A stretch of DNA of 20,548 bases. It comes from a virus (taxonomy: Duplodnaviria; Heunggongvirae; Uroviricota; Caudoviricetes). The stretch lies in the IMG/VR virus record IMGVR_UViG_2872698443_000003; one strand, 5' to 3'. Below, one piece after another: positions 1 through 20,548 of the stretch (position 1 is the stretch's first letter; the number at the start of each line of letters is the position of its first letter). The notes beneath the pieces are model-generated. The model ran no database searches, was not told the DNA's origin, and saw only the letters and a list, made by a program, of their open reading frames with translations. Both the position numbers and the translations under genes were made by a program.

Positions 1-366
1 ATGATTGATGTCTTAGGACCGGAGAAACGCAGACGGCGTACTACACAGGAAAAGATCGCTATTGTTCAGCAGAGTTTTGAACCGGGAATGACGGTCTCCC
101 TTGTTGCCCGGCAACACGGTGTGGCAGCCAGCCAGTTATTTCTCTGGCGCAAGCAATACCAGGAGGGAAGTCTTACTGCTGTGGCCGCAGGAGAGCAGGT
201 CGTTCCTGCCTCTGAACTTGCTGCTGCCATGAAGCAGATTAAAGAACTCCAGCGCCTGCTCGGCAAAAAAACGATGGAAAATGAACTCCTTAAAGAAGCC
301 GTTGAATACGGGCGTGCAAAAAAGTGGATAGCGCACGCGCCCTTATTGCCCGGGGATGGGGAGTAA
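1..366 (+). CDS. insC: IS2 transposase OrfA (InsC), 121 aa
   Basis: Track ORF 1..366; protein [30 protein letters not shown]... recognised as IS2 InsC. Confidence 0.92.
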
Positions 367-1229
367 GCTTAGTCAGCCGTTGTCTCCGGGTGTCGCGTGC
401 GCAGTTGCACGTAATTCTCAGACGAACCGATGACTGGAAAGATGGTCGCCGCAGCCGTCACTCAGATGATACGGATGTGCTTCTCCGTATACACCATGTT
501 ATCGGAGAGCTGCCCACGTATGGTTATCGTCGGGTATGGGCGCTGCTTCGCAGACAGGCCGAACTTGATGGTATGCCTGCGATCAATGCCAAACGTGTTT
601 ACCGGATCATGCGCCAGAATGCGCTGTTGCTTGAGCGAAAAACCGCTGTACCGCCATCGAAACGGGCACATACTGGCAAAGTGGCCGTGAAAGAAAGCAA
701 TCAACGATGGTGCTCTGACGGGTTCGAGTTCCGCTGTGATAACGGAGAAAAACTGCGAGTCACGTTCGCGCTGGACTGCTGTGACCGTGAGGCACTGCAC
801 TGGGCAGTCACTACGGGCGGCTTCGACAGTGAAACAGTACAGGACGTCATGCTGGGAGCGGTGGAACGCCGCTTCGGCAACGAGCTTCCGGCGTCTCCAG
901 TAGAGTGGCTGACGGATAATGGTTCATGCTACCGGGCTAATGAAACACGGCAGTTTGCCCGGATATTGGGGCTTGAACCGAAGAACACGGCGGTGCGGAG
1001 TCCGGAGAGTAACGGCATAGCAGAGAGCTTCGTGAAAACGATAAAGCGTGACTACATCAGTATCATGCCTAAACCAGACGGGTTAACGGCAGCAAAGAAC
1101 CTTGCAGAGGCGTTCGAGCATTATAACGAATGGCATCCGCATAGTGCACTGGGTTATCGCTCGCCACGGGAATATCTGCGGCAGCAGGCCAGTAATGGGT
1201 TAAGTGATAACAGGTGTCTGGAAATATAG
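324..1229 (+). CDS. insD: IS2 transposase OrfB (InsD), 301 aa, -1 frame relative to insC; OrfAB fusion expected by programmed frameshift
   Basis: Track ORF 324..1229 with DDE-type integrase core; overlaps insC at AAAAAAG 318-324. Confidence 0.92.
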
Positions 1230-1240
1230 GGGCAAATCCA

Positions 1241-1744
1241 CTGCAACGTGCCGGAATCGATTTGGCGATCTACTTTGATGATGCGCCGTCAGCGCAACTC
1301 ACTCATCACTTTCTGATGGATGAAGAAATCCTGCCAGTATGTAGCCCGGAATACGCTCAAAGACATGCTTTAACCAACACGGTAATTAACCTGTGTCACT
1401 GTACGTTGCTCCATGACAGACAGGCATGGAGCAACGACTCCGGTACGGATGAATGGCATAGTTGGGCGCAACATTATGCGGTTAATTTGCCGACATCTTC
1501 TGGAATTGGCTTTGATCGTTCTGATTTAGCTGTTATTGCCGCGATGAATCATATTGGGGTGGCGATGGGAAGAAAACGCCTGGTACAAAAAAGGCTTGCC
1601 AGTGGTGAGCTCGTCGCGCCGTTTGGCGATATGACGGTGAAATGCCATCAGCATTATTACATCACCACATTACCGGGCAGGCAGTGGCCAAAAATTGAAG
1701 CGTTTATTACCTGGCTAAGAGAACAGGTAAAAACCACTTCATAA
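1241..1744 (+). pseudogene. LysR-family transcriptional regulator, C-terminal substrate-binding portion only (about 168 codons); 5' half replaced by IS2
   Basis: Track ORF 1214..1744 begins inside the IS2 right end, so its first codons are IS-derived; no HTH N-terminus. Position next to the torI/attR end matches the K-12 dsdC neighbourhood (synteny inference, not sequence recognition). Confidence 0.6.
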
Positions 1745-1839
1745 TGAATAAAACCACGAGTTCCTGGTGTGCCTTATTCGGCCTGCTAGTTCGAATTTAA
1801 TTTACGGTTTTTATGTGGTTTTAGGGATAAACACAAGGA

Positions 1840-1854
1840 TGGTGTCCCCTGCAG
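1840..1854 (-). other. attR core: TGGTGTCCCCTGCAG, reverse complement of the 3' end of tRNA-Arg (argW)
   Basis: Match to recalled argW 3' terminus CTGCAGGGGACACCA; orientation agrees with minus-strand int at the far end; lies immediately outside torI. Confidence 0.6.
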
Positions 1855-1927
1855 ACATCTACTTGAGGCGGCATGGGATTGATTGGAATGGTGTTTTTTA
1901 GATGTGAAAAATATTTTACCCGCTATT

Positions 1928-2128
1928 TTACCCATTAGCGCGGCTTAAGAGCTTATTTTTGAATTCACAATGGTCACGATATAACCATCTTGCTCGCCCG
2001 TGGATAACTTTGGCTTTTGGCAGGTCGCCGGACTTAATCCGGTCATAGATGAAGGTTTTACCAAAGCCAGTATCAGCCATGATGAATTTCAAATCAACCA
2101 GTGAATCAGGCTGTAGTTCGTGTTGCAT
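1928..2128 (-). CDS. torI: TorI, KplE1 excisionase/recombination directionality factor and Tor response-regulator inhibitor, 66 aa
   Basis: Track ORF 1928..2128; protein MQHELQPDSLVDLKFIMADTGFGKTFIYDRIKSGDLPKAKVIHGRARWLYRDHCEFKNKLLSRANG matches E. coli K-12 TorI as recalled. Confidence 0.9.
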   Translation of the reverse strand: MQHELQPDSLVDLKFIMADTGFGKTFIYDRIKSGDLPKAKVIHGRARWLYRDHCEFKNKLLSRANG

Positions 2129-2171
2129 GAGTGCTATCTCCGAATAGGGAATCGAACCTGCAAATCAGGTA

Positions 2172-2194
2172 ATAAAAAACCGCCATCAGGCGGC
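2172..2194 (-). terminator. Rho-independent terminator (stem CCGCC/GGCGG, loop ATCA, T-run on the minus strand)
   Basis: Hairpin 2180-2193 followed on the minus strand by TTTTTTATT (plus-strand A-run 2174-2179); stop codon of the upstream small ORF lies in the loop. Confidence 0.55.
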
Positions 2195-2353
2195 TTGGTG
2201 TTCTTTCAGTTCTTCAATTCGAATATTGGTTACGTCTGCATGTGCTATCTGCGCCCATATCATCCAGTGGTCATAGCAGTCGTTGATGTTCTCCGCTTCG
2301 ATAACTCTGTTGAATGGTTCTCCATTCCATTCACCTGTGACTCGGAAGTGCAT
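2186..2353 (-). CDS. Small hypothetical protein, 55 aa (MHFRVTGEWNGEPFNRVIEAENINDCYDHWMIWAQIAHADVTNIRIEELKEHQAA), below the track's length cutoff
   Basis: Manual translation; ATG 2353 preceded by GGAG at about 8 nt; ends inside the terminator loop. Confidence 0.45.
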   Translation of the reverse strand: MHFRVTGEWNGEPFNRVIEAENINDCYDHWMIWAQIAHADVTNIRIEELKEHQAA

Positions 2354-2433
2354 TTATCATCTCCATAAAACAAAACTCGCCGTAGCGAGTTCAGATAAAA
2401 GAAATCCATCAATTGGTTAGGGTTTTTGTAATT

Positions 2434-2625
2434 CTACGAATTATGTTGTTTTTTAGCTTCAGCTTTCCATTCATCAAAGGCAGTGTCTTTGTTCATGGTG
2501 CTGATATTGATCTTACGGTCAATATCATATACACGCCACTCACCGTTAGGCCTCTCTTCGCATCTAACTAAGTATGAATTGCCATTAATATCTATGCGTC
2601 TGTCTATTTGCATGAACATTTTCAA
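2434..2625 (-). CDS. Hypothetical prophage protein, 63 aa
   Basis: Track ORF in the leftward operon, no overlap with better ORFs. Confidence 0.5.
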   Translation of the reverse strand: MKMFMQIDRRIDINGNSYLVRCEERPNGEWRVYDIDRKINISTMNKDTAFDEWKAEAKKQHNS

Positions 2626-2736
2626 TTTTCGAACCCTCTTTAATATGCATTTTTTGCTATTTCAGTAGTTTACTATTGATGAGGCGTTATTATACACACT
2701 TCATTAATGCAAGCATCTTTATGCTATGCTACTAAT

Positions 2737-3018
2737 TTAGCAATTGATATTTACCTTTATCGCGTATACCTTAACCGGTTTATCGCCGAAGTGGGGATGT
2801 GTGATTGTCTTGATTTCATATCCACCATACGGAACATCAATTCTACGGCTGGAATCGTCGCGCTTCGGATATCCCTTTGTGATAATCAGGCGGTCATACT
2901 CCCGGAACATAATTCGCTTATTCCAATAGTCATTACACAGGCGATACTCTTCCGTTTTCTCTCCTCGAATCATGGCATCGAAGTATTCACCTTTGACGGC
3001 AAGTTGCAGGTTAGCCAC
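2737..3018 (-). CDS. Hypothetical early-operon protein, 93 aa from GTG start (track ORF extends to 3087)
   Basis: GTG 3018 preceded by AGGAGG at 6 nt; the longer track start would overlap the upstream gene by 77 nt. Confidence 0.55.
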   Translation of the reverse strand: MANLQLAVKGEYFDAMIRGEKTEEYRLCNDYWNKRIMFREYDRLIITKGYPKRDDSSRRIDVPYGGYEIKTITHPHFGDKPVKVYAIKVNINC

Positions 3019-3577
3019 GGTTAACCTCCTGCGGCGGCTCTGGTAGCGGCATCCAGTGTGACGGCTCACATACCCCCTCAACACCATTCATGTAAAAGAA
3101 TTGAAATAACCCTTTACCTTTGTGAAACCCTACCATCTGCTCTTTTGTGTCTGAACAATAAACCAAAACATCTTCTTCGTTTGGCATTCGCTCACTACAG
3201 CTTATCCAACTATCCGGAGTTACCGGAGAGTTGCCCGATAGCTGGTTCAACTTGTAAGTTTGGCTTACAGGTTCGGCTTTCAGTTCTGCTATGCGCTTTT
3301 TTGCTGTTTCCAGCTCATCCAGCAGCGCCAAGACGGTAGCCGGATTGGCTGCGGCGATGAATTCAGCATTGGCCTGCTGTTCCATTTGGAAATCTTCATC
3401 GAAGCCGCTTTCAGGATGCGCTCCTTCAATTCTGCAAATGGGAAGATATCCAACAACGTCACGATGAATTAGCGCATCACCAGCATCAAGCCTCTCCTCT
3501 CCATATTCTAGCGACCACACACCACACGTTGCTTTCTCTGCCGCCTCACGCAGTGCCTGATAGTCAATCTTGCTCAC
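3011..3577 (-). CDS. Ead/Ea22-like N-terminus plus DUF551-like C-terminus, lambdoid early accessory protein, 188 aa
   Basis: Track ORF; N-terminus [24 protein letters not shown]... and C-terminal WISCSERMP...HWMPLPEPP resemble Ea22/DUF551 proteins (recalled family features). Confidence 0.6.
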   Translation of the reverse strand: MSKIDYQALREAAEKATCGVWSLEYGEERLDAGDALIHRDVVGYLPICRIEGAHPESGFDEDFQMEQQANAEFIAAANPATVLALLDELETAKKRIAELKAEPVSQTYKLNQLSGNSPVTPDSWISCSERMPNEEDVLVYCSDTKEQMVGFHKGKGLFQFFYMNGVEGVCEPSHWMPLPEPPQEVNRG

Positions 3578-4056
3578 TGGTCGCCTCCTTTGCGAAGCTG
3601 GTCGGCGAACAAACGTACACTAGACGCTTCACTGCGTAGAAACTTAACGGCATAATCAAAACCACCTCGTTCTGCGTCGTCTGCTCCGTTGTCGAGGTTA
3701 TCTGCGTACATCTCTACCCCCTGCGCCCGTACTTCAGCCAGGAAAGCATCGGTAGATGGGGTGTTAAGTGAAAAGTCCTGTCGGCCTGATTTCAGATACG
3801 CAATGGCGATCTTTGTTGCTGCGCATTCGACAGCGAATTTCTCTTTTTCAGCAGCCATCTTCGCGCACTTGGCCTCAAGGTTATCAATCGTGATTCCAGC
3901 AGAACGACACTCCCGCAACGCCGTTTCCAGTTTTGATTCAAGTTCACCGAACTTACGCACCAGATATTCAGCGTTTGTTTCGTTAACCTTTAAATCACTT
4001 GGGATGCATTTACCTTTCAGAAATCCATCCATCTCAATTAGTGACATTTGTTTCAT
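3574..4056 (-). CDS. Coiled-coil Ea22-like early protein, 160 aa from the internal ATG (track start 4074 is GTG)
   Basis: ATG 4056 overlaps the stop of the upstream 54-aa ORF in an ATGA motif; stop overlaps the next start (ATGA at 3574-3577). Confidence 0.5.
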
Positions 4057-4217
4057 TTCTTCCCACTCCGCCACATTGCATTCAGATATTTGTTGTCATT
4101 AACAGAACCGAAACTATTTCTCTTAAGCAATTCCTCTCTCGATGGCATTGGCTTTACGCGTTGGCGAATAATCATTTCTGCCGGAAGAATGCCGGGATTG
4201 TATGCAAGTCCTCTCAT
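4053..4217 (-). CDS. Small hypothetical protein, 54 aa ([54 protein letters not shown])
   Basis: Manual translation; ATGA overlaps at both ends (4214-4217 and 4053-4056); GGAGAG upstream. Confidence 0.4.
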
Positions 4218-4504
4218 GATTTACTCTCCACGAACTGGTCAACGGCCATGCTAAGTGACACACCTAAAGTATCGATATGCTGCTGAATATCCTGTAGCGT
4301 CCGCGCTTGAGATAACAGAATTTCACGGTTGCATAACTCTTTAACCAGATGCTCAAACTTGCTGTAATAACCGATACGGCTTAGTGTTTCTTTCCCTGCA
4401 TTCTCACCTTCTTTGATAATTCCTCTTTCGCTAAGAATCAGGTCGTGTTTGGTTCCGGTAATAACGTATTTGCCGAGGTCGATGTTTAGCTTCATTGTTT
4501 TCAT
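4214..4504 (-). CDS. Hypothetical protein, 96 aa from ATG 4504 (track ORF 4214..4657 has a longer, overlapping start)
   Basis: ATG 4504 preceded by GAGGAA at about 8 nt and lies 10 nt after the upstream stop. Confidence 0.5.
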
Positions 4505-4514
4505 TGTTAATTCC

Positions 4515-4811
4515 TCAGTCATTACTGATAGCGCCATAGCGTGAGCGGTAATTACGCAGGCGCGGGTCGATATATTCAGGGAAGTGGGTATATGTGGCTT
4601 TGCGGAATGGTCGGATTGATGTCTGGTAAATTCGCTCTCGTTCTTCTTTCTCTGCAAGCCATATACAGTGGCGAAATTCCTTTTCTTCTTTCGTTTCCTG
4701 CGGTAGCGACATTATCCGGTCGTAGTTTTTCCTGAATTTATCCAGCACCTCCGATACGGAATTGCCGGAACAGCGGCGCGCGTCGTCCGCACCATACAGA
4801 GGCGCTGGCAT
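4515..4811 (-). CDS. Hypothetical basic protein, 98 aa
   Basis: Track ORF; AGGAG 6 nt upstream of ATG 4811. Confidence 0.55.
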   Translation of the reverse strand: MPAPLYGADDARRCSGNSVSEVLDKFRKNYDRIMSLPQETKEEKEFRHCIWLAEKEERERIYQTSIRPFRKATYTHFPEYIDPRLRNYRSRYGAISND

Positions 4812-4824
4812 GATTTTCTCCTGA

Positions 4825-5340
4825 TTAAATTGCGTGAATAGCGTGACGAGGGAAGGGGAGGGTTACTGGCGCAAAAGGTATATCGTCGTCAAACTCCATA
4901 GGTGGTTCGCTGTGATTTACCTGCTTCTGAGGCTGCTGTTTTTGTTGCTGACCGTTATTTCGCTGAGGTGAAGACTGTTCATTGCTTCCTTGCTTGCCAC
5001 CAAGCATTTGCATGGTTCCACCAACGCCCACGATAACTTCGGTAGTGAACCGATCCTGTCCGCTTTGATCCTGCCATTTTCTTGTCCGCAATTTTCCTTC
5101 AAGATAAACCTCAGAGCCTTTTCGCAGATATTCGCTGGCAATTTCTGCCAGTTTCCCGCTCATTACCACACGGTGCCACTCCGTCTGCTCCTTTTGCTCT
5201 CCAGTTTGCTTATCACGCCATTGTTCTGACGTAGCAACTATAAGGTTTGCAAATGCCGTTCCTGATGGTGAATATCTGATTTCTGGATCATGCCCAAGGC
5301 GACCAATAATGATCACCTTATTTACGCCTCTACTTCCCAT
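4825..5340 (-). CDS. ssb: Phage single-stranded DNA-binding protein with a 15-residue extension after the canonical DDDIPF tail, 171 aa
   Basis: N-terminal OB-fold region closely matches E. coli SSB as recalled ([51 protein letters not shown]...[10 protein letters not shown]); C-terminus reads ...[24 protein letters not shown]. Confidence 0.88.
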
Positions 5341-6048
5341 TTATGCCGCCTGTTTTAGTTCGTTAACTCTGATGTTCATTACCTGAACGCATTTAGCCTG
5401 CGCATCCTCATTGCCAGCCATTAATTGCCAGTCATGCTGATAACGTTCTATGAGTTTTTTCTTGTCAGTTTCTGTTGATGCATAATCGCTGAAGTCTTTC
5501 AGGATTTGTTCGCAGTCAACCGATGGAGATTTCTGGTTGGTATTTTCTGGTGATGGTTTGTTATCTGATGCTGGGATTGCCCAGCCCGGCAGCGATGGAG
5601 GGAGCCAGTAAAATCCTGTTCCATCCTTCAGTTTTGCCCTGTGCCACCCCTGCTTTTTATCGGGAGATGTTTGTGCGAAACCTTCCTCAAGGTTATACAG
5701 ATACCGACCGATTCCCCACTGAACGGCAGCGCGCTTCATTGCACCGGAACGACCACCTTTGACGGCTTCTACCTGCGTGTTTTCAGCAGCATCCCATTTG
5801 GTTACCCATTCGGAATCAATCTTTATTGATATGCCGCATTCAACGCCGCCGTTGTTGGGAATATCGCGGTATTCATTGCGCCATCCTGCTTTGCCACAAA
5901 CATCGTCAAGGCGTTTCATGATTGCCCGGTTCGTAACATAAGCCAGCACCATAGCCCACACCTTGCCATCGCGTGTTTTACCGCTTTGCTGTATTCGCCA
6001 TTCGATATCTTCAGGGCAGAATGGCTCATCGAATTTGTTCAAATCCAT
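5341..6048 (-). CDS. Rad52/Sak-type single-strand annealing recombinase, 235 aa
   Basis: Track ORF directly upstream of and abutting ssb; motifs resembling the Rad52/22 family (recalled, not searched). Confidence 0.55.
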   Translation of the reverse strand: MDLNKFDEPFCPEDIEWRIQQSGKTRDGKVWAMVLAYVTNRAIMKRLDDVCGKAGWRNEYRDIPNNGGVECGISIKIDSEWVTKWDAAENTQVEAVKGGRSGAMKRAAVQWGIGRYLYNLEEGFAQTSPDKKQGWHRAKLKDGTGFYWLPPSLPGWAIPASDNKPSPENTNQKSPSVDCEQILKDFSDYASTETDKKKLIERYQHDWQLMAGNEDAQAKCVQVMNIRVNELKQAA

Positions 6049-6056
6049 AATTCACC

Positions 6057-6227
6057 TCAGAATGGACATGGCCCAAGGAAATAACGCTGGTTTAATACTT
6101 CGACTCGGGACAAATTAAGGCATACCCGCATTCCTTCGCGGTCACCATTATGGCGATACCAGAGAGCTTTTTGCGTGTACATGCGTCTCTGTAACTTGCT
6201 CTCCTTCACTGTGGTTGCAAGTGACAT
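6057..6227 (-). CDS. Small hypothetical ORF, 56 aa, strong SD (GGAGAT) but overlaps the 6148..6306 ORF out of frame
   Basis: Manual translation (MSLATTVKESKLQRRMYTQKALWYRHNGDREGMRVCLNLSRVEVLNQRYFLGPCPF). Confidence 0.3.
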   Translation of the reverse strand: MSLATTVKESKLQRRMYTQKALWYRHNGDREGMRVCLNLSRVEVLNQRYFLGPCPF

Positions 6228-6306
6228 GAATATCTCCTTCGTTACCGATTAATTCTTTCATCTGACGAATGAATTCTTCGTCTGACCAGTTATCTGTAAA
6301 ACTCAT
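6148..6306 (-). CDS. Small acidic hypothetical protein, 52 aa
   Basis: Manual translation; start ATG overlaps the upstream stop in ATGA at 6303-6306. Confidence 0.35.
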   Translation of the reverse strand: MSFTDNWSDEEFIRQMKELIGNEGDIHVTCNHSEGEQVTETHVHAKSSLVSP

Positions 6307-6455
6307 TTCCTGCGATACCACGGAATGTTGATCGCTGATTTCATCGCTTTATTTGCTTCAAGCCACATTTTGGAATCACCAATAAATCTGGCTATTACTG
6401 CTTTGTTCTGTGCAGCACGAAGCATCTGGTGATTAATGACTATTTCATTGCGCAT
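6303..6455 (-). CDS. Small hypothetical protein, 50 aa (MRNEIVINHQMLRAAQNKAVIARFIGDSKMWLEANKAMKSAINIPWYRRK)
   Basis: Manual translation; GGAGG 5 nt upstream of ATG 6455. Confidence 0.4.
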   Translation of the reverse strand: MRNEIVINHQMLRAAQNKAVIARFIGDSKMWLEANKAMKSAINIPWYRRK

Positions 6456-6574
6456 AACGCCTCCAGTTGTTTCTTTGCTGCTCTGATTAATTGTTTAACT
6501 CGGCGTGATAATTCAGATTCGTGCGGGTAGAAAGCGGACATGACGCCGCTACCCGCGAGCTGAAAGTGCATCAT
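6440..6574 (-). CDS. Small hypothetical protein, 44 aa from the internal ATG; the longer track ORF 6440..6679 would read through a terminator
   Basis: AAGGAG 7 nt upstream of ATG 6574; terminator 6641-6664 sits inside the longer track ORF. Confidence 0.4.
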   Translation of the reverse strand: MMHFQLAGSGVMSAFYPHESELSRRVKQLIRAAKKQLEALCAMK

Positions 6575-6640
6575 GGGTAACTCCTTATATTTGATTGCAT
6601 AACGAAAACGCCTCAAGTGAAGCGTTATTGGTATGCATAT

Positions 6641-6664
6641 AAAAAAGCCCCCACACTGGAGGGC
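6641..6664 (-). terminator. Rho-independent terminator on the minus strand
   Basis: Minus-strand RNA GCCCUCCAGUGUGGGGGC followed by UUUUUU. Confidence 0.55.
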
Positions 6665-6759
6665 AAAGAAGATTTCCAATAATCAGAACAAGTCGGCTCC
6701 TGTTTAGTTACGAGCGACATTGCTCCGTGTATTCACTCGTTGGAATGAATACACAGTGC

Positions 6760-6963
6760 TTATTCGCGAGCTTTGAGCATTGCGTCTGCAAACTTATATG
6801 CAGCGCTTGCTGCATAATTAACAGCTCCATCAGAATCATTATCGATAATCGATGGATTGCTAATCATTGCTTGCATAGCCTTTGCCGCGAAGTAATCACG
6901 TAATGTCGCATCACTTGCCATTTCTGGGCGTTTGATATCTGCTTCGTAAAACTCGCACATCAC
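6760..6963 (-). CDS. Hypothetical early protein, 67 aa
   Basis: Track ORF; start overlaps the upstream stop (ATGA at 6960-6963). Confidence 0.5.
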   Translation of the reverse strand: MMCEFYEADIKRPEMASDATLRDYFAAKAMQAMISNPSIIDNDSDGAVNYAASAAYKFADAMLKARE

Positions 6964-7256
6964 TCACCTCCCAGAGCCTTGATGATTGCTGCAAAACCTT
7001 TATTAACAGCTCCATACCATTCTGGATATGTTGTCGTTGTTCTATTTTTGGATTGCTTAAGTAATAACTGAAGTGCTTCGAGAAGGTCAGGTGCTGCCGC
7101 TATTAGATTGGCATCTTCAATGCATTGAACTTCCTCACAGATTGCAATATACGAACGCCAGCCTGCGCCATTTTCAAGAGAGTCTGCCTGGATGATTTTA
7201 ATCTCATCGCCATCCATCATTATTTCCCACTTACCTTCAGTACCTTTAAATTCCAT
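6960..7256 (-). CDS. Hypothetical early protein, 98 aa
   Basis: Track ORF in the leftward operon. Confidence 0.5.
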   Translation of the reverse strand: MEFKGTEGKWEIMMDGDEIKIIQADSLENGAGWRSYIAICEEVQCIEDANLIAAAPDLLEALQLLLKQSKNRTTTTYPEWYGAVNKGFAAIIKALGGE

Positions 7257-7276
7257 GTTAGCCTCTGTTGTTTATG

Positions 7277-7307
7277 CCAAAAATAAAGGCCACCATCAGG
7301 CAGCCTT
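7277..7307 (-). terminator. Rho-independent terminator, related in sequence to the one at 2172-2194
   Basis: Minus-strand stem of about 9 bp (two G-U pairs), loop UGAU, then UUUAUUUUUGG; stop of the 7296..7496 ORF lies in the loop. Confidence 0.5.
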
Positions 7308-7496
7308 GTTGTTCAGTTTACCAAGTTCTCTGGCAATCATTGCCGTCGTTCGTATTGCCCATTTATCGACATATTTCCCATCTTCCATTACAGGAAACAT
7401 TTCTTCAGGCTTAACCATGCATTCCGATTGCAACTTGCATCCATTGCATCGTTTGAATTGTCCACACCATTGATTCTTATCAATAGTCGTAGTCAT
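7296..7496 (-). CDS. Cys-rich small protein, 66 aa, possible zinc-binding
   Basis: Track ORF; C-x4-C-x2-C-x5-C spacing in the N-terminal half. Confidence 0.5.
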   Translation of the reverse strand: MTTTIDKNQWCGQFKRCNGCKLQSECMVKPEEMFPVMEDGKYVDKWAIRTTAMIARELGKLNNKAA

Positions 7497-7574
7497 ACGG
7501 ATAGTCCTGGTATTGTTCCATCACATCCTGCGGATGCTCTTCGAACTCTTCAAATTCTTTTTCCATATCTCACC

Positions 7575-7901
7575 TCAAATAAGTGGTTTGCTGCCTAATT
7601 TCATTTTCTGGCGACCAACACAAGTCACACCCATTTCACTGCGTGGCTTGCTGTACCATGTGCGCTGATTCTTGCGCTCAATACGTTGCAGGTTGCTTTC
7701 AATCTGTTCGTGGTATTCAGCCAGCACCGTAAGGTCTATCGGATTCAGTGCGCTTTCTACTCGTGATTTCGGTTTGCGATTCAGCGAGAGAATAGGGCGG
7801 TTAACTGGTTTTGCGCTTACCCCAACCAACAGGGGATTTGCTGCTTTCCATTGAGCCTGTTTCTCTGCGCGACGTTCGCGGCGGCGTGTTTGTGCATCCA
7901 T
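7575..7901 (-). CDS. N: Antitermination protein N (lambda-like), 108 aa from the internal ATG
   Basis: MDAQTRRRERRAEKQAQWKAANPLLVGVSAKPVNRPILSLNRKPKSRVESALNPIDLTVLAEYH... matches lambda N as recalled; the track ORF's 30 extra N-terminal codons are not part of N. Confidence 0.9.
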   Translation of the reverse strand: MDAQTRRRERRAEKQAQWKAANPLLVGVSAKPVNRPILSLNRKPKSRVESALNPIDLTVLAEYHEQIESNLQRIERKNQRTWYSKPRSEMGVTCVGRQKMKLGSKPLI

Positions 7902-8011
7902 CTGGATTCTCCTGTCAGTTAGCTTTGAGTAACGCGCCGTGATGCTTATCTCCACGGTTGCTGTCTTGCAGCTGCATTTCGCGCTACTCAAAGCCTTCTG
8001 CTTTGAATGCT

Positions 8012-8042
8012 GCCCTTCTTCAGGGCTTAATTTTTAAGAGCC
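8012..8042 (-). promoter_or_regulatory. nutL site: boxA (GCTCTTAAAAATTAA) and boxB hairpin (GCCCTGAAGAAGGGC)
   Basis: Minus-strand sequence GAGGCTCTTAAAAATTAAGCCCTGAAGAAGGGCAGC, near-identical to lambda nutL as recalled. Confidence 0.85.
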
Positions 8043-8082
8043 TCACCTTCAATGGTGGTTAGTGCGTCCTGCTGATGGCTAA

Positions 8083-8111
8083 ATAGTACGATTTGTACTT
8101 TATCGAGTCAA
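8083..8111 (-). promoter_or_regulatory. Candidate pL promoter (-35 TTGACT, 17-nt spacer, -10 TACTAT) with operator palindrome AGTAC-N5-GTACT at 8085-8099
   Basis: Read on the minus strand upstream of nutL; palindrome overlaps the spacer and -10. Confidence 0.5.
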
Positions 8112-8174
8112 TACAAAATGTTCTAAATATAATTGGTTTTTTATAACGCTTTGTATTTAATGGGTTTATATTTT

Positions 8175-8206
8175 GGAAAAAGAAAACCCGACACTAAGGT
8201 CGGGTT
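8175..8206 (-). terminator. Rho-independent terminator downstream of cI
   Basis: 8-bp stem AACCCGAC/GTCGGGTT with 6-nt loop, followed on the minus strand by TTCTTTTTCC. Confidence 0.6.
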
Positions 8207-8236
8207 ATTGTTGTGTGCTTTAGAGTGGTGAGGCTG

Positions 8237-8896
8237 TTAACTAAATGTCTCTTCAGGCCACTGGCTGGCGATAACTTTCCCTACAACGGAACAGCTATCA
8301 TTGCATGGGATCATTGGATATTGCGGGTTTAGTGGCTGTAGGAACACCTGACCGCTATCCCTGATCAGTTTCTTGAAGGTAAACTCGTCACCACCAAGTC
8401 TGGCTATGCAGAAATCACCTGGCTCAACAGCCTGCTCAGGGTCAACGAGAATTAACATCCCGTCAGGAAAGCTTGGCTTGGATCCTGTTGGCGCGGTCAT
8501 GGAATTACCTTCAACTTCAAGCCAGAACGCACAATCACTGGCTTTTTTGGTTGTGCTGACCCATCTCTCCGCATCACCTTTGGTAAAGGTTCTAAGCTCA
8601 GGCGAGAACATCCCGGCCTGAACATGAGAAAAAACAGGGTACTCATATTGTTTTTTAACGGGGGCAGATGAGTATTCGCCAACAGGTGAAAATGTACCGT
8701 CGTGGTTGAATGAGACGTTATCAATACCAAGGTATTTAAACACCACACCAATCTCGTCAAGAGATGGATGACGAGATCCGCGCAACCAGTGACCAATTCC
8801 ACCCTGCGTCATACCAAGCTCTTCAGCTAACTTCTCTTGAGTTATGCCGAGCTCTTTCATTCTGGATCTAGCCAGTTCATACCATTTCATTTTCAT
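8237..8896 (-). CDS. cI: CI-type prophage repressor: lambda-identical C-terminal dimerisation/autocleavage domain, divergent N-terminal HTH domain
   Basis: From ...[39 protein letters not shown] onward the protein matches lambda CI as recalled; N-terminus ([37 protein letters not shown]) does not. Start is ambiguous (ATG 8896, 8890 or 8932; possibly leaderless). Confidence 0.85.
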
Positions 8897-8952
8897 ACCC
8901 TTATTATTACGCTCTGTACTAAAACCATCCATGCACAAGATGTATTTTTTGT

Positions 8953-8981
8953 TTGCATTCTAAAAGTACATATCGTATTAT
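8953..8981 (+). promoter_or_regulatory. Candidate pR promoter (-35 TTGCAT, 17-nt spacer, -10 TATTAT) with operator half-palindrome AGTAC-N5-GTATT at 8965-8979
   Basis: In the 70-110 bp cI-cro divergent region; motif related to the pL-side palindrome. Confidence 0.45.
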
Positions 8982-9007
8982 TGTTTCATGGTTACTATGG
9001 AGGGCAT

Positions 9008-9223
9008 ATGAGCAACCTACGAAAATATCGAGAGTCACTGAATATCTCTCAAACAACACTTGCTAAGGCAGTTGGATGCACACAGGGAGCTATCGGACAT
9101 TGGGAATCTGGTCGTCGCTTCCCAGACCTTAAAACATGCCGTGCTCTTGTTGAGTGCCTAAACAAGTTAGGCGCAAAAGTCAGTCTTGATGACGTGTTCC
9201 CGCCGGAACACAAAGCCGCTTAA
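9008..9223 (+). CDS. cro: Cro-like HTH (XRE-type) repressor, 71 aa
   Basis: ATG 9008 with GGAGGG upstream; HTH ISQTTLAKAVGCTQGAIGHWESG; position between the operators and nutR. Track ORF 8837.. has a spurious N-terminal extension. Confidence 0.75.
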   Translation: MSNLRKYRESLNISQTTLAKAVGCTQGAIGHWESGRRFPDLKTCRALVECLNKLGAKVSLDDVFPPEHKAA

Positions 9224-9231
9224 GACATTCC

Positions 9232-9263
9232 CGCTCTTACACATCCCAGCCCTGAAAAAGGGC
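9232..9263 (+). promoter_or_regulatory. nutR site: boxA CGCTCTTA and boxB GCCCTGAAAAAGGGC
   Basis: CGCTCTTACACATCCCAGCCCTGAAAAAGGGC, near-identical to lambda nutR as recalled. Confidence 0.85.
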
Positions 9264-9342
9264 ATCAAATTAAACCACACCTATGGTGTATGCATTTATT
9301 TGCATACCTTCAATCAATTGTTATCTAAGGAAATACTTACAT

Positions 9343-9636
9343 ATGGTTCGTGCAAACAAACGCAACGAGGCTCTAAGAATCGAGAGTGCGTTGCTTAACA
9401 AAATCGCAATGCTTGGAACTGAGAAGACAGCGGAAGCTGTGGGAGTTGATAAGTCGCAGATCAGCAGGTGGAAGAGGGATTGGATTCCAAAGTTCTCAAT
9501 GCTGCTTGCTGTTCTTGAATGGGGCGTCGTCGACGACGATATGGCTCGATTGGCACGACAAGTTGCTTCGATTCTCACCAATAAAAAACGCCCGGAGGCA
9601 ACCGAGCGTTCTGAACAAATCCAGATGGAATTCTGA
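9343..9636 (+). CDS. cII: Transcriptional activator CII (lambda-like), 97 aa
   Basis: [75 protein letters not shown]... matches lambda CII as recalled; ATG at 9343. Confidence 0.9.
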
Positions 9637-9668
9637 GGTCATTACTGGATCAATCCACAGGAGTCATT

Positions 9669-9815
9669 ATGACAAAACAACTCAGTCCTTACCAGGACAA
9701 AATTCACAAACACATACTACGTGATCGCTTCCTGTCCAGCTTCAAGCAGCCTGGTCGATTCCGGGCTGAGTTGGAAAAAGTGAAGCTGATGCAGAAGGAG
9801 AAAGGTCATGAGTAA
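9669..9815 (+). CDS. Small hypothetical protein, 48 aa, between cII and the replication initiator
   Basis: Manual translation ([48 protein letters not shown]); AGGAG 6 nt upstream; overlaps the next start by 8 nt. Confidence 0.4.
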
Positions 9816-10668
9816 TCTTGCAACCGTAACACATTTAAGGCCTTCACAACGGCCTGTGGAGCGTCGTGTGGCAGAAGTTGAAGATGGTTATACCCGTCTT
9901 GCAAATGCCCTGTATGAAGAGCTTATCGGCGCAGATTTAACGAAAAATCAGAGCAAGGTTGCCCACGCCATATGCCGTAAAACATACGGCTACGGTAAAA
10001 AGATGGATCGCATTTCTGATAGTCAGTTAGCTCAAATTACCAGGCTGCCAAGACAGAAGGTAAACAAGGCCAAGAATGAGCTTATCGCGATGAAGGTTAT
10101 CCTTCGCGAAGGCCAGCAAATCGGGCCTAACAAGAACATCGAAGAATGGCAAATCGAAGGGTGTCACTACTCTGGTGATAATGTCACTGCATTGGTGACA
10201 AAAAGTGTCACCAAAACGGTGACAGCGCTGTCACCAAAACAGGGACACACAAAAGAAACTATTACAAAAGAAAAAAGAAATAATAAAAACACTATGTCCG
10301 AAAGTGTTCGGACGGAGTGTGAAAAATCATCTGACCGTCACGAAGAAACCGACAAGGCATTCGAGGAAATATTCTGGTGTGCAGGCATGCGGAAAGCCGG
10401 GAAGAAAAACGCGGCTTCGGCATTCAGAACACAGTTCAGGGAATGGCGTAAAACTACCAGGGGTACGGCAAGCGAGTTTGCCACGATGCTGGCAGAAGAC
10501 ATCGCATGCAGGAATGGTAAGCAGTTCGGATTCGACAGGTTGTTACCATCGAGCTACCTGAACGGTCAACGCTGGAACGACGAGAAGCCAGAAACTATTC
10601 AACCACAATCCAAACCATCATCCGCAATCACCGTATCGAAAACTGGCTACGTGTTTTTCGACAGGTGA
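9808..10668 (+). CDS. Replication initiator / replisome organiser (O-like), 286 aa, with origin iterons inside the gene
   Basis: Track ORF at the O position after cII; internal GTGACA/TGTCACC iterons plus AT-rich tract. Confidence 0.6.
10160..10296 (+). repeat. Candidate replication origin: iterons (GGTGACA-N5-TGTCACC, GGTGACA-N4-TGTCACC plus half-sites) followed by an AT-rich tract at 10250-10296
   Basis: Seen directly: ...GGTGACAAAAAGTGTCACCAAAACGGTGACAGCGCTGTCACCAAAACAGGGACACACAAAAGAAACTATTACAAAAGAAAAAAGAAATAATAAAAAC. Confidence 0.6.
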
Positions 10669-10671
10669 ACC

Positions 10672-10779
10672 ATGAAATCAAAAATCAAATCGCTACTGGT
10701 CGCTGGTTATAACCACGGCTGGTTAAGTATTTCGTTTGTCGATTTCTGGTTTAAAAATCTCAATCTGAGGGAATCATGA
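10672..10779 (+). CDS. Micro-ORF, 35 aa, hydrophobic (MKSKIKSLLVAGYNHGWLSISFVDFWFKNLNLRES)
   Basis: AGGTGA upstream; stop overlaps the primase-helicase start (ATGA at 10776-10779). Confidence 0.3.
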   Translation: MKSKIKSLLVAGYNHGWLSISFVDFWFKNLNLRES

Positions 10780-12656
10780 CGCCAAGTGAACTTAGCGACC
10801 TGCTTTGGGCGCAGGTTGACAGGGTGGCTCCGCACCTGTTGCCAAACGGCAAGAAAGAGGGGCATGAGTGGGTTGCCGGTAACGTCAACGGTGACAAGGG
10901 AAACAGCCTTAAGGTCAACCTTAGCGGCAAGAAAAAATGGGCTGATTTCGCTGAGGGAGACGGCGGTGACATGCTTGATTTGTGGATGGCATGTCGTGGA
11001 ATTAACCTGCATCAGGCTATGCAGGAAGCGAAAGCCTTTCTCGGAATCAAGGATGACGATCACCATTTCGATGCCAAACGTGAGAAGAAATTCTCCAGAC
11101 CTGACCGCAAGAAAATCGCCCGCTACGTTACCAGAACAGAATCCCATCTTGAGTACCTGCAATCGCGTGGCATATCGCCAGAAGTCGTAAAGCGCTACGA
11201 GGTTGTCAGCGGCAAGGTGTGGAAGGGAGAACGAGAACTTGATGCACTGGTGCTTCCGTACAAACGCGATGGTGAGTTGTTGCAGGTCAAGCGAATCAGC
11301 ACTGAGCGCCCGGACGGGAAGAAAGTCATTATGGCAGAAGGTGATTGCGAACCTTGTCTGTTCGGATGGCAGGCTCTGGACGCTGGCGTGAGGGCGGTTG
11401 TGCTTTGCGAAGGCGAAATTGATTGTATGAGCTATGCGCAATACGGCATCTCGGCGTTATCCGTGCCGTTTGGTGGAGGGAAAGGCGCTAAGCAACAGTG
11501 GATTGAGTTTGAGTACCACAACCTCGACAGGTTTGAGGAAATATTCATCTCGATGGACGTTGATGATGTTGGTCGTGAAGCCGCAAGGGAAATCGCAAGC
11601 CGACTCGGTGAACATCGTTGCCGTCTTGTTACTCTGCCGTACAAAGACATCAACGAATGCCTGATGAACGGTGTTACCGAGGATGAAATCTGGCAGTACA
11701 TCGGCACGGCATCCTACTTCGATCCTGAAGAACTCTACAGTGCGCGAGAGTTTTACCAGGACACTATCAACGCTTTCTACGGCAAGCAGCAGTATCTGTT
11801 TAATCCACCGTGGGAATCTCTGGCAGATAAATTCCAGTTCCGTGAGGCAGAGTTGACGCTGGTCAATGGTGTGAACGGTCACGGAAAAACGGAGGTTGTC
11901 GGGCATATGGCACTTGAGGCAATGCGTCAGGGTGTGAAGACGTGCATCGCGTCACTTGAGCTGAAGCCTGGTATTCTCCTTAAGCGCCTTACCCGTCAGG
12001 CGACGTGCTGCAAGATGCCGCCAGTGCTGGAAATTGACTCTGCATTTAAATTTTATGACGAAAGACTTTGGGTGTTTGGTCTGACCGGAACGGCGAAAGC
12101 CGACAGGCTGATCGAAATATTCGACTACGCTCGCCGCCGATACGGGATCCAGTTATTCATCATCGACAGCCTGATGAAATGTGGCATAGGCGACGATGAC
12201 TATAACGGGCAGAAGGCGTTTGTTGACTCGATTTGCGACTTCAAAAACAAAACAAACTCCCACGTCATTCTCGTTACTCACTCGCGAAAAGGAGACAGCG
12301 AAGAAAAACCAACCGGGAAAATGGACGTAAAAGGCTCTGGAGCGATAACAGACCTGACAGACAACCTTTTCATCATCTGGCGTAACAAGGCTCGCGAGAG
12401 AGCGTTACAGAGAGTTCAGAGTGGTGAAAAGATGTCAGAGAAGGACGAACAGCTACTGGCATCTCCGGCATCTGTTTTGATGCTTGAAAAACAACGTAAC
12501 GGCGAAGGTTGGGAAGGTGGTGTCCCGTTGTTCCTTGACGAGCAATCGCACCAGTTCCTGCAACTTGAATCAGGATCGCCATATAGCTACATCGCCAATA
12601 TGCCGAAATCGGAATATGACGAGGCGTGGCGACAGGAAAACGTGACGGAGTATTAA
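10776..12656 (+). CDS. Bifunctional primase-helicase (Toprim domain plus DnaB/RecA-like helicase core), 626 aa
   Basis: Toprim-like VVLCEGEIDCMS and ISMDVDD; Walker A NGVNGHGKT; Walker B-like LFIIDSL; occupies the lambda P position. Confidence 0.7.
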   Translation: MTPSELSDLLWAQVDRVAPHLLPNGKKEGHEWVAGNVNGDKGNSLKVNLSGKKKWADFAEGDGGDMLDLWMACRGINLHQAMQEAKAFLGIKDDDHHFDAKREKKFSRPDRKKIARYVTRTESHLEYLQSRGISPEVVKRYEVVSGKVWKGERELDALVLPYKRDGELLQVKRISTERPDGKKVIMAEGDCEPCLFGWQALDAGVRAVVLCEGEIDCMSYAQYGISALSVPFGGGKGAKQQWIEFEYHNLDRFEEIFISMDVDDVGREAAREIASRLGEHRCRLVTLPYKDINECLMNGVTEDEIWQYIGTASYFDPEELYSAREFYQDTINAFYGKQQYLFNPPWESLADKFQFREAELTLVNGVNGHGKTEVVGHMALEAMRQGVKTCIASLELKPGILLKRLTRQATCCKMPPVLEIDSAFKFYDERLWVFGLTGTAKADRLIEIFDYARRRYGIQLFIIDSLMKCGIGDDDYNGQKAFVDSICDFKNKTNSHVILVTHSRKGDSEEKPTGKMDVKGSGAITDLTDNLFIIWRNKARERALQRVQSGEKMSEKDEQLLASPASVLMLEKQRNGEGWEGGVPLFLDEQSHQFLQLESGSPYSYIANMPKSEYDEAWRQENVTEY

Positions 12657-12685
12657 ATGACCATCTACATCACTGAGCTAATAAC

Positions 12686-12717
12686 AGGCCTGCTGGTAAT
12701 CGCAGGCCTTTTTATTT
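12686..12717 (+). terminator. Rho-independent terminator after the primase-helicase
   Basis: Stem AGGCCTGC/GCAGGCCT with 8-nt loop, followed by TTTTTATTT. Confidence 0.6.
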
Positions 12718-12732
12718 GGGGGAGAGTAAATC

Positions 12733-12939
12733 GTGGCTGAGTTTATGCTCGTCGCATTCAAATGCGTTGGCGTTGGATGGATTCTTCTGACGTTTTTTAT
12801 TGTTCTGCATAGCTACATTCGTCTTGTGAATGACGGTAAAGACCCATGGTATACGTTGTTTGGCGCTGCATTTGTCTGGGTGATTATCGGTGTTATGCCT
12901 GTCGCTGTAGCAAAAATGGCGTGGCGTTTTGTGAGTTGA
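12733..12939 (+). CDS. Small membrane protein, 68 aa, two predicted transmembrane helices
   Basis: Track ORF, GTG start with GGGGGAGAG upstream; hydrophobic stretches LVAFKCVGVGWILLTFFIVL and FGAAFVWVIIGVMPVAVA. Confidence 0.5.
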   Translation: MAEFMLVAFKCVGVGWILLTFFIVLHSYIRLVNDGKDPWYTLFGAAFVWVIIGVMPVAVAKMAWRFVS

Positions 12940-12956
12940 ACTGAGGGTAAGTATCG

Positions 12957-13313
12957 ATGGACGAATCAAGAAAGCAGTTTGAGGAATACGTTGCCAAAAA
13001 ATTGAGATTACCATTCGAGATGATAACCGAGGCAAGAAATGGTGATAGGTACTTCGCATTTTCAAGCATGGATATTCGTCACTCCTTAAATGAGTGGTGG
13101 ACTTTATGGCAGGCATCGCGAGCAGCTATTGAACTGGATATCGACTGGCCAGAATCGAATGACGACTTTTGGAAAGATGGTGAAGAAGGTGCTTATGCGA
13201 TGGGTTATGAGGATGGGCGTGACAAAACGGTAATTGCAGTAATGAAAGCTATCAGAGCCGCTGGAATTAAAGAGAAGAATTTCGATGAAGCAAACAATAT
13301 TCCTCCGAACTAA
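12957..13313 (+). CDS. Hypothetical acidic protein, 118 aa, at the position lambda uses for ren
   Basis: Track ORF; GAGGGT upstream. Confidence 0.5.
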   Translation: MDESRKQFEEYVAKKLRLPFEMITEARNGDRYFAFSSMDIRHSLNEWWTLWQASRAAIELDIDWPESNDDFWKDGEEGAYAMGYEDGRDKTVIAVMKAIRAAGIKEKNFDEANNIPPN

Positions 13314-13695
13314 GCAACAACAGCAAGCCGCAATCAACGCCATCCTCGCAACACCACTCGATAAAGACAAGCCAGTCACCATCCGCATTACTGACTACAA
13401 GCGCAACCTTGACCAGAACGCAAAATTTCACGCGATGCTGGCGGATATCGCACGTCAGGTTCAATGGTGCGATAAGTGGTTAAAACCAGAACAATGGAAG
13501 GTTTTGTTGATTAGCGGTCATGCAGTGGCAACAAAGCAGGAAGCTGATGTTTTACCCGGCCTTGAAGGCGAATACGTCAACATTCGCGAAAGCAGCGCGC
13601 AGATGAGCGTGAAGCGTATGGCAAGTCTTATCGAGTACACAACAGCATGGGCTATTGGTCAGGGTGTCAGATTTACCGACAGGAGGTACGAATGA
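13285..13695 (+). CDS. ninB: NinB (Orf) recombination mediator, 136 aa
   Basis: Track ORF; similar in length and in the central ...LDQN... region to lambda NinB as recalled. Confidence 0.7.
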
Positions 13696-13868
13696 GGCGA
13701 CAGCGACGAAGTTTCACCGACATCATCTGCGAAAACTGCAAATACCTTCCAACGAAACGCTCCAGAAATAAACGCAAGCCAATCCCAAAAGAATCTGACG
13801 TAAAAACCTTCAATTACACAGCTCACCTGTGGGATATCCGGTGGCTAAGATATCGTGCGAGGAAATGA
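13692..13868 (+). CDS. ninE: NinE, 58 aa
   Basis: [58 protein letters not shown] matches lambda NinE as recalled; ATG 13692 with AGGAGG upstream; ATGA overlap with ninB. Confidence 0.85.
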
Positions 13869-14212
13869 CAATGGATTATTCACAGTTAAGTGATTTTGAA
13901 ATTAACAGAATGGTAGGAGACATAATTTTTAAAGGCCTTTGGGCAAGTAAACCGGAAACATCAGGGAATAACACCAACAAATGGTATTACGGAAATGCTG
14001 ATACAACTTTTGAGCCATTAAATCATTTGCCTGACTACTGCAATGATCCGAGCGCTTCATGGCCGATTATTGAGAAATACAGGATTTCTATCTTAGACCA
14101 GTTAACTGAATGGTGTGTGGATGCAAAAGGCGTAAGCCCAATATTTGATACCAGACCTCTCCGCGCCGCCATGATTGTCTTTCTCATGATGCAGGACGCC
14201 AATAATGCTTAG
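13865..14212 (+). CDS. Hypothetical nin-region protein, 115 aa (possibly DUF2591/NinX-like)
   Basis: ATG 13865 overlaps the ninE stop (ATGA); track ORF 13829.. has a short upstream extension. Confidence 0.5.
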
Positions 14213-14381
14213 CCCATCCCAATCCCTTCAATACCAGAAAGAAAGCGTCGAGCGGGCTTTAACGTGCGCTAACTGCGGTCAGAAGCTGCATGTGCTGGAA
14301 GTTCATGTGTGTGAGCACTGCTGCGCAGAACTGATGAGCGATCCGAATAGCTCAATGTACGAGGAAGAAGACGATGAATGA
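14205..14381 (+). CDS. ninF: NinF, 58 aa, below the track cutoff
   Basis: Manual translation [58 protein letters not shown] matches lambda NinF as recalled. Confidence 0.8.
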
Positions 14382-15096
14382 GTTAATAAATGGCAATGCC
14401 ATCAAAATGACAAGCATTGAAATCGCTGAGTTGGTGGGTAAGCGTCATGACAATGTGAAACGTACCATCGAAACGCTGGCTAAAAATGGTGTTATCCGGC
14501 TTCCTCAAATTGAGGTTTCCGAAAGAATCAATAACTTAGGGTTCAATGTTCAGTACGAGCATTACGTCTTCGAGGGCGAACAAGGTAAGCGAGACAGTAT
14601 TGTCGTTGTTGCCCAGTTGTCGCCAGAGTTCACCGCTCGCCTTGTTGACCGTTGGCGAGAGCTTGAAGAAGCTGCGGTTAATATCCCCAAAACGCTACCG
14701 GAAGCGTTGCGCCTTGCTGCTGATCTTGCTGAGCAGAAAATGCAGCTGGAAAACCAGCTCGCAATTGCCGCACCTAAAGTTGAGTTTGCCGATCGCGTTG
14801 GCGAGGCCAGCGGAATTTTGATTGGAAACTTTGCAAAGGTTGTTGGAATTGGTCCAAACAAACTGTTTGCGTGGATGCGCGATCACAAAATCCTTATTGC
14901 TTCAGGTTCCCGGCGCAATGTGCCAATGCAGGAATATATGGATCGCGGCTATTTCGCAGTGAAAGAAACAGCGGTCAACACAAATCACGGAATACAGATA
15001 TCGTTCACCACAAAAATCACCGGGCGTGGTCAACAGTGGCTGACCAGAAAGCTGCTCGATAACGGAATGCTGAAAGTAACCGGGGAGGCTGCTTAA
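14374..15096 (+). CDS. Rha-family phage regulatory protein / antirepressor (Rha-like N-terminus, KilAC/Ant-like C-terminus), 240 aa
   Basis: Track ORF; N-terminal [30 protein letters not shown] is typical of Rha proteins; family assignment from recalled features. Confidence 0.6.
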   Translation: MNELINGNAIKMTSIEIAELVGKRHDNVKRTIETLAKNGVIRLPQIEVSERINNLGFNVQYEHYVFEGEQGKRDSIVVVAQLSPEFTARLVDRWRELEEAAVNIPKTLPEALRLAADLAEQKMQLENQLAIAAPKVEFADRVGEASGILIGNFAKVVGIGPNKLFAWMRDHKILIASGSRRNVPMQEYMDRGYFAVKETAVNTNHGIQISFTTKITGRGQQWLTRKLLDNGMLKVTGEAA

Positions 15097-15386
15097 TGGC
15101 TAACCTACGCAAAGAAGCGCGCAACAGAGAATGCCAGGTACGTATTTACGGCGTATGCAATGGCAACCCTGAAACTACAGTTCTGGCACATTACCGGATG
15201 GCTGGAATTTGCGGAACGGGAATGAAACCTGACGACCTGATCGGCGCATGGGCTTGTAGCGCGTGTCACGATGAAATCGACCGACGTACCCATAATATCG
15301 ACAACAAAGACGCCAGACTTTACCACCTCGAAGGCGTGATCAGGACGCAGGCGATACTGCTGAAGGAGGGGAAGATTAAGTCATGA
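15096..15386 (+). CDS. YbcO-like (DUF1364) protein, putative nuclease, 96 aa
   Basis: Resembles DLP12 YbcO as recalled (CQVRI.GVCNGNPET.VLAH.R..G.CGTG.KP.DL...ACSACHDEIDRRTH). Confidence 0.7.
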   Translation: MANLRKEARNRECQVRIYGVCNGNPETTVLAHYRMAGICGTGMKPDDLIGAWACSACHDEIDRRTHNIDNKDARLYHLEGVIRTQAILLKEGKIKS

Positions 15387-15745
15387 ACGAATATCAGTTT
15401 GTGCTTCCATACCCGCCGTCGGTGAACACCTACTGGCGAAGACGGGGAAGCCAATACTACATCAGCGATAAAGGCCAGAAATACCGAAAAGACGTTCAGA
15501 AAATCATCCGCCAACTCAAGTTAGACATTTTCACCAAATCACGACTCCGCATCAAAGTAATCGCAGACGTTCCAGACTCCCGCCGCCGCGACCTCGATAA
15601 CATCCTGAAAGGTTTACTCGACTCACTTATCCACGCCGGATTTGCGGAAGACGACGAGCAATTCGATGACATTCGCGTAATTCGTGGCGTGAAAGTACCA
15701 GGCGGAAGGCTTGGAATAAAAATCACCGAACTGGAGAACGCATGA
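15383..15745 (+). CDS. rusA: RusA-type Holliday-junction resolvase, 120 aa
   Basis: Length and motifs (LPYPPSVN.YWR, DRRRRDLDN) match RusA as recalled. Confidence 0.8.
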   Translation: MNEYQFVLPYPPSVNTYWRRRGSQYYISDKGQKYRKDVQKIIRQLKLDIFTKSRLRIKVIADVPDSRRRDLDNILKGLLDSLIHAGFAEDDEQFDDIRVIRGVKVPGGRLGIKITELENA

Positions 15746-15930
15746 ACGCCACAATTCAAACGATACCAGAGCTTCTTATCCAGACACGAGGCAATCAGAC
15801 CGAAGTGGCGAGGATGCTTTCCTGCGCAAGAGGAACAGTGCTCAAGTACAACCGAGACAGCAAAGGTGAGCGTCACGTAATAGTTAACGGCGTCCTGATG
15901 GTCAAACAGGGCAAGAGGGGAAGACCATGA
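15742..15930 (+). CDS. ninH: NinH, 62 aa
   Basis: TIPELLIQTRGNQTEVARMLSCARGTVLKYNRDSKGERHVIVNGVLMV resembles lambda NinH as recalled. Confidence 0.75.
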   Translation: MNATIQTIPELLIQTRGNQTEVARMLSCARGTVLKYNRDSKGERHVIVNGVLMVKQGKRGRP

Positions 15931-16136
15931 GACTCGAAAGCGTAGCTAAATTTCACTCGCCAAAAAGCCCGATGATGAGCGACTCACCACGGGCCACGGC
16001 TTCTGACTCTCTTTCCGGTACTGATGTGATGGCTGCTATGGGGATGGCGCAATCACAAGCCGGATTCGGAATGGCTGCATTCTGCGGTAAGCATGAACTC
16101 AGCCAGAACGACAAACAAAAGGCTATCAACTATCTG
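15927..16136 (+). pseudogene. Q: Late antiterminator Q, N-terminal 70 codons only, interrupted by IS1
   Basis: MRLESVAKFHSPKSPMMSDSPRATASDSLSGTDVMAAMGMAQSQAGFGMAAFCGKHELSQNDKQKAINYL matches lambda Q residues 1-70 as recalled; the track ORF then reads into the IS1 end. Confidence 0.9.
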
Positions 16137-16191
16137 GGTAATGCTGCCAACTTACTGATTTAGTGTATGATGGTGTTTTTGAGGTGCTCCA

Positions 16192-16467
16192 GTGGCTTCT
16201 GTTTCTATCAGCTGTCCCTCCTGTTCAGCTACTGACGGGGTGGTGCGTAACGGCAAAAGCACCGCCGGACATCAGCGCTATCTCTGCTCTCACTGCCGTA
16301 AAACATGGCAACTGCAGTTCACTTACACCGCTTCTCAACCCGGTACGCACCAGAAAATCATTGATATGGCCATGAATGGCGTTGGATGCCGGGCAACTGC
16401 CCGCATTATGGGCGTTGGCCTCAACACGATTTTACGTCACTTAAAAAACTCAGGCCGCAGTCGGTAA
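16192..16467 (+). CDS. insA: IS1 InsA, 91 aa
   Basis: [43 protein letters not shown]... recognised. Confidence 0.95.
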
Positions 16468-16889
16468 CCTCGCGCATACAGCCGGGCAGTGACGTCATCG
16501 TCTGCGCGGAAATGGACGAACAGTGGGGCTATGTCGGGGCTAAATCGCGCCAGCGCTGGCTGTTTTACGCGTATGACAGGCTCCGGAAGACGGTTGTTGC
16601 GCACGTATTCGGTGAACGCACGATGGCGACGCTGGGGCGTCTTATGAGCCTGCTGTCACCCTTTGACGTGGTGATATGGATGACGGATGGCTGGCCGCTG
16701 TATGAATCCCGCCTGAAGGGAAAGCTGCACGTAATCAGCAAGCGATATACGCAGCGAATTGAGCGGCATAACCTGAATCTGAGGCAGCACCTGGCACGGC
16801 TGGGACGGAAGTCGCTGTCGTTCTCAAAATCGGTGGAGCTGCATGACAAAGTCATCGGGCATTATCTGAACATAAAACACTATCAATAA
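16386..16889 (+). CDS. insB: IS1 InsB' transposase reading frame, 167 aa (expressed as InsAB' by -1 frameshift)
   Basis: Track ORF matches IS1 InsB as recalled. Confidence 0.95.
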
Positions 16890-16969
16890 GTTGGAGTCAT
16901 TACCGTAATGTTGTTCTGAGAAATACTCATATTGGTTGCCTTGATCTTTTTTCATACGATAACACGCAG

Positions 16970-17728
16970 GTGCTTGTAAAAACCAATACCAATAAAATTA
17001 GCTATGGTAACTCATATGAAAAAATTAATTTCCCGGGAGTTCAGATTCATGATTTTAACGCTATGGTTGAGACTTGGACATCATCTATATCAATAGATAA
17101 TCTTGTTATAAATGGTAGTGGTAGGTTATCTAGAATATCTAACTCATTTACATTTAATACGACATCATCGGATTCTCGCGTATTTGATTTTTGGCAGTAT
17201 ACATCTGATGGAGCTGCTGTTTGTAATATTTACAGAAATGAAATTAGCTCAGATTCTCAGTTTCATCATGATGGTACAACTATAGGAGTGGTGATACCAA
17301 TAGCAAATACCGATAATAAGACACTGCGAGTTGTTATTGATAAAAATGTTTTTAAATGTCAAGGGAAAGAAGTCACATTATCTTTCATGGCTGTAAATGG
17401 GTTGCCATCTGTTCAAACTAAAATTTCCGTGAACTTGATATTGAGCTATTCTTCATCATTAGGCGTTCAAAGAGTATATTCATTCGGTGAGTTTGATATT
17501 GGTAGTTCATGGGGGTTGAAAAAATTCACATTAGCAATACCTTTTGAAGGTCTTGTGTCCGCAAGCGATGCGAATGCTTATTTATCCTTTTCGCTTCCAA
17601 AATCACAAGAAGTAAACATCATCATAGCCAATGTTAATTTATGCAAAGGAAATGTTGCTGTGCAGGGGCCGAGTGATTTAAAGGATTGGGATTTACTATC
17701 TAGATCAATTGCATACTACGGTAGTTAA
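16970..17728 (+). CDS. Low-GC Ser/Thr/Asn-rich hypothetical protein, 252 aa; possibly the C-terminal receptor-binding part of a tail fibre or another surface-interaction protein, probably 5'-truncated
   Basis: Track ORF with GTG start; the frame is open upstream into the IS1 right end (no stop from 16772 by my reading); composition resembles fibre distal domains. Function not recognised. Confidence 0.4.
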   Translation: MLVKTNTNKISYGNSYEKINFPGVQIHDFNAMVETWTSSISIDNLVINGSGRLSRISNSFTFNTTSSDSRVFDFWQYTSDGAAVCNIYRNEISSDSQFHHDGTTIGVVIPIANTDNKTLRVVIDKNVFKCQGKEVTLSFMAVNGLPSVQTKISVNLILSYSSSLGVQRVYSFGEFDIGSSWGLKKFTLAIPFEGLVSASDANAYLSFSLPKSQEVNIIIANVNLCKGNVAVQGPSDLKDWDLLSRSIAYYGS

Positions 17729-17732
17729 TATT

Positions 17733-17759
17733 CCAGCCCCGAGATAATCTCGGGGCTGG
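17733..17759. terminator. Bidirectional terminator / perfect 13-bp inverted repeat (CCAGCCCCGAGAT-A-ATCTCGGGGCTGG) between convergent genes
   Basis: Seen directly in sequence. Confidence 0.6.
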
Positions 17760-17765
17760 CATTAT

Positions 17766-19109
17766 TCATCTAACTTCTACTTTATATCGAACTCCGCGTC
17801 CAAGTAAGATAGAAATGAAAGATGACAAAATCATCAAGGCAATTAAGAACACGATGCTATCAAACATGTATGCCAAGCCTATAGGGGGAGACAGCATTAT
17901 TGCCAATGCCCTGCAATAGAAAGATGCTATGAAAGAAGAGTAGAATATATCGCTTCTTAATCTAATGTTTTTTGCTTTACATACACGACCAAGTATCCAG
18001 CCAAAAAATGCAGTCATGAATAAACCGCCGACAAAGCCAAAGTAAACATAACCAGCAAGATCAAAGTGACTTGTTGGCCCCCTTGCTACATCATCCCCAA
18101 GATACCATACCTTCCAAATCATTCTGCCAACATCATTGGCTGAGTAGTCATATCCAAGCATGTTTTGCATTATCCCATTCCCGGCTATATATCCGAATAG
18201 TTGTAGAAATGCATTTTTTACTTGCAACATGTCAATAACTGCATTTGGGAGTGAGAAGTAGTATGCGTCTCCATTTGCAAATATCCGCATGAATAACATT
18301 TCAACAACAACAGGGGCGTCCATGTAGTTTGATTTTGTATACCCTATTGCTGCTGAATTATATGATATTAGGAATAGCACATAAGCAACAAGAGATACGG
18401 ATATAATTAAAAAAACAACCGCACTTTTTATCGTTAGCCTTGGTTTACGACCTGTAAAAATATAAATTGCAATTATAGCAACTAGCAAATGCTCTAGGAG
18501 AGAAAGTTTTGCGCCTGAAACAAAAGACGCAATTATAGATATAATTATAGCTATAAGTGCTATTGATGCTCTTTTCAACCCTCTGGACTTTACTGCCATG
18601 ACAGAAAGATATCCAGTGAGCATCAGTCTTACAACATCAAGTATCCTTACGATAGCACCAAGACCTCTGTTTGCCTCAAACCTAGACTGTACAAAGGCAT
18701 CAAAAGATATACTTTTTATATATATTACCGTTAGTGATATATAAAATATTAGCAACAAATAGAATATTATTGATGAGTTTTTTTTGCATGTATTAAATAC
18801 CTTGTCAGTTGTTCCAAGTAGTCTAAATTTAGGTGTTCTATATGCCAAGTGCATAAACGAAGCCAATACAATCCAGTTTAGAATAATCATGTAGAACAAG
18901 TGATCAGGAATGTAGTTGTAATTCCATAGCATTAATACTATTGCGTAAGAAGTTCCAAATGTGAAGGTAAAATAGAAGTGTATTGGATCTATCACTCCTA
19001 CTGCCAGCTTCCTTACCGTCATGTAACATAAAACAGTTGTTACTGTAGCGTACAGTAAATACTCTGACCAATTTGAAAATATAAAATAAAAAAAGTCTAT
19101 ATCACTCAT
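17766..19109 (-). CDS. Polytopic inner-membrane protein, 447 aa, about 30% GC, Wzy/O-antigen-polymerase-like or GtrS-like; candidate lysogenic-conversion gene
   Basis: Hydrophobic segments throughout the track ORF; very low GC versus about 50% in the rest of the prophage; sits in the int-proximal slot where P22/KplE1-type phages carry O-antigen modification genes. Confidence 0.55.
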   Translation of the reverse strand: MSDIDFFYFIFSNWSEYLLYATVTTVLCYMTVRKLAVGVIDPIHFYFTFTFGTSYAIVLMLWNYNYIPDHLFYMIILNWIVLASFMHLAYRTPKFRLLGTTDKVFNTCKKNSSIIFYLLLIFYISLTVIYIKSISFDAFVQSRFEANRGLGAIVRILDVVRLMLTGYLSVMAVKSRGLKRASIALIAIIISIIASFVSGAKLSLLEHLLVAIIAIYIFTGRKPRLTIKSAVVFLIISVSLVAYVLFLISYNSAAIGYTKSNYMDAPVVVEMLFMRIFANGDAYYFSLPNAVIDMLQVKNAFLQLFGYIAGNGIMQNMLGYDYSANDVGRMIWKVWYLGDDVARGPTSHFDLAGYVYFGFVGGLFMTAFFGWILGRVCKAKNIRLRSDIFYSSFIASFYCRALAIMLSPPIGLAYMFDSIVFLIALMILSSFISILLGRGVRYKVEVR

Positions 19110-19390
19110 AGCTTTACCATACTTGCTTCATCTCACAACAAGATTCAGATTGAATTTATCACACTTTATCACTTTAATGCAGAGCTTCCCACTAACAACT
19201 TCATGAACAGAACATCTTAACAATCATAACATGCTAAAAAATTGTTTAGCATTTGACTTTGTGTACATCATGATGTAAGCGCCAAATTACATGGTTAATA
19301 ATAGACCAATTGCATGAGAAAGAAATTAGACACACAAAGCTTTGTACTGGGTTGCAAGGCTTTGTGCTATTCGATAGTTGTTAAGGTGGA

Positions 19391-20548
19391 TCACTCAGGC
19401 TTTTCATCAAGCCAGTCCGCCCACCACTGCATCATTTCTCTGCGCTTATCGAGATACTGCGCATGGTTGTAAATACCGCGCACAGATCCGCCGTTGGCAT
19501 GTGCCAGTTGCATTTCAATAGCATCAGCAGGCCATTCGTTCTCGTTCATAATCGTGCTGAATTCATGCCTGAATCCGTGACCGCTTTCCAGACCCTCATA
19601 GCCGATTTGTTTGATCACAAGCAATACCGCGTTCTCGCAGATTGGCTTCTTCTTATCGTTGCGCCCGGCAAAAACAAACTCTGAGACTGGTTTGGTGATT
19701 GAGCTTAGCGTAGTGAGAAGTTCAACCACCTGGTCTGACATCGGGACCACATGAATTTTGCGTCCCTTCATCACACTGGCGTCGATGGTGATAATCCTGT
19801 TTTCAAAATCGACGTTCTTCCATAGCATGGAACGAAGTTCTTTTGTTCTGAGGGCTGTGTAGCGTAAAACTTTGGTTGCAATGAGCGATACGATACTTCC
19901 TGAAAATGTTGCCAGTGCTTTGTTGAATGCCGGGATCTGGTCTGCAGGAAGAAACGGGAAGTTCTTCTTGCGGTATCCCTTCATGGCGTCAGCAAGGTCA
20001 GGTGCCGGGTTATATTTAGCCCTGCCGGTGACAATAGCGTAACGGAAAACCTCGCCGCATCTTCTGCGGGCTTTATTTGCTCGCTCCATTGCACCGCGAT
20101 CTTCAAATCTGCGGATTACTTCCAGCAGTTGCATCGGCTCAATATCCTGAATTTCAAGGCCGCCGATGATAGGTAAAATGTCGTCATCAAACATTTTTGC
20201 AAGTTCATTTGCATAGCCTACTGACCAGACTTGCTTCTTGTGCTCGTACCATTCCTTGTAAATCGCACTAAATGAATTGTTGTTAGACGAAGCCTTTTTC
20301 GCCTTTACCGGATCGATGCCAACCGAGATGTCTTTCCTCGCAGTCCATGCCTTATCCCTTGCTTCCTGCAAAGTCATAAGCGGATATTTTCCGACGGTCA
20401 GGATTTTCTCCTTACCGTCAATCTTGTAGCGAAGCTGCCATACCTTTTTCCCGGATACAGGAACATAAAGGTACAGGCCATTACCATCGAGAAGGCGGTA
20501 TGGTTTTTCTTTCGGCTTTGCTGCTTCAATCTGCTTAACGGTGAGCAT
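19391..20548 (-). CDS. intS: P4-family tyrosine integrase (IntS-type, argW-specific), 385 aa; start codon is the last three bases of the window
   Basis: MLTVKQIEAAKPKEKPYRLLDGNGLYLYVPVSGKKVWQLRYKIDGKEKILTVGKYPLMTLQEARDKAW... matches K-12 IntS as recalled; catalytic R..HxxR..Y region present. Confidence 0.9.
   Translation of the reverse strand: MLTVKQIEAAKPKEKPYRLLDGNGLYLYVPVSGKKVWQLRYKIDGKEKILTVGKYPLMTLQEARDKAWTARKDISVGIDPVKAKKASSNNNSFSAIYKEWYEHKKQVWSVGYANELAKMFDDDILPIIGGLEIQDIEPMQLLEVIRRFEDRGAMERANKARRRCGEVFRYAIVTGRAKYNPAPDLADAMKGYRKKNFPFLPADQIPAFNKALATFSGSIVSLIATKVLRYTALRTKELRSMLWKNVDFENRIITIDASVMKGRKIHVVPMSDQVVELLTTLSSITKPVSEFVFAGRNDKKKPICENAVLLVIKQIGYEGLESGHGFRHEFSTIMNENEWPADAIEMQLAHANGGSVRGIYNHAQYLDKRREMMQWWADWLDEKPE

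Follow-up and report, generated by a model that had tools for sequence, protein, structure and literature searches.

We argue that the two small genes between the terminator tR2 and ninB in this prophage are separate, non-essential accessory genes. They would occupy a hypervariable cargo slot, be expressed as delayed-early genes and act independently of each other. We put the probability of this reading at roughly 60%. The window, by which we mean the whole stretch of 20,548 nucleotides that was analysed, covers the early regions of a lambdoid, P22/HK620-like E. coli prophage. The 801 bases around the locus are 100% identical in the S163-2 and TUM9754 chromosomes. The early-right operon runs in the order cro-like gene, cII, O-type initiator, primase-helicase, ninB, ninE, ninX, ninF, roi, ybcO, rusA, ninH, and the two genes, here called orf68 and orf118, lie upstream of ninB (Table 1). 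The first-pass annotation had described a 68-aa membrane ORF and a 118-aa acidic ORF with separate ribosome-binding sites between a terminator and ninB, and these coordinates hold; the terminator is a strong one. It was also right that the upstream gene is a primase-helicase, since Toprim/DnaB-like domains were found in it. A 29-nt overlap joins the end of orf118 to the start of ninB, with no terminator between the two genes.

Table 1. Features of the early-right operon around orf68 and orf118 (positions are those of the window)
Feature	Position	Strand	Description
O-type initiator	9808-10668		
Primase-helicase	10776-12656		Toprim/DnaB-like
'NinA'-type ORF	12658..12741	+	hydrophobic, 27 aa, MTIYITELITGLLVIAGLFIWGRVNRG; spans tR2 and overlaps the orf68 start; putative
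Intrinsic terminator tR2	12686..12717	+	stem 12686-12709, 8-bp GC-rich, 8-nt loop, then T run TTTTATTT; from a terminator scan
Ribosome-binding site	12718..12726	+	GGGGGAGAG; common to whatever gene follows tR2
orf68	12733..12939	+	GTG start; 68 aa, two transmembrane helices, PHROG 1165
Conserved linker	12877..12964	+	last 63 nt of orf68, intergenic ribosome-binding site and first orf118 codons
orf118	12957..13313	+	ATG start; 118 aa, acidic, PF26207 (Phage_phiTE_015), PHROG 343
ninB	13285..13695	+	Orf-family recombination mediator; Pfam NinB E 4e-54; fixed downstream border of the slot

The slot between tR2 and ninB

Where the locus lies relative to ren is worth considering in its own right. 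The two genes had been placed where lambda carries ren, and this does not survive comparison with other phages. The terminator upstream of orf68 is lambda tR2, with every base the same. From the NinA-like ATG through tR2 to GGGGGAGAG, the lambda ren-ninB intergenic region is identical to the window except for one base in the NinA-like ORF. The sequence of tR2 and the ribosome-binding site is also identical in HK620 and 933W, and the same terminator is annotated as tR2 in HK620 and Sf6. The tR2 stem is identical or has at most 4 substitutions in every locus where the search found a stem. In lambda, H-19B, the O26 prophages and 933W ren is upstream of tR2, while orf68 and orf118 belong downstream of it. 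H-19B and the O26:H11 prophages have P, ren, the same tR2 and then the orf68-orf118-ninB block, which means that Ren coexists there with both loci, although orf68 is interrupted by a stop. In 933W P, ren and tR2 are 5' of the PF26207 gene (the family of orf118), and orf68 is absent.

The acidic protein is unrelated to Ren as well. It was considered as a Ren homologue and rejected, as hhalign gave a probability of only 0.3% and there is no Pfam or PHROG link between the two. Ren is likewise small and non-essential and comes after the replication genes of the pR operon, but it has no sequence relation to orf118, its gene is 5' of tR2, and it travels with the lambda-type P gene. The window lacks ren because of this last property, since its prophage has a different replication module. 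All of these alignments indicate that the locus is the tR2-ninB cargo slot and not the ren position.

The upstream border of the slot is well conserved. The 27-aa NinA-type ORF matches phrog_5907 (E 1e-18); it is ninA in the HK620 annotation and gene 45, or boundary sequence bsq6, in Sf6. In the locus alignments this stretch is 86-100% conserved 3' of every type of replication gene, and by that pattern it is a conserved boundary between the replication module and the cargo. orf68 should not be taken for the P22/HK620 NinA of phrog_5907. It is a separate gene that starts inside the last codons of the NinA ORF. The ribosome-binding site that follows precedes ninB in lambda and orf68 in the window, and at least 7 different genes start 6-20 nt after it in the locus and lambda alignments. 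In lambda it drives ninB directly, so the lambda slot is empty.

A varied set of genes occupies the slot in other phages. Besides orf68, which comes in two alleles, the list holds the 108-aa Sf6 gp46 with its N-terminal transmembrane helix, small proteins of 60, 63, 66 and 90 aa with transmembrane helices, a basic DUF7301 protein, the basic 65-aa Sf6 gp47, PF26207 paralogues, HK022 gp60 / Sf6 gp49, and the Lar-like gene of 933W. About half of these roughly 12 families have transmembrane helices. The other cargo that was scanned falls in PHROGs without an assigned function, and the 60-aa and 63-aa membrane proteins have no PHROG match. Small membrane proteins that are unrelated to each other recur right after tR2. 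The nin region as a whole is a non-essential pool of 30-50 genes, mostly without assigned function (PMC8022706, PMC5630979), and its genes are dispensable in the laboratory (PMC5630979).

The two protein families

The physical character of both proteins is as the first-pass annotation claimed. orf68 starts with a GTG 6 nt after GGGGGAGAG. Its product has a pI of 9.0 and a GRAVY of 1.2, with hydrophobic stretches at about residues 5-30 and 39-62. A short conserved loop, RLVxxGKD, lies between helix 1 (about residues 5-30) and helix 2 (about 39-60), and the C-terminus, KMAWRFVS, is basic. The positive-inside rule suggests a hairpin with both ends in the cytoplasm (N-in/C-in). orf68 matches phrog_1165 end to end (E 5e-39), with residues 1-68 on profile positions 1-68 of 68, and therefore belongs to PHROG 1165. 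Other members are the unannotated ORF after ninA in HK620, to which orf68 is 94% identical, mEp213 gp58, mEp235 gp46, HK022 gp58 and Stx2 phage 86 orf70. At the E. coli S163-2 locus the protein is RefSeq WP_029701290.1, annotated as hypothetical. The family has 61 clusters at 90% identity, is restricted to lambdoid phages of Escherichia and Salmonella, and is nearly always exactly 68 aa long, down to 51% identity. The phages that carry it have podovirus, siphovirus or Stx-phage virion modules alike. PHROG 1165 has no Pfam entry, a PDB sequence profile search with orf68 gave no related structure, and the only Pfam match at E<=1 was a sub-threshold one to T4SS_pilin. As for the 60-aa membrane protein found in the slot instead of orf68, a comparison of the two rejected homology.

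The two main alleles of orf68 are saturated at synonymous sites over codons 4-47 (pS 0.78, pN 0.41), and dN/dS over the whole gene is 0.3-0.5. The end of the gene is a different matter. The linker that joins it to orf118 is about 100% identical in DNA, even where the alleles compared share about 50% identity elsewhere, and its synonymous proportion is 0.03-0.27 versus 0.78 in codons 4-47. The linker is probably a recombination junction, like tR2. By the same comparison the invariance of helix 2 is, as we read it, mostly an effect of the linker at the level of DNA.

orf118 starts with an ATG 9 nt after GAGGG and encodes a protein of pI 4.67, with 24 D+E versus 16 K+R. In RefSeq (WP_001341809.1) the protein is called at 81 aa, from an internal ATG at 13068 that lacks a ribosome-binding site. 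Members of the family share the N-terminal MDESRKQFE of orf118, so the 118-aa start at 12957 is correct and the RefSeq call is truncated. The protein matches phrog_343 (E 6e-31). A match to PF26207 is precomputed for the exact 118-aa protein and for all 120 homologues listed. The copy of Pfam that was scanned appears to lack the PF26207 model, as even homologues listed under PF26207 gave no match. Membership was established with hhalign instead, where a profile headed by orf118 aligned to phiTE_015 over 92 columns (probability 99.4%, E 1e-21). RefSeq itself calls one copy a "phiTE_015 family protein". Known members are phiTE gene 015 (the type), Sf6 gp48, 933W p31/L0091, HK022 gp59 and mEp213 gp59, and mEp235 has one too.

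An exhaustive profile search puts PF26207 at 440 clusters at 50% identity, spread over many genera. Among the best 150 of these 440 clusters all proteins are stand-alone, with lengths of 36-154 aa (most 80-140 aa), and no informative domain fusion was found. Three motifs make up the conserved scaffold of the family: N-terminal SRxQFExW, central WxxWQASRAAIE(L/V)(D/E)LP and C-terminal AIRAAGIKVK. Residues R5, F8, E9, W51, S54 and G103 are invariant. orf118 has all three motifs, is stand-alone, lies within 90-140 aa and shares the early-operon position of the family. In the alignments the scaffold frames two hypervariable segments. The second of these in orf118, LDIDWPESNDDFWKDGEEGAYAMGYEDGRDK (residues 60-90), has a net charge of -8 and five aromatic residues. 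This acidic insert, DIDWPE(A/S)NDDxWKDGEEGAYA, is found in one subfamily only, to which orf118 belongs, and it is absent from phiTE_015.

Two AlphaFold models of orf118 reach pLDDT 66 and 76. The better one is a small helical protein whose acidic loop has low confidence. It has no significant match in PDB or BFVD, and a PDB sequence profile search was also empty. Its weak structural hits had E 0.007-0.5, none of them under the 0.001 cut-off, and were to other phage proteins that are uncharacterised. The possibility that the acidic ORF is a known replication accessory protein was checked, and neither the profile nor the structure searches matched it by sequence or fold to any DNA-metabolism protein.

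The sequence evidence is that orf68 and orf118 are both real coding genes and not chance ORFs, because the PHROG matches are full-length, the length is kept, pN is below a saturated pS, and the N-terminus of orf118 is conserved. Other readings of the locus were tried. A 134-aa antisense ORF at 12712-13116 on the minus strand was rejected as a gene, as it matches no PHROG and its composition is unlike that of a protein. Long stop-free antisense runs are also present in other alleles of the locus. A non-coding RNA was rejected as well, with an Rfam scan that gave noise only.

Association and expression

The first-pass annotation treated the two genes as a functional pair, and the comparative evidence does not bear this out. 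The sample was 80 IMG/VR loci with a PF26207 gene, which are best-scoring matches and phylogenetically redundant. orf68 is present in 42 of these 80 loci (adjacent in 34) and absent from the other 38. If the high- and low-identity alleles of each gene are considered, all four combinations of orf68 and orf118 occur. Each gene is also found alone in known phages. HK620 and HK633 have orf68 and then ninB directly, without a PF26207 gene between them. In 933W and most Stx1 phages orf68 is missing and the tR2 ribosome-binding site is followed directly by a PF26207 gene.

The nonsense allele of orf68 is a further argument. In H-19B and in the O26 prophage of E. coli E2865, codon 15 of orf68 is TGA. 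The orf118 beside this broken gene is intact and is 97% (H-19B) or 100% (O26) identical to the copy in the window. Of 5426 complete E. coli genomes, 228 carry this allele of orf68, and about half as many, 116, have an exact match to the 61-nt segment with the stop. It must be noted that this nonsense allele may be decay within one clonal EHEC prophage lineage. The first-pass annotation also proposed a search for the pair as cargo in related prophages. Both genes are exchangeable cargo in many such prophages, but they do not travel as a fixed pair. From these distributions, orf68 and orf118 are not a system.

A looser relation is suggested by position. In 49 of 77 scorable loci of this sample a predicted membrane protein is encoded immediately 5' of the PF26207 gene, and it is not always orf68. 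A non-homologous 60-aa two-helix protein takes that place in 18 loci, and two loci (L016 and L045) each have two consecutive sets of a membrane gene plus a PF26207 gene. This recurrence could reflect a loose functional coupling, and in a redundant sample it should be taken as a lead only.

There is no promoter-like site on either strand between 12400 and 13800, where 2.2 are expected by chance. The scan covered sigma-70 consensus sites only, so weak or activator-dependent promoters would escape it. Neither gene has a promoter upstream and a terminator downstream of its own, as would a moron, a piece of prophage cargo that is transcribed independently. Without a promoter of their own, the genes are not expected to be expressed in the prophage state.

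The searches for known defence genes were also empty. PADLOC at E<=1 gave no family for orf68 or orf118, the Pfam scan gave no SieB, Imm or holin match for either, and nothing in the Pfam, NCBIfam and PADLOC scans was significant. An anti-phage defence role for either gene is, on these scans, unsupported. Literature searches by family names and accessions found no functional study of either gene, and searches on nin-region membrane proteins and lambdoid anti-defence screens gave none either.

Proposed roles, rival explanations and significance

The comparisons show that cargo is exchanged by recombination at conserved DNA junctions, the tR2 hairpin with GGGGGAGAG upstream and the start of ninB downstream, with the conserved linker in between. 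As a result orf68 and orf118 assort independently. We propose that both genes are transcribed only within the pR early-right operon, by N-modified RNA polymerase that reads through tR2. If transcription depends on N in this way, they are, like ninB, delayed-early genes of the lytic or induction phase. Such timing, and the fact that virulent phages also have PF26207, argue against a moron that protects the lysogen and favour roles in host interaction during lytic growth. The product of orf68 would be an inner-membrane helical hairpin that is active in lytic growth, most likely by binding a membrane component. Its nearest functional analogy is the T4 Imm type of early block to secondary DNA entry, without homology to it. 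orf118 would be a cytoplasmic protein in which a helical scaffold displays two hypervariable segments, one of which, in this allele, is strongly acidic and rich in Trp and Tyr. Its most likely activity would be to bind and either block or recruit some variable protein of the host or of a competitor, as part of host takeover or counter-defence. Neither protein would depend on the other. For orf68 we infer every step beyond 'membrane hairpin', and for orf118 every step beyond 'small acidic cytoplasmic protein'.

Following the idea of the first-pass annotation, both genes together, or orf68 by itself, might encode an effector of superinfection exclusion or abortive infection and so shield the lysogen or the infected cell from other phages. 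Small inner-membrane proteins such as T4 Imm, P22 SieA and HK97 gp15 are typical exclusion effectors, and orf68 is like them a small phage-encoded protein of the inner membrane. The slot is hypervariable cargo with transmembrane helices in about half of its roughly 12 families. T4 Imm is an early lytic gene, and an early Imm-like role would fit the position of orf68 in the operon. However, there is no PADLOC, SieB or Imm match, and orf68 has no similarity to Pfam or PADLOC models of T4 Imm, P22 SieA or HK97 gp15. SieA and gp15 are expressed from the prophage, which is not what the missing promoter leads one to expect of orf68. The two genes neither co-vary nor consistently co-occur, orf68 is a pseudogene in the 116 complete E. 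coli genomes, and PF26207 is present in a virulent phage. The mixture of virion modules that accompany orf68 also means that no single injection apparatus goes with the gene. We think it quite improbable that the genes are such effectors. A holin is the other known type of protein that orf68 resembles. Class II holins and pinholins, such as S21-68 with 68 aa and two transmembrane domains, have the same size and two-helix topology. But orf68 was not matched to any holin family, and its place is in the early-right operon, well away from the lysis cassette. A signal-anchor-release helix is rich in Gly and Ala, and the first helix of orf68 is not.

The main rival for orf118 is a role in recombination or replication, in which it would work with NinB/Orf as a translationally coupled accessory, for example in SSB or ssDNA loading. 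The genomic context is what makes this attractive. In 66 of the 76 loci with a scorable ninB start the PF26207 match ends between 25 nt inside ninB and 3 nt before it, so the two genes abut or overlap. In Hafnia prophages the PF26207 gene is directly before NinB, and on one metagenomic contig, from another lineage, it directly follows a lambda-P-like gene. In phiTE, a virulent rV5-like myovirus of Pectobacterium, the PF26207 member sits in a set of early and replication genes, with DNA polymerase, NinX-like and primase genes around it. The acidic-aromatic stretch DIDWPESNDDFW of orf118 also bears a loose likeness to the acidic C-terminal tip of SSB, a lead only. The family as a whole does not behave like a partner of NinB, however. 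No allele matching is seen, as its members go equally with two ninB alleles that share only 33-39% identity. NinB also does without any PF26207 gene in lambda, HK620 and P22-type phages. A Lar-like gene separates the PF26207 gene from ninB in 933W, and HK022 and Sf6 also have genes interposed there. The acidic motif is a property of one subfamily and not of the family, and the searches gave no link by sequence or fold to DNA metabolism. It is unlikely that orf118 is an accessory of this kind.

It could also be argued that both ORFs are evolutionary filler, held in place by linkage between recombination junctions and of hardly any selected use, or none, to the phage. In favour of this, orf68 has a widespread nonsense allele, dN/dS is no more than moderately low at 0.3-0.5, lambda does without both genes, and nin genes can be dispensed with in the laboratory (PMC5630979). 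Filler would not be expected to look like this, though. orf68 keeps its exact length, its hydrophobic pattern and the GKD loop motif even though its synonymous sites are saturated, and PF26207 is conserved over about 440 clusters (50% identity) in many genera, with its six invariant residues. We consider it very unlikely that the genes are filler.

Two separate accessory genes in an exchangeable slot is the reading we prefer. Both proteins belong to catalogued phage families, and the locus is ordinary lambdoid mosaic cargo. Our main corrections are that the slot follows tR2 and is not the ren position, that the acidic gene starts at the ATG at 12957 and not at the internal ATG used by RefSeq, and that the two genes do not form a system. 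The genes are not rare. Among the 5426 complete E. coli genomes, 228 have allele A of orf68 and 223 the orf118 allele of the window, with partial matches to the latter in 668. Shiga-toxin phages and the model phages HK620, Sf6, HK022 and 933W carry genes of these two families.

A bolder interpretation is that the stretch after tR2 is a hotspot of early lytic effectors directed against competing phages or host immunity, with orf68, at least 5 other membrane families and the PF26207 loops among them. This is doubtful, and we would not expect it to hold. If it were true, it would reveal an undescribed class of early exclusion or counter-defence factors common to temperate and virulent phages. If either protein proved to govern superinfection, recombination or the defence of the host, much of the lambdoid "dark matter" would gain an annotation in one step.

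The acidic gene and its neighbour orf68

RefSeq (PGAP) gives the acidic gene downstream of orf68, the gene for the two-helix membrane protein, as the 81-aa WP_001341809.1 (window 13068-13313). The start of this form is an internal ATG at 13068 with no ribosome-binding site. It also lacks the N-terminal MDESRKQFE of the 118-aa protein, which is kept across the family. The conservation of MDESRKQFE shows that the real form is the one of 118 aa (12957-13313) rather than 81 aa, and this bears out the length claimed for the acidic ORF in the first-pass annotation.

Codon 15 of orf68 is changed from GGA to TGA, a premature stop, in H-19B and in an O26 prophage (E. coli E2865). The neighbouring gene of the acidic protein's family (PF26207) is intact in both. 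The 61-nt segment of orf68 that includes this stop has an exact match in 116 of the 5426 complete E. coli genomes.

Features of the window and of the compared loci (L numbers; locus coordinates follow these, all others are window coordinates)
Feature	Locus	Coordinates	Strand	Remark
Alternative membrane cargo	L014, L016, L023, L045, L078	~2540-2973
Alternative membrane cargo	L028, L029, L069	2466-2792
Alternative membrane cargo	L084	2554-2754
Alternative membrane cargo	L086	2498-2770
Stop-bearing orf68	L001 (H-19B); L002 (E. coli O26 strain E2865)	2577-2783 in each		equivalent window codon 12775-12777
27-aa hydrophobic ORF MTIYITELITGLLVIAGLFIWGRVNRG		12658-12741	+	spans tR2 hairpin; phrog_5907 match
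Antisense ORF, 134 codons		12712-13116	-	overlaps orf68 and part of orf118 (acidic gene)
Weak terminator-like hairpin		12769-12794	+	inside orf68; 9 pairs, only 3 G-C, then T run
Linker, orf68 3' end through orf118 start		12877-12964		allele DNA identity
IS1 element		16192-16889		counterpart in E. coli S163-2 sits inside Q antiterminator gene
Phage head-binding (tailspike-type) protein, C-terminal part		16970-17728		directly after IS1
O-antigen polymerase gene		17766-19109	-
Integrase IntS		19391-20548	-

Cargo between tR2 and ninB

In other loci the interval between terminator tR2 and ninB is filled by unrelated proteins that are small (60, 63, 66, 90 and 108 aa) and predicted to lie in the membrane; no function is known for any of them. 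Two PF26207 paralogues occur in each of L016 and L045, and membrane proteins precede each paralogue. Small membrane proteins may be enriched directly 3' of tR2 in this phylogenetically redundant sample of loci. Where orf68 alleles share about 50% identity elsewhere, their linker DNA is about 100% identical, and this stretch is probably a second recombination linker besides tR2.

The 27-aa ORF across tR2 starts at or adjacent to the stop codon of the preceding replication gene, whichever type that is, and is annotated as ninA in HK620 and as gene 45 in Sf6. Its conservation may merely be that of the terminator, which leaves its translation in doubt. Stop-free antisense runs of 92-139 codons recur in divergent alleles. 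Since the 134-codon antisense ORF had no match in a PHROG scan and its composition is not protein-like, it is probably a by-product of sense-strand codon usage. The hairpin inside orf68 is probably a chance match.

The ends of the window

Left-end features (1-1229 and 1928-2128) were assigned by mapping coordinates onto the identical locus of S163-2. A LysR-type regulator gene carries an inserted IS3-family transposase, and a torI-type excisionase gene follows on the minus strand.

At the right end the window joins IS1 directly to the head-binding protein, whereas in S163-2 lysis and morphogenesis genes take up about 30 kb between these points. The prophage in the window thus has the look of a defective one, derived by IS1-mediated deletion.

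Follow-up and report, generated by a model that had tools for sequence, protein, structure and literature searches.

The nin region of the prophage described here contains, between ninF and the ybcO-like and rusA genes, a 240-aa gene whose family names connect it with antirepressors. The questions that this locus raises are which gene it is, whether it holds the place that lambdoid phages reserve for ninG, and whether its product acts on repressors or elsewhere. The whole stretch of DNA that was analysed, 20,548 nt long, is called the window below. The gene and its closest neighbours are the following.

14205..14381, + strand: ninF, directly 5' of roi (Pfam NinF, 47.3 bits)
14374..15096, + strand: roi coding sequence, 240 aa (ORF call; orthologue of the HK620, HK022 and Stx-phage roi genes)
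15096-15386, + strand: ybcO-like gene (Pfam YbcO, 145 bits)
15383-15745, + strand: rusA (Pfam RusA, 61.8 bits)

The ORF list contained a 240-aa ORF with an ATG start at 14374..15096 (+), confirming the gene that a preliminary description of this DNA had placed there. Its position between ninF and the ybcO-like and rusA genes, also given in that description, agreed with the ORF list and the Pfam matches, and the 8-nt overlap that had been noted with the ninF stop was verified from the coordinates of the ninF TGA (14379-14381) and the roi ATG (14374-14376). From this overlap we infer that translation of roi is coupled to that of ninF. A Shine-Dalgarno-like GAGGA was located at 14361-14365, 8 nt 5' of the roi ATG. 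At the other end, the roi TAA (15094-15096) shares 1 nt with the ATG of the ybcO-like gene. RusA is followed on its 3' side by NinH (Pfam, 85.7 bits) and then by the start of Q, so that the order in the window is ninB-ninE-ninX-ninF-roi-ybcO-rusA-ninH-Q', the same as in HK620 and HK022. Thus roi lies in the nin region between the replication genes and Q, after ninF. Two minus-strand ORFs within roi (14562-14861 and 14695-14886) were treated as spurious, because the plus frame has strong protein homology. Two further ORFs of the nin region, at 12957-13313 (118 aa) and 12733-12939 (68 aa), have counterparts in HK022; neither matched a Pfam family.

It is essentially certain that the gene is roi, one of the accessory delayed-early genes found in the nin region of lambdoid phages, because it is 99.0% identical in nucleotide sequence to the annotated roi of HK620 with identical gene order (ninB-ninE-ninF-roi-hkbD(YbcO)-rus-ninH-Q in HK620), and because its product is 88% identical in amino acid sequence to HK022 Roi (241 aa) over 240/241 residues. 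At the protein level, HK620 Roi and the window Roi are 99% identical, and in HK022, with which Roi was first defined (Clerget & Boccard 1996, PMID 8763934), the 241-aa orthologue is found in the same gene order. The roi gene of Stx2 phage 86 is 97.8% identical to that of the window, and those of HK633, HK140, CUS-3, Kapi1 and many Stx-converting phages showed 97-99% nucleotide identity. The Roi proteins of HK022, HK620, H-19B and Stx phages share with the window Roi the length of 240 or 241 aa, the Rha+KilAC architecture and the place in the nin region. HK022 Roi differs from it in residues 22-63, which belong to another allele, and the window copy differs from those of HK022 and HK620 in that the prophage around it is defective and has its Q interrupted by IS1.

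The preliminary description had left the gene without a name, although roi was already named and has been partly characterised in HK022, HK620 and Stx phages. To our knowledge, HK022 Roi is the only member of the family that has been studied by experiment, and recent papers that mention Roi or KilAC in E. coli offered annotation and no functional study beyond it. The gene is also very common. A roi match was present in 1110 of 5426 complete E. coli genomes (about a fifth), with up to four copies in one genome; copies 100% identical to that of the window were found in four complete E. coli genomes. The wider Rha+KilAC family comprised 7159 clusters at 50% identity (E<=0.001). The find itself is a routine re-identification of a named lambdoid accessory gene and matters little; the only new observation is the variation of a putative recognition element in the N-terminal domain and its lack of linkage to other phage modules, which are described below.

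The gene had been assigned to the ninG position, but this did not hold. In Stx2 phage 86, roi and ninG stand side by side (ninE-ninF-roi-ninG-ninH-Q), and the 240-aa protein gave no match to the NinG family of Pfam. When seven loci were compared, the 3' neighbour of roi was either a 201-aa NinG or a 96-aa YbcO protein followed by RusA, and the allele of roi was independent of which of the two was present. Since roi adjoins ninG in Stx phages and its alleles are independent of this neighbour, roi has a slot of its own, between ninF and the junction-resolvase slot, and it is ybcO and rusA that substitute for ninG.

15096..15745, + strand: ybcO-like + rusA module, the occupant of the ninG slot (Pfam; in Stx phages NinG is found there)

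The domains of the product were then compared with the family assignment, which described a Rha-family/KilAC-type protein. The domain search supported this assignment: both domains were present, and Phage_pRha as well as ANT/KilAC scored above the Pfam cut-offs.

14407..14670, + strand: N-terminal Phage_pRha domain (PF09669), aa 12-99 (Pfam, 36.7 bits against a cut-off of 29.9)
14749..15057, + strand: C-terminal ANT/KilAC domain (PF03374), aa 126-228 (Pfam, 112.8 bits against 25.3)
14695..14805, + strand: long central helix, aa 108-144, which joins the two domains (AlphaFold2, H108-144)

The Phage_pRha match spanned the full profile (positions 1-91; the 29.9 bits are the gathering threshold). 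The NCBIfam model for phage_pRha, TIGR02681, stayed below its cut-off (17.9 against 45.95 bits), with only aa 12-36 aligned. Among close homologues, the ANT/KilAC half was nearly invariant. An AlphaFold2 model, built from 70 diverse full-length homologues, had a mean pLDDT of 90.6. The elements of its N-terminal domain were E11-13, H14-21, H25-37, E45-52, E58-67, H68-80 and H84-100, consistent with a predicted strand-helix-helix-β-hairpin, winged-helix-like, followed by two helices. Reading from the order of the secondary structure elements rather than from the output of a tool, we assigned the second helix and the β-hairpin as a putative recognition helix and wing. The central helix would possibly serve as a dimerisation element, and the KilAC domain models as a MerR/excisionase-like winged helix. 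With modest confidence, both halves of Roi therefore look like DNA-binding modules in the model. A sequence search of the PDB with Roi returned nothing at E<=1, and Foldseek with the Roi model gave no significant match.

Whether such a protein could act on a repressor depends on when it is made. The window is an HK620/Sf6-like prophage, which carries, in addition to its CI repressor, cro, cII, an O gene and a gene for a toprim/DnaB-type primase-helicase.

8237..8938, - strand: resident CI repressor, HTH_3 + Peptidase_S24 (Pfam; LexA-like self-cleaving type)
12686..12709, + strand: tR2-like intrinsic terminator, 5' of the nin genes (terminator scan; HK620 annotates tR2 equivalently)

Between the terminator at 12686-12709 and roi, a consensus scan found no sigma-70-like site, the nearest one being at the IS1 junction. 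The same kind of scan found no LexA box near roi or within the nin region; in the window as a whole there were 8 one-mismatch matches against 6.5 expected. With a terminator on its 5' side and no promoter-like site of its own, roi is probably a delayed-early gene, made after CI inactivation and N antitermination, and thus would not be the trigger of the induction of its own prophage. As the resident CI carries Peptidase_S24 and is of the self-cleaving type, an antirepressor should not be needed for self-induction either.

These results bear on the antirepressor function that had been proposed for the gene, namely that Roi acts in trans and inactivates CI-type repressors of its own or of co-resident heteroimmune prophages, thereby locking in or co-inducing lytic development. 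The proposal goes back to the family name: the C-terminal domain belongs to PF03374, which is named after P1 Ant1 and KilA, and Roi matched PHROG 63, labelled 'anti-repressor Ant', at 4e-99. For roi, this database label is a name transfer and not a function. In favour of the proposal, the multiple roi copies per genome point to polylysogeny, and Fels-1 FsoA offers a precedent, as it acts on Gifsy-2, has own-repressor control and plays no role in self-induction (Lemire et al. 2011). The separate control that is typical of functional antirepressors (P22 Ant, P1 Ant1, 186 Tum, Gifsy GfoA/GftA) was, by contrast, not found for roi, which lacks an independent promoter or LexA box, and Roi showed neither pairing with a non-cleavable repressor nor immunity-matched specificity. 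In particular, roi differs from the Gifsy paradigm in that it sits together with a CI of the self-cleaving type. The predicted resemblance of both Roi domains to DNA-binding folds also speaks against a repressor as the target.

Comparison with the antirepressors of P1 and P22 pointed in the same direction. The ant gene of P1 lies in the immI region, is under c4 antisense control and antagonises C1. Roi shares a homologous KilAC domain (PF03374) with P1/P7 Ant1/Ant2 and P1 KilA; unlike Ant1/Ant2, it has another N-terminal domain, another locus and no independent control element. Even for P1 Ant1/2, according to Azulay et al. (2022), what these domains do precisely has yet to be clarified. P22 Ant and phi24B Ant (P22_AR_N/C) share with Roi the frequent annotation as 'antirepressor' and may lie beside it in the nin region, but they have no domain in common with Roi, and in many phages they are encoded by a separate ORF directly 5' of roi. 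Phages that carry roi allele 3 or 4 show this arrangement, with an ORF6N+P22_AR_C gene in place of ninF. This gene corresponds to the P22-Ant-like 'Ant' of phi24B (Fogg et al.). Because this Ant-like gene adjoins roi as a separate ORF, the Ant homologue and Roi are distinct and coexist, and are not interchangeable, which further argues against Roi as the antirepressor of these phages.

In the same allele 3 and 4 phages, the Ant-like gene is followed by a terminator-like hairpin, AAACCCAGCTTCGGCTGGGTTTTTTATT (7927-8000 in each of two loci, L009 and L011), and then by roi; the end of its T-run is about 20 nt 5' of the roi ATG. The control of roi in these phages may differ from that in the window, where roi overlaps ninF.

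If Roi recognised repressors, the part of the protein that varies between phages should follow the repressor gene. We therefore analysed the variation of Roi along its length. Among 114 close homologues, almost all variation fell in residues 22-63, and the rest of the protein was more than 95% conserved.

14437..14562, + strand: hypervariable cassette, codons 22-63 (per-position identity, 114 close homologues)

The cassette covers exactly the predicted second helix and β-hairpin. It occurs as at least five discrete alleles with sharp borders: against HK022, identity at the DNA level was 99% through codon 21, fell to 55% over codons 22-63 and rose again to 96.6% beyond them. The window and HK620 have an identical cassette, yet their CI proteins are 33.6% identical, and in two other loci (L011 and L012) Roi was 100% identical while CI was 23.6% identical. 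One and the same Roi protein (P0026) was found with a Q of the PF03589 type or of the PF06530 type, and the same Roi protein also occurred with different replication modules. Non-linkage of the cassette allele was thus seen in four comparisons, that with the resolvase neighbour above included. Without linkage to cI, the cassette does not behave as a determinant of repressor specificity. Together with the self-cleaving CI and the absence of a promoter-like site or LexA box for roi, the finding of identical Roi beside heteroimmune CI proteins led us to set the antirepressor proposal aside as improbable. As the cassette is linked to none of the four modules compared (cI, Q, replication and resolvase), its partner should lie within roi itself or in the host.

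The window was also searched for sites of IHF, the host protein with which Roi has been connected in HK022.

14526..14538, + strand: AATCAATAACTTA (WATCAANNNNTTR), exact IHF consensus core, inside the cassette at nt 153 of roi

Four of the five alleles keep the core at this position, although the sequence around it differs by about 45%, and HK022 has it at the same position; the 933W-like allele lacks it. Because the conserved peptide I-N-N/D-L-G is encoded by the same nucleotides, constraint at the DNA level and constraint at the protein level are inseparable here. The number of exact IHF consensus matches was rejected as statistical evidence in its own right, since the window contains 2 against 1.28 expected, which is not above chance. 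The second exact match, TATCAATAAGTTG at 16881-16893, is located at the right end of IS1; the ends of IS1 are known to bind IHF. An operator for Roi was searched for as direct or inverted repeats in the window and in HK022 roi, and the search returned only short two-copy repeats at the level expected by chance, some of them shared simply because the DNA is conserved.

The site to which HK022 Roi binds reportedly lies in roi itself, adjacent to an IHF site, and IHF is said to stabilise this binding; with point mutations in roi, HK022 reportedly grows on hosts deficient in IHF. Two papers describe HK022 Roi as a DNA-binding protein and link it to lytic growth and IHF dependence (PMC3430580; PMC4587872). 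The Rha family has been tied to the same growth block in IHF mutants in phi80 and P22 (PMC4936722). The Rha proteins of phi80 and P22 are like Roi in having an N-terminal Rha domain and in being genetically defined by the growth block in IHF-deficient hosts, whereas rha of the P22 type differs in being located after the lysis cassette and in lacking KilAC.

Taken together, we propose that Roi regulates the delayed-early phase as a site-specific DNA-binding protein linked to IHF, and that its invariant KilAC half may act on a conserved host target such as the SOS system; we give this reading a probability of roughly 0.55. Roi would be made only after CI inactivation and with N antitermination active, and would not trigger the induction of its own prophage. 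Like HK022 Roi, it would bind specific DNA and work together with IHF, probably at a site in roi or close to it. Roi and IHF would then tune the read-through of the early operon toward Q, or the balance between early and late expression, and in hosts that lack IHF the action of Roi would turn against lytic growth. Specificity for the type of phage would come from the variable N-terminal domain, and the invariant KilAC half would engage a conserved partner, which could be DNA or a factor of the host, for example the RecA/SOS system.

The IHF phenotype could also be viewed as a sign of interference between phages, with Roi serving as an abortive function that blocks competing lambdoid phages in some host states, as phi80 Rha does in him mutants. 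Rha-family genes are indeed defined by inhibiting the growth of lambdoid phages in IHF-defective hosts, and HK022 Roi, as described in the papers cited above, gives the same phenotype. A prophage with no late genes that keeps roi 100% intact would fit such a function as well. In a lysogen, though, roi should be silent, since it belongs to the pR operon, lies behind a terminator and lacks a separate promoter. The phenotype on record is that the phage inhibits itself in mutant hosts, which differs from the exclusion of phages in wild-type hosts, and the PADLOC defence models gave no match. We consider an interference function very improbable.

The loss of late genes mentioned here was evident from the right part of the window, which was compared with the related locus L003 (NZ_CP128939 1429293-1460015).

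16970-17728: C-terminal fragment of a tailspike gene, directly after IS1
17766-19109, - strand: O-antigen polymerase gene
19391-20548, - strand: intS, right end of the prophage

IS1 (16192-16889; Q and IS1 together span 15927-16889) interrupts Q some 70 codons from its start, with insA at 16192-16467 and insB' at 16386-16889. The N-terminus of Q matches that of HK022 up to ...KAINYL. In the close relatives TUM9754 and S163-2, Q resumes past IS1; genes for lysis, head and tail come next, and about 26 kb further on there is another IS1. As IS1 is followed directly by the tailspike fragment in 16890-20548 of the window, the late region was apparently lost by a deletion between two IS1 copies, which left the prophage defective. 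No damage is apparent in the early region, to which roi belongs.

The KilAC half of the proposed regulator brings in the AriS-like proteins of Listeria phages. When overexpressed, the KilAC domains of these proteins inhibit the SOS response, probably via RecA, whereas the N-terminal domain (AntA/B, Bro-N or pRha) acts on the phage, and pRha+KilAC is one of the listed architectures (Azulay et al. 2022). Roi agrees with the definition of an AriS-like protein in combining pRha and KilAC and in being encoded in the early lytic operon. Its KilAC domain is 32% identical over 117 aa (E 8e-17) to that of A118 gp42, which was among the proteins tested. AriS of phi10403S and A118 gp42 resemble Roi in having a variable N-terminal domain of a DNA-binding type, a conserved KilAC domain and a gene in the early lytic operon; they differ in that their N-terminal domain is AntA/AntB and not Rha, and in having a Firmicute host.

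From this comparison, modulation of SOS could be taken as the main role of Roi and the Rha domain as secondary. After induction, KilAC would inhibit RecA/SOS, temper the cleavage of repressor and coordinate co-resident prophages. It would accord with this that KilAC alone was sufficient for the activity, and that the activity was kept in homologues down to about 30% identity (Azulay et al. 2022), a range that includes the identity of the KilAC half of Roi to that of gp42. The near-invariance of KilAC across the roi alleles likewise fits a conserved host target. SOS damping by AriS was, however, seen in Listeria and upon overexpression only, and deletion mutants had wild-type SOS levels; for Roi it is an analogy at 32% identity, from Firmicutes to E. 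coli. Moreover, SOS modulation leaves both the IHF phenotype of HK022 and the reported DNA binding unexplained, and the predicted fold of KilAC resembles DNA-binding winged helices. As the main role of Roi, we therefore find it doubtful, although a KilAC activity on SOS is kept as a possible part of the IHF-linked regulator proposed above.

The two halves might also be combined in a more elaborate scheme. The cassette would mark a self-contained second specificity system of lambdoid phages, in which an allele-specific complex of Roi and IHF inside roi gates read-through to Q, and KilAC would at the same time damp RecA/SOS in E. coli. We regard this scheme as speculative and rather improbable. 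If both of its parts held, the timing and the cross-talk of Stx prophage induction would depend in part on the roi allele. More generally, roi is common in E. coli and in Stx-converting phages, and the cassette together with the AriS analogy could link it to the timing of induction or to SOS damping, a link that would bear on the release of Shiga toxin.

Several minor observations were made in the window and its relatives. The replication module at 10776-12656 encodes an O protein and a 626-aa primase-helicase with toprim and DnaB-like parts. HK620 and HK022 have a DnaB-like P, and other phages that carry roi have lambda P; this is a mosaic swap of the replication module within otherwise near-identical nin regions. 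Rfam returned nothing for the whole window.

At the left border of the window (1-1744), a transposase gene of the IS3 family (rve, 324-1229) splits a LysR-family gene, the C-terminal part of which is at 1214-1744; the same was seen in TUM9754. By its position, we take the split gene to be dsdC-like. By comparison with TUM9754, a torI-type excisionase gene lies just inside the left end.

Intact relatives carry a second Rha gene (pRha + ORF11CD3) after the lysis cassette, at the position of P22 rha (19806-20330 in L003 and 12647-13165 in L011), and thus one phage can encode two Rha-type proteins. In the window, the copy of this gene was lost in the deletion.

Finally, residue 195 of the window Roi (14956-14958) is a rare alanine, as about 98% of close homologues have another residue there. 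In the sequences examined, HK620 and HK022 included, this residue is threonine, and the KilAC domain is otherwise invariant.

Follow-up and report, generated by a model that had tools for sequence, protein, structure and literature searches.

How did an IS1 element come to lie inside a lambda-type Q gene with no target duplication around it and with DNA beyond it that is not Q? The window, by which we mean the whole analysed stretch of 20,548 nt (IMG/VR virus record IMGVR_UViG_2872698443_000003), raises this question near its right end, and unprefixed coordinates below refer to it. A first-pass annotation made from the letters alone had read the locus as a single prophage that lost its late region to an IS1-mediated adjacent deletion and was left locked. 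Comparison with related genomes leads us to a different reading, in which the window is very probably a chimeric defective prophage at the argW tRNA gene that arose by recombination between two direct IS1 copies.

A truncated Q gene joined to IS1

The Q segment (Q', codons 1-70 of an antiterminator gene of the lambda Q type) lies at 15927..16136 on the plus strand. It opens an ORF at 15927-16163 that encodes the 70 Q residues, continues for 8 codons of IS1 before it reaches a stop, and matches Pfam Antiterm (PF03589) at 7.8e-15. Every one of the 70 residues is identical to residues 1-70 of lambda Q, with three synonymous differences at the nucleotide level, and over all 210 nt the segment is identical to Q of phages HK542 and mEpX1. 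The window shares with the lambda-type Q genes (lambda, HK97, HK022, HK542, mEpX1) these first 70 codons, with a protein identical to that of lambda, and differs from them in having neither the residues after 70 nor pR'/qut. It holds 70 of the 207 residues of Q, short of a full-length gene of ~207 aa with pR'/qut downstream. No homologue of the lambda pR'/qut region was found in the window; one is present in the complete genome S163-2 (14329-14429 and 14591-14762 of L001), which is described below.

Q' adjoins the left inverted repeat of an IS1A-like element of 768 bp (16137..16904, plus strand). An inverted-repeat search placed the 23-nt terminal arms at 16137-16159 and 16882-16904, with 83% complementarity. 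The IS1 reading frames in the ORF list are insA (16192-16467) and insB' (16386-16889), and their overlap holds the slippery A-run TTAAAAAAC, the frameshift site. Sequence identical to the window element matches PF03811, PF12759 (InsA) and PF03400 (DDE_Tnp_IS1) in Pfam, and RefSeq labels the identical copy in S163-2 and TUM9754 an intact IS1A-family transposase with a programmed frameshift. By length, inverted repeats, reading frames and domains, the element is a member of the IS1 family. An Rfam scan of the whole window returned no matches.

Insertion of IS1 normally produces an 8-9-bp duplication (PMC5009759). The 9 bp on the left of the window element read AACTATCTG and those on the right read GTAATGTTG; they differ, so there is no target duplication. 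In these respects the earlier description holds. It had marked 15927-16969, a stretch that begins at the start codon of Q and stops just short of the GTG of the downstream ORF, and had stated that the match to lambda Q lasts exactly 70 codons and then runs into IS1, that IS1 is flanked by no duplication, and that the DNA after it is not Q.

A tailspike fragment, wzy and intS downstream of IS1

The DNA that follows IS1 is the last 824 nt of a P22-type tailspike gene (16905..17728, plus strand). A 252-aa ORF at 16970-17728 has a frame that is open back to the end of IS1, which makes it a fragment of a gene. The fragment corresponds, with 100% identity, to residues 465-737 of WP_251301753.1, a 'phage head-binding domain' protein of FDAARGOS_1248 and B25FEP. 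In both of these E. coli genomes a 2,214-nt gene encoding 737 aa has this DNA (99.9% identical) at its 3' end, and the 737-aa protein is a P22-type tailspike. The 273-aa post-IS1 ORF had no match in Pfam, PHROGs or NCBIfam, or by tblastn in GenBank phages, and it is recognised as a tailspike C-terminus only through FDAARGOS_1248 and B25FEP, where the gene is intact. The intact gene adjoins the same wzy and intS genes in FDAARGOS_1248, and in B25FEP it stands at the end of the late region of a P22-like prophage, both this region and the prophage as a whole looking complete.

Next comes a gene on the minus strand (17766..19109) for a wzy-like O-antigen (oligosaccharide repeat unit) polymerase of 447 aa, which scores 44.3 bits against TIGR04370 (cutoff 40), matches phrog_14022 at 4e-130 and carries the RefSeq name 'O-antigen polymerase'. 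It had no Pfam match and no tblastn match at 1e-10 among 50,697 GenBank phage records. The gene is a moron of low GC content (33-38%) that sits between the P22-type tailspike gene and intS at argW, and its product may be a serotype-converting polymerase. A literature search found no paper on a prophage-borne wzy at argW. Right-flank DNA on the wzy side occurs at an identity of at least 99% in only 8 of 5,426 complete E. coli genomes.

The window closes with intS (19391..20548, minus strand), whose 385-aa product, a tyrosine integrase, has the Pfam domains Arm-DNA-bind_3, Phage_int_M and Phage_integrase and is identical to K-12 IntS at 381 of 385 positions (99%). The window stops at the start codon of intS, and about 160 bp beyond this point TUM9754 and S163-2 have the attL core and argW. 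The segment 16905-20548 (tailspike C-terminus, wzy, intS) corresponds to the right end of P22-like argW prophages of the HK620/Sf6 type, such as that of B25FEP, of which the window holds only the last 3.6 kb.

These assignments dispose of the simplest explanation, that IS1 merely inserted into Q, that Q continues beyond it and that the target duplication has since mutated. Such an insertion would explain the presence of IS1 in Q and nothing more. What follows IS1 is tailspike codons 465-737 at 100% identity, then wzy and intS, and this DNA has no similarity to the Q C-terminus that follows IS1 in TUM9754 and S163-2. Since the DNA after IS1 is tailspike and not Q, we reject a simple insertion with a decayed duplication and give it no weight.

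Tandem prophages at argW in TUM9754 and S163-2

Two complete E. coli genomes contain all of the window in a longer arrangement. Positions 1-16904 are 100% identical to 1429920-1446823 of TUM9754, and positions 16905-20548 are 100% identical to 1476087-1479730. The window equals the TUM9754 sequence minus 29,263 bp, with 0 mismatches and no other difference, and S163-2 gives the same picture with a single mismatch. Both genomes serve as stand-ins for the true parent and are not the parent itself.

In the orientation of the window, the left end in TUM9754 and S163-2 consists of dsdC interrupted by IS3, an att core, and then a lambdoid prophage that appears complete (prophage B). Its genes run from torI through the early-left region, N, cI, cro, cII, the O gene, toprim and nin to a Q gene interrupted by IS1. 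After the remainder of Q come holin, endolysin, Rz, terminase, portal and capsid genes, a contractile-type tail with sheath and tube genes, baseplate and fibre, and the right end is formed by an acyltransferase gene, dinI and intS-B (WP_097479765), followed by the middle att core. Beyond this core is a remnant of about 5.9 kb on the argW-proximal side (remnant A), in the order invertase, 58-aa ORF, a second IS1 copy, tailspike fragment, wzy and intS-A (WP_024228548). To its right are the third att core (attL) and argW.

The 16-nt KplE1 core is present three times in these genomes: at dsdC, between intS-B and the invertase gene, and at argW. The middle core lies at 15826-15841 of L003 in S163-2 and at 913-928 of L022 in TUM9754, and its identity to the argW attL reaches 8 nt further on the argW side. 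Because a third att core separates two elements that each bear an intS gene, the arrangement shows tandem integration of two argW-specific prophages. The two intS genes encode proteins that are 98% identical; compared directly, the window IntS and that of prophage B agree at 376 of 383 positions (98%).

The retained intS, wzy and 3' tailspike segment belong to the neighbouring remnant A and not to the Q-bearing prophage. This changes two statements of the first-pass annotation. It had noted that int was kept, which is correct in that an intS gene is present, but the gene comes from remnant A, and the intS of prophage B itself has been deleted. It had also taken the DNA to the right of IS1 for an int-proximal low-GC segment of the Q-bearing prophage; this DNA is instead part of a second, P22-like remnant placed in tandem at argW, with an att core between the two.

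Two IS1 copies and the origin of the junction

Copy 1 of IS1 lies in Q (TUM9754 1446056-1446823) and copy 2 in remnant A (1475319-1476086). They have the same orientation and are 29,263 bp apart. In TUM9754 and S163-2, copy 1 has AACTATCTG on both sides, a perfect 9-bp duplication, after which Q resumes. With IS1 and one repeat deleted in silico, the gene again encodes 207 aa, of which 206 agree with lambda Q. Copy 2 lies within the tailspike gene, at 2233-3000 of L022 in TUM9754, 17146-17913 of L003 in S163-2 and 12007-12774 of L002 in DETEC-P61. In all three genomes its flanks are CTGTATATG and GTAATGTTG, with no duplication, which marks copy 2 as itself the scar of an earlier IS1-linked deletion that removed most of the P22-like prophage A. 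In the arrangement described above, copy 2 joins the invertase gene and the 58-aa ORF to tailspike codon 465.

The right junction of the window, IS1 followed by GTAATGTTG, is present to the base in these three complete genomes, and it therefore pre-exists independently of the insertion in Q. The flanks of the window element come from two pre-existing copies in the same orientation, and the length that is missing equals the distance between them, as is expected of a deletion between direct IS copies. The absence of an 8-9-bp duplication is likewise expected of a single copy remaining after recombination between two. Such deletions are frequent in E. coli, with IS1A as one of the two main contributors (PMC5009759).

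At the nucleotide level, the window IS1 is identical to copy 1 of TUM9754 and S163-2 at 768 of 768 positions and to copy 2 at 767 of 768. The copies differ at IS1 position 486 only, where copy 1 has G, copy 2 has T and the window has G. This is the sole informative site, and the copy-1 allele of the window fits a crossover within 487-768 but gives no positive mosaic signature. If crossovers were uniform along IS1, about 37% would give the allele pattern of the window.

We propose two steps. IS1 first inserted at Q codon 70, duplicating AACTATCTG, a step that we regard as established. From the exact identity of the junctions we infer that copy 1 then recombined with copy 2, either by a RecA-dependent crossover or by slippage between the 768-bp repeats, with the exchange falling to the right of IS1 position 486 (487-768). 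This event would have removed one IS1 and 28,495 bp, together 29,263 bp, and the product would carry a single IS1, bordered on its left by the flank of copy 1 and on its right by that of copy 2. As Q was broken by the insertion in the first step, prophage B had already lost the ability to switch on its late genes before the deletion.

IS1 also makes adjacent deletions, and this was the mechanism that the first-pass annotation had favoured. In that case intramolecular replicative transposition of the Q copy into a downstream target would have deleted the interval and created a new right junction. Such an event leaves IS1 with no target duplication, and it predicts an element that equals copy 1 throughout, position 486 included, just as is found. 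The junction between IS1 and GTAATGTTG is not new, however, for it already exists at copy 2 in TUM9754, S163-2 and DETEC-P61, and DETEC-P61 has it without retaining the Q region. Among about 29,000 sites in the interval, the transposase would have had to choose precisely the bond that adjoins copy 2 on its right. We reject an adjacent deletion into a new target because the junction was already present at copy 2 in three genomes, and we judge this route to be extremely improbable.

Another possibility is that the source DNA has the TUM9754 arrangement and that the window reflects an assembly or population artefact, the two IS1 copies having been collapsed by the assembler, or a minority subpopulation having been captured, so that 28.5 kb were dropped. 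Repeat collapse leaves exactly such a signature; the window is base for base the TUM9754 sequence minus the segment between the IS1 copies, and its configuration was found in 0 of 5,426 complete RefSeq E. coli genomes. Against this, the window is contiguous over both the IS3-family element and IS1, suggesting long-read or finished sequence, repeats of 768 bp are easily spanned by long reads, and real deletions between direct IS1A copies are frequent (PMC5009759). An artefact is in our opinion unlikely, and recombination between the two direct copies is the reading that we keep below.

The distribution of the junction was examined in the same set of 5,426 genomes. For a 3-kb query that spans IS1, no genome reached a coverage of 80%, and none of the 8 genomes that carry the right-flank DNA (at least 99% identity) has Q' beyond IS1. 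Within that set, the deletion configuration is known from this window alone. An exact-sequence look-up of the Q'-IS1 fusion protein and the tailspike fragment in public assemblies reached almost exclusively short-read drafts that break at IS1, so the genotype is not readable from such contigs.

Genes retained in the window

The window opens within an IS3-family element (transposase at 1-1229, with a programmed frameshift) that splits dsdC, and the two together occupy 1-1744, with the dsdC 3' fragment at 1220-1744. The same dsdC::IS3 allele is found in the window, TUM9754 and S163-2. As dsdC is split by IS3, the D-serine regulator would be inactivated in this lineage.

The left boundary of the chimeric element is the attR core of an argW (KplE1-type) module, ATGGTGTCCCCTGCAG, at 1839..1854. 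This sequence occurs exactly once in the window and is the reverse complement of the published 16-nt KplE1 core CTGCAGGGGACACCAT (PMC2951348). The 180 nt around it are identical to K-12 attR at 176 positions. One end of the element is seen in the window in this form, and the attL end lies beyond the window and is present in TUM9754. Immediately inside the boundary is torI (1928..2128, minus strand), the excisionase or recombination directionality factor of prophage B, which encodes 66 aa (WP_001163428.1 in the identical TUM9754 sequence) and is identical in product to K-12 TorI. With intS at 19391-20548 and torI at 1928-2128, the integrase and the directionality factor occupy opposite ends, as in modules of the KplE1/HK620/Sf6 type.

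Immunity and early regulation are represented by the N antiterminator gene (7575..7901, minus strand; named by RefSeq in the identical S163-2 and TUM9754 sequence and matching Pfam N36), a cI-type repressor gene of the LexA family (8237..8932, minus strand; HTH_3 and Peptidase_S24), cro (9008-9223, plus strand) and cII (9343-9636, plus strand). The replication module (9808..12656, plus strand) consists of a gene for an O-type replication protein (9808-10668, plus strand) and a gene for a toprim/AAA protein of 626 aa (10776-12656, plus strand). The latter takes the position of P and is not a homologue of lambda P. Three iteron-like 19-nt palindromic repeats of the form TGTCACC....GGTGACA lie within the O-type gene at 10182-10247 with a spacing of 23-24 nt, which fits the retention of a lambdoid origin. 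The nin region is kept as well. The inventory agrees with the first-pass annotation, in which torI, immunity, N and replication genes had been listed as retained.

Genes removed and predicted consequences

Set against TUM9754 and S163-2, the window has lost the remainder of Q, pR'/qut, the lysis genes and all morphogenesis genes, as had been proposed. No late genes are annotated in the TUM9754 stretch identical to 1-16904. The deletion also took the O-antigen acyltransferase gene, dinI, intS-B, the middle att core and the invertase gene. The acyltransferase, an O-antigen acetylase-type moron product of 631 aa with Acyl_transf_3 and SGNH domains, is encoded together with dinI next to the lost intS in S163-2 (11843-13738 of L003). 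With acyltransferase and dinI gone and the prophage-borne wzy kept, O-antigen chemistry could change, and the deletion may alter O-antigen modification besides phage competence.

Since Q, pR'/qut and the lysis and structural genes are all missing, gene content predicts no late transcription, lysis or particles from the remnant. This conclusion is well supported and was also reached in the first-pass annotation. The accompanying description of the prophage as 'locked' is doubtful, since the outer ends still bear a K-12-type module of IntS, TorI and att sites. SOS-type immunity, N, the replication genes and TorI all remain in the remnant, which for any excision would need the IntS of its neighbour and the outer att sites. 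It is plausible that the chimera can excise between these sites, given a TorI identical to that of K-12, an IntS of 99% identity and the presence of the attR core. The K-12 KplE1 remnant excises in vivo with its IntS/TorI/att module (PMC2951348).

It is a rather far-fetched extension, in our estimate, that the deletion created a new self-contained element, inducible by the SOS response, excisable through a borrowed IntS and its own TorI, able to replicate and mobilised by a helper in the manner of a satellite, or else that retention of wzy was selected. Under the first of these ideas, induction may act through the S24 domain of cI, and replication may use the O gene, the iterons and the toprim protein. 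The element, which carries wzy but lacks genes for structure, lysis and packaging, may then act like a satellite replicon that a helper phage mobilises. Under the second, the recurrent survival of such an element along with wzy, as in the other IS1-trimmed forms of the locus (ZF34, DETEC-P61), may reflect selection for O-antigen conversion and immunity at no risk of lysis.

Comparison with known deletions and remnants

The components of this locus are all known (IS1, a lambda-type Q, a KplE1/HK620/Sf6-type module), and the process is textbook IS-mediated prophage decay, with no new mechanism or family involved. What is mildly instructive here is a deletion that reaches from one tandem prophage into the other and exchanges the integrase. 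The direct-IS deletions of Lee et al. 2016 (PMC5009759) likewise left a single IS with hybrid flanks and no duplication and lost the intervening segment. Those events occurred in laboratory K-12 mutation-accumulation lines, whereas the window derives from a natural isolate lineage, and the deletion in the window, unlike them, fuses two tandem prophages. The locus is a reconstructed example of stepwise decay, by IS insertion into Q and then IS-by-IS recombination. It illustrates that a deletion can span tandem prophages, so that the remnant ends up with the integrase of its neighbour. For annotation it advises caution, in that an IS with no target duplication and an int gene nearby need not mean a single prophage or a deletion made by a transposase.

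The closest well-described relative is KplE1 (CPS-53) of K-12 (Panis et al. 2010, PMC2951348), with which the window shares the dsdC-argW locus, the 16-nt core, an identical TorI, an IntS of 99% identity and 176 of 180 positions around attR. In both, int and the directionality factor lie at opposite ends, and both are remnants that are dead for particle production. KplE1 is 10.2 kb long and has no repressor, with gtrABS next to intS. The element in the window is at least 18.7 kb long (1839 to 20548) and differs in its complete immunity, N and replication region, in having wzy and a tailspike fragment next to intS, and in consisting of two prophages fused at IS1.

The dsdC-argW locus is the site of at least three other independent prophage-trimming events. 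Four wzy-bearing structures (the window, DETEC-P61, ZF34/ZF31 and FDAARGOS_1248) retain wzy together with the argW-proximal intS. DETEC-P61 (L002) has IS1 beside dsdX, joined to the tail spike gene. In ZF34 (L023) and ZF31 the order is cIII'-IS1-wzy-intS, and their IS1 is divergent (94% identical) and oppositely oriented. FDAARGOS_1248 (L020) has a junction between an ASCH gene and DUF2824, a deletion with no IS association.

Follow-up and report, generated by a model that had tools for sequence, protein, structure and literature searches.

A 252-codon open reading frame beside IS1 as the very probable 5'-truncated remnant of a P22-like tailspike gene in a chimeric prophage of Escherichia coli

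An open reading frame (ORF) at the border of an insertion sequence raises the question of whether it is a gene, a gene fused to the insertion sequence, or a piece of a gene. We address this question for an ORF in a stretch of DNA of 20,548 nucleotides, deposited as a virus of the class Caudoviricetes (IMG/VR record IMGVR_UViG_2872698443_000003) and hereafter called the window. In a program-made list of ORFs, the frame of interest runs on the + strand from a GTG at position 16970 to a TAA at 17726-17728 and encodes 252 amino acids. It lies directly 3' of a 768-bp IS1 element (16137-16904) and is convergent with a 447-aa gene on the minus strand (17766-19109), from which it is separated by a gap of 37 bp. 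The GC fraction of 16905-17728 is 0.346, versus 0.534 for IS1 and 0.471 for window positions 1-16136. Serine (13.9%), asparagine (8.3%) and threonine (6.0%) together account for 28% of the residues of the ORF product.

An earlier note, prepared from the sequence letters, had described this ORF as low in GC, rich in Ser, Thr and Asn, situated immediately after IS1, and converging on a Wzy-like gene across a perfect 13-bp inverted repeat. The ORF list and the composition bear out this description, and the repeat was located at 17733-17759. The same note went on to propose that the ORF might be translated as a fusion with IS1, might be a tail-fibre receptor-binding remnant, or might encode a partner of the adjacent membrane protein. 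The features on which these proposals depend are as follows.

15927-16136, + strand: lambdoid antiterminator Q gene, 5' part, cut by IS1 (Antiterm PF03589, E 7.8e-15; phrog_127)
16137-16904, + strand: IS1 (IS1A-like), 768 bp, with no target-site duplication; identical copies are annotated as IS1A family transposase
16844-16846, + strand: in-frame TGA inside IS1 that closes the frame of the ORF (translation and codon list)
16905-17728, + strand: 3' remnant of a P22-like tailspike gene, consisting of the last 2 bases of codon 464, codons 465-737 and the stop codon (protein and DNA identity)
16970-17728, + strand: 252-aa ORF with a GTG start; hypothetical protein WP_162883419.1 in the RefSeq annotation of sister genomes
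17733-17759, no strand assigned: perfect 13-bp inverted repeat with a 1-nt spacer, CCAGCCCCGAGAT-A-ATCTCGGGGCTGG, forming a GC-rich hairpin
17766-19109, - strand: Wzy-type O-antigen/oligosaccharide repeat-unit polymerase, 447 aa (TIGR04370; phrog_14022; RefSeq 'O-antigen polymerase')
19391-20548, - strand: prophage integrase IntS, a P4-type tyrosine recombinase (Pfam Phage_integrase, E 2e-39; Phage_int_M; Arm-DNA-bind_3)

The parent gene and the reading frame

Searches of Pfam, PHROGs and NCBIfam with the 273-aa translation of 16905-17728 identified no significant family, the sole match being DUF7761 at a sub-threshold E of 0.038. We compared positions 16905-19390 by megablast with a set of 5426 complete E. 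coli genomes, eight of which match at an identity of at least 99%. Three of these eight (FDAARGOS_1248, B25FEP and ws5-3), which are 99.7-99.9% identical over 16905-19390, carry at this site a 2214-nt gene whose 3' end corresponds to the ORF region. RefSeq labels this gene 'phage head-binding domain-containing protein', and its product has 737 amino acids (WP_251301753.1, at 4611-6824 of the intact locus L001). DNA identity begins exactly at 16905, which corresponds to nucleotide 1391 of 2214 and places the break after nucleotide 1390, within codon 464. From that point to its end, the window (16905-20548) corresponds to L001 6001-9644 with 4 mismatches. At the protein level, the translation of 16905-17728 is identical to residues N465-S737 at 273 of 273 positions. 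The ORF is therefore colinear with the C-terminal part of the full-length gene, of which it makes up the 3' 37%, and the earlier proposal of a tail-fibre receptor-binding remnant was essentially right.

The 737-aa parent protein matches the Pfam model Head_binding (PF09008) with an E of 8.9e-64. Its residues 1-144 match Sf6 gp14 (7sg7) and the P22 tailspike in the PDB (also 8tvr and 1lkt), and many PHROGs labelled 'tail spike protein' are matched by way of the head-binding domain. The parent thus has the same N-terminal head-binding domain as the tailspikes P22 gp9, Sf6 gp14 and that of HK620. As read from its sequence, its architecture is an N-terminal head-binding (particle-anchoring) domain followed by a receptor-binding module of ~620 aa, of which residues 465-737 are the distal part. 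By analogy with the family, the module presumably binds host O-antigen and possibly cleaves it. The label 'tailspike' for the C-terminal part is based on the N-terminal domain, genomic position and modular homologues, and not on a recognised beta-helix.

The genomic setting of the parent is also that of a tailspike gene. The gene order in L001 is DNA transfer protein, ejection protein, lytic transglycosylase, tailspike, wzy (convergent), intS, tRNA-Arg (argW) and yfdC, and the intact relatives of the locus are P22-like prophages at argW, between dsdC and yfdC. The parent gene is the last late gene of such a prophage, followed by a likely hairpin terminator, a convergent Wzy-type gene of the lysogenic-conversion kind, and intS. 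Tailspike genes of P22-like phages occupy the same position, as the last late gene after the ejection-protein genes and beside the conversion gene and int.

The inverted repeat between the convergent genes is likely the intrinsic terminator of the tailspike/late transcript. On the + strand, a terminator scan reports 12 pairs, 9 of them GC, and a tail, CATTATTCAT, that meets the 5-T rule with an interrupted U-tract; the - strand tail, AAUAUUAAC, has no U-tract. The energy of the stem is about -25 to -27 kcal/mol, and RNA folding of the hairpin gives -26.9 kcal/mol (z -5.95) for the + strand and -26.2 kcal/mol (z -4.39) for the - strand.

Because the head-binding domain PF09008 is present in the intact allele and missing from the window ORF (a Pfam scan of which yields only the sub-threshold DUF7761), the window sequence is a fragment of a member of the tailspike family and not a functional member. 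We consider it very probable that the ORF has no function and is what a 5' truncation has left of a P22/Sf6-type tailspike gene, that is, a pseudogene annotated as a 252-aa 'hypothetical protein'. The fragment is without its anchoring domain, ~350 residues of its receptor-binding module, its own promoter, a ribosome-binding site and any virion to which it could attach. No sigma-70-like promoter sites were found on the + strand of 16600-17900, and Shine-Dalgarno pairing is absent 5' of the GTG at 16970 (duplex dG +0.3) and of the first in-frame ATG, at 17063. We infer that the remnant is not expressed. It carries no disabling mutation of its own, and its protein sequence is 100% identical to that of intact alleles; this state is compatible with a recent truncation, without proving decay.

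A different possibility is that translation starts within IS1 and crosses the junction, yielding an IS1-tailspike fusion protein. The frame of the ORF does run across the junction without a stop, and it is open inside IS1 for 58 nt (16847-16904). The earlier note had read it as open as far back as 16772, with an in-frame ATG at 16844. However, when the frame was recomputed from 16772 to 17728, the codon list contained in-frame stops at 16844 and 17726 only, the first of which is codon 25 of the translation. The sequence at the supposed start is cATGAc: the ATG begins one base earlier, at 16843, and so lies out of frame, and the triplet 16844-16846 reads TGA. The start had therefore been misread by one base, and the hidden stop is of the kind that the note itself had named as fatal to the fusion. 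A search for in-frame ATG, GTG or TTG codons between 16847 and 16970 found none, and the InsB frame ends separately at a TAA (16887-16889). Because of the in-frame TGA and the lack of a start codon until 16970, an IS1-fused protein is excluded for conventional translation; its rescue would need a programmed frameshift or read-through of the stop, and there is no evidence for either. On three-frame translation and the in-frame codon listing we reject the fusion, to which we assign next to no probability.

A rare receptor-binding module

Relatives of the fragment are few. An exhaustive HMMER search found only four among 1.84 billion representative proteins, and a word-indexed homologue search of 5.8 billion proteins returned a single partial match of 221 aa. 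Two of the HMMER relatives are full-length proteins, of 825 aa (P0002) and 755 aa (P0003). Over residues ~115-737 of the E. coli tailspike, P0002 is 78% identical in a gapless alignment and P0003 is 69% identical with 4 gapped positions, and both alignments run straight across residue 464. The N-terminal anchors of the two proteins differ, being a T7 tail-fibre N-terminal domain and Tail_spike_N (TSP1/gp66). These alignments point to one receptor-binding module of ~620 aa carried on three virion anchors (P22 head-binding, T7 tail-fibre N and Tail_spike_N), which is the usual mosaic of receptor-binding proteins, and they put the IS1 break at codon 464 in the middle of the module.

The same relatives bear on the proposal that the ORF is a complete, independent gene of 252 aa, working with the Wzy-like membrane protein in O-antigen modification. 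It does adjoin wzy, and both sequences are low in GC (0.346 for the ORF region and 0.354 for wzy). However, wherever the copy is intact, this DNA forms the 3' end of the 737-aa gene without interruption, and the homologues that cover the whole fragment are all of 755-825 aa, with similarity that reaches ~350 residues upstream of the break. Moreover, the ORF is convergent to wzy with a likely terminator between them, so the two do not form an operon. No free-standing family of ~250-aa homologues was found among the 1.84 billion representative proteins; we therefore class the window ORF as part of a gene and not as a gene in its own right, and the chance that it is independent is minute. As for the protein partnership suggested earlier, the part that stands is that in the intact phage a tailspike, presumably directed at O-antigen, adjoins a Wzy-type conversion gene; nothing indicates an interaction between the proteins.

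The parent differs from the P22-like tailspikes in that its module (~115-737) is without a sequence match to any solved tailspike, and the window copy differs further in lacking residues 1-464. The module also has no match to Pfam, PHROG or NCBIfam models or to 50,697 deposited phage genomes. A PDB profile search with the module alignment recovered only N-terminal anchor or linker regions of homologues (phage gp17 and CBA120-type TSP3), not the receptor-binding body, and no PDB sequence match to the body itself (residues ~200-737) was found.

The homologues are too few for a deep alignment, and AlphaFold2 models were made from the single sequence and from a 6-sequence alignment. Both are all-beta and of low confidence (mean pLDDT 47.9 and 40.4), the last ~135 residues being the only moderately confident part. 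When the better model was compared with the PDB by Foldseek, Klebsiella tailspikes and tail fibres ranked on top, with TM scores of 0.2-0.3 and rmsd values above 16 A. For the C-terminal part, CBM22-like jelly rolls came next, again with TM scores of 0.2-0.3 and from a model of low confidence. These tailspike and jelly-roll matches amount to a hint at most.

Two further relatives suggest where the module might be divided. The BLASTP alignment of P0005 covers residues 180-624, with similarity that fades after about residue 600 (about residue 138 of the fragment), and P0004 is a fragment of 111 aa that covers only residues ~601-702 (137-238 of the fragment). Because the similarity of P0005 fades near residue 600 and P0004 covers only ~601-702, the alignments suggest a separable C-terminal domain of ~135 residues in the tailspike.

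A further alternative is that the fragment is still expressed on read-through from IS1, from the GTG at 16970 or from an internal start such as the GTG at 17291, and that its product acts alone; as a C-terminal carbohydrate-binding domain it might, for instance, bind O-antigen or hinder related phages. Its frame is intact and identical to that of functional alleles, the last ~135 residues appear separable (as delimited by P0004 and P0005), their model is moderately confident with weak jelly-roll/CBM-like Foldseek matches, and a GGAG with a duplex dG of -6.8 lies 5' of GTG 17291. However, this GGAG is only 2 nt from the GTG, there is no promoter-like site on the + strand, and no Shine-Dalgarno sequence precedes 16970 or 17063. 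Also, tailspikes require the full trimeric body for folding, and the hints from structure depend on a model of low confidence, with TM scores of 0.2-0.3. Finally, in E. coli ZF34 and ZF31 an IS1 leaves the last 40 nt of the gene, yet wzy is kept, so the fragment is dispensable. We judge an expressed, active fragment to be very improbable and retain the reading of the ORF as a pseudogene.

Two IS1 copies and two prophages

The IS1 element of the window has the ends GGTAATGCTGCCAACTTACTGAT... and ...AAGTTGGAGTCATTACC (in longer form, GGTAATGCTGCC... and ...GGAGTCATTACC). Its terminal inverted repeats are imperfect, with a match at 22 of 30 positions, and it contains ORFs at 16192-16467 and 16386-16889 (insA/insB') that are annotated with a programmed frameshift in identical copies. 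The element is flanked by AACTATCTG on its left side and by GTAATGTTG on its right, with no 9-bp target duplication. On the left side, Q retains ~70 of ~250 codons and matches phrog_127, 'anti-termination protein Q-like', at positions 1-74 of 253.

The genome of E. coli S163-2 has two IS1 copies ~29 kb apart, IS1(a) in Q and IS1(b) at the tailspike junction. IS1(a) is a simple insertion in which both halves of Q are kept and a 9-bp duplication, AACTATCTG, is present; IS1(b) has no duplication, and its flanks are CTGTATATG and GTAATGTTG. About 29 kb past IS1(a), the order is the outer prophage's own intS, a recombinase gene, IS1(b), the tailspike remnant, wzy, a second intS and argW. The left arm of S163-2, as far as the end of IS1(a), agrees with window positions 1-16904 apart from 1 mismatch, and its right arm, from the end of IS1(b) onwards, agrees with 16905-20548. 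The two S163-2 copies differ at one base, position 486, at which the window IS1 is identical to IS1(a) and differs from IS1(b); the crossover would therefore lie in the last 282 bp of IS1. The two-IS1 precursor arrangement is present in S163-2 and TUM9754, and the exact Q'-IS1-'tailspike junction pair is absent from complete E. coli RefSeq genomes.

These arrangements suggest the following course. An IS1 would have come to sit in codon 464 of the tailspike gene, with everything upstream in that P22-like prophage gone. A second IS1, in Q of a neighbouring tandem lambdoid prophage, would have recombined with the tailspike IS1, and this recombination would have removed ~29 kb to leave Q'-IS1-'tailspike. 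In the product, one prophage would contribute its early region and an older P22-like prophage, already gutted by then, its extreme right end. We thus take the window to be a chimera of two prophages produced by IS1 x IS1 recombination; the end states are observed, and we infer the order of events from the sister arrangement. The missing target duplication would be explained by recombination between two IS1 copies, since IS1(a) has duplicated flanks and IS1(b) does not.

In these respects, the locus behaves like the IS1 adjacent deletions and IS1 x IS1 recombination of cryptic prophages, such as those of the variable argW-dsdCXA island: the 9-bp flanks do not match, two unrelated genes are joined, and a sister genome has the two-copy precursor. 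The locus has no unusual feature in this comparison and would be a textbook outcome.

Several additional observations concern the surrounding element. S163-2 has a tandem of two prophage units at argW (L003 4674-49801), and each unit includes an intS; the two intS copies are ~96.7% identical. The outer prophage has a lambdoid early region, a myovirus-type late region (contractile tail) and an acyltransferase gene, and the inner one is reduced to 'tailspike-wzy-intS. The window comprises the whole of the remaining element, from an IS3 in dsdC to the start codon of intS. Because Q and all late genes are gone, this composite prophage would be unable to make particles. At the left end (1-1744, + strand), an IS3-family element with two overlapping transposase ORFs interrupts the LysR-type regulator gene dsdC, whose 3' part comes after the element. 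S163-2 shows this IS3/dsdC arrangement in its annotation as well (L003 2219-4490). The neighbouring D-serine regulator is therefore disrupted too.

The Wzy-type gene and the biology of the locus

The 447-aa product of the convergent gene matches the NCBIfam model TIGR04370 (glyco_rpt_poly) with 44.3 bits against a cutoff of 40, over residues 40-423 and profile positions 9-394 of 396. It also matches phrog_14022 (E 4e-130) and has no Pfam match. The gene is best read as a candidate lysogenic-conversion (seroconversion) gene, with its function predicted from these family models. No companion inhibitor of the host polymerase was identified at this locus.

Phage-encoded O-antigen polymerases include the beta-polymerase of Salmonella phage epsilon15 and the Wzy-beta of Pseudomonas phage D3. 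A phage-encoded Wzy is also reported for Acinetobacter (PMC9241936). The present locus is similar in that a Wzy-family membrane protein, here predicted from sequence, is found on a temperate phage beside a receptor-binding protein, as is classic for seroconversion. We found no description of a prophage wzy at argW in the literature. The nearest analogue is Kapi1, a P22-like temperate E. coli phage that uses O-antigen as its receptor and integrates at argW; Kapi1 is related to the seroconverting phages of S. flexneri (Sf6, SfV and relatives), likewise P22-like temperate phages with O-antigen as receptor, which carry O-antigen-modifying genes close to int-att (PMC8787464). The intact relatives of our locus share this argW layout. 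The differences are that the conversion gene here is a Wzy-type polymerase (TIGR04370) instead of gtr or oac, and that neither the fragment nor the Wzy has a DNA or protein match in the phage collection searched (50,697 deposited records; megablast and tblastn).

The distribution of the prophage wzy is narrow: it is present in only 8 of the 5426 complete E. coli genomes, and the phage genome collection does not contain it. Five of these eight have wzy-intS but no complete tailspike, owing to two different IS1 junctions. In ZF34 (L004, NZ_CP047461.1, 4248-5078) and ZF31, the IS1 is independent of that in the window, has the opposite orientation and is ~94% identical to it; it cuts the tailspike gene 40 nt before the stop and joins it to a cIII/kil early region, and wzy and intS are intact. 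The persistence of wzy-intS without a complete tailspike could reflect retention of wzy or simply frequent IS1 deletions.

In the boldest reading, selection would maintain the wzy-intS end as a domesticated seroconversion module as IS1 removes the remainder of the phage, and the tailspike C-terminal domain (~600-737, possibly a carbohydrate-binding jelly roll) would be translated from an internal start and contribute, for instance, O-antigen binding or interference with related phages. We regard this combination as highly improbable.

In the related genomes, the argW tRNA-Arg lies ~160 bp beyond the intS start codon, outside the window, and intS is annotated beside tRNA-Arg and yfdC in loci L001, L002, L004 and L005. 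Just downstream of intS, ~80 bp of the window (19310-19390) resemble, at ~90% identity, a site found in ~480 other E. coli genomes, and this segment may be a conserved int-downstream or att-arm sequence. Its K-12 counterpart is near 1.415 Mb, a position that we assume may be the Rac prophage region.

What IS1 activity has left at argW is nothing out of the ordinary, namely a tailspike pseudogene, truncated at its 5' end, in a prophage that is decayed and chimeric. For annotation, this means that the 'hypothetical protein' WP_162883419.1 of several RefSeq E. coli genomes is a pseudogene fragment of tailspike origin, and that counts of genes or of new families should not include it. For prophage evolution, it provides a clean example of decay, in which two tandem argW prophages would have become one chimera by IS1 x IS1 recombination. 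Only two elements are mildly new: the parent tailspike's receptor-binding module, which is rare and structurally uncharacterised, and the Wzy carried by the prophage, which is likewise rare. Having outlasted two independent truncations by IS1, the latter is a candidate gene for O-antigen conversion.

Follow-up and report, generated by a model that had tools for sequence, protein, structure and literature searches.

A prophage-borne Wzy-type polymerase gene, paired with a tailspike gene, that probably takes over O-antigen polymerization in Escherichia coli O5

Introduction

Phage-borne Wzy polymerases are already established in the Salmonella phage epsilon15, the Pseudomonas aeruginosa phage D3, and the prophages of Acinetobacter. 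In the seroconversion by epsilon15 from O10 to O15, the host alpha-polymerase is blocked and a phage beta-polymerase is supplied, and this conversion employs several proteins, including an inhibitor. The Escherichia coli locus described here resembles that of epsilon15 in that it belongs to an enterobacterial podophage and has its putative conversion gene just 3' of the tailspike gene, but there it is one gene only. In P. aeruginosa, the Wzy-beta of phage D3, together with Iap, changes the serotype from O5 to O16 (PMC4815439). As in D3, a temperate phage supplies a second polymerase; that of D3 joins the host units by a different linkage, altering both the serotype and the receptor (PMC4815439). 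However, D3 encodes the Iap peptide, which inhibits the host Wzy-alpha, whereas none was found in the E. coli cassette, and the host wzy is mutated instead. The prophage Wzy proteins of Acinetobacter baumannii (K127 and related types) are also encoded outside the polysaccharide locus and set the structure that is made (PMC9241936, PMC13228068), but they act on capsule, occur in another phage type, and belong to another Wzy family, and no tailspike–wzy cassette has been reported for them. The locus can further be compared with oac of Sf6 and gtrABC of P22 and KplE1, which also occupy the tailspike–int junction of argW-integrating P22-like phages and whose presumed purpose is likewise the modification of the O-antigen receptor. 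These genes modify the finished polymer with an acetyl or glucosyl side group, whereas a phage wzy would change or supply the polymerization step itself.

In E. coli, a 2019 review of the O antigens treated a second wzy outside the cluster as a mere possibility, by analogy with Pseudomonas (PMC7685785). In the literature covered, which took in few subscription journals so that absence is not proof, no description was found of a phage-borne wzy in E. coli or of the genetics of O5ab and O5ac. Here, we analyzed a 20,548-nucleotide stretch of DNA from a Caudoviricetes record of IMG/VR (IMGVR_UViG_2872698443_000003), hereafter called the window, and compared its wzy gene with those of complete E. 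coli genomes and other genera. Its restriction to one serogroup, the repeated inactivation of the native wzy, and the presence of a tailspike–wzy cassette in unrelated podophages appear to be new.

Results

Gene content of the window and decay of its prophage

The phage-borne wzy is an ORF of 447 amino acids with an ATG start on the minus strand (17766–19109), and its predicted product is an O-antigen (oligosaccharide repeat-unit) polymerase. The neighboring intS (19391–20548, minus strand) encodes a P4/KplE1-type tyrosine integrase with the Pfam domains Phage_integrase, Phage_int_M, and Arm-DNA-bind_3. Its stop codon at 19391 leaves a gap of 281 bp (19110–19390), so the ORF length and the distance from int given in the initial annotation were exact. 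The tRNA-Arg gene argW, which is the attachment site, lies just outside the window end; in annotated genomes, intS is followed by tRNA-Arg and then by yfdC. On the other side of wzy, a 37-bp spacer separates the convergent stop codons of the tailspike gene and wzy, and within it a terminator scan and a reading of the sequence located a GC-rich hairpin with a 12-bp stem (17733–17759), likely a two-way terminator.

The tailspike gene itself is represented by a 3' fragment on the plus strand (16905–17728), which corresponds to residues ~465–737 of a 737-amino-acid P22-type tailspike and was severed by IS1. The ORF at 16970–17728 is the tail end of this truncated tailspike and not a gene of its own. 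The fragment is 100% identical to residues 486–737 of the tailspike of B25FEP, a strain in which it is intact and annotated as a 'phage head-binding domain-containing protein'. The IS1 (16137–16904, plus strand), recognized from its ORFs (insAB at 16192–16889) and an IS1A annotation, links a truncated Q antiterminator gene on its left with the tailspike fragment on its right. The IS1 terminus GGAGTCATTACC can be read at 16893–16904, and homology to IS1-free genomes begins at base 16905.

The 281-bp stretch 5' of wzy (19110–19390, minus strand) is the presumed promoter region and contains no convincing small ORF. It is identical across all five E. coli copies compared, among which intS varies at up to 46 sites, and it is not conserved in other genera, where the upstream regions of six loci fail to align. 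In a promoter scan, shuffled sequence contained more consensus sites than the actual one, and the region upstream of wzy had none. By eye, a weak candidate (TTGTTA-16-TAAAGT) can be seen ~60 nt upstream of wzy, which we do not count as evidence.

The GC content of wzy is 35.4%, higher than the roughly 30% of the initial annotation. The sharp drop in GC content described there is real, with values of 0.33–0.39 over positions 17001–19500 versus 0.47–0.52 on both flanks, but it does not mark a separately acquired single gene. The low-GC block extends from about 16905 to 19390 and takes in the ORF at 16970–17728, i.e., the C-terminal part of the tailspike, as well as wzy; the acquired unit is a two-gene block made up of the receptor-binding part of the tailspike and wzy.

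For window positions 1–16904, the gene content is taken from the PGAP annotation of strain TUM9754, in which this sequence is identical. It comprises an IS3 within dsdC, torI, a lambdoid early region, and the IS1-truncated Q. The early region contains ssb, a Rad52-type recombinase gene, kil, ral, N, the repressor gene, cro, and cII, together with replication genes, a nin region, and an antirepressor gene. Neither gtrA nor gtrB is present in this annotation (1–16904), as the initial annotation had noted, and the remainder of the window consists solely of IS1, the tailspike fragment, wzy, and intS. The prophage in the window is a decayed remnant, with its tailspike gene interrupted by IS1, its Q truncated, and its late genes missing. 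In the two best-matching complete genomes, the segments corresponding to window positions 1–16904 and 16900–19400 are ~29 kb apart, and the intervening segment contains the late genes of a second prophage, an acyltransferase gene, a second intS, and a second copy of IS1. This arrangement indicates that the window derives either from a relative that underwent a deletion by IS1–IS1 recombination or from an assembly that collapsed both IS1 copies.

The encoded protein belongs to the repeat-unit polymerases

The protein matched the NCBIfam model TIGR04370 ('oligosaccharide repeat unit polymerase') with 44.3 bits (cut-off, 40; E = 1.2e-11) over model positions 9–394 of 396. The native Wzy of the O5 cluster also matched this model (50 bits), and the identity between the phage and native proteins is only 21%. 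No Pfam family matched the phage Wzy at E ≤ 1, including Wzy_C (PF04932), and no Gtr-family match was found in either Pfam or NCBIfam. The full-length match to TIGR04370 bears out the suggestion that the protein is a Wzy rather than a GtrS. The GtrS reading was rejected because there is neither a Gtr-family match for the protein nor a gtrA/gtrB pair in the window. Databases already name the protein 'O-antigen polymerase', by homology, and PHROGs assigns it to phrog_14022, of 'unknown function'. Its exact sequence occurs on 68 contigs. In a tblastn search of 50,697 phage records, the phage Wzy found no match, indicating that it is not close to any sequenced phage Wzy. An exhaustive profile search, on the other hand, retrieved 340 clusters (E ≤ 0.001) from 1.84 billion representatives.

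The structure predicted with AlphaFold (AF2) is all-helical, with about 12–13 membrane helices and one loop of 93 residues, in agreement with the multi-pass membrane protein initially annotated. The model has the fold of the SEDS, WaaL, and Wzy proteins and is nearest to FtsW, RodA, and WaaL, i.e., to lipid-linked glycan polymerases and a ligase. The match to WaaL was weaker than those to the SEDS polymerases, and Wzy_C is absent; on these grounds, the protein was not regarded as a WaaL ligase. Foldseek and sequence searches of the PDB gave nothing specific, and a 20-sequence profile used to search the PDB sequences gave no match. Two loops (residues 134–150 and 256–348) bear the invariant residues R143, E145, N147, E270, R275, D281, R329, H348, and D350, and R155, D158, and R161 are located at the beginning of the helix that follows the loop at 134–150.

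Homologues of wzy were found at 51–81% identity in other genera, and its dN/dS was 0.03–0.04 in comparisons with the Enterobacter and Cedecea copies, which together indicate that the ORF is no chance reading frame. More distant homologues occur in chromosomal O-antigen clusters. In Pseudomonas sp. MPDS, a 33%-identical homologue lies in the O-antigen cluster between wzx/GT2 and WbpL-type genes, and in Enterobacter adelaidei, a 38%-identical homologue occupies the wzy position of the rfb cluster upstream of gnd–ugd (in the order rmlC, aminotransferase gene, wzx, GT2, homologue, GT2, gnd, and ugd). From the family assignment, predicted fold, homologue positions, and dN/dS, we conclude with high confidence that the gene encodes a Wzy-type repeat-unit polymerase, which is probably functional.

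wzy and the receptor-binding part of the tailspike form a cassette in unrelated podophages

In strains B25FEP and ws5-3, wzy is located in intact P22-like prophages, in which the genes for ejection proteins up to gp16 are followed by the tailspike gene, wzy on the opposite strand, intS, and argW. Every homologue with at least 48% identity (48–81%) adjoins a tailspike gene, as do all five viral-contig matches in IMG/VR. The phage types in which this pair occurs differ. The homologues of Morganella and Xenorhabdus are located beside the tailspike gene in P22-like prophages, and a second E. coli variant (48% identical) is likewise located beside a tailspike gene in a P22-like prophage at argW. 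The homologues of Enterobacter asburiae and Cedecea, in turn, occur in a different podophage, with a T7-type terminase sharing 78% identity with the one in Yersinia phage YeP4.

Despite these differing backbones, residues 118–737 of the tailspike, which constitute its receptor-binding part, are 64–78% identical among the wzy-adjoining phages, whereas the N-terminal virion anchor tracks the phage type. Between the E. coli and Cedecea loci, a single continuous DNA match of 3,022 bp (73% identity) begins within the tailspike gene and ends where wzy starts. A 3-kb block composed of the receptor-binding part of the tailspike and wzy was thus found in two unrelated podophage types and five genera, indicating that the mobile unit is 'tailspike receptor-binding domain + wzy'. 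Such a pairing is expected if the polymerase changes the receptor to which the tailspike binds. Among its sole matches in the phage database, the receptor-binding part also weakly matched (23% identity, E = 2e-6) a tailspike of St11Ph5, a phage whose isolation host was an O5ab strain (PMC5764931).

A search beside the E. coli wzy for an Iap-like inhibitor revealed neither a conserved nor a hydrophobic small ORF. In the 281 bp upstream of wzy, the ORFs encode only 29–31 amino acids from TTG or GTG starts and are non-hydrophobic, and the upstream regions of the six loci are unalignable; an inhibitor within the E. coli cassette was rejected on these grounds. A 47-amino-acid membrane peptide is encoded after wzy in the Morganella locus only.

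Carriers are confined to the O5 and O114 serogroups

Among 5426 complete E. coli genomes, wzy was carried by eight, and all eight were among the 35 genomes that contain the O5 wzx–wzy pair (hypergeometric P = 1e-18, a value that is overstated since the strains are related). The 48%-identical variant was found in four genomes, all within the nine that have the O114 cluster. The O units of O5 and O114 are both Qui3N-Ribf-Gal-HexNAc. The two clusters are alike in gene order, their native Wzy proteins are homologous (29% identity, E = 9e-50), and both O antigens contain ribofuranose (PMC7685785).

The native wzy is repeatedly inactivated in carriers

The native O5 wzy was null in six of the eight carriers, through three independent mutations. 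In S163-2, TUM9754, and DETEC-P61, which are identical to the window and have IS1 in the tailspike gene, Leu151 is replaced by a stop codon. ZF34 and ZF31, in which IS1 abuts the phage wzy and the tailspike gene is gone, share a 1-bp deletion at ~nt 561, and FDAARGOS_1248, which retains a prophage remnant of ~10 kb, has a 1-bp deletion at ~nt 468. The other two carriers contain complete prophages: the native wzy of B25FEP is intact, and that of ws5-3, whose prophage is a mosaic variant, differs only by the missense mutation E221G, which aligns with a non-conserved position. Complete prophages accompany a native wzy without a null mutation, and remnants accompany a dead native gene together with a preserved phage wzy; the phage wzy was intact in every copy compared, with adjacent phage genes deleted or interrupted. 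The nonsense mutation in the lineage of the window indicates that the phage wzy is probably the sole working O-antigen polymerase there.

Among the O5 genomes lacking the phage gene, the native wzy was intact in 26 of 27, of which 20 were classified from their identity to an intact allele or directly from the annotation, and the remaining six were presumed intact from bit scores matching those of an allele annotated as intact. The exception, 19SZHZ886Rt, has the nonsense allele of S163-2 and the same insertion of IS3 in dsdC, with an empty argW. It is most simply explained as a descendant that has lost the prophage array, and should then be semi-rough, but the nonsense mutation could also predate the phage in the lineage of 19SZHZ886Rt and S163-2.

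A corresponding pattern was observed in O114, in which the native wzy was frameshifted in all four carriers of the variant, by two different alleles. One allele, a change from T7 to T8 at nt 409, is common to 90-9280, ETEC-2264, and LR882978 and is annotated as 'frameshifted' in 90-9280. All five O114 non-carriers had a native wzy of intact length, and the two that were checked were both annotated as intact. When O5 and O114 were combined, the native wzy was null in 10 of 12 carriers but in just one of the 32 non-carriers (Fisher P = 3e-7, a purely descriptive value); the genomes are phylogenetically non-independent and may represent as few as two host backgrounds, so that the P values overstate the case. 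In their chromosomal flank, S163-2, ZF34, and FDAARGOS_1248 differ at only 0–3 sites in 5.2 kb. Of the five null mutations, three affect a single base within a short or long run (the TTT of ZF34 and the T7/T8 of O114), where long-read assembly could err, although the T8 allele of O114 is found in three assemblies.

The inter-unit linkage of the O5 polymers

The linkage between the units of O5ab is (1→4). O5ab and O5ac are built from one tetrasaccharide unit and differ only in the inter-unit linkage (PMC7496230), and O5ac contains alpha-D-GalpNAc-(1→2)-beta-D-Quip3NAc-(1→3)-beta-D-Ribf (PMC9912281). The O5 cluster adjoins a gene for a GlcNAc-P-P-Und 4-epimerase, which suggests that GalNAc initiates the unit and, therefore, that Wzy makes the bond from GalNAc to Qui3NAc. 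Because the two subtypes differ in this linkage alone, the phage wzy is a strong candidate for the source of the difference and, judging from these sequence comparisons, may explain the O5ab/O5ac subtypes.

A fuller proposal combines several parts. The phage wzy would set the O5ab/O5ac split, with carriers making GalNAc-(alpha1→2)-Qui3NAc, and its sister gene would give O114 a linkage variant not described so far. With the native gene repeatedly lost, the domesticated wzy would be the sole polymerase in most carriers, and the 3-kb mobile block would transfer receptor recognition and conversion together between unrelated podophages across the Enterobacterales. Taken as a whole, we consider this proposal evenly balanced between being right and wrong.

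Discussion

The restriction to a serogroup and the dead native wzy of most carriers indicate that the phage Wzy most likely took over O-antigen polymerization. The explanation that we favor, and hold to be probable, is that it is the O-antigen polymerase of an argW-integrating P22/Sf6-like podophage that takes over the polymerization of O5, probably with a changed linkage. It accounts together for the family membership, the fold, the genomic position, the restriction to one serogroup, the decay of the native gene, and the structure of the cassette, all of which are observed. The initial annotation had raised an alternative O-antigen polymerase acting in serotype conversion, and the homologues in wzy positions, the O5-only hosts, and the decaying native wzy now lend support to this suggestion.

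How the gene would act involves its expression, its substrate, and the linkage it makes, which we infer as follows. Located 3' of the tailspike gene on the opposite strand and with its own upstream region, wzy could be expressed from the prophage. An infecting phage would bind the polymerized O5 antigen with its tailspike. In the resulting lysogen, the phage Wzy would take the Und-PP-linked O5 units flipped by the host Wzx and join them in the periplasm, probably by a linkage unlike that of the native Wzy, which would alter both the receptor and the serological subtype. Such a change in the receptor would shield the lysogen from superinfection and keep the progeny from being trapped on cell debris. 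With no evident inhibitor, mutations in the host wzy might complete or fix the conversion, after which the phage wzy would be indispensable and would outlast the decay of the prophage, as appears to have happened in the window.

The loss of the native wzy would be equally expected if the phage gene encoded a working Wzy that makes the native linkage, i.e., a redundant or 'rescue' polymerase that causes no conversion and beside which the native gene decays as redundant, and the failure to find an inhibitor of the host enzyme also agrees with this. However, the phage and native O5 Wzy proteins are only 21% identical, and a polymerase of the same linkage would not protect the phage's lysogen. A receptor-changing function would also predict that wzy stays paired, in different genera, with one particular receptor-binding domain of the tailspike, and two O5 polymers that differ in the Wzy-made linkage alone are in fact known (PMC7496230). 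A polymerase that merely duplicates the native linkage, therefore, seems unlikely to us.

The fold raises a different question, since ligases and SEDS polymerases share it, Pfam is empty for the protein, and the PDB searches gave nothing specific; a member of the Wzy/WaaL superfamily might act on another glycan (capsule, ECA-like, or ligase-type) or be an exclusion protein unrelated to O-antigen polymerization. The full-length match to TIGR04370, a curated model of repeat-unit polymerases, and the chromosomal homologues, which hold the sole wzy-like position in two Wzx/Wzy-type clusters, make such a role very improbable, and it would leave both the tie to the O5 and O114 clusters and the inactivated native wzy unexplained. 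It could finally be argued from the wrecked state of the prophage in the window (IS1 in the tailspike gene, a truncated Q, and no late genes) and from the lack of a consensus promoter in the promoter scan that wzy is the inert cargo of a dead remnant, unexpressed and non-functional. Yet its ORF is intact in all the compared copies, amid phage neighbors that are deleted or interrupted, and its dN/dS is 0.03. Inert cargo would also make the carriers with a null native wzy semi-rough in five independent cases, whereas strain 90-9280 is recorded as O114:H49. We give this last reading almost no credence and return to a phage polymerase that probably took over O5 polymerization.

If this interpretation is true, the old subdivision of O5 into O5ab and O5ac could be explained genetically in a simple way and followed with a PCR marker, and E. 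coli would provide a worked case of a second wzy encoded elsewhere than in the cluster. O-typing from genome sequences considers the galF–gnd cluster alone; it would label all 35 strains 'O5' and would score six of the eight carriers as polymerization-defective, overlooking the gene that probably decides the polymer. A tailspike domain and a receptor-removing enzyme would move as a single block between phage types, and a host may come to depend on a prophage gene that outlives its prophage. Both this block transfer and this host dependence would be relevant to the prediction of host range in phage therapy and to O-antigen vaccines.

The wzy cassette in different prophages

The complete P22-like prophages of B25FEP and ws5-3, two O5 strains carrying the phage wzy (loci L002 and L057, respectively), share a chromosomal flank and differ in their portal, scaffold, capsid, and immI genes; the tailspike–wzy–intS end is unchanged between the two. 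Between lineages, intS has 36–46 differing sites, and the 281-bp spacer separating it from wzy (19110–19390 in the window) is identical. In Enterobacter asburiae and Cedecea (L003 and L007), the wzy cassette is carried by an integrated podophage whose T7-type terminase is 78% identical to those of Yersinia phages YeP4-6, and the cassette is flanked by the tailspike on one side and a holin–lysozyme–Rz block on the other. Temperate phages of this type have rarely been described. In a Morganella morganii prophage, the phage wzy is directly followed by a 47-aa ORF encoding a small single-pass membrane peptide (L010 11332–11475; MNKHSKNANKNDVSMEKKEDAVVLLLLCSSVVLLILAGIKMLITSGA), which may be a counterpart of Iap, the phage D3 peptide that inhibits the host Wzy. 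The E. coli wzy cassette lacks this ORF.

Arrangement around IS1 and strain lineage

None of the complete genomes contains the window in a single piece. In S163-2 and TUM9754, approximately 29 kb separates the part corresponding to 1–16904, which ends with IS1 (16137–16904), from that corresponding to 16900–19400, and besides the late genes of a second prophage, this intervening segment contains additional copies of both intS and IS1, along with genes for DinI and for an acyltransferase of 631 aa. The window is therefore the product of either a deletion between the two IS1 copies or an assembly collapse. At the other end, directly beside the torI-bearing prophage end, an IS3-family element interrupts dsdC, the D-serine regulator gene (1–1744). 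TUM9754 shares this insertion, as does 19SZHZ886Rt, a strain without the prophage, which links these strains and the window to one lineage.

Native polymerase genes and possible variation in O-acetylation

In the O5 strain 19SZHZ886Rt (L024 and L031), the native wzy carries the Leu151-to-stop mutation, the adjoining glycosyltransferase gene is altered, and argW is without a prophage. From these sequences, the strain should lack any O-antigen polymerase, and a semi-rough or rough phenotype is expected. Both frameshifts in the native O114 wzy (L053 10245–11577, and L055) lie within poly-T runs (T7/T8). The gene may thus not be permanently lost but subject to phase variation by strand slippage, or the frameshifts could be homopolymer errors in long reads. 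In other argW prophages of O5 strains, acyltransferase genes (375 and 631 aa) adjoin intS, namely in E. coli NT1F10 (L032 30805–33815) and S163-2 (L001 13935–17757); therefore, O-acetylation may also vary among O5 strains.
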